Below, one piece after another: positions 1-32,000 of a stretch of 32,000 nt of DNA; position 1 is the first letter of the stretch, and the number at the start of each line of letters is the position of its first letter. A program made the position numbers and the translations under genes. Location of the stretch: positions 60,001 through 92,000 of the forward strand of contig NW_008806289.1 of the NCBI RefSeq assembly GCF_000400465.1, in the 5' to 3' direction. The notes under the pieces are model-generated. The model was given only the letters and a program-made list of their open reading frames with translations. It was not told the DNA's origin and ran no database searches. The stretch comes from Wallemia ichthyophaga EXF-994. Lineage: Eukaryota > Fungi > Basidiomycota.

Positions 1-1031
1 AAGAGTCAACTTCGCTGTGGTTGAGTAAGAAGCATACCTTTCTTGCTCTAGATGTTGAATGGTGGGAGAACGTTCCCGTAAATATTCTTGAATTCGGCTA
101 TGCTATCTGCAGAGCTTCCTTTTTAGCAGGCAGAGAAGACGTTCACTGGCCGCCGATACCTGAGGACAACTATCGACGCGCACACTACAAAGTCCGCAAC
201 CCAGGCGGAGTGACTGATAATCACAAGCCTTTCATCTTTGGAAAAACTAAATCAATTTACAAAGACAGCGTGAGGAACTTGTTGGAGTCCGTTATTAGCA
301 GCTTGTCTTCGCCTGAGACCTCGACTGAATTGAACAATCTCGTCATTGTTGGTCATGGTATACAGGAAGCATTCAAGAAATGGAAGTTGAATGTGCCTTC
401 AAATGTCGTCATGATAGACGTCGGCCAGCTGCACCAGATGATATATACAACAATGGGTGTATACCCACTCAGATCAATACTCGACACACTCAAAGTACCA
501 TACCAAGCGCCAAGTCTAGGAAACACGGGCAACGATGCCATGTGGATTATGGAAGCTTATGCGACGTTGTGCGAGCAGTACGGAGCAGGTAGAGGAAAAA
601 ACCAATCGTCATCGGGTGGTAAAGTGACTTCCTCCGAGAATTTTTCCAGCGGTACATCCTCAACGAATGAATCATCTTCAGCTGAAGCCAGCAAGTTGAA
701 GAAGAGGGTTTCTTTCAGTGGAGATGCTACGTTGGGAGGTGAAGAGGCAACTGCTACATCCACACCAGGCGTCTTTGCACCATACAATCCCATGATGGGT
801 TATCCGCAAGTGCCAGGAAATCATCCAATGGTGACCCCAATGATGGGTCCGATGATGAGTCCAATGAGTTCAATACCCCTCGCATCGCCACCATCAATGC
901 ACAATCCAAACGTTGTTGATTTCAGGAAGTCTGCGGCGTTTAGACAATCTAATCTATCGCTTAGGCCTGAGTTGAAGAAGGGGGATTACTATCAGTCATT
1001 TGAAAAGCGTAAATCTTCATCGCATTTGTGA
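1..1031 (+). CDS. Gfd2/YDR514C-like DEDDh-fold (RNase H-like) protein, 5'-truncated by the window edge, with Ser/Met/Pro-rich C-terminal tail
   Basis: Frame is open from position 3, so there is no true start in the window. Motifs FLALDVEWWE...ILEFGY, LVIVGH and GNTGNDA resemble the DxE...GH...HNAGNDA pattern of Gfd2-like proteins. Stop TGA at 1029-1031. Confidence 0.65.
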   Translation, partial: ESTSLWLSKKHTFLALDVEWWENVPVNILEFGYAICRASFLAGREDVHWPPIPEDNYRRAHYKVRNPGGVTDNHKPFIFGKTKSIYKDSVRNLLESVISSLSSPETSTELNNLVIVGHGIQEAFKKWKLNVPSNVVMIDVGQLHQMIYTTMGVYPLRSILDTLKVPYQAPSLGNTGNDAMWIMEAYATLCEQYGAGRGKNQSSSGGKVTSSENFSSGTSSTNESSSAEASKLKKRVSFSGDATLGGEEATATSTPGVFAPYNPMMGYPQVPGNHPMVTPMMGPMMSPMSSIPLASPPSMHNPNVVDFRKSAAFRQSNLSLRPELKKGDYYQSFEKRKSSSHL

Positions 1032-1305
1032 TCAGTGGCGTGAGCAGAGTGATGAGCAATAGCTAAGACATAATAGAGACATCCGCAACGAGCATTCAAG
1101 TGGGCATTTAAACATTCACAAGGACATTTAACATATTTAACTGAGATTTATTTAAGTTGACAGCAGGGTGTATTATAGATATTATGTAATTCCAATAGAG
1201 TATAATATATCCGTTTATTCCGCTGAGATGTATGTCAGATGAGCAGTTACATGCCTGACATGGCGAACAAACTTACGTGGTTAAATGATATCATCCAACA
1301 ATTTC

Positions 1306-1539
1306 TTACAAACCAGCTGCGTCTAATGCAGCATTCTTTGCTTCACATCCGTATGCGTCATCCCAGTGTCTTTGAGCGATGGCTTGTTGTTCTGGGGTAA
1401 AGTTCTTTTGGTTGCTGTTGAAGAGGGTGTATTCGGTAGGGAAACCTTCTGGACCGCACTTAAGTTGAGATCTATCCCAAGCGAGGACAGTTGAAGTGAG
1501 TGCGAGAATGGCTACAGAGATTGTGCTGATGAACTTCAT
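1306..1539 (-). CDS. Small secreted protein (77 aa, predicted signal peptide, 2 Cys), no recognisable family
   Basis: Intronless ORF. MKFISTISVAILALTSTVLA is a typical signal peptide (basic N-terminus, hydrophobic core, VLA cleavage site). TATA box about 70 bp upstream. Confidence 0.8.
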   Translation of the reverse strand: MKFISTISVAILALTSTVLAWDRSQLKCGPEGFPTEYTLFNSNQKNFTPEQQAIAQRHWDDAYGCEAKNAALDAAGL

Positions 1540-1607
1540 TTTACTTGGTATTGTTTTCCTGCCTTGTGAGTGTCGCGGTTAACGTATGAAGGAAATGCAC
1601 GTACTTC

Positions 1608-1615
1608 TTTTTATA
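1608..1615 (-). promoter_or_regulatory. TATA box (TATAAAAA) of the small secreted protein gene
   Basis: Plus-strand ttttttata-type run at 1608-1615 reads TATAAAAA on the minus strand, about 70 bp upstream of the ATG at 1539. Confidence 0.55.
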
Positions 1616-1957
1616 GTATGGCAGCTGTCTCCGAAATTTTCAATGTCCGCTCCGAATTCGGTATGTGATATTAAAACGCGTGTTAGATGGCCGAATTTGG
1701 TAGATCACTAAGAATAGTGTGATGTTTTTGTAAAAGTTATTGTAATTGCTACTGATATCCATTTAAGTATGTGTAGCATGTGTCAATTACATTTTTCACA
1801 AATTCCAAACATCCACGAAGCTGTCATGGACATAGAAATAGCACACAGCACAAAACACACAGAAAGAAGCACAGAGAAATAACAAAAAAAGTAAATAATC
1901 GCATTAGTTTATTATTACATCCTTTGTTTTGCTTATATGCGTATATGCGTACATGTC

Positions 1958-3827
1958 TCACTGGCTATTCAGCATCGAAAGCAACGCTTGAACTGATTGT
2001 GGGTTAGGTGGTGCTTCTGAGGGTGCTTGCTGTGGTTGTACTGGTTGCTGTTGATGTATTGATTGCTGCTGCACCGGTTGCACTGGTTGCACTGGCTGCC
2101 GCTGCTGTATACGTGGATCTCTTCCCGCTGTCGACATACCCGGTACGGAAGAAACGGGTTGCATTGTCTGATAACCGTTGTACATGGGTTGCTGAGGTGC
2201 ATTTGGCTGTGCACTCTGGTAGCCCGCTCCAGCACCCCCACCCATTCCTATTCCCATTCCTGGCATTGCTCCTGCTCCTGCTCCTACTGGGGCTGGCGCA
2301 TACCCGCCCACACTTCCACTACCACTACCGCTCACGTTACTGCTCGCTGCCTGCAAGATACTCATTATGTTTGGTGGGAGGCTGCTTTGTTGTTGCTGTG
2401 GTTGTGGTTGTGGCGGTTGGGGAGCGTGAGGTGTATGTGTATGTGCGTGTGTATGTGGATGGGGGTGCGGTTGCATGCCGAGTGGGGGTGATTGACTCGC
2501 ATAGTATGGCGGTTGCGTGGGCTGCATGAATGGCGGCGTAGGCATCATAGGTGGTGCAGTGTGTGCAGTGTGCGCGGGTGCGGGTGCGTGCGTCGGCATT
2601 TGCATCGCTCCTGCTCCTGCTCCTGCTCCTGCGCCCACTGCCGCTCCTCCCACACTCGGATTCACGTTCATGTTCATGTTCAGCGTCGACGGATTCAGCG
2701 AGCTGAGCAAAGCTTGTACACGCTGCGCATCTGCTAAGCGGGAAGTGTCTAGTGTTGTGCCATATGCATTTGCAGCATTATAAGGAGCAGGAGTAGAGGA
2801 GAGAGTAGCGGGTAGATATCCACCATAATGCTGCTGTGGCTGTGGTGGTCGACTGATTTGACCTGAAATGTTGTTAGGTGACGCACTGACAATCTTCTCT
2901 CGCTCACTCACGATTCGAATACGCGTTGCGGACATTGCTCTCATTGCTATTGTGGCCGTAGCTGCGGGGAGCACTCGGAGCACTCGGAGTACCAGAAACA
3001 CCAGAAACACCAGGACCATCACTTATACTGTCGCCGCGACGATTTTTCGACCGACGCTGACCTCCGCGTCTCGATCTTTTAGCTGCAGACTTGCTAGCAG
3101 ACTCATTGAGCGCAGCCGCAGAGAAATCCCTAGGAGGGTTGTTCACCAAATGCTCAGCACCCATTTTATCAGCATAACCACCAGATTTCTTAGGGGCGGA
3201 GACCATTGGACAATCCCATTCAAAGTAGAGGTTCAGCGTGCCATCGAGCCAAGGTTTCATATTCAGATTATCAAAAGCAGCAAGGGCAGACCTCTCGTCG
3301 AAGAATTCAACATAGCGGCTATCACTTCTATCGTCATAATCTCTGATATCTTTGACTTGGCCATATTGTTCAAACAGATCAGACAGCGCCGAGTCGTTGA
3401 TTGGCTCAGTGCAAGACTCTAACCAAACAGACAGCGTGCCTTGGTGTTTACCGCGGTCACAGGGCTGTGAAGTCTCGTCAGCCTGTGGGAGACTGTAATG
3501 GACGTCTAGGGGGCGACCACCAATATGGGAGCCCTGCATTGCATTGAAAGCAGACTCAGCGGCGCGGACGTCGAAATAAGTGATGAAGCACATACCGCGC
3601 CTCTTTATCAGGTCAAAGAAGTTAGCGAGCTCGCCGTAAGATTCAAAAGGGGTGCGTATAAGCGCTGAATCTGCTTCGTAGGCGATATTACGGACGAAGA
3701 GAGTTCTACAAGGCTTAACACGCTGTACGCGTTCATGAGGCTGGCTGTGCTGCTCGGGATCGCCGTCGAATGAAGCTGGATTTTGCGGAAGCGGGTGGTG
3801 TACGTGCTTGGATCTATCTGCTGGCAT
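1958..3827 (-). CDS. Mei2-like RNA-binding protein (RRM1+RRM2) with long P/Q/G/A low-complexity tail, about 606 aa, 2 exons
   Basis: RTLFVRNI...RGMCFITYFDVRAA...GGRPLDVHYS and QGTL...YVEFFDERSA match the Mei2/AML-type RRM1 and RRM2. A GTGAGT..CTAAC..CAG intron at 2863-2911 (49 nt) joins track ORFs 2904..3827 and 1958..3022 in frame (YSNR/QISRPP). Confidence 0.85.
2607..2630 (-). repeat. Coding hexamer microsatellite, (GCTCCT)x4 on the plus strand, encoding Gly-Ala repeats
   Basis: Four exact copies inside the RRM-protein tail. Other 6- and 9-nt coding repeats lie nearby (PVQ repeats, GVS/PSA repeats). Confidence 0.85.
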
Positions 3828-3893
3828 TTAAATTAAATTTTTTGAATTTTAAAATGGTAGTTGAGAACCAACCTGTGCAACGTACTTGCCCAA

Positions 3894-4616
3894 ATGCCAT
3901 CACCGAAAACACTAAATTTTAAGTTAGTTTTGCTGGGGGAATCAGCTGTAGGGAAATCTTCCATGTGAGTTTATATATATGTACATGTCTTTATCATCCT
4001 CTCACGCCTCCACCAGCGTCATGCGCTACGTCAACAACCAATTTTCAGACGATAGGGAATCTACGATAGGCGCGGCTTTCTTGACACAGCACATGAAAGT
4101 CGGTGAGGATACTATCAAGTTTGAAATCTGGTGGGTGCTTGATCCACCCCTGATATAATCACACTCACTCATATAATGTCTTACAGGGACACAGCCGGTC
4201 AAGAACGCTTCGTTTGTTTGGCTCCTATGTACTACAGAAACGCACACGCTGCTCTCGTCGTTTACTCTCTCGACTCCAAAGATAGCTTCGATAGGGCTGT
4301 CAAGTGGATCGAGGAACTACGGAGGCAGTCAGACACCCATACTATCATCATCCTCGCAGGCAACAAATCAGATATCCCTGATGATACCAAACAAGTCTCT
4401 CCTCATGATGCTCAGGCTGTGGCTGATGAAATGCAGGTCGAATTTTCAACCACTTGCAGCGCAAAGAGCGGTGGCGGTATTGAACAACTCTTTGTTGAGA
4501 TTGGTAACCGTCTTCCTATTGAACAAGCTAAGCAAAAGGCCTTTAAATCCCCTCAACAAGCTATCAAGCTCGATAAGGCTGACTCAAGTGGCCAAACAGA
4601 GACATGTGCTTGCTGA
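3894..4616 (+). CDS. VPS21: Rab5-family GTPase (Vps21/Ypt51/Ypt5-like), 3 exons
   Basis: Exon 1 (3894-3964) encodes FKLVLLGESAVGKSS. After intron 3965-4016 comes ESTIGAAFLTQ...KFEIW, then DTAGQERF, GNKSD, CSAK and a C-terminal CAC prenylation motif. Confidence 0.93.
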
Positions 4617-4669
4617 ATTTTCGCATTAAAGAAATGTTGTATTCATATCGAAGGTATATTGATATTGTG

Positions 4670-5436
4670 TTAAAACTGATCGATTGTTGTCTTCTTTTTA
4701 CCCAATTTCATTCCACTGCCCTTGAATCCAGATGATGTTTGAGTTGAAGGGGGTGTAGGTGCGGCGGATGCGGATGAAGGTGAAGGTGCATCAAATGAAG
4801 GTGAAATGTTAAGCTCAGAGGAAGAAGAGTACTTGCCAGCAGATAAACCAGTTTGTGCACCAACTTTTGCAGCTTCCCTACGTTGCATCTCTAAAGCTCT
4901 CGCCCGTCTCTTCAACTCCTCCTTAGCCTCCATTTCTTTGTTCTTTGCAATAATATCTTGAATCTTTTCCTCGTGACTCTCCATTTCCAACAAAGATTTA
5001 ATTTGGTGTATGTTGTTGTTGTCTCTGTATCCAAACGCAATAATTTCATCCCAAGCGACCAACAAATCGAAAGCGTTATTAATAACAGACTCCTGGGTGT
5101 GCTGCTTAATGATATCGATAGTTATCCTGCTAAATAAAGATAAAGATTCAATGTCCTGGAGTATATTTGAACCCTTGTTTGTGATCAGCACCAGATAGAG
5201 CTCATCTAGTGGCTGATACACAAATCTTATGTTTTCAATTTCAACTGTAGTATGCTGGCTGCCTAAGGGAATTAACTTTGGGAACGTATTGAGTAAGCCT
5301 TCTACTCTAGATCTTGTCAATTGCATGTATTGACGGGATATGATGGCTATGTGTGTTTTTGAGAAATGTCTTAATATCCCAATACAAACCCACGCTTTCC
5401 TGATTTCGTTGAGATGGCTGCGCTTAGAATGGTCAT
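4670..5436 (-). CDS. RET2: Coatomer subunit delta (longin domain plus helices only, about 239 aa, no mu-homology domain), 2 exons
   Basis: ATG at 5436, MTILSAAISTKSGK, intron 5347-5393 (GTGGGT..TAG), then PIISRQY...RFVYQPLDELY...SNILQD...MESHEEKI...GMKLGKK. This is the canonical delta-COP N-terminal half. Confidence 0.92.
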
Positions 5437-5592
5437 TGTGGTTGTTGAGGTGTGAGGTGTGAGGTGGGAGCAAGTATTTCTTTAGTTTTATATTTTAATA
5501 TTTCCGTGTTTTTATGTTTTTATAATTATATTTCAATTCTTAATACACCCTTCCGCCTTCTCGACCCATCACCACCCGACCACTCACTCACG

Positions 5593-7021
5593 ATGGAATC
5601 TGCCATTCTTGAATTGATAAGCCATAATGACATCACTGATCCAAACCAGCTTCTCAGGCTCCTTATTTTTCACTATCCATCCCTCAACCTTTCTTTCAAT
5701 CATTATGACCTAATCACCGATTCTCTATCAAACCTCCGTTTAAGCCTCCCTTCAACATCTTATACTCCTTTTTCCCCACAGAAACCATCGCTGTACTCTT
5801 CCTACGCCCGTTCTATCATTCCTGATGAAAATTTTATCCAAATTTGTCCTAACACGACCAGATCTGACTGTACCTTGGAATGTACTAGCGTACACTTTCA
5901 ACCTATTCTCAAGCCATACTCTGATCATTCATTCGGTCACTGCTCTTATCTTAACACTTGCTACCCTTTCTACAACAACACCCCTCCTTCCCTCTCAAAC
6001 GCTTTTCAAGCTACAAAGCTCAACAGCCCCAGATTAGACCGTACTTGCAGATATTTGCATTTTGAGCTGGAGCAGCCTACTCCTCCAACTAAAAGTCGCT
6101 ATACTGATCTAGTTGATGGTGAATCTCTCAATTACAGATCAGATTTGGATAAGTTGCTCAATAACAAGAGATTTCCCGCCCAATATCTCAATTGCGATCT
6201 CAGATCATTCGATTACAACACCCTCGGCAAGTTTCAAATTATTGTGGCCGACCCTCCTTGGGATATACATATGAGTTTACCCTATGGTACTCTTACAGAT
6301 GATGAAATGCGTAAAATGCCTATGTCAACACTCTCAGAAGAAGGTACGCTTATCTTTCTCTGGGTCACAGGCCGTGCTATGGATTTGGGCAGAGAATGTC
6401 TTTCAATTTGGGGGTTGGTGAATTTAATGTGTTGTTGTCTCTAACTGACAAACATTGACAGCTTCAAAAGAGTTTGTATAATCTTTTAAACGGTTGGCAT
6501 CTGATGAAAAAACTCCAGGTCGAGGAAATAGCCTGGGTGAAGATCAACCAACTTCAGCGTCTGATACGCACAGGTCGTACAGGACACTGGCTTAATCACA
6601 CTAAAGAGCATTGTCTGGTCGGTATCAAAGTGTCCGAAGATGGTGTCGTCCGTTGGCCTGAGTGGTTGAACAAAGGCATAGATTGCGATGTGATAGTTAG
6701 CGAGGGTGGGTAATGGTCTTTAGAGCACTTGAATTGAACTTTGATATAATAAACAGTACGCGAAACGAGTCGGAAACCAGACGAACTTTATGGTATGATC
6801 GAGAGGTGCTGCCCTTCAGGTCGCAAAGTGGAGTTGTTCGGTCGGCGGCACAACGGACGTGATGGTTGGCTCACATTAGGAAATCAGATAGGGAAGGATG
6901 TTGTACATGACAATGATCTCGCAAGCAGGTTGAATGCAAGGTGTGTATGAGGTGCTAGGATTACAATACAATGCTAATATGTTACAGGTACCCGGAGAAG
7001 AAGATACAAAGTCAGTCGTAG
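5593..7021 (+). CDS. IME4: mRNA m6A methyltransferase catalytic subunit (METTL3/Ime4, MT-A70 family), 5 exons
   Basis: Cys/His zinc-finger region (VHF..CSYLNTC..CRYLHFE), catalytic [41 protein letters not shown] and C-terminal RYP. Introns 6414-6461, 6472-6518, 6706-6756, 6941-6987. Confidence 0.93.
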
Positions 7022-7743
7022 GATGATAAAAAAGCACCCAAACCGGAGCTGGGTGTATTAGGTTGCGAGCTGCTATTGCTATTGGTATTGCTCTTGCTGT
7101 TTTTGTCCATTTCGCGAACCTTGTTTCGAGCTAGAAGTTCTTGTAGACTTGAAGGATGTTTGCCTTTCTTCCTTTTCTTGTTGCTGGTATTTGTCTGTGG
7201 TTGTGACTCATGTGACTGCTGAGACACAGGCATAGGTGAGGCTGCCCTACTTGAAGAAGCCGAGCCACCAGAGCTCATCTCCTCCAATATGATTGAAGGA
7301 TCGTAAGTCAAATCACTGAGATATTTCCGCTTGCGCGACTCGTAATCGCGGATGTTGGAGACAGAGGAGCCTGGCAAGCTGTAAACGAAATGGCAAGTGA
7401 GGCAATGAGCTATGATGTAGTTCCTGATTATATCGCCTTCCTTGGAACCTTGTTCGCCGTGCTCTTGCGCCTTCCTTTGCTTTCTTCTAAGCTTCTTCTT
7501 GGCGGATGCGATAGAGCGTCTAGAGCGGGTGGACGTAGTAACAGATCGACGCATGCTGCCGCACTTTGGACAGTGCGGATACAGCTCACTGTGTTGTTTG
7601 GGGATGGATTGCTCTGACTTCTCCACGCCGGCGCGGAAGAGCAAGTGGGAGTATCCAGAGTATTCAGGGCAGAGTTCCGATAGTTCGTGTGCCAATCTGT
7701 GCCTGTAAAGAAGGTTTTTCTGGGCTTCTGTGGCTGTCGACAT
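7012..7743 (-). CDS. Rpr2/Rpp21/Snm1-like zinc-ribbon subunit of RNase P/MRP (243 aa from the ATG at 7743)
   Basis: CPKC...CLTC zinc pair preceded by a helical region and followed by a Lys/Ser-rich tail. Intronless. The track start at 7860 overlaps the next gene and is unlikely. Confidence 0.65.
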   Translation of the reverse strand: MSTATEAQKNLLYRHRLAHELSELCPEYSGYSHLLFRAGVEKSEQSIPKQHSELYPHCPKCGSMRRSVTTSTRSRRSIASAKKKLRRKQRKAQEHGEQGSKEGDIIRNYIIAHCLTCHFVYSLPGSSVSNIRDYESRKRKYLSDLTYDPSIILEEMSSGGSASSSRAASPMPVSQQSHESQPQTNTSNKKRKKGKHPSSLQELLARNKVREMDKNSKSNTNSNSSSQPNTPSSGLGAFLSSYD

Positions 7744-7793
7744 GGCTGTGTGCGTTAGAGAGTGACGTCCAACGCGATTTAAATATTTTCCAT

Positions 7794-9134
7794 ATGGCAG
7801 ATAACCTAGAGCACCCAGACCACGGCAAGGATACCCCTTACTTTGCTTACTACGCCGCACTCGTTAACCAGGCTAATATGCTCATGGATTCTGCTCGTAC
7901 TGGTGTTTATCAGCAAAGCATCCTTGGTAACTCTCAAACGGCTTTCTTGGGAAAGGATGTACTCGACGTCGGTGCTGGCTCCGGCATTCTCTCCTTCTTC
8001 AGCGCTCAGGCAGGTGCTAAAACCGTTTACGCTTGCGAAGCTTCAGATATCGCATCGAAATTGCAGCTGATTGTCGATGAAGCTGATAATGGTGGCAAGA
8101 ATGCCTTCCTCAAGGATAAAATTAAAGTTGTTAAATGTTTGTTTTGGGTAGTGAAAAATTTACACACACTAATTCACCCATAGCTAAGATAGAAGATGCT
8201 GCTACTAGCCATTCGATACCCAAAAAGGTTGATACTATCGTCAGTGAACCAATCGGTGTTCTCCTCGTTCATGAACGTATGATTGAGTCTTTCATCGAGG
8301 CACGCGATAAATTCCTTAAGCCCGGTGGATCCATGTTCCCTTCGTCAGGTTGGTGAAACAAGATGGCTTAGCTTGAATACATCTTAACATGCCCACTTCA
8401 GGAACAATTGAACTTGCCCCATTCACTGATGACGCCTTATACACTGAGACAGCACAGAAAAGTGGATTTTTCCAGCAAACTAACTTTCTCGGCGTTGATT
8501 TGAGTGTTTTGCAAGACGCTGCAAATGAAGAAGCTTTTAGTGGGTTTACCAGGGTGTTTGAGGCTGTCCAACTAACCCCAAGACAGGTCAACCCGTCGTT
8601 GGAATGTTCCCACCAAACCAACTTATCGCAAACACTACAAACAATCACCTCATAGACTTTTATACATGCTCGATGAACGATCTAACCTCATTCACTATAC
8701 CATTCACCTGGCAAATCACACGAACGGCACTTTTGCATGGAATTGGTGGATGGTTTGACCTGCATTTCAAAGCAACACAAGCAGGTGGATTGGATTTATA
8801 TCTTTCTACAGGTCCAACAGCTCCACGTACTCATTGGCAAGCTACGCGACTGCTTTTTAGGGAACCATTAGCAGTAAACGCGGGAGAAGTGGTTAAAGGG
8901 GAGCTTAAATTTAGTGTGAACGATCAAAGAAGCTATGATATAGTTGGTACAACAGAAATACAAACGTCCAAGGAATTCTACACAGCTCAACATCCTCAAA
9001 GTAAATCAAACCCTTACGTCAGAAAACAAGTATGGAGATTACATGACCAGACGTATAATTACAACTACAGCAATATGTATCACATACCAGAGAGCATGGC
9101 AGCTGCATATTCAGGATATGAGCCAGTTGCTTAG
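7794..9134 (+). CDS. CARM1: Type I protein arginine methyltransferase, CARM1/PRMT4-like, 4 exons
   Basis: YFAYY..QANMLMD..RTGVYQ, VLDVGAGSGILS, double-E loop SEPIGVLLVHERM, LAPFTD..LY, GVDLS, QPVVG, LSTGP..PRTHW and QRSYDI all parallel CARM1 rather than PRMT1. Introns 8137-8183, 8349-8401 and one near 8540-8587. Confidence 0.85.
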
Positions 9135-9169
9135 GCTTTGTCTCTTGTATCCAAACCATCATCATCTTC

Positions 9170-11348
9170 ATGTCGTTGCGAGATCGCCAGAGGAAGAATA
9201 TTGAAAATATTTTGAATTTCAACGATAATAAGAAAACGAGTGATTTAGTGTGGAAGGTGTTGGTGCTTGATGGCGTATCTAAGGATGTCCTCAGCACCGC
9301 CGTTAAAGTACAGGATCTTAGGGAACAGGGCGTGACACTACATGCGTGAGGATTCACTTATAACACATACACGCACGCTCACAGTGTCCAGATTCCTCCA
9401 CAACGAAAGACCTCAAATGAGTGATGTTCCTGCCATTTACTTTGTAGAGCCATCGGTGGATAACATGAAGCGTATCGCTGCAGATGTCGGCAACTCGCTC
9501 TACGAATCATTCTACATCAATTTCACGTCACATATACCCAAACATCTTCTTGAGCAACTCGCCAGCTCAATCGCCCAAACGGGGAGAGAGGATTTAGTAA
9601 AGCAGGTTTATGATCAATACTTAGACTACGTAGTTTTATCACCCACTCTATTCTCTCTTCTCCCTTCCTCTTCCACACCTTCGTTTCAGATTCTCAACCA
9701 TCCGTCTTCCTCAGAGGAGATTATAGAAGCGGAAGTCGACAGGATTTCGCAGAGCTTGTTCAGCGTTCTCGGTACTGTTGGGTCTGTACCCATTATCAGA
9801 TGTCCGCGCGGTAATGCGTCGGAAATGGTAGCCCGTAAGCTAGATGAACGTTTGAGGGATCATCTCCTCTCTACGCGCAATTCTAGTCTTTTCAATGAAG
9901 ATAGATCTCTTCAGAGACCCCTGCTTATTCTGTTCGATAGGACCCTCGATCTCATACCAATGTTCTCGCACAGCTGGACATACCAGGCACTTATTGGTGA
10001 TGTACTCGACCTGAAGCTCAACAGAGTCAAAGTAGAGACGCCAGAAAATGGAAAATTGTCGAAAAAGTCATACGATCTCGACTATAAGGATTTTTTCTGG
10101 TCTAAAAATGCTCCAAACCCTTTCCCACAAGTCGCAGAGGAGATCGACGCTGAGCTTACCAAGTACAAATATGACGCAAGTGAGATTACCAAGTCGACTG
10201 GAGTATCTGATGTGAAAGATATTAGTCAAGTGTGGGTTGCTCAATATAGGTGAAACTGTGGTCTGACGTACGTACTATAGCGACTTTTCTTCAAATGCTG
10301 CTAATCTTAAGAGCGCTATCACCGCCTTACCGGAGTTGACTGCGAGGAAGACTACGTTGGACTCGCATATGAATATCGCTACATCATTGCTCACTGCTAT
10401 CAAGACTAGAGGGCTCGATACCCTTTTCCAGACTGAGGAAGTTGCAGCCAGACAGGTGAGGGCGTTTTATTGACCAAATTGTCATCTGAACTTTACACAA
10501 TCAGTCTAAAAATCAAATCCTTGACGTATTGAAAGAAGTCGATGGGGCTACTCCTGATGATAAACTTAGATTGATTATCATTTGGTATCTTTCAGTTCCT
10601 TCTCCTAATTCGGCTGATGTTGCTGAGTTGGAGAGGTACTTGGCTGATAAGGGTATCGATTTGAAACCATTTTCTTATATTAAGCAGTGGGTTGGAGGTT
10701 TTACGAAATTTATCTCTTACAAGATGAAATAGAGCTCGCCAAGTGAGCAGAATGACTTCACTTACTGCTGCTGCGTCGACCGTTGCTGCTGCTCCTACTA
10801 ATGGTGGTAGTGATTTATTTAAAGGATTTAGTTCGATAAGTAACAGAGTAGGTAGAATTTTGATAAATGGTCAACAACTAACATTTCATAGCTCACCGAC
10901 AGATTGCGTGAAGGTGGTGTAGGATTTGACAATATACTCTCAGGAGTAAAAAACTTCCTTCCAGCCAAGAGTAGGTCGATTATTGGTGGGATTGATATCC
11001 ACTTACTTTGTTTTCACAGAGGAGCTGGCTATCACAAGACTGACAGAGGCACTTATGGACCCGTACAACTGCTCATCACAAGCTAGTCAGGACGTAGACG
11101 ATTACCTCTATTTCGATCCAAAGCAGTCGAGGTCGACATATGGGCAGAAACCAAGACAGCAGGGTGGCCACAAGCAGAGCTTCGATGAGTCGTTGGTATT
11201 TGTCGTTGGTGGTGCTTCTCTGGTGGAACATGCCAACCTTGTGGAGTGGGCGACGCGCCCTCAACAAACGCAAAAGAAGGTAACTTATGGTGGAACAGAT
11301 ATAAGCTCACCCAAGGAGTTTGTTGGTGTATTATCAAATTTATCATAA
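9170..11348 (+). CDS. SLY1: Sec1/Munc18-family protein Sly1 (ER-Golgi), multi-exon
   Basis: MSLRDRQ...VWKVLVLD...[71 protein letters not shown]. Stop at 11346-11348. Confidence 0.93.
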
Positions 11349-11396
11349 GGAATTATGTATATATCTATATAAACTGAGGCAAAGGAAATAAGGCAA

Positions 11397-12290
11397 TCAA
11401 GTACCGAAACCAGCCCATTCTAAGGAAATATAATCGACTTTGTTAGTCTTGTCGTTGTAAGAAGCTAGAAGGTGAACTTTTTTAACAGTAGTGCCTAAAC
11501 GACCCAAAGCGACAATGTCGATGGGCTTAATTGAGGAGGACATGCTTTCTAAGACGGTGACAGTGAAATGACTGTGATAACGAAGAGGATCACCGGGATA
11601 AACGAGTAAATGACCACCGAAACGAATACCATCACCCATGAACATACCTCTTTGCCAGAGATCTTTGAAAACTCTGCACTTGTTTAGTTCAAGGGGTGTT
11701 TCTGGGTATGTCCAAACATTTGCACTTCTAGCGCTATCTAAGTCAGAGTAGATTAGATTATCGTTATCGAACGTGTATTCTGAAGTAGCGGGTACTGTGA
11801 TAGTAAAAGTATTTGGTAACCTCGATTTCTTCTCATCAACTGGAATTGGTGAAGACTGAGTGAAAGTTGAATCTGTCTCAAACATGAAACCAGCTTTAGA
11901 TTTAGCAGCAGCTCTCTCTTCTCTCTTCTGTTGACGCCTTTGGACATCTTTATCAGAAAGCACTGGCTCTTTGGAATTCCTAGCCTTTGTCTCTTGTGCT
12001 TCCAGTTCAATTTGATGAAGTTTGTGTTGGTGATAGTGATTGATCTCATCATTAGTAGGCAATCTAGCATCATTTAAATCCACAAACTGAGCCACGCCTT
12101 GCTCAACCAATACCCAGGCTTCTTCTGGTAGTAAAAGCAGTGGTGGCCCAAGGAATACATTCTGCTGCTGTATCCCTGGCAGTGTGCCTACAAGTATTCC
12201 TGATATATGGTACTCCACTCTAAGCCTAGCAATATCCCATACATTCCAAATATACGCTCGTTTGTTCGAAACCCCAATCTTTATTTTCAT
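11397..12290 (-). CDS. SEN34: tRNA-splicing endonuclease catalytic subunit Sen34 (297 aa)
   Basis: GILVGTLP..QQNVFLG.PLLLLPEE, FGGHLLVYPGDPLRYHSH and RLGTTVKK, with the catalytic Y/H/K triad present. Intronless, ATG at 12290. Confidence 0.93.
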   Translation of the reverse strand: MKIKIGVSNKRAYIWNVWDIARLRVEYHISGILVGTLPGIQQQNVFLGPPLLLLPEEAWVLVEQGVAQFVDLNDARLPTNDEINHYHQHKLHQIELEAQETKARNSKEPVLSDKDVQRRQQKREERAAAKSKAGFMFETDSTFTQSSPIPVDEKKSRLPNTFTITVPATSEYTFDNDNLIYSDLDSARSANVWTYPETPLELNKCRVFKDLWQRGMFMGDGIRFGGHLLVYPGDPLRYHSHFTVTVLESMSSSIKPIDIVALGRLGTTVKKVHLLASYNDKTNKVDYISLEWAGFGT

Positions 12291-12310
12291 CGTTTTGAAC
12301 AACAACGACC

Positions 12311-14470
12311 ATGAAAATTATTGATAAAATTAGCCAGTCACGGGAGTCTAATGAGCCGTTCTTCAGCCTTGAGTTGTGTGTTCAGTCATTCCATTTCTAT
12401 TCTCTTTCTCACTCCAGCTCAGCTTCCCTCCGAAAACTGAGCAGGTTCGTTGGCGTGTACTCGAAAAATCCCCTCTAATTCCTTAAAAGGGCTTCGTTAA
12501 CCTTAAATCTCGTCTTCAACGACTCTCTCTCCTCAATCCTGGCTTCATTTCCGTCACTTGGGGCGCCGGTGGCAGTACTGACGAGCGATCCCTCGAATTA
12601 GCCGCAACCGCTCGATCCTTAGGCTTAGATGTTCTCTTGCACCTCACTTGCACTAATATGCACAAAACTCGCATCGATTCCGCTCTCGATAGAGCCAAAC
12701 AGCTCGGAATTGATAACATTCTCGCCCTTAGAGGTGACCCTCCACGAGGCCATGAGTATTGGATTGAGACTGATGCAGCTTTCCGCCATTCCTCAGACCT
12801 CGTTCATTACATCAGACAAAGACACGGCGATTCGTTTTGTATCGGTGTAGCTGCTTATCCAGAGTGTCATAAAGACTCCTCCAGCGCTGCACAGGATCTC
12901 AATTATCTCAAACTCAAACAAGATCTAGGCGCTGATTTCATCATCACTCAACTCTTCTACGATAGCGATGCTTTCCTCAATTGGCTTGACAAGTGCGCGA
13001 CGAATGGTATCGAAATCCCAATCATACCCGGTATTATGCCTATACAAAACGTACCAAGTTTGCGCAGATTGGCTAACCTCTGTGGCGCGCATATCCCATC
13101 TGTAATCTCGGATCACTTGGAACCTATCAAGGTGCGTGCTGTAATACTAAAGTATTCATTTAGCAGCTAACACATACAAAGAATGACGATGCTTTGGTTA
13201 AGGATTACGGTGTTGAGCTGTCGACATCGATGGTGCGCCAACTGATCGATAAAACTAACAGCGAGAAAGATAAATACCGTCATTTGAGTCTACACGCCAC
13301 ACATTTCTGCACTCTTAATCTTGAAAAGAGTGTGAGGAGAATACTAGCCAATCTTGGTTGGTCCGCTGGACTCGACTCTTCTAGTTTAGAACCTAACGGT
13401 CTCACAAACAAGAATTCTGATGCCTTGGAACGGGCACGCCTCGGAAACAGACTGGTAGCAGAGGTGAGTTGGTCGTGGCAACCTATTTCTTAATGACAAA
13501 GTGATAAACTGACAAAAATCAAGAATGGCAGCACAGGTCACGATACATCGGGAGCTCCACCACAACTGAGCATAACAGCTCATGAAGCAGCAGTGAGGGC
13601 GCTGCACGCACTTAAACACCATCCACCATCTGAAGACTCAGGTTTGCCGTCTTCCAACAAGACATCATCTGGTGGTAATAGTCTATGGGACGAATTTCCA
13701 AATGGTCGTTATGGTGATATCAGATCACCGGCTTATGGTGAATTAGATGGATGGGGTGCATCACTCAAAACGTCCTCCCAAAACGCTCTCAGACAGTGGG
13801 GTTATCCACTACAAACAAGTGATATTAATGAAATATTCAAGAAATACATCAATGGCGATATATCATGTCTGCCTTGGTTTGAGGAGAATCTCGATCCCGA
13901 GTCAAACTCTATCAAAGATTATTTGTTCAAATTGGCAGAAAAGGGTTGGTGGACCGTCGGTTCACAGCCTGCTGTCGATGCTATTGAATCTAGTGATGCT
14001 GTTTTTGGGTTTGGACCTAAGAATGGATGGATCTTCCAAAAAGCTTTCGTCGAATTTTGGGTACCTGACCATCAACTCGAACCGCTCTGTAAGAGATTGG
14101 ATGGCTGGAAAGATGGTGGTTATTATGCAGGTAATGCCAAGGGAGAAATGAGAAGTAATTTTTATGAGGATACCATCAATGCTGTCACTTGGGGTATCTT
14201 TCCAGGTCAAGAAGTAGTCCAAACGACGATAATTGAAGATGTTTCATTCAACGCATGGAGGGTGGGTTATGATATATTGTAAAGATCTCAGCTGAAGATT
14301 TTCTGCAGGAGGAAGCATTCGACATTTGGCTTGAATGGTCAATGCTCTACAGCCCCAAGAGCGCAAGCCAACAGCTAATGAAGAATGTACATGATAATTA
14401 CTGGCTGGTGAGTGTCGTGCATCACGACTACAAGGATACATATGGATTATGGGATTTCTTGCTATCATAA
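12311..14470 (+). CDS. MET12: Methylenetetrahydrofolate reductase (Met12-like), multi-exon including a 22-nt exon (12423-12444)
   Basis: MKIIDKI...SLEFFPPKT, VTWGAGG, HLTCTN, LALRGDPP, ITQLFYD, PGIMPIQ; regulatory domain WDEFPNGRYGD..SPAYGE, FQKAFVEF, AVTWGIFPG.E. MTHFR identity is firm; the Met12 versus Met13 subtype is less certain. Confidence 0.88.
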
Positions 14471-14537
14471 AGATAATATTGTAACAATAAATAGAACAAC
14501 TTTGGTAATTATGTAACGCAAAAGTGCAGTGTGTTTA

Positions 14538-16884
14538 CTAGCTGCTGTACTGATTTTCAATAATCTCTCCAACTAAGGTGGCAGATTTCGGTTCTATGTC
14601 TTGAGCGATAGCGAAATGCCTAGCGGCACCAGCAGCGTTACCGAGACGGCGATAGACACGACCGAGGAGGAGATGAACGTTGACTTCATCAGGTGCTGCA
14701 TCCTTCAAGAAGAGGAGATCAGGGAGTGCTAGCTGAGGGTGATTTTAATTATGATACTTTTAGTAGCAGCAACACTACACACCTGGAACTTGTTCATCAA
14801 AAAGAGTATATGAGCGCGTTTGTATCTCGCCAGAGCGCTATTCTCTTGTAGCTTGCAAGCCTTATTATAAGCGTGATATGCGGCATCAAGAAGATCAATT
14901 CTGTCTCTATCAGCGATCCCTTTCTCAATAGCGGATCCCACTGAGCAGAGGAGAACGACATTTGAGGGGTTAATATCGGTAGCTTTCTTGAAGTGGTATT
15001 CCGATAGCGTCGTCTTGCCTTGGTTGAGATAGACGATACCTAAGCCATACCAAGCGTTATACATGCGTCTATCGATGCGTATAGCAGTCTGGAACCACTG
15101 TGCAGCATTATCCCACTCCTCTTTAGCAATGCATTCGTGTCCGGCGAGTACATTACTGTATGCGGAGAGGGGTGCTACTGCAGCAGCGCGAGTGAAAGCG
15201 ACGAGAGCATCAGCGTGTTCATTCGATAATGACAGTGCATTCCCGAGAGCGATCCACGACTGACACGATTTCTTATCGACACGGACGAGATCGTGCGCCA
15301 GAAAAGCGAGCGACGTAGGCCGGTTAAGATGCCACAGCACCGTCGAGTAGATATCCATATCCTCACTTCTATGCGGAGCTAGTGCGCGCGCCGCTGCGAA
15401 TGCCCGCTCGGACTGTTGTGAGTGGTGAGTGGCAAGTAGTAATAAACGCACGTTTCACACACCTTAATGTAGTCAGCACATTCAAAATACGCCCGGCCCA
15501 GCCAGCATAGAGTCGTGGGTGTGCGCGCGGGCCCGCTACCGACGTGTGTGCCGTATGCACCCGCACCAAGATCAGGACCGAGAAGCGCATTCAGCGTTGA
15601 TATCGCCTCGTGGCTACGGTAAGCACCTAGTGCCGCGCGCGCAGTCGCGAGCGTACGTAATAGCTCGTTTAGCTGCTCCTCCCCCTCCCTCGCATTCTCG
15701 CCTGCTTGTTTGGTAGTGTTGCTTACGCCGTTACTGTCGCCATTGCTCTGGCTTTGGCTCTGACTCTGACTCTGGCTAGAGTGCCCAGTCGCACGCGACA
15801 TCTTGCTCGCAGCTAATGGTGATGGCTTCTTCCGCTTGTCGCGCGCGGGCGGCTGTAATTGGTGAGATACTCACATCGCTCGGCAACCCCATGACTAACC
15901 TTGGATATACCAACTTTGGAGGTAAAGTTGGCTAGTCTGTTACTTCGTCTCGCCTGTGCTAGTGTGTCGGGTGTTTGTTTGGCTGGCTGTGTAGTTGGGT
16001 GAGTGATTATGCGTCGTTGCAACTAGCACGCTCCCACCTTCTTTGTTATGGGTCTGAGACTTGATTGGAGGAGACTTTGCTTTTGGGTGGCACGTGGACG
16101 CTTTGGGAGAACTGATGGGGGGAGAGCGAAGCTGTCGTCGTCAGTGAAAGTGTTGTTCTGAGTGCTGGGTGGAGTTAGTGAGTAGAAAGAGATGAATCAC
16201 AACGAACATTGGATTGGTAGGGGTGTCGATGGATAACGTAGGTGGACGAAATTTGGCTACTGGGCGAGGAGCCATATCCGGAGTGAAGAGGCCGACGTCG
16301 GAAAATGAGGTAGAGTGCCGCAGAGAGGGTTGTTGGTAAGGTTGTGAGGGTACTTGTGAGGGATTTGATAATAGAAGAGTTGGATTTGGATTAGCTCCCA
16401 ACGCGCAAAGAGCATCAAAAGCCTCCCAAAGAGAATGATCAAGGGAGAGAGCTTGATTGAAGTAATCAATAGCGGACTTGTGGTTGTTTGTAGATTTAGC
16501 GATTCTGCCTAACCTACAGGCAGTAGCAGCGGTAGAAGAAGCAGTACCAATGGATAGAGAAGGAGAGAGAAGAAGCGTGTTTCGATCAAGTAAGGCGTGT
16601 GCTTGCTTAGCAGCTTTCATAGCGTCCAAGTGAATATTTAGTTTTTCTGAAACCTCAGCGAGGAGTAACCAAGACTTAACGTCGTGTTGGATTTCATCGT
16701 AGTTTTCGATGAGAAGGTCGTAGCATTCGATGAATCTGGAAGAGTTGAGTAGAGTGAAAGCCAAAGAGTAGATTGAGGTCGTGGATTTGTTGATTGAGTA
16801 GAGTAGACTAGAGTAGAAATAGGCTGATTCGATGAGTGAGTGGCTACACGTGTATTCTATAAGGTTGATTAAATTTTCAATCAT
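14538..16884 (-). CDS. CDC27: Anaphase-promoting complex TPR subunit Cdc27/APC3, multi-exon
   Basis: N-terminal ANAPC3-like helices, then LWEAF..LC.LG, a low-complexity linker, DMDIYSTVLWHL, SWIALGN..SL..EH, YNAWYGLG, and last exon PDEVNVHLLLGRVY...AQDIEPK ending TAG at 14538-14540. Confidence 0.92.
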
Positions 16885-16916
16885 TATCAAATTAAGACAA
16901 AGTGAAAAGAAATAAA

Positions 16917-16922
16917 ACGCGT
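16917..16922. promoter_or_regulatory. MCB element (ACGCGT) 33 bp upstream of the CDC27 ATG
   Basis: AAAACGCGTG read directly in the CDC27/HRR25 divergent promoter. Function is inferred. Confidence 0.4.
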
Positions 16923-17189
16923 GAATTTGATTGAGTGATGGTGGAATGGGTTAAGGGTGAGATAGTGAGATGGAAAGCGGATAGACAAGGTGAGTGAATG
17001 AGGTAGATGTATATAAAGAGCCAGACGAAATTAAATTAAAATAATTTTATTCCAATTTTAATTTAAATTACTTTCTAGTGGTGTGGATTATCCCGCCGTC
17101 ATCGAGCCTTGTTTAGTCTCTACAAGGTTTGAGACGTAAGTTGGGAATAAAAATAAAAAAATCTAAATTCTAAATATCTTGATAGAATC

Positions 17190-18515
17190 ATGGATAGCAA
17201 TATTCTCAGTATGGACCTCCGCGTTGGCGGTAAGTATAGAATTGGTAAGAAAATAGGTTCAGGTTCATTTGGTGGGTGTTTATTAGGCTGATTATAATTT
17301 CCCTATCTAAGTTACGTCAAAGGTGATATCTATCTTGGTGTTAATATCATCTCTGGTGAAGAGGTGGCTATCAAATTAGAATCCATCAAGGCAAAGCACC
17401 CACAGCTTGAGTATGAGGTGGGTTTGGTGTGCTTTATAGGCATTTACACATGTCTGATTACAACCAATCACAGGCGAAAGTATACAAAACTCTTGCTGGC
17501 GGTGTTGGTGTCCCTTTCGTACGTTGGTTTGGTAGAGAATGCGATTACAATGCAATGGTTAGTTGGAATTATCCCAATCAATTTCAAGTTCCCCTAACAC
17601 ATCTCTATCAAGGTCATTGACCTCCTCGGTCCCTCCCTTGAAGACCTTTTCAACTTCTGTAATCGCCGTTTCACCTTGAAAACCGTTTTACTCCTCGCAG
17701 ATCAACTAATTTCACGCATTGAATACATTCACAGCGTGAGTTTAATCTTACTCCTCCTACTCAACTCTCTTACCTTGAATTAAAAGCGCAATTTCATCCA
17801 CCGTGACATCAAACCTGATAATTTTCTTATGGGCATCGCTAAAAGAGGAAACCAAGTTAACATCATCGATTTCGGTTTAGCTAAGAAGTATAGAGACCCA
17901 AAAACTCATTTACACATACCTTATCGTGAGAATAAGAACCTCACTGGTACTGCACGTTACACTTCCATCAATACTCACTTGGGCGTAGAGCAATCTAGAC
18001 GTGATGATCTAGAATCCTTAGGGTACGTTTTCATGTACTTCTTACGTGGTCAATTACCTTGGCAAGGTCTCAAAGCTACCACAAAGAAGCAAAAATATGA
18101 TAGAATTATGGAGAAAAAGATGGTTAGCTCAACTGAAGTTTTATGTCGCGGTTTCCCTCATGAGTTTGCTATCTACCTCAATTACACTAGATCTTTACGG
18201 TTCGACGATAAGCCTGATTACTCTTACTTGAGAAGGTTATTCAGAGACTTATTCATTAGGCAAGGCTTCCAATACGATTATGTTTTCGATTGGTCTGTTC
18301 AACAGAGATACGATGATAGACGTAAACAAGCTCCTGAAGAGGCTACCACTCAAGCTGCCACAGGTGCTCAAACTCCTGCTGCTGCTGCAGCTAACCCCTC
18401 AGCTCAACCCGCTGTTAAACAATCTGACAGAGTTTTGAGATCATCAACTCGTCATGCAGATGGTCAGCCACAACCACAAGCAGGACCTTCTGGATCTAGA
18501 CAAGCATGGTATTAA
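17190..18515 (+). CDS. HRR25: Casein kinase I (Hrr25/Hhp1, CK1 delta/epsilon type), multi-exon
   Basis: [55 protein letters not shown]. No C-terminal CC palmitoylation motif. In-frame ATGs at 17190 and 17211; TATATAAA at 17010-17017. Confidence 0.95.
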
Positions 18516-18760
18516 ATTCATTACTCTGAACAATCCAATTTCAACACTTGAACAAATCTATCTACTCACTTGACTCTTCAATAATCAAACTTCAACGCTG
18601 TTTAGGCTCTCTATTTACTCTTGACTTTGTTATATCAAGCTTCTTCCAATTCATAGTAGTTTATAACTTTAATAGTGGTGTGCTGTGGGAGTATTTGTGT
18701 GTTGCGTGTGCTGTGCGTGTGTGTTGAACTACACACACCTCCTTCTCAACAACCATCATC

Positions 18761-19119
18761 ATGTTTGGTTTAGCAAGTCAGTAGCTGATTTATTTCAACC
18801 GCTTCAATTAACGCGCTCCAAGAACTCACGCATTACGCATTCGATGCTGTGCTCATCTCAATCGTCCTAGCAGGCGTGAAAAGATCGACTGGGTTAACGT
18901 GAGTACATATTTTACACCAAATAATTTACTTAGGCAAACCAAGACTGGCTTTGAAGAGGGTGAAGAATAAGGATGCCAGAGGTGAGTACTGTCTCCGCTC
19001 ACTTGATATCTCACAATCCAGCAGGCATTATCAAATCCTGGCTGAATATTGGAGAGTATTGCTTCGACGCTGCTGTGATCATGATGCAGCGATCAAATTC
19101 ATTCATAAGAGATGCTTAA
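18761..19119 (+). CDS. ATG44: Mitofissin Atg44 (DUF1748/PF08520-like) microprotein, about 74 aa, 4 exons, absent from the ORF track
   Basis: Exons 18761-18776, 18823-18898, 18944-18981 and 19022(or 19025)-19119 splice to MFGLAKLTHYAFDAVLISIVLAGVKRSTGLTLALKRVKNKDAR(A)GIIKSWLNIGEYCFDAAVIMMQRSNSFIRDA. This matches the family pattern H..D.VL.S..LAG.KR.TGL...YLN.GE...D. Confidence 0.85.
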
Positions 19120-19334
19120 GAGCATTTACAGCGGATCAAATCCATTTAAGTTATCTTGTACTTGTAATTCTCGTGTATCAATCTACTTTCTATTTTCGTT
19201 TGCTACGCTTGAGAATCATGTAATGTTTGTACGTCTATTCACAGCCAAAAGAGACTAAATTTGTTTACAAAATGGGTATTATATTGATATTAAATACTCA
19301 AAACACCATATCCATCTTTCAAATTTCTAATCAC

Positions 19335-19412
19335 ACGCGTTCCCAGTTGTGCTTGTGAATCGATACGGCGCAGTGGCGACGGAGCTGCAGTTGCAGATCA
19401 AATAGCGCGTTT
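19335..19412. promoter_or_regulatory. MCB-like elements upstream of RAD54 (ACGCGT at 19335-19340; GCGCGTTT at about 19405-19412)
   Basis: Motifs read directly, about 110-180 bp upstream of the ATG at 19518. MBF control of recombination genes is established in yeasts. Confidence 0.45.
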
Positions 19413-19517
19413 TACATGAGAATAATCACATATATTCATCTCCAGCAACGCCTTGGCTCTTGTCTTGCTATTACGCCCACATTCCTCCTTCTTATCAACC
19501 ATCATTTTCTCATCTCA

Positions 19518-22410
19518 ATGTACCGCGGGAAACCAGTCGATAATCCAGGCGAGCCTTCGTCGTCAACATCGTCTACAGGCAGCGCATCCGGCGCTCCATC
19601 GTCCTCAGCCCTCTCCAAGCCTTTCAAAGTCCCGACAGTCTCTTCAGACAGACTTCGATCAGCAGCTCCAAAGCGCGTTGCGAAGAAGCGAGTGTCATAC
19701 AAGGAAGACGACTTGAAAGAAAATCGCAAAAGGGGCAGAACTGATGACGCATATGAGGATGATAGCGGCGTCGATAGGGAATTAGGTTTCGACCTCAAGA
19801 CACTCTATCCAGTATACCAAGTACGCTCAGCGAGTGCCGTACTAGGACGGGGATTCAGAATACCTTCGATCAAGGATAAATCGACGGGCGAGCAAGTGGT
19901 TGTACCGCTGTCGGGCGTCGCGTTGGGCACGCGCATACAACCTCCCATGCCACCCAGGCCTCTACATGATCCTATGGGCGAGCATGCTATTGTGCTCTAT
20001 GATCCTACTGTGGATTTTGTCGAGGAGGTGAAGGATGAAAGTGAGAGTGTGGCCCCCGCTGAACCTCCTAAGCCTGTCGATAGGCGCAATCGCTCCGTTA
20101 AGGAAATACTCGGTATCAAAAATAGAGACGAGCTCGAGAAGGAGGTCCAGCAGGTGCCCGTCGTCATTGATCCTAGACTATCGAAAGTATTACGGCCCCA
20201 CCAAGTTGAAGGTGTCAAGGTGAGACTCGTGGTGAATCGACACCATTCGCACAGCTGACACCTTCTTCAGTTTTTGTACAGATGTACCACTGGTCTCGTG
20301 TCGCCGAGCGCTCATGGTTGCATCATGGCAGATGAAATGGGTTTAGGTGGGTGATACACTCTCGTCGTCTTATCATTCACTAACTTTTACTTTCAGGTAA
20401 AACAGTACGTATTGATTTTTATTGATATATCACACTCTGACGACGCTTAACAGCTTCAGTGTATCGCTCTGCTCTGGACTCTGCTCAAGCAGTCACCCCG
20501 TCCTGGGAGGCCGACAGTGGATAAGTGCATCATCGTATGTCCAAGCTCGCTTGTGCGAAATTGGGCGAACGAATTTACAAAATGGCTCGGTCCAAATCAA
20601 GTTGGATGTTTAGTTGTCGATCACAAAGGCACAAAGGAGCAACTGCACAACGAAGTCAAGCAATGGTGTATGGCATCGGGAAGGAGTGTTACTCTACCAG
20701 GTTGGTGGTTTGTTTATCTATCCATCGCATATCATACTGATAAGCTGCAGTCATGATCGTATCGTATGAGACTCTCCGAACACTTCAAAGTGTAATTGGT
20801 AAAGCGCAAGTTGGTTTAATGATGCTCGACGAAGGTCACAGATTGAAGAATTCAGAATCGACTACATTTAAGACACTCACTGAGATACAGTGTACACGGC
20901 GAGTCATTCTCTCAGGTACACCCATACAGAATGACCTATCAGAGTACTTCTCGTTGCTTCAATTCGCTAATCCTGACTACCTCGGTAATAAGAATGAGTT
21001 TAGGAAGAACTTTGAAAATATCATTTTGAGAGGTCGCGATGCCCTCGCAACAGATAAGGAAAAGCAGATGAGTGAGGAGAAGCTGAAGGAACTTAATGGA
21101 TTAGTCAGTAAATTCATTATACGGCGTACAAACGACATTCTTTCAAAGTTCTTACCAGTCAAGTATGAGCATGTGGTATTCACGGGAATGTCACCACTGC
21201 AGTTGGAGCTGTACAAATTCTTTATCAACTCTCCTGAAACACAAACCATGCTGAAAGGAAAAACATCAAGACCACTGAAAGCCATAACGATTCTCAAGAA
21301 GCTGTGTAATCATCCAGATCTGGTTAGCATTAAGGATGATATACCGGGCTCTAAGAATCTTCTACCTCCTGATTATGTTGCAGAGAGATTGGATAAAAAC
21401 CTGCCACCAAATCCTTCATGGAGTGGCAAAATGATGGTCTTGATGAGGTTGGTAATTGGGTGTTGCAGACGTAATAAACTCTAATATCACTATAGATTTA
21501 TACAACGCATGCGTGCAAACTCTGACGACAAGATTGTCTTGGTTAGCAATTATACCCAGACGCTCGATCTACTCGAGAAGCTCTTCATGGCACTAAGGTA
21601 CGTTGTAAGTGATAATGTGGGTAAATAATCTCATGTTTCTTCAGGTGGTCATTCCTACGTTTAGACGGAACAGCTGCAGTTTCTAAGCGTGCAAAGCTGG
21701 TCGACAGATTCAATCAGCCAGATTCAAGGGAGTTCATCTTCCTCCTCTCCTCTAAAGCTGGTGGATGTGGATTGAATCTGATAGGTGCAAACAGACTGAT
21801 ATTGTTTGATCCAGGTTGGTTAGGTGTCGAGCTCAAGGTGAAAACTAACGCGACCTAACAGACTGGAATCCAGCTGCAGATCAGCAAGCGCTTGCGAGAG
21901 TGTGGCGTGATGGACAGAAGAAAGAATGCTTTGTGTATAGGTTCATCGGTACAGGTACGCTAGAAGAGCAAGTCCTGATGAGACAGGCATACAAGCAGTC
22001 GCTGTCGGCGTGTGTAGTGGATGAAGCCGAAGACGCCGATCGACACTTCTCCAAGGACTTGCTGAGGGAGATATTCAAGCATTACCCAGATACGCCTAGT
22101 CACATGCACGATACGTTCAAGTGTAAGCGTTGTGATGCAGAGACGGGGAAGCAGAAAGTAAAAGCGCCTGCATTGTTATATGGAGATGTTAGCACGTAAG
22201 TGGATAGATAGAGTAAGATTAAGACAAGGTCTAATAAGACACAACAGGTGGAACCACTATTCAAACGCGTGCCTGGAGAATATTCACGATGATTTGCTCA
22301 GGGCAGAAACTGGAGTGGGTGATGTAACCAAAGTTTTCCAAGTGAGTTTTTTACGGATTAGGAAAAGGAAAAGACTAATAGAATTACAATCACAGTATAT
22401 AAGTCATTAG
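19518..22410 (+). CDS. RAD54: SNF2-family DNA translocase Rad54, multi-exon
   Basis: Rad54_N region ([16 protein letters not shown]), [99 protein letters not shown]. Confidence 0.95.
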
Positions 22411-23144
22411 GATTGAATAAAAATTTTGATATTTATTTATAGCATCGATTGCTTTGTACTATTAGTCACAAATTAACCCATCAAGCGTCATTTGAGTTGA
22501 TCAAAATACCTTTACCCCGAACTTATTATGTTTAGATTTTCGTCAATCCCCACTCGTTCTTGAAGGCATTTTCTTTCTTCTCCTTGTATGATTTTAGTGC
22601 GTTCCTGGTTCTTTTGCTGATCACTACAATATCTTGGGCGTAGAGCAATTACATATGCTCATTCTCGCGCTATTTTTTCATCATAGCGAGCATTTCTTAG
22701 AATTGAGCGTTTGAAGCCATTCGCAAGATATATTATAGTGTCATTATCCACCAAATGGCTCTCCTGTATAAATTACTTCTGTTAGATAATTACTTGTGGT
22801 TGCGACTGGTCGGCATTCGACCCGTTTATCGCCTGTAGCCTCGATTCTTTCTCAGGAGTCAAACACAGACCTAACCTAGTTTAATACTGTGTCTTATCTA
22901 CATACTGCATTCATACTTGTTTCCTCGTTGACAAAATTTTCTCATTTCATTCAGAATCTGTGAGATATCGTCGCTTAGTCGAAAATTTTCACCTCAGCCA
23001 CTATTGAAAAAGAGCTCGTTCAAATTTCTTTCCTTGGTCGAAATTATTTTTCGTCCGCCCCGGAACTCATTTTAGGGTTTCGCTGAATTTAGCTTACGCT
23101 TCGTTGTACCATTACCACCACAAAACACAGCAAATAGCGAGTTG

Positions 23145-24417
23145 ATGGCTACTCAGCCACAGCCAGATAAGAAAACTTCAAAATTCAGCAAATTATTTGA
23201 TAAGAAGGATAAGGATAAGGATAAGGATAAGGATAAGGAGCAGGTGCAGTCTTCTGCGGGCTCAGAGCACTCGCAGCATTCACAGCAACCACAGCAACCA
23301 GCTTCACGGCCACCATCACGGCCACCTTCAAGGCAACAGGCAAAGAGGGCAAACAGCGAAACCAACAGTGACGGTGGCAGTAAACTCAGTCACGCCCTGT
23401 TAGATTTATTACCCGCGCCACTTAATAGAAAATCATCAGCATCTTCACACAATAAGGATAAGGATGATCATAATTCAACAGCTTCTTTGGGTAAGAAGTA
23501 CGGCGTTTGTGATAAGATCGCTATCGGCAGAGGCGCAACTGCTGTTGTTCGATTGGCCCATCGTTGGGATAGATCAGACGAAAAATTATTTGCTGTTAAA
23601 GAATTCAGAAAGAGGCGTAAAAATGAAACTGAGAAGGAATACGTTAAGAAGCTCACTTCAGAGTTTTGCATTTCATCCACTTTACATCATAATAACATCA
23701 TTGAGACAGTAGATTTAGTTAAAGATGAGAATAGCCATTGGTGTGAAGTTATGGAGTATTGTCCTGGTGGTGACTTGTACGCTGCTATCAAGAAAGGTCA
23801 ACTTGGTGATAGACTTGCTATGGGTTTCTTTAAGCAAATTCTATCCGGAATTAGTTATTTACACTCTATGGGTGTCGCTCATAGGGATATTAAGCCTGAG
23901 AATTTGTTACTTGATGGTAGAGGTTCTGTTAAGGTGAGCAGACTAACAAAACTCACATCTCACATCTCACACTCGACAGATTACAGACTTTGGTGTCTCA
24001 GATGTATTTAGAATGTGCTGGGAGAAGAAGACACACATGTCAAAAGGTCTATGTGGGTCAGAGCCTTACATAGCACCAGAGCTATTCGAACAGAAAGAGT
24101 ACGATGCTAGATTAGTTGATATTTGGTCAGCAGCTATCGTATTCTACTGCATGACCAATCAAGAGTTGCCATGGCGAGTTGCTAGAATCGCTGATCCAAC
24201 TTTCTCACAATATGAGCAAACATGGAAGAGACCACCAAAGTTGACAGAGTTACATCCAATCAAGGAGTTCCCACGAGAATCTCATCAAATTATATTAAAA
24301 ATGTTAGCACCAAATCCAAAAGATAGGTGTCTGATTGAGGAGGTTTTGAAGGACGATTGGGTCAAGTCGATTAAAACTCATCAACATGGTGGTAGCAGAG
24401 ATGAATATGGTAGCTAG
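23145..24417 (+). CDS. SAT4: NPR/HAL-family Ser/Thr kinase, Sat4/Hal4-like, 2 exons
   Basis: GRGATAVV, AVKEF, EFCISSTLHH, WCEVMEYC.GGDL, HRDIKPENLLL, intron, ITDFGVSDVFRMCWE..GLCGSEPYIAPE. Closest recalled pattern is Sat4/Hal4; exact orthology is not tested. Confidence 0.8.
23208..23237 (+). repeat. Coding microsatellite (GATAAG)x5 encoding Asp-Lys repeats
   Basis: Five exact tandem copies read directly. Confidence 0.9.
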
Positions 24418-24674
24418 CACATGTACATTGTAGTTGCATCACTCCAAGCTCCTTTTTCTTTCATTTCCTTTTCACATGGGTTACTTACTCTATATAAATT
24501 GGCATTCAACACAAGCTCAACAAGGTAGCAAAGTAGATAAAACACTATACATACGCTCAACACAGTATATACGACACTTTCAGGCATTTCAATTTGGCAA
24601 TTAGGCTAACAGACTATTTGTAAATATACCAACATAAAAATTTCAACTTTTCTATAACATGATAACATAACATT

Positions 24675-26888
24675 CTAATAGAATAATTTAGTGAATGACA
24701 ATACGAATGCAGTTCCTATGATGAGGATGATTTGACGACGTTTCGAGAGTGTGGTTAGGGTGGTGTCTGGTATGGGTGATTTGTTGAGTGGTAGGGAGGA
24801 ATGAGAGGAATGAGAGGAATTTGGGGTGACAAAAGCGACAACGATTCCGACAAAATATGTAGATACCTCGTTAATCTTGATTGAGAGTGGGATAAACAAG
24901 GCCAAACCAGCAGCGAAATTGAGCAGTTTGTTTGAGTAAGGGAGTAGTACGAGTGTACCTTTTGAATCACCAGCCAAAAGGAGGTGAAATTGCAATACAA
25001 ACAGCTCCAAACTGCATCTACCAAGCTGAGCGAGGAGGGTGGAGTGATGAGAGCGAGCAGCGTTAGAGCAATTCCTCAACACCAAACAACCCATTACGAC
25101 AATGGGGGAGATGAAGGTGTGATATTGGTTGTAGGTGTACTTGATGGGAGTAACAAGCGTATCTAGCACAATCATCATCACCACTACTACAGCGGATATC
25201 GAAATGGTGGTAGTGTTGATCCACCGATGCGTCTGCGTGTTTTCGGAATGGTGAATTAGGACAGCCACTAATGCACCTGTGAATGGCGCCAAGATATCCA
25301 AATTAAGTCTGAATTTGTATTCGTAGGGTATAGCGCTATTCAAGTAGGGTATGTTCAAAGCAGCCAACGAAAGCGCGAGAGATATCAGCAGTTTGATGGA
25401 GACAAGTTTTGGGTTAGAGTTGAAATGCGAGTAAGAGTAGAAGGTAATCCAGAGAACTGTATACCAAATGGTGACGATGGGGATAAAGTAGTAAGTGATG
25501 TACTGTACGTCGAGGACATGACACAAAACCGCAGTGAGGATATTATACCGTGTCATTACTGCAATGTAACGCGGGATTGTGGGTTGGTTGTTTTTGAGGA
25601 AATACATACTATTCCCGTAGCCTTGGAGGAGGAGATATGAAGCAACGAGGATGCGCACGGGGATGTAGAACTGTGGGTGTTTAGACCCGTTGAAGTAGTG
25701 GTAGATGAGTATAACAAGCTGCATCGCCCCTTTTAATTCATCCGTCTGGGCACGATTTAGCACACCCGTGTTGTCTTGATTTCGCGTGGCGGTCTTGTAG
25801 CCCACTCCACCGACCATGAGAAGCAGGGGGAGTACAGCTAATAGGGAGAACTGCTTAGGGGATTTCGTGAAAATATGCGATCTGTCTGTGAGATAAGCGA
25901 GGAGGAGTACAGCAGCAAAGATGGACGATTGTGTGAGGAGGTATTGACGCGGGTGATCGGGTTTGAATGCCGCTTGTACCACTTTGGCGGCGGCAACAAG
26001 GACGAGGAAAGTGAGACACAAAAATTGCATCGGTCGCGGTGAAGGGTACGGTCTGCAGCAAGAGACGTTGTTGGATGGTGTGAGATCGTTGCACCAGTAG
26101 TTGAGTAGGAGCTGTGTAGCGTGGTGCAACGCTTTGGGGGAGTAATGGAGACCATCGGTGGTCTCGTTGGGGGATGCGCTGACTATGTCATTCAGCGCGA
26201 AAGGTATGGGGATCGTGCGGCGTACACTGAGATCGGCATTCATTGCGTCGACATCGTCGTCAGTTATTGTTAGGCTGCGTTCGGAAGACAGCTTGTTGAT
26301 TTCCGGGTGGAGGACAGGGAGGAGGAGGGAGTTGTAGGGGAGGGTGCGGGTGTAGACGGAGTCCACGGTGGCTGACCAGGACTGGATATCGACGTAGCGG
26401 AGGTACCAGAGACCTGTGCCGAGTACGGTAAAGGTATTCCGAGGGAGTGTGTCCAAGTCGGTGGAATTGAGGTATGGATCCCATTTAAAGTGGATAGAAA
26501 GTGCGCGTGCACTGTCGCCGCTAGATTTGTCCGCGTGTTTCGCCACAGAAGGGTTTCTAAGTGAGAGAAAAAGAGCTAAATTGTCGTATAATTGGCGTGT
26601 GGTGCTGTCACCGATGAAAGCGACTTGCTCACCACTCAAACACTGCTCAGCGGATAGACGAGAGTGAGTGGCTGGAAGGCAGTTTTCAGTGTACAATCCA
26701 CGCTCTAAATGAGTATCAGTGAGCAGCTCGTTGCAATGTTGTTTATCGTCTGAGGGGTGTTAGGGGGAAATTGCGTGCTGTACCCCAGACACACCGTTTA
26801 TCGAGTAAATGAGTATGCTGAGGGTTATTAGTACGCAGATTGATGCCGATAACAATTTGTGCATCGAGAGGGACGTCGTGGGAGTCAT
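24675..26888 (-). CDS. CAS1: Cas1/CASD1-family polysaccharide O-acetyltransferase (SGNH-like domain plus multi-TM Cas1_AcylT domain), 2 exons
   Basis: N-terminal TM exon 26795-26888, 45-nt intron 26750-26794, FIGDSTTRQ, DGLHY, LNRAQTDELKG.MQ..ILIYHY and many hydrophobic segments. The start ATG (26888) is a best guess. The name refers to the Cryptococcus capsule gene, not the CRISPR cas1. Confidence 0.85.
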
Positions 26889-27594
26889 AGCATACGGAAA
26901 TTTGGGCATATAACACATTTTAGTACAACAAATTGGATATAATAAAGCGTACGTGATAGGTCCACGTAAAGTAGCCATCTTGGCTGTGGACACGCGTCTG
27001 CCCTAATGGTTGATGGGGCTATTAGCCGGCAAGATAAGTGATCGACTATGGTGTCAAGTACACCCACTGTGCTTGACGAGTGGAGTTGCAAATAGGGGCT
27101 CCGCCTACTCGCCCCGTCTAGAATCAAGTAAATTGTAAATTAAAACCTTAAAAGCTTAATTAAATTAATGCCCTGGAAATATTGCATAGAATTGGTCCCG
27201 TAGGTAGGTGCACGACGGGAGTCAGGCGGAGCTAGCGTGAATATACTTGGACCACATAGACCACGGCGATTACAAGGATTTACCCTTTATAATCACCCAC
27301 ATCACCCAAATCACATGCACACACACCCACGGTCACCGACGCAGGGAGTGCAGGGATAGCTGCACAACGAGAGCGAGGTGCAGTGTGCAGTGTTCCAAGC
27401 TTATGCAGCGCCCACACCGACTATATAATCGATTATAACGTTTGTATCGCCATTTCTAGGGTCCTCGCGTCGCACTATTGTAGGGATGTGAATTAAGCTC
27501 GGCACGCGAACACGTAAATTCAAAATAAGCGGTGCCTAGAAGGGAGTATCTTTAATCTGAGACGGTCATAGAGAGCAACATTAGTGAAACAAGA

Positions 27595-28671
27595 ATGCCT
27601 AATCGCGTACATGAGCTGTGGTGGGAGGAGAACAAGACACGAGTGTGGACGGTGGAGGTGGATAGCGGCAACTACGTAGCGCGGCGACAGGATAATGACC
27701 AGATAAACGGGACGAAGCTTCTCAACATAACGCGCATCACGCGGGGCAAGCGGGATGGAATCCTGAAGAACGAGAAGAGCAGGCAGGTGGTGAAGACGGG
27801 CACTATATCTCTCAAGGGCGTTTGGATACCACTGGACCGAGGCCTCGTGCTAGCGCGGCAGTTTGGGATTGAGCAGCTCGTCTATCCCCTTTTCGAAGCG
27901 AATGTGGGCGAGTATGTCGAGAACAGCGTCGTGAGCCAGCACGCTATCAAGAGGAAGTCACTGAACAGCTTGCATTTGGTGGATAACCTCACCACTAACA
28001 GCGAGTTGCCTGCGAGCAAAAGACGGTCTACGGTTAGCACGTATAGGCCTAATGGGCATGTGAATATGCAGCAAACACATGTACACCCAGCACACGCACA
28101 CCCGCACCCACACTCCCTCCCCCACCCGCACTCTATCCTCATGAGCGGTAGTGTGAGTGGCAGCGGCAGTGGCGGCGCGAGTACACCGTCGCCTTACGTC
28201 GACTCGTTCGGATATGCCCCAGCTTATGAGCAGGGTCAAAACCAAGGTCAAGCACACGCGCACGAAGAAGCACCACAATACGCTGGCAGATCACGCAATA
28301 CGTCGAGCGCGTCGGAGTGGATGACCAATTGGAGCGCGTCGTCAAGTAGCCCAATCCTCCCAGCCACACCAATCAACGGCACTTTCTCGCCGGTTATGAA
28401 CACGTTCCAGTCACTCGCCATGCACTCACCCCCCGTGCCTATACCGAGCTATTACTACGACAGCAGCTCGTCTTATTTCCCAAGTTACCACCAGAAACAG
28501 CAGCAAGGGGAAAGAAGGGTCGGAATGAGTGGGGTGAATAGCATGGGTGGAGTGGGTGGAGTGAATAATATGAACCACCTCCCAAACACACTGCCACCCA
28601 CTCTCCCAAATACACCGACGCAGTCTCACTTGAGTCCGAATAGTAATGAGTATATGCACATGGCCCAATAA
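27595..28671 (+). CDS. APSES transcription factor, StuA/Efg1/Ust1 subfamily (358 aa, intronless)
   Basis: VARRQDNDQINGTKLLN..RITRGKRDGILKNEK.R.VVK.G...LKGVWIPL..LVYPLF, followed by a low-complexity H/P/Q/S tail. TATATAA at about 27422. Confidence 0.88.
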   Translation: MPNRVHELWWEENKTRVWTVEVDSGNYVARRQDNDQINGTKLLNITRITRGKRDGILKNEKSRQVVKTGTISLKGVWIPLDRGLVLARQFGIEQLVYPLFEANVGEYVENSVVSQHAIKRKSLNSLHLVDNLTTNSELPASKRRSTVSTYRPNGHVNMQQTHVHPAHAHPHPHSLPHPHSILMSGSVSGSGSGGASTPSPYVDSFGYAPAYEQGQNQGQAHAHEEAPQYAGRSRNTSSASEWMTNWSASSSSPILPATPINGTFSPVMNTFQSLAMHSPPVPIPSYYYDSSSSYFPSYHQKQQQGERRVGMSGVNSMGGVGGVNNMNHLPNTLPPTLPNTPTQSHLSPNSNEYMHMAQ

Positions 28672-28730
28672 AGCGGCGTCAATGAAAAGAAGATTGTATG
28701 AAATGTATGTTTATTATCACGTCAATCATG

Positions 28731-29690
28731 TCAGATGGAATTGATGATGGCCAACTTGCGTGAAATAGCGTGAGTTGGTTCGTTAGCGAGGTCATCTTGA
28801 TAGTTGTGGAGGGGAGTTTCGAGAGCGTCTTTGGTAGCGATGGCGAGGAGAGAGTGAGAGTTAAAGTTTTCATGTGTAATGGAAGGTTCATGGTCTGTTG
28901 ATTGAGGGTTGAGTTGAGTGAGGAAATGGATTCTCTGCTGCTGCATTTGGGTTGCCCACTCGAGGTCTTCAGGGAGGTCAATGTTCTCGTGCATCAACTC
29001 AGCGTCACTGAGTTGAACCAAGCGAGGACATCTGCCTGGGTGCTGCCTACTCCAGTCGTCGTCGAAAGGATTGGGATGGGATTGATCATCAGACACCTTG
29101 TGCAAGTAGTGGTATACAAGCCAGAGAAAGGCATTGGAGGCGAGGTGAGAGGGGATGTTGGATGGCCAGAGGAGGTTGTGGAGGGTAAAGCCGGAGTGGA
29201 GGTTGTCTCTGTTGATGGTTTGTGCCGAGTTGAAGAGAATAAAGATAAAGTTTGTGAGGGGAGTTGGGGGATGGATACCATTGATGAGCCTGAGTTGAAC
29301 ATCTTGTAAGGATACACAATTAGGATCGAGGGTGCCGTTCAAAACATTCTTAATCCTTGGGGAGTCACCAAGGAGAAAGTGAGACAGTCTTAGAGAGGGG
29401 ATAGGATAAAAAACGCGTAAATTAGATCTGATTTGAGGTTGGAAGGTGAGGGTAGTGTTTAGTCTGCCAATATTTACTAAGAAAGAGGTATAAAGGTAGT
29501 GTAAAGTGAAAATTTTATTAGAATCTAATTTGTCCCTTAAGGATTTAGGAAGTTTGGGGGAGGATAGGAGGGAGTTTCTGTAGAGGGAGTGGAAGGAGGG
29601 ATTGATGAAGATGGCTTGAATTGTATCAAAATTCAATATTTTTTTAGTGAGGATATTACCATCTGCCAGTTTAATCGAGCTGTTGGACAT
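28731..29690 (-). CDS. IES1: INO80 complex subunit Ies1-like (319 aa)
   Basis: LRDKL, LVNIGRLNTTL.F.P..R..LR.F.PIPSL, SPRIK, P.TNFIF, AFLWLVYHYL, NPF and ENID match the recalled Ies1 motif order. ATG at 29690. Confidence 0.78.
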   Translation of the reverse strand: MSNSSIKLADGNILTKKILNFDTIQAIFINPSFHSLYRNSLLSSPKLPKSLRDKLDSNKIFTLHYLYTSFLVNIGRLNTTLTFQPQIRSNLRVFYPIPSLRLSHFLLGDSPRIKNVLNGTLDPNCVSLQDVQLRLINGIHPPTPLTNFIFILFNSAQTINRDNLHSGFTLHNLLWPSNIPSHLASNAFLWLVYHYLHKVSDDQSHPNPFDDDWSRQHPGRCPRLVQLSDAELMHENIDLPEDLEWATQMQQQRIHFLTQLNPQSTDHEPSITHENFNSHSLLAIATKDALETPLHNYQDDLANEPTHAISRKLAIINSI

Positions 29691-29707
29691 CACCAAGGAA
29701 GAAGGAA

Positions 29708-30643
29708 ATGACAAAACTAAGGAATATATATAACCAGAATAAGTGTTTAGTGAGAATGTCCTGGAGGGATTCAAATCTGTATAATTTATTCAACCTCTCT
29801 TATGGTTTTAAGCAGTTGGATACAAAGTTCAATAAAACATCTGCGACTCTATTCCAGCAAAGATTTAAGGCTAAGAAGCTTGTCAGATCTTACCACGGGG
29901 ATTATTTACAGGAGAATATTTTCAGAAAATGGTTTTTACCACAGCAGCTACCAATTATCACCAACAGCAAGAGCAATAGACAGGGACTGGCAAAGTGGAA
30001 TAAGCAGCCGCAGACCCAATCACCATCCACTCCAGTTACCTCCCTCATGTTTGTTGAGTTGGAGAGACGCCTGGACCACCTCCTCTTCAGAAGCTGCATG
30101 GCTAGCTCCATCTACCAAGCCAGAAGCATCATCACTCAAGGGCACGTAACTCTTAATGGTTACAAGCACAATGATCCAAACACTCGCCTTGATCCTGGTG
30201 ATTTGGTTGGGTGCAATCCACGCCTTGTTGCGACTTTGAGGAGTGAAAGTGGTGAAAAAGGGGGTGAAAATGAGGAGACTGAAGAAATTCAAGGAGGCGA
30301 GCTGAATGAGAAATCTGAAAACCCTCAGCAACCTCCTCAATCATCTCAATCACCCCTCCCCTTCCACCTCCCAAACTACGCTTCCCCTTTCCTCTTCATT
30401 CCTCCTTATATAGAACCCTCCTTCCAAACTTGCAGCTTCATTTACCTCCGCCACCCAACCGCACGCCCAGGCTACTCTGAAATTCCCTCTCCATACGCTG
30501 CAGACGGTGACGTAATGAAATTGGCTTGGGAGTGGTACGTTGGCAGACAGATTAGAGCGCGCAATCTCGGCAGCGGGCCGTGGGGTGGTCCACGTCGTCC
30601 TTCCGGTACCAAACGCGGCAAAGGTGAGGAGAGACGTGGTTAG
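29708..30643 (+). CDS. NAM9: Mitochondrial small-subunit ribosomal protein uS4m (Nam9), 311 aa, intronless
   Basis: RMSW..NLYNL, TLFQQRFKAK..RSYHGD, S4 motif LERRLD..LFR...A.SIYQAR..I.QGHV.LNG...LDPGD, and YLRHPTARPGYSEIPSPY. Confidence 0.9.
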   Translation: MTKLRNIYNQNKCLVRMSWRDSNLYNLFNLSYGFKQLDTKFNKTSATLFQQRFKAKKLVRSYHGDYLQENIFRKWFLPQQLPIITNSKSNRQGLAKWNKQPQTQSPSTPVTSLMFVELERRLDHLLFRSCMASSIYQARSIITQGHVTLNGYKHNDPNTRLDPGDLVGCNPRLVATLRSESGEKGGENEETEEIQGGELNEKSENPQQPPQSSQSPLPFHLPNYASPFLFIPPYIEPSFQTCSFIYLRHPTARPGYSEIPSPYAADGDVMKLAWEWYVGRQIRARNLGSGPWGGPRRPSGTKRGKGEERRG

Positions 30644-30794
30644 ATAGTTATAAAATTGAGTCAAATTTCCACTCTTTCCATTTATCCATATTATCAATGT
30701 TAGTGGTGTAATTGATGGTTTTACTACTATTATTATTGCTAAATGCTACATTACTCCTACATTCTATGCCAGATTACTTGTGAGATGACTCCTT

Positions 30795-32000
30795 CTAGTT
30801 GCCATGCCTGGCGAGAAACTCATTCACCTTGGACATATCCGCACTAGCATCACTCTCTACAGCCTCGAGTAACTCTCCTAACATCCCTTCGACTTGCTCT
30901 TCGGGAACGCCAGTGCATACGCTCACTATCGACTTGTATTTAACCTCCTTAGAGGCGCTGAGACCATCGATCGATGCGACACGCTCCTCTGTCAACTTCT
31001 GCGTGCCGTTCATCCACCGGTGAAGCTTTTGGAGATGGTGTAGTGTTTCAGGTGTGTCAGGTGTTTGTGCGCTGCTCGTCATGACGTCGGTCTCCCAAGG
31101 TGATTTGAGGTCTTCACTATTGTGCTCTGTATTTTTTGCACCCTCCACATCCTGTGTACTCTCACCTTTTAACGTCCACACTCCCACACCCTCATTCGCA
31201 ATCGCCTCCTCAACATTCCTCACTTTCTGCTCAAGTTCCGCCCTCTGCGTCGCTTTGGTCTCCCAATAAGCTATCTCCTTACGCACATCGGCGAGTTCGT
31301 GAGAGTGCTGTTTAAGATCAGCCTGTATTTCGAAGAGGAGTTTGTTCTTCGCCGCCACCTCCACACCGAAGGAGCGGTCAAGGTCGCTTAGCACACCCTC
31401 CAATCTGCGCATGACGTGCGTGCTGCTATCGACGTGCACTGGCGGGGGTGGGTGGAGGTTAGCGAGCATTTCATCAGCGCTGGGATGGGTGTGGGATTGA
31501 GTGTTGGGATTAAATTGTGATACCTCCTGCGAGCTAGAGCTAGAAGTAGCGAGAGACTGGAAGAGAGCGTATGAGTGATAATCTTCAAAAACACCCCTAC
31601 TCACCTCAACGACGCCGAAATCGCCCGCTTTCAAACCGAGTTTATTGGGAGTGGTAGTATTAGCACCAGCATCAACTAGCATCTGTACGAGATGGCGATT
31701 ACCCACTCTGGCTGCGATATTGAGAGCCGTATCGCCATGCTCGTCTTGGACATCAACAAGGGATGAGTAATCGCCCTGTTCACACCTAGCGACATACTCG
31801 AGGAGCGTTTCCATATAGTAGCGCGCGCTGGCTGCACGCCCGGCTACTGCGCTGATGAGAGCGATGTGGTGGAGGACAGTTCGACGAGCGCGGTCGACGA
31901 CGCGGATTGTGTCCGCGAGAAGATGGAGTAGCTGGGAGAAGGCACGTCGTTCGTAGCTGTCCACTACTAGCACGGATCGCTCGAGCGGTGTCTCACCTGC
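30795..32000 (-). CDS. MBF/SBF-type ankyrin-repeat transcription factor subunit (Mbp1/Res/Cdc10/Swi6 family), 3' part, 5'-truncated by the window edge
   Basis: GETPLERSV, RTVLHHIA...ARYYMETLLE, VQDEHGDTALNIAARVGN..LV.MLVDAGA, a C-terminal coiled coil and KY..IVS.CTG. The APSES domain is not inside the window, so the subfamily is unresolved. Confidence 0.85.
   Translation of the reverse strand, partial: AGETPLERSVLVVDSYERRAFSQLLHLLADTIRVVDRARRTVLHHIALISAVAGRAASARYYMETLLEYVARCEQGDYSSLVDVQDEHGDTALNIAARVGNRHLVQMLVDAGANTTTPNKLGLKAGDFGVVEVSRGVFEDYHSYALFQSLATSSSSSQEVSQFNPNTQSHTHPSADEMLANLHPPPPVHVDSSTHVMRRLEGVLSDLDRSFGVEVAAKNKLLFEIQADLKQHSHELADVRKEIAYWETKATQRAELEQKVRNVEEAIANEGVGVWTLKGESTQDVEGAKNTEHNSEDLKSPWETDVMTSSAQTPDTPETLHHLQKLHRWMNGTQKLTEERVASIDGLSASKEVKYKSIVSVCTGVPEEQVEGMLGELLEAVESDASADMSKVNEFLARHGN

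What the first reader, a model, noticed from the sequence alone, without database searches (positions are those of the whole stretch)
4617..5436. Naturally truncated delta-COP lacking the entire mu-homology domain
Seen: the ORF ends (GMKLGKKKTTIDQF-stop) at about 239 aa, right at the linker that normally precedes the mu-homology domain (MHD). Only 53 bp separate its stop from the convergent Rab5 stop, so there is no room for downstream MHD exons. Established: delta-COP is normally about 500+ aa; its MHD binds di-tryptophan motifs (Dsl1 lasso, Gcs1 ArfGAP); in yeast the longin domain plus following helices suffice for viability. Inference: this organism runs COPI without the MHD, or encodes it as a separate split gene. 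That predicts co-loss of WxW motifs in Dsl1/Gcs1 and a simplified coat-tether system.
Basis: partly seen in the sequence, partly recalled or inferred. Interest (0 to 1): 0.75.

Follow-up and report, generated by a model that had tools for sequence, protein, structure and literature searches.

The report
Short delta-COP without its cargo-tether domain
[quoted passage not shown] The same short form is the normal delta-COP of fission yeast and of several other fungal lineages, so it is a genuine but not unique feature.

Summary
On the minus strand a two-exon gene (ATG 5436, 47-nt intron 5347-5393, stop 4670-4672) encodes a 239-aa delta-COP ending GMKLGKKKTTIDQF. It lies 53 bp from the stop of a convergent Rab5 gene. 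It matches the annotated W. ichthyophaga protein (one substitution). It keeps the longin domain, helices a and b (I143/I146/I147) and the start of helix c, and has no mu-homology domain (MHD).

The truncation is old and selected. Five Wallemia lineages stop at the same place; four loci fetched show the same synteny. Synonymous sites are saturated and dN/dS is about 0.03-0.09.

No MHD was found in the 32-kb window. Database searches returned no Wallemia MHD-only protein and no full-length paralogue.

It is not unique. S. pombe Ret2 (240 aa), four other Schizosaccharomyces species, Cryptococcus, Trichosporon, Exobasidium, Tilletia and Rhizopus have the same short form, all ending just after the GMxLGKK motif. 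A tree needs at least five independent losses.

Published truncations explain why it works: yeast Ret2 without the MHD is viable, and delta(1-243) binds Arf1-GTP as well as full length.

The predicted co-loss of Trp motifs in Dsl1/Gcs1 could not be tested. Verdict: a new member of a known kind, of modest interest.

The parts
5394..5436 (-). delta-COP exon 1 (Met1 to the first base of codon 15)
   Evidence: The spliced product equals the annotated 239-aa W. ichthyophaga protein apart from one substitution.
5347..5393 (-). 47-nt intron (GTGGGT...CATAG)
   Evidence: An intron at the same position, with GT..AG ends, is seen in the other Wallemia loci.
4673..5346 (-). delta-COP exon 2 (the last two bases of codon 15, then residues 16-239)
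   Evidence: tblastn with 76 full-length delta-COPs matches only 4673-5362.
5030..5436 (-). Longin domain (residues 1 to about 120; the range includes the intron)
   Evidence: Pfam Clat_adaptor_s on residues 8-131 (22.1 bits, just under its 22.5-bit cut-off). PDB 5mu7_B and 5a1u_H matches. AlphaFold2 pLDDT about 90.
4853..5011 (-). Helices a and b (residues 127-179), including I143, I146 and I147
   Evidence: AlphaFold2 predicts a helix over 127-179. These positions are invariant or nearly invariant in the alignment. PMC5482573 describes helix b as the Arf1-contacting helix needed for HDEL retrieval.
4727..4852 (-). Disordered Ser/Pro-rich linker (residues 180-221)
   Evidence: pLDDT below 50. 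Evolves faster than the core: dN/dS 0.2-0.33 for residues 176-239.
4673..4726 (-). Conserved FKGxGMxLGKK motif and the first residues of helix c (residues 222-239), which form the natural C-terminus
   Evidence: G226 is invariant and M227, L229, G230 and K232 are at least 90% conserved. The motif aligns with bovine 225-238, and helix c is about 233-243.
4670..4672 (-). TAA stop codon
   Evidence: A stop at the equivalent place is present in the window, the three other Wallemia loci compared and W. hederae.
4617..4669 (.). 53-bp gap between the two convergent stop codons
   Evidence: The same convergent arrangement is present in W. mellicola, where the gap is 44 bp, and in two further Wallemia contigs.
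3894..4616 (+). Convergent Rab5-family GTPase gene (204 aa, with introns)
   Evidence: Pfam Ras. The best PDB matches are Rab5 proteins. Annotated gene coordinates come from L004.

Best explanation
The gene encodes the functional, and probably the only, delta subunit of coatomer in Wallemia ichthyophaga, in a naturally MHD-less form.

Shown: it retains everything that builds delta-COP into the coat core. That is the longin domain that sits in the beta-COP solenoid, helix a, the Arf1-contacting helix b with its three critical isoleucines, and the conserved GMxLGKK motif with the start of helix c. It ends there, and it has been under strong purifying selection in this form since before the sampled Wallemia lineages diverged.

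Inferred: COPI in this organism assembles and retrieves cargo through the core functions. It lacks the MHD-dependent extras. Those are the docking site for acidic Trp-based motifs (Dsl1 lasso, Gcs1/ArfGAP1-type GAPs, Cex1/SCYL-type proteins) and the MHD-mediated inter-triad 'linkage II'. Tether and GAP recruitment must therefore use the remaining sites: alpha/epsilon-COP for Dsl1, and the gamma-appendage for Glo3-type GAPs.

The same solution has arisen repeatedly in fungi, including fission yeast.
For: - Gene model and exact end point. It matches the annotated protein apart from one substitution.
- Orthology to delta-COP: 5mu7_B at E = 2e-61 over residues 1-174, and 5a1u_H at E = 1.7e-57 over residues 1-225. 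The best full-length relatives are 51-58% identical over the whole short protein.
- I143, I146 and I147 and the GMxLGKK motif are conserved.
- AlphaFold2 gives a confident longin domain, a helix over 127-179 and a disordered tail.
- Five Wallemia lineages stop at the same place. The four loci fetched have the same neighbours, and 23 W. mellicola contigs carry the identical protein.
- pS is 0.58-0.80 against pN 0.07-0.20, giving dN/dS of 0.03-0.09 wherever dS could be estimated.
- No MHD in the window, or within 4-6 kb of the gene in the long-contig relatives (L012 is only a 1.6-kb contig).
- An MHD-only profile search listed all 119 hits, and none was from Wallemia.
- A search ranked by the Wallemia N-terminal region among proteins of 287-912 aa found no Wallemia protein.
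- Functional sufficiency from the literature: the delta-COP MHD is not essential in yeast, even when epsilon-COP is deleted as well. Ct delta(1-243) binds Arf1-GTP like the full-length protein (PMC5482573; PMC6737914).
- Precedents: S. pombe Ret2 is 240 aa and four further Schizosaccharomyces species have 233-237 aa. Cryptococcus, Exobasidium, Tilletia and Rhizopus short forms have no MHD within 6 kb either side.
Against: - Absence of a delta-type MHD from the whole Wallemia genome was not tested directly, because no Wallemia genome could be scanned.
- The MHD profile search scored only the 8000 candidates sharing most words, and only proteins of 155-493 aa.
- A very divergent full-length paralogue, under about 50% identity in the N-terminal part, would not have reached the top 120.
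- No transcript or protein data were examined.
- Assembly into coatomer is inferred from conservation, not shown.
Confidence: 0.85

Rival explanations
1. Split gene: the MHD is still made, from a separate gene elsewhere in the Wallemia genome, and joins the coat in trans or acts alone.
For: It cannot be excluded without a whole-genome scan. MHD-only open reading frames of 265-295 aa do exist in the database for unnamed organisms, but they are most likely exon-level gene calls.
Against: All 119 hits of the MHD profile search were listed, and none is from Wallemia, Cryptococcus or Schizosaccharomyces. The database does hold annotated proteomes and Logan assemblies of several Wallemia species. 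No MHD is present in the 32-kb window or in the syntenic loci.
Confidence: 0.06
2. Accessory paralogue: a second, full-length delta-COP gene does the canonical job, and this short gene is an extra copy, as may be the case in Rhizopus.
For: Mucorales relatives (Benjaminiella, Parasitella, Lichtheimia) have full-length proteins 92% identical in places to the Rhizopus short locus. This suggests, but does not show, that both forms may coexist in Rhizopus.
Against: No Wallemia protein of 287-912 aa is among the 120 proteins most similar to the Wallemia N-terminal region, and the best long hits are 51-57% identical proteins from other fungi. UniRef names the 237-241-aa protein 'Coatomer subunit delta' in W. 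mellicola and W. hederae. Strong purifying selection on the short gene fits an essential single-copy role.
Confidence: 0.05
3. Artefact or recent pseudogene: a misassembly, a strain-specific nonsense mutation, or an unrecognised intron that splices past the stop.
For: Nothing was found in its favour.
Against: The structure is the same in the window, in two other W. ichthyophaga assemblies, in W. mellicola contigs from several assemblies (23 read), in W. hederae and in two Logan assemblies. The stop positions differ by a few codons between species, and the tails are conserved up to the stop. dN/dS is far below 1. The 53 bp beyond the stop and the antisense strand of Rab5 hold no MHD-like coding sequence.
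Confidence: 0.02
4. Misidentified family: the protein is zeta-COP or an AP sigma/mu longin subunit rather than delta-COP.
For: Pfam reports only the generic Clat_adaptor_s domain, at a borderline score.
Against: Identity to delta-COPs is 50-58% across residues 1-225, including the delta-specific helix b and the GMxLGKK motif. AP2 sigma matches only at E of about 4e-4, and no zeta-COP chain reached E = 1e-3.
Confidence: 0.01

Closest known systems
Schizosaccharomyces pombe Ret2 (UniProt O74496, 240 aa) and its orthologues in S. octosporus, S. osmophilus and S. cryophilus (237 aa) and S. japonicus (233 aa)
   Same: The architecture is the same: longin domain, helices a and b, linker and GMQLGKK motif, ending 7-10 residues after the motif (S. 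octosporus ends ...GMQLGKKKTTTPTF, Wallemia ...GMKLGKKKTTIDQF). There is no PF00928 domain. These proteins are annotated as the coatomer delta subunit. S. japonicus has no MHD within 6 kb either side.
   Different: The loss was independent. Schizosaccharomyces groups with the ascomycetes next to the full-length Saitoella protein, while Wallemia is a separate long-branched basidiomycete clade. Identity to Wallemia is about 46-48%.
Canonical full-length delta-COP (mammalian ARCN1, 511 aa; S. cerevisiae Ret2; C. thermophilum delta-COP; basidiomycete proteins of 515-562 aa)
   Same: Residues 1-239 are collinear with residues 1 to about 238 of the mammalian protein. The longin domain, helix a, helix b isoleucines and the GMxLGKK motif are the same.
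   Different: It lacks the rest of helix c, the remaining linker and the whole MHD of about 240 aa. It therefore lacks the site that binds Wx(1-6)[WF] motifs, and the linkage II contact in the coat lattice (PMC5482573; PMC7145657).
Experimental truncations: yeast Ret2 without the MHD (Arakel et al. 2016, as cited in PMC6737914 and PMC5482573) and C. thermophilum delta(1-243)
   Same: The natural protein ends at about the same place as these constructs. The constructs support growth and bind Arf1-GTP like the full-length protein.
   Different: Those are laboratory constructs in organisms that normally have the MHD. Here the short form has been fixed and maintained by selection. The exact correspondence to C. 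thermophilum residue 243 was not checked.
Short delta-COPs of Cryptococcus deneoformans and C. amylolentus (259 and 253 aa), Trichosporon asahii (275 aa), Exobasidium rhododendri (246 aa), Tilletia (258-287 aa) and Rhizopus (225-253 aa)
   Same: They end 10-26 residues after the same motif in every form where the motif was located; it was not located in T. horrida or T. indica, and the Trichosporon tail was not examined. No MHD lies within 6 kb either side of the checked loci: C. deneoformans, R. azygosporus, Exobasidium and T. maclaganii.
   Different: These were separate events. In Cryptococcus the loss is recent enough to see. Cryptococcus sp. DSM 104549 has a 515-aa protein in the same flanking context, and the segment downstream of the motif has been replaced in C. 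deneoformans.
Loss of the MHD from another coat medium subunit: Dictyostelium TSET TCUP
   Same: This is a precedent for a lineage dropping the MHD of a longin-plus-MHD medium subunit while keeping the complex (PMC4031984).
   Different: It concerns a different complex (TSET, which is non-essential in Dictyostelium) and a different clade.

Membership tests
delta-COP (coatomer delta subunit) orthologue group | N-terminal longin domain specifically related to delta-COP rather than to zeta-COP or AP sigma/mu | tested here: met
   5mu7_B E = 2e-61 and 5a1u_H E = 1.7e-57, against AP2 sigma at 4e-4. Identity to fungal delta-COPs is 50-58%.
delta-COP (coatomer delta subunit) orthologue group | Helix a and the COPI-specific amphipathic helix b, with the isoleucines needed for HDEL retrieval (I143, I146, I147) | tested here: met
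   HEEKIQDIIAKNKE at residues 139-152. I146 is invariant and I143 and I147 are at least 90% conserved. Helix predicted over 127-179. The role of these residues is taken from PMC5482573.
delta-COP (coatomer delta subunit) orthologue group | Conserved linker motif KGxGMxLGKK leading into helix c | tested here: met
   FKGSGMKLGKKKTTIDQF at residues 222-239. Only the first 5-6 residues of helix c are kept.
delta-COP (coatomer delta subunit) orthologue group | One delta-COP locus per genome, in conserved genomic context within the genus | tested here: inconclusive
   Synteny is conserved in the four Wallemia loci fetched. No second Wallemia hit appeared. No whole genome was scanned.
delta-COP (coatomer delta subunit) orthologue group | Incorporation into the beta/delta/gamma/zeta subcomplex of coatomer | not testable with these tools
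   This needs biochemistry. It is inferred only from conservation of the beta-COP-contacting region.
Canonical longin-plus-MHD medium-subunit architecture (full-length delta-COP, AP mu) | C-terminal mu-homology domain (Pfam PF00928) | tested here: not met
   No PF00928 hit. The protein ends at the equivalent of bovine F238, and the MHD begins near residue 271. No MHD in the window.
MHD-less fungal delta-COP (S. pombe Ret2 type) | A delta-COP N-terminal region of about 225-290 aa that ends within about 30 residues after the GMxLGKK motif, with no MHD coding sequence downstream | tested here: met
MHD-less fungal delta-COP (S. pombe Ret2 type) | The short form is maintained by purifying selection and is not a fresh pseudogene | tested here: met
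   dN/dS of 0.03-0.09 with saturated synonymous sites among Wallemia lineages.

The most novel reading that the evidence does not exclude
The delta-COP MHD has been lost independently at least five times in fungi: Wallemia, Schizosaccharomyces, Tremellales/Trichosporonales, Exobasidiomycetes and a Rhizopus copy. Each loss truncates the protein at the same point, just after the GMxLGKK motif and the start of helix c.

If this pattern is unreported, it marks that point as the natural minimal functional boundary of delta-COP. It also provides a set of phylogenetically independent natural experiments. The sharpest pair is Cryptococcus sp. DSM 104549 (full length) against C. neoformans/deneoformans (short). 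These pairs could test whether Trp-motif partners (Dsl1 lasso, Gcs1, Cex1/SCYL) co-evolve with the MHD.
Probability: 0.45. Interest if true: 0.45.

Novelty: new member of a known kind. Interest (0 to 1): 0.3.

Why it matters
For the Wallemia gene itself it matters little. It is an already annotated protein with the same architecture as fission-yeast Ret2, and the yeast truncation experiments already explain why it works.

The wider pattern is of some use to COPI biology.
- It shows in nature, repeatedly, that the MHD-dependent functions can be dispensed with. These are Trp-motif docking of the Dsl1 tether and Gcs1-type ArfGAPs, and the linkage II lattice contact.
- Selection always keeps the sequence up to the GMxLGKK/helix-c boundary.
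- It offers paired lineages for testing coat-tether co-evolution.
- It is a caution for annotators: a delta-COP of about 240 aa in fungi is not automatically a broken gene model.

Tried and rejected
- A cluster of weak tblastn hits of MHD sequences at 8892-9062 (E = 0.04-1.6) lies in the C-terminal beta-barrel of a protein arginine methyltransferase gene (Pfam PRMT_C in the annotated orthologue). I rejected it as spurious.
- All ORFs of at least 180 aa in the window were scanned with Pfam, apart from four out-of-frame, low-complexity or PRMT-fragment ORFs. None has an MHD.
- An idea that the truncation arose by a local inversion relative to a neighbouring RRM gene, because RRM genes also flank delta-COP in Cryptococcus and Tilletia. 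The Wallemia RRM, Rab5 and MT-A70 neighbours have no detectable counterparts in those loci, so I dropped it.
- Literature: Arakel 2016 and Suckling 2015 are not held. Searches for a paper describing natural MHD-less delta-COPs found none. What those two papers showed is cited second-hand from PMC6737914, PMC5482573, PMC4868844 and PMC7145657.
- The zeta-COP or sigma-adaptin identity was rejected.
- MHD-only ORFs of 265-295 aa from unnamed organisms were not pursued. They are probably exon-level gene calls on metagenomic contigs.

Full report
**What is in the sequence**

The window is fungal nuclear DNA with short introns. On the minus strand an ATG at 5436 opens a gene with this structure:
- a 43-nt first exon (5394-5436);
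- a 47-nt GT..AG intron (5347-5393);
- a 674-nt second exon (4673-5346);
- a TAA stop at 4670-4672.

The product is 239 aa and ends ...FKGSGMKLGKKKTTIDQF. On the plus strand a gene at 3894-4616 ends with TGA at 4614-4616. Its best solved relatives are Rab5 proteins: RABF2b, Rab5A/B/C and Ypt51. Exactly 53 bp separate the two stops. Reading through the TAA meets another stop after 8 codons.

**Identity**

- The spliced protein is the NCBI protein 'hypothetical protein E3P81_01335 [Wallemia ichthyophaga]', 239 aa, apart from one substitution.
- Pfam sees only the longin-type Clat_adaptor_s region (residues 8-131), at 22.1 bits, just under its 22.5-bit cut-off. It also gives one sub-threshold hit on the low-complexity linker. 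It sees no mu-homology domain.
- Against solved structures, residues 1-174 match the C. thermophilum delta-COP(1-175) chain of the beta/delta crystal structure (5mu7_B, E = 2e-61). Residues 1-225 match mammalian delta-COP in the COPI coat models (5a1u_H, E = 1.7e-57). AP2 sigma appears only at E = 4e-4, and no zeta-COP chain appears.
- An exhaustive HMMER pass over 1.84 billion representatives gives full-length delta-COPs of 500-560 aa as the nearest relatives outside the protein's own cluster. Identity is up to 58% over the whole of the short protein.

**Where it ends**

PMC5482573 describes the delta-COP linker (residues 117-271) as containing three helices:
- helix a (127-135);
- helix b (139-165 or further), which contacts Arf1 and carries I143, I146 and I147, needed for HDEL retrieval;
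- helix c, with cross-linked lysines 233, 241 and 243.

The bovine chain reads ...S223 K A L K L G A K G K233 E V D N F238 V D K241 L K243..., which matches those lysine numbers. The fungal motif KGMQLGKK aligns with ALKLGAKGK. Wallemia F239 therefore corresponds to bovine F238.

The protein keeps the longin domain, helix a, helix b (HEEKIQDIIAKNKE, with I143, I146 and I147 at the same numbers), the linker, the conserved motif and the first turn or two of helix c. It then stops about 30 residues before the MHD would begin. AlphaFold2 agrees: a confident longin domain (pLDDT about 90), one long helix over 127-179, and a disordered tail over 180-239.

**Is the truncation real and old?**

- *Same gene in other genomes.* Two other W. 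ichthyophaga assemblies and W. mellicola (241 aa; 23 contigs from several assemblies) have the same gene in the same context: Sly1, PRMT, MT-A70, delta-COP convergent with Rab5, then an RRM gene.
- *More lineages.* W. hederae has a 237-aa orthologue. Two further Wallemia lineages recovered from sequencing-run assemblies also show delta-COP convergent with the Rab gene.
- *Same stop.* All stop 9-16 residues after GMKLG. The tails are IDQF, IDNF, LDVTD and SIIDSMIGE, and the intron position is conserved.
- *Selection.* Between lineages, synonymous sites are saturated (pS 0.58-0.80) and non-synonymous differences are few (pN 0.07-0.20). Where dS could be estimated, dN/dS was 0.04-0.09 overall and 0.03-0.08 for residues 16-175. 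The tail (176-239) evolves faster, at 0.2-0.33.

This excludes misassembly, a strain-specific nonsense mutation and a decaying pseudogene.

**Is the MHD somewhere else?**

- tblastn with 76 full-length delta-COPs and with 11 isolated fungal MHDs finds nothing credible in the 32-kb window. The only recurrent weak hit (8892-9062) is the beta-barrel of a PRMT gene.
- The long ORFs of the window are ordinary housekeeping genes. They include a DEDDh exonuclease, MT-A70, PRMT, Sly1, tRNA-splicing endonuclease, MTHFR, a TPR/APC subunit, kinases, Rad54, a Cas1p-like acyltransferase and a KilA-N protein.
- A profile of 11 fungal MHDs was searched against 5.8 billion proteins, with a length window of 155-493 aa. 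It returned 119 hits, all listed, and none from Wallemia.
- To look for a full-length paralogue I used a query of full-length size but scored only its Wallemia N-terminal 239 residues. Among proteins of 287-912 aa, the 120 best are 51-57% identical delta-COPs of other fungi, and none is from Wallemia.

These are negative results with limits: a candidate cap, predicted proteins only, and no whole-genome scan. I therefore put 'no delta-type MHD in Wallemia' at about 0.85, not at certainty.

**Comparison with what is known**

The short architecture is not peculiar to Wallemia.
- S. pombe Ret2 (O74496) is 240 aa. S. octosporus, S. osmophilus and S. cryophilus have 237 aa and S. japonicus has 233 aa. 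All are annotated 'coatomer delta subunit Ret2'.
- Other short forms are C. deneoformans (259 aa), C. amylolentus (253), Trichosporon asahii (275), Exobasidium rhododendri (246), Tilletia species (258-287) and Rhizopus species (225-253).
- In every short form where the motif was located, the protein ends 7-26 residues after it. The motif was not located in T. horrida or T. indica, and the Trichosporon tail was not examined.
- In C. deneoformans, S. japonicus, R. azygosporus, Exobasidium and T. maclaganii, no MHD lies within 6 kb either side.

Close relatives of these lineages have full-length proteins. Examples are Saitoella (509 aa), Naganishia (562), Cryptococcus sp. DSM 104549 (515), Sympodiomycopsis (551), Ustilago (552-554), Agaricomycetes (about 530) and Mucorales (510-514).

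A maximum-likelihood tree of the N-terminal region needs 6 changes of state, and its well-supported branches alone force at least 5. Wallemia forms its own clade on a long stem of 0.64 substitutions per site.

In Cryptococcus the event is still visible. The full-length and short loci share flanks, an RRM gene upstream and an SFM1-like gene downstream. Homology stops at residue 247, right after the motif, and the interior has been replaced.

**How it most likely works**

- *Shown.* The protein retains all the parts that the structural work assigns to the coat core and to Arf1 binding.
- *From the literature.* The delta-COP MHD is not essential in yeast, even together with an epsilon-COP deletion. 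A C. thermophilum delta(1-243)/beta subcomplex binds Arf1-GTP as well as full length. The MHD forms the central contact of inter-triad linkage II (PMC5482573; PMC6737914). It also binds acidic Trp motifs of Dsl1 and Gcs1/ArfGAP1 (PMC7145657; PMC4868844).
- *Inferred.* Wallemia COPI buds and retrieves cargo with a core-only delta subunit. It lacks linkage II and the Trp-motif dock, and relies on alpha/epsilon-COP and the gamma-appendage for tether and GAP contacts.

PMC4868844 reports that the Dsl1 lasso is already absent from the homologues of aquatic fungi, plants and metazoans, and at least the metazoans keep the MHD (bovine delta-COP). The coupling is therefore loose at best.

**Verdict**

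It is overstated in novelty. This is a new member of a known kind, the S. pombe Ret2 type.

The most interesting by-product is the recurrent, convergent truncation at the same boundary in at least five fungal lineages. I found no paper describing it in the searchable library. The two key primary papers were not available to check.

Noticed in passing
L006/L007 (C. deneoformans) versus L015 (Cryptococcus sp. DSM 104549): Within one genus, a full-length (515 aa) and a short (259 aa) delta-COP sit between the same flanking genes: an RRM gene upstream and an SFM1-like gene downstream. Homology ends at residue 247. The interior differs: MHD exons, a lactonase gene and a BBE oxidase gene in one, and a MUN/C2 gene in the other. 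This points to a recent rearrangement with a breakpoint just after the GMxLGKK motif.
   Followed up: partly
window 4673-5436 (-); tree: The Wallemia delta-COP clade sits on a long stem branch of 0.64 substitutions per site, against a median tip length of 0.12. This suggests faster evolution of the retained N-terminal part in this lineage.
   Followed up: no
window 9342-10253 and onwards (+); L013 7650-10029: A Sec1-family gene, probably Sly1 (another ER-Golgi trafficking factor), lies about 4 kb from delta-COP in Wallemia. In Exobasidium a Sec1-family gene is the immediate downstream neighbour of the short delta-COP. This may be coincidence or a remnant of linkage.
   Followed up: no
window 5437-5592: Only 156 bp separate the delta-COP start codon from the start of a divergently transcribed MT-A70 (m6A methyltransferase-like) gene at 5593-7019. 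The two genes probably share a bidirectional promoter in this compact genome.
   Followed up: no
window 1958-3827 (-): The RRM-protein gene next to Rab5 continues into a long, very low-complexity tract rich in Gln, Pro, His and Thr, with runs such as PHPHPHTHAHTHTPH, PQPQPQQQQ and VQPVQPVQ. This coincides with the locally high GC (0.56) and skewed AT content at 2001-3000.
   Followed up: no
P0150 (Furculomyces boomerangus, 523 aa): This annotated 'Coatomer subunit delta' consists of an unrelated extension of about 260 aa followed by a short, MHD-less delta-COP part at residues 264-490. It is either a fused gene model or another MHD-less lineage (Kickxellomycotina).
   Followed up: no
one search hits such as P0315, P0319 and P0324: Many MHD-only proteins of 265-295 aa lie on long contigs (up to 908 kb) from unnamed organisms. 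They are probably exon-level ORF calls on eukaryotic metagenome contigs. Genuine split delta-COP genes were not excluded.
   Followed up: no
window 24678-26696 (-) and 27595-28668 (+): A Cas1p-type 10-TM O-acyltransferase gene and a KilA-N (APSES-like) DNA-binding protein gene lie in the window. Both are ordinary fungal genes and are noted only for annotation.
   Followed up: no
window 4853-4855 (codon 194): The window differs from the deposited W. ichthyophaga protein P0001 by one residue, NISPSF against NILPSF. The window therefore comes from a different strain than the assemblies GCA_004918655 and GCA_004918745.
   Followed up: partly

Follow-up and report, generated by a model that had tools for sequence, protein, structure and literature searches.

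The locus described here raises the question of how two genes transcribed in opposite directions can each be provided with a promoter and a 5' leader when their start codons are almost back to back. In a 32,000-nt stretch of Wallemia ichthyophaga EXF-994 DNA (positions 60,001 to 92,000 of contig NW_008806289.1; hereafter the window), the genes encoding SEN34 and a MET13-type MTHFR form a head-to-head pair, being divergently oriented with a short common upstream region (Table 1). Read directly from the sequence, the plus-strand CAT at 12288-12290 is the SEN34 start on the minus strand and the ATG at 12311-12313 is the MTHFR start, leaving 20 nt between the SEN34 ATG (12290, minus) and the MTHFR ATG (12311, plus). 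The original prediction had placed the two ATGs at these positions with a 20-bp gap, and this was borne out by the sequence, by a second strain and by the relatives described below. In the second W. ichthyophaga strain (GCA_004918235.1), which is an independent assembly, the junction DNA was identical; over 3074 nt it showed six differences with respect to EXF-994, none of them close to either start. As the window contained neither tRNA genes nor matches to Rfam families, the spacing is not explained by a hidden RNA gene.

Table 1. Features of the SEN34/MTHFR locus, in window positions, and distances between neighbouring coding sequences (CDS)
Feature	Position	Strand	Description
SEN34, tRNA-splicing endonuclease catalytic subunit	11397..12290	-	Single-exon CDS, 297 aa; ATG at 12290, stop at 11397-11399
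AT-rich patch, spacer plus first codons of both genes	12275..12340	.	28-33% GC, against 44% for the locus
Spacer between the divergent start codons	12291..12310	.	CGTTTTGAACAACAACGACC, 20 nt
CATG palindrome at the MTHFR start	12310..12313	.	Makes a minus-strand ATG, 12312-12310
MTHFR, MET13-type methylenetetrahydrofolate reductase	12311..14470	+	Homology-built model, six exons, 636 aa
MTHFR exons	12311-12375, 12423-12444, 12490-13131, 13182-13463, 13524-14261, 14309-14470	+	Five GT..AG introns, 45-60 nt
First exon of the EXF-994 public MTHFR model	12351..12379	+	Out of frame with 12311; 624 aa; probably wrong
Divergent CDS-to-CDS gaps (nt)			20, 50, 55, 65 (probably 17), 156, 305, 676; public gene tables
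Convergent CDS-to-CDS gaps (nt)			48, 59, 61, 65, 67, 151, 257; public gene tables
Tandem CDS-to-CDS gaps (nt)			35, 556; public gene tables

The SEN34 translation, whose closest named relative is a W. ichthyophaga entry, is an exact match to an annotated W. ichthyophaga protein, whose precomputed domain table includes PF26577 (TSEN34_N), and its residues 203-287 match the tRNA intron endonuclease catalytic domain PF01974 (E = 3.8e-17). Alignment with 14 Sen34 proteins from basidiomycetes showed W15, D19 and R24 to be invariant, together with Y231, H239, H241, K270 and K271; among these conserved Tyr, His and Lys positions are those that we presume to be catalytic. The PF01974 domain, the Sen34-type N-terminal domain and the conserved Tyr/His/Lys positions together place the protein in the Sen34 family. 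Its Met1 falls where the homologues begin, and no N-termini in the alignment are shorter than those of the Wallemia proteins. The reading frame is closed by a stop at 12318-12320, 10 codons 5' of the ATG, with no intervening ATG. The next in-frame Met is at about residue 144, and a downstream start is not credible because it would drop invariant residues.

The N-terminal 243 aa of MTHFR match PF02219 at 8.6e-91 over profile positions 1-239, and this barrel, starting at the N-terminus, together with the C-terminal regulatory domain PF21895 (recorded for the annotated protein) identifies the enzyme as a MET13-type MTHFR. MTHFRs from several phyla of fungi, from a green alga and from other eukaryotes could be aligned with its N-terminal sequence, MKIIDKIS..FFSLEFFPPKT, starting at Met1. 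No other ATG separates position 12311 from the in-frame stop at 12296-12298, located 5 codons upstream, and the next in-frame Met (residue 86) lies past the invariant FFPPKT and TWGAGG segments. The view that both starts are secure was thus confirmed, since the upstream stops, the alignments from Met1 and the domain loss that downstream ATGs would entail all agree.

The public annotations of the two strains differ at this point. That of EXF-994 (GCA_000400465.1, contig KE007239.1, a 12.9-kb stretch of which is the exact reverse complement of window positions 5397-18290) was produced with GeneMark-ES (PMC3849046) and starts MTHFR at 12351, giving an apparent gap of 60 nt. Its length of 624 aa was reproduced only by joining MSRSSALSCV to FPPKTEQ, and the ATG at 12351 is not present in the relatives. 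Judging from the sequence, this model is probably mis-started. The annotation of the second strain gives an MTHFR of 636 aa that ends 20 nt from SEN34. The gene models put forward originally are correct, and they are superior to one of the public models.

For comparison, the region was recovered from two other Wallemia lineages, one represented by a Logan assembly and the other by ENA/Logan assemblies; the second has a GC content of approximately 40%, like W. sebi (PMC3849046). Their Sen34 proteins are 297 aa long each and 82% and 74% identical to that of W. ichthyophaga. Both ATGs and both N-termini are kept in these relatives, with spacers of 32 and 31 nt, and with respect to them the W. ichthyophaga spacer is without some 12-13 nt of its middle part. 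Neither faulty assembly nor an erroneous gene model can account for the short spacing, because the starts are secure, the junction of the second strain is identical and the ATGs of the relatives are themselves only 32 and 31 nt apart. The spacer aligned poorly across the three lineages, the common part being only AAC..CGA directly before the MTHFR ATG, and because of this poor conservation no specific promoter element was identified in it. Inspection by eye of the three lineages revealed no conserved TATA-like element 5' of MTHFR; the only common upstream feature was a T-rich stretch, the complement of the DKI codons (GATAAAAT), 33-41 nt 5' of the SEN34 ATG. An 8-nt inverted repeat flanking the spacer (ATTTTCAT/ATGAAAAT) was considered and rejected as a signal; it arises because the SEN34 and MTHFR proteins both begin with Met-Lys-Ile, and in the relatives it measures only 6 nt.

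The order APC3-like, MTHFR, SEN34, Sec1-family, PRMT was kept in both relatives. This synteny is not specific to the pair, because the entire surrounding gene order is kept, and within Wallemia we found no conservation of the pairing beyond the general synteny. In the two other basidiomycetes checked, Schizophyllum commune and Meredithblackwellia eburnea, the SEN34-MTHFR pairing was missing and SEN34 had other neighbours, which is evidence against a functional coupling of the two genes. The annotated models of these non-compact basidiomycetes place divergent neighbours of SEN34 at distances of 43-44 and 113 nt.

An RNA polymerase II pre-initiation complex spans several tens of base pairs. A spacer of 20 nt is too small for two core promoters, and therefore the promoter DNA must overlap the coding sequence of the partner for both genes. 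The original prediction had located each promoter inside the partner gene, and the size of the pre-initiation complex supports this at least in part for each of them. In all three Wallemia lineages, the lowest GC content within 300 nt on either side was found in the spacer or in MTHFR exon 1. The AT-rich patch of W. ichthyophaga (Table 1) is compatible with a common nucleosome-poor or initiation zone, a functional reading for which it would be a candidate.

The distribution of ATG triplets offered further clues on the leaders. The plus strand is ATG-free for 104 nt 5' of the MTHFR ATG, and 84 nt of this stretch are SEN34 coding sequence, which would allow an MTHFR leader extending into SEN34. 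For SEN34, the corresponding upstream stretches without an ATG measure 137 and 190 nt in the relatives. Of the 13 start codons considered in the window, a small sample, 12 had no upstream ATG out of frame at a distance of 50 nt or less (null probability 0.61, binomial p ~0.015, for a cut-off of 50 nt set post hoc), a depletion that would fit leaders of at least 50 nt entering the neighbouring genes. In W. ichthyophaga, the minus-strand ATG made by the CATG palindrome lies 22 nt 5' of the SEN34 ATG, out of frame, and opens a 28-codon upstream ORF that spans the SEN34 start; the relatives read GATG at the MTHFR start, so that this upstream ATG is missing from them. Its presence at -22 would hamper a SEN34 leader extending into MTHFR, and in W. 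ichthyophaga appears to favour either a leader for SEN34 no longer than about 20 nt or leaky scanning past an upstream ATG of weak context.

Excess synonymous-site conservation in the first codons of each gene had been suggested as a check on promoters embedded in coding DNA. No such excess was observed in the 5' codons, in a comparison of three lineages only that has little power: fully conserved synonymous sites numbered 7/17 in SEN34 codons 1-25 against 57/185 elsewhere (p=0.42), 14/38 in codons 1-50 against 50/164 elsewhere (p=0.45), and 3/9 in MTHFR exon 1 against a background of 0.34. The latter exon was counted by hand, since neither of the two short exons at the start of MTHFR was picked up by tblastn. 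These counts give no hint that the coding sequence harbours a sequence-specific element. A protein search did not find a spliced Wallemia MTHFR product. Short Logan contigs (L005-L007) were considered as RNA evidence and rejected; they were treated as genomic DNA because they retain the MTHFR introns and span several genes. Our literature search found nothing relevant on Wallemia UTRs, transcript overlap or bidirectional promoters.

The genome of the salt-loving W. ichthyophaga is unusually compact, with 9.6 Mb, 514 genes per Mb and about three quarters of coding sequence, that of W. sebi being of 9.8 Mb; start-codon spacing, UTRs and transcript overlap are not discussed in that report (PMC3849046). 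The gaps listed in Table 1 were taken from two public gene tables spanning the window and its right flank. A batch look-up of exact proteins gave two usable proteins, one of which led to the annotation of the right half of the window, and the guessed single-exon ORFs at 20753-21484 and 2904-3827 had no exact-protein match. Among the 16 neighbouring pairs, the median CDS-to-CDS gap was 63 nt (taking 17 nt for the pair at 29690/29708). The shortest tandem gap runs from the PRMT stop at 9134 to the SLY1-like start at 9170. Together with the published statistics (PMC3849046), this median indicates that the spacers of W. ichthyophaga are too short genome-wide and in all orientations, as expected of a compact genome of the microsporidian type.

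A probable second extreme head-to-head case, of 17 nt, was found in the same window. Here the IES1-like gene starts at 29690 (minus strand) and the gene for the mitochondrial ribosomal protein uS4 (uS4m) is annotated from 29756, with an in-frame ATG at 29708. This ATG provides 16 additional residues, which can be aligned with the start of uS4m from Neurospora and from yeast, query residues 8-12 being matched to chain residues 9-10. A framing of the close spacing as a peculiarity of SEN34 and MTHFR was not supported, as neighbours in this genome, whether divergent, convergent or tandem, are as a rule 17-70 nt apart. The SEN34/MTHFR spacing is a local extreme of a whole-genome style and, in our reading, not a dedicated regulatory device for the two genes. 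Part of this was already known: the compaction of the genome has been described, and one of the public annotations already contains the 20-nt gap implicitly.

The explanation that we favour, with reasonable though far from complete confidence, is a compaction-driven head-to-head pair with a common initiation zone, in which the MTHFR transcript overlaps SEN34 and the SEN34 leader is short. According to this proposal, deletion of intergenic DNA would have brought two unrelated housekeeping genes to 20 nt from each other, a further deletion of about 12 nt having occurred in W. ichthyophaga with respect to the 32- and 31-nt spacers of its relatives. One short initiation zone, made up of the spacer and of the AT-rich beginning of each CDS over a few dozen bases, would serve both genes, so that each core promoter would sit on DNA that also encodes the N-terminus of the partner. 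The MTHFR mRNA would most likely begin within the SEN34 coding region, giving a head-to-head overlap, whereas the SEN34 mRNA would more likely begin in the spacer or at its edge, with a leader of roughly 20 nt or less. Such an initiation zone would be low in sequence information. The starts, their spacing, its conservation and the genome-wide context are observations on which this proposal is built; the transcript-start positions in it are what we infer.

The main rival, which we consider unlikely although by no means negligible, holds that the two mRNAs are near-leaderless and do not overlap: both would start in the 20-nt spacer, with leaders of a few to about 20 nt that contain no partner coding sequence. 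Even then the promoter DNA would sit in the CDS of the partner. Such transcripts would leave the out-of-frame ATG at -22 out of the SEN34 mRNA, and the T-rich complement of GATAAAAT, if it acted as a TATA-like element about 30 nt from the start, would place SEN34 initiation in the spacer. Very short leaders do occur in microsporidia and some protists. However, the ATG-free stretches of 104 nt for MTHFR and of 137-190 nt for SEN34 in the relatives reach deep into the partner gene, and they would be needless with leaders of 20 nt or less; in yeast, moreover, leaders shorter than about 12 nt lead to leaky scanning.

Far less probable are the two remaining alternatives. A dedicated bidirectional promoter that couples tRNA splicing to one-carbon metabolism, with the pairing selected for co-regulation, is doubtful in the extreme: the pair is kept in three Wallemia lineages, and head-to-head pairs elsewhere are often co-expressed, but neither S. 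commune nor Meredithblackwellia has the same genes next to SEN34, the spacer differs in length between lineages and is little conserved, and unrelated neighbours are equally close in all orientations. Still less credence can be given to an error in one of the gene models, by which the real start would be a downstream ATG or lie in an upstream spliced exon and the spacing would be ordinary. The EXF-994 public model, with its MTHFR start at 12351 and its gap of 60 nt, speaks for such an error; yet this model swaps the conserved N-terminus for an out-of-frame peptide and depends on an ATG that the relatives lack, both alignments match the N-termini from Met1, with the next Met deleting invariant residues, and the second strain is annotated with an MTHFR of 636 aa, 20 nt from SEN34. 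Even the start at 12351 would leave just 60 nt.

The compaction-driven pair invites comparison with known systems. It resembles the bidirectional promoters of yeast, plants and mammals in its divergent genes, its short common upstream region and, probably, its single nucleosome-poor zone. In classic bidirectional promoters, the transcript starts are approximately 100-1000 bp apart and the promoter lies in non-coding DNA; at SEN34/MTHFR, in contrast, the start codons themselves are 20 nt apart and the promoter DNA must be coding, which makes this pair a limiting case.

A further likeness is found in the microsporidia (Encephalitozoon cuniculi, Antonospora locustae) and in nucleomorphs, whose spacers are also too short for promoters, UTRs and terminators. 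In compacted genomes such as those of the microsporidia, where the intergenic regions are too short, transcripts and control signals enter neighbouring genes on either strand (PMC2742732). Those systems, parasites living inside cells or remnants of endosymbionts, have hardly any introns or none, whereas Wallemia is a free-living basidiomycete with many short introns; furthermore, transcript overlap is described for genomes of the microsporidian type and, for Wallemia, is predicted. The published compaction of Wallemia is this phenomenon seen across the whole genome of the very same organism, although the GeneMark-ES model of MTHFR hides the 20-nt gap (PMC3849046). Neighbouring genes of basidiomycetes can also share polycistronic or read-through transcripts, as has been reported (PMC4503453); as described there, these are same-strand tandem genes, relevant to the 35-nt PRMT-SLY1 gap and not to divergent starts.

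On a wider scale, we tentatively put forward, as a possibility about which we remain somewhat doubtful, that in Wallemia, a fungus both free-living and rich in introns, the coding sequences of neighbouring genes house most Pol II promoters as well as most 5' leaders and 3' ends, and that mRNAs routinely overlap in antisense at their 5' ends in the head-to-head manner proposed for SEN34/MTHFR and IES1-like/uS4m. If true, Wallemia would represent a culturable model for promoters and coding sequences that share DNA without strong synonymous-site constraint. SEN34/MTHFR is a verified example, in a fungus amenable to laboratory culture, of promoter function necessarily placed on coding DNA, to which the 29690/29708 pair adds a second, probable case within the window. 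The pair could serve to test the minimum length of a eukaryotic intergenic region, the cost being either antisense 5' overlap or near-leaderless mRNAs. It is a good test case, yet an ordinary one within the W. ichthyophaga genome.

It should also be pointed out that the annotation of the second strain merges several genes into a single 1605-aa model. With this fusion, the mis-start of MTHFR in EXF-994 and a uS4m start that is probably too far downstream, gene callers err in W. ichthyophaga, and Wallemia annotations therefore need to be checked by homology and against RNA before they are used in studies of intergenic regions or promoters.

The short spacing between SEN34 and MTHFR has counterparts elsewhere in the window (see the table for coordinates). 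The gene for a 243-aa protein and the PRMT gene form a short divergent pair (window 7741-7796), with 50 nt between their starts. At the start codon of the 243-aa protein gene the sequence is CATG, and at that of the PRMT gene it is CATATG; each motif creates an ATG on the antisense strand, about 50 nt ahead of the start of the partner gene. The region 29688-29758 is probably a second back-to-back gene pair: the gap between the IES1-like start and the in-frame ATG of mitochondrial uS4 at 29708 is 17 nt, and the 16 residues gained from this ATG correspond, in alignment, to the N-termini of uS4m proteins solved from Neurospora and yeast. In tandem orientation, only 35 nt separate the PRMT stop from the ATG of the SLY1/Sec1-family gene (window 9132-9172). 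Unless these genes are co-transcribed, the PRMT 3' end and the SLY1/Sec1-family promoter must therefore extend over coding sequence.

Coordinates of gene boundaries and gene models at the short gaps
Feature	Window position	Strand	Remark
243-aa protein gene, start	7743	minus	
PRMT gene, start	7794	plus	
PRMT-type methyltransferase gene, stop	9134		
SLY1/Sec1-family gene, ATG	9170		
EXF-994 public MTHFR model, first exon	12351-12379		624 aa total
Fused 1605-aa gene model	about 17190-24418		L008 (another W. ichthyophaga strain) 1-6824
IES1-like gene, start	29690	minus	
Mitochondrial ribosomal uS4 (NAM9-like), in-frame ATG	29708		public model start 29756

SEN34 also has a close divergent neighbour, other than MTHFR, in two basidiomycetes with larger genomes, the spacing being taken from annotated models: 43-44 nt separate the coding starts in Schizophyllum commune (L010, the locus of this species, 4955-5004) and 113 nt in Meredithblackwellia eburnea (L009, likewise, 4887-5001). 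Short head-to-head spacing may thus be commoner among basidiomycetes than assumed, or these neighbour models may be wrong.

Among the Wallemia lineages the 3' junction of MTHFR (window 14440-14503) was conserved, whereas the 5' spacer was not. Directly 3' of the MTHFR stop, the block TGTAACAATAAATAGAACAA, which includes AATAAA, was near-identical in all three lineages, and seven of the eight final informative MTHFR codons were identical (Fisher p=0.003, post hoc). This block, contained in the 67-nt gap between MTHFR and the convergent APC3-like gene, is likely a 3'-end processing signal.

Public gene models are affected at two of these loci. The EXF-994 model of MTHFR begins at an ATG that is out of frame and has its splice donor shifted, so that MSRSSALSCV stands in for the conserved 22-residue N-terminus. 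In the other W. ichthyophaga strain, a single 1605-aa model comprises a protein kinase, a mitofissin, a Rad54-type helicase and another kinase; this fusion is apparently an artefact, tiny intergenic gaps having seemingly misled the gene caller.
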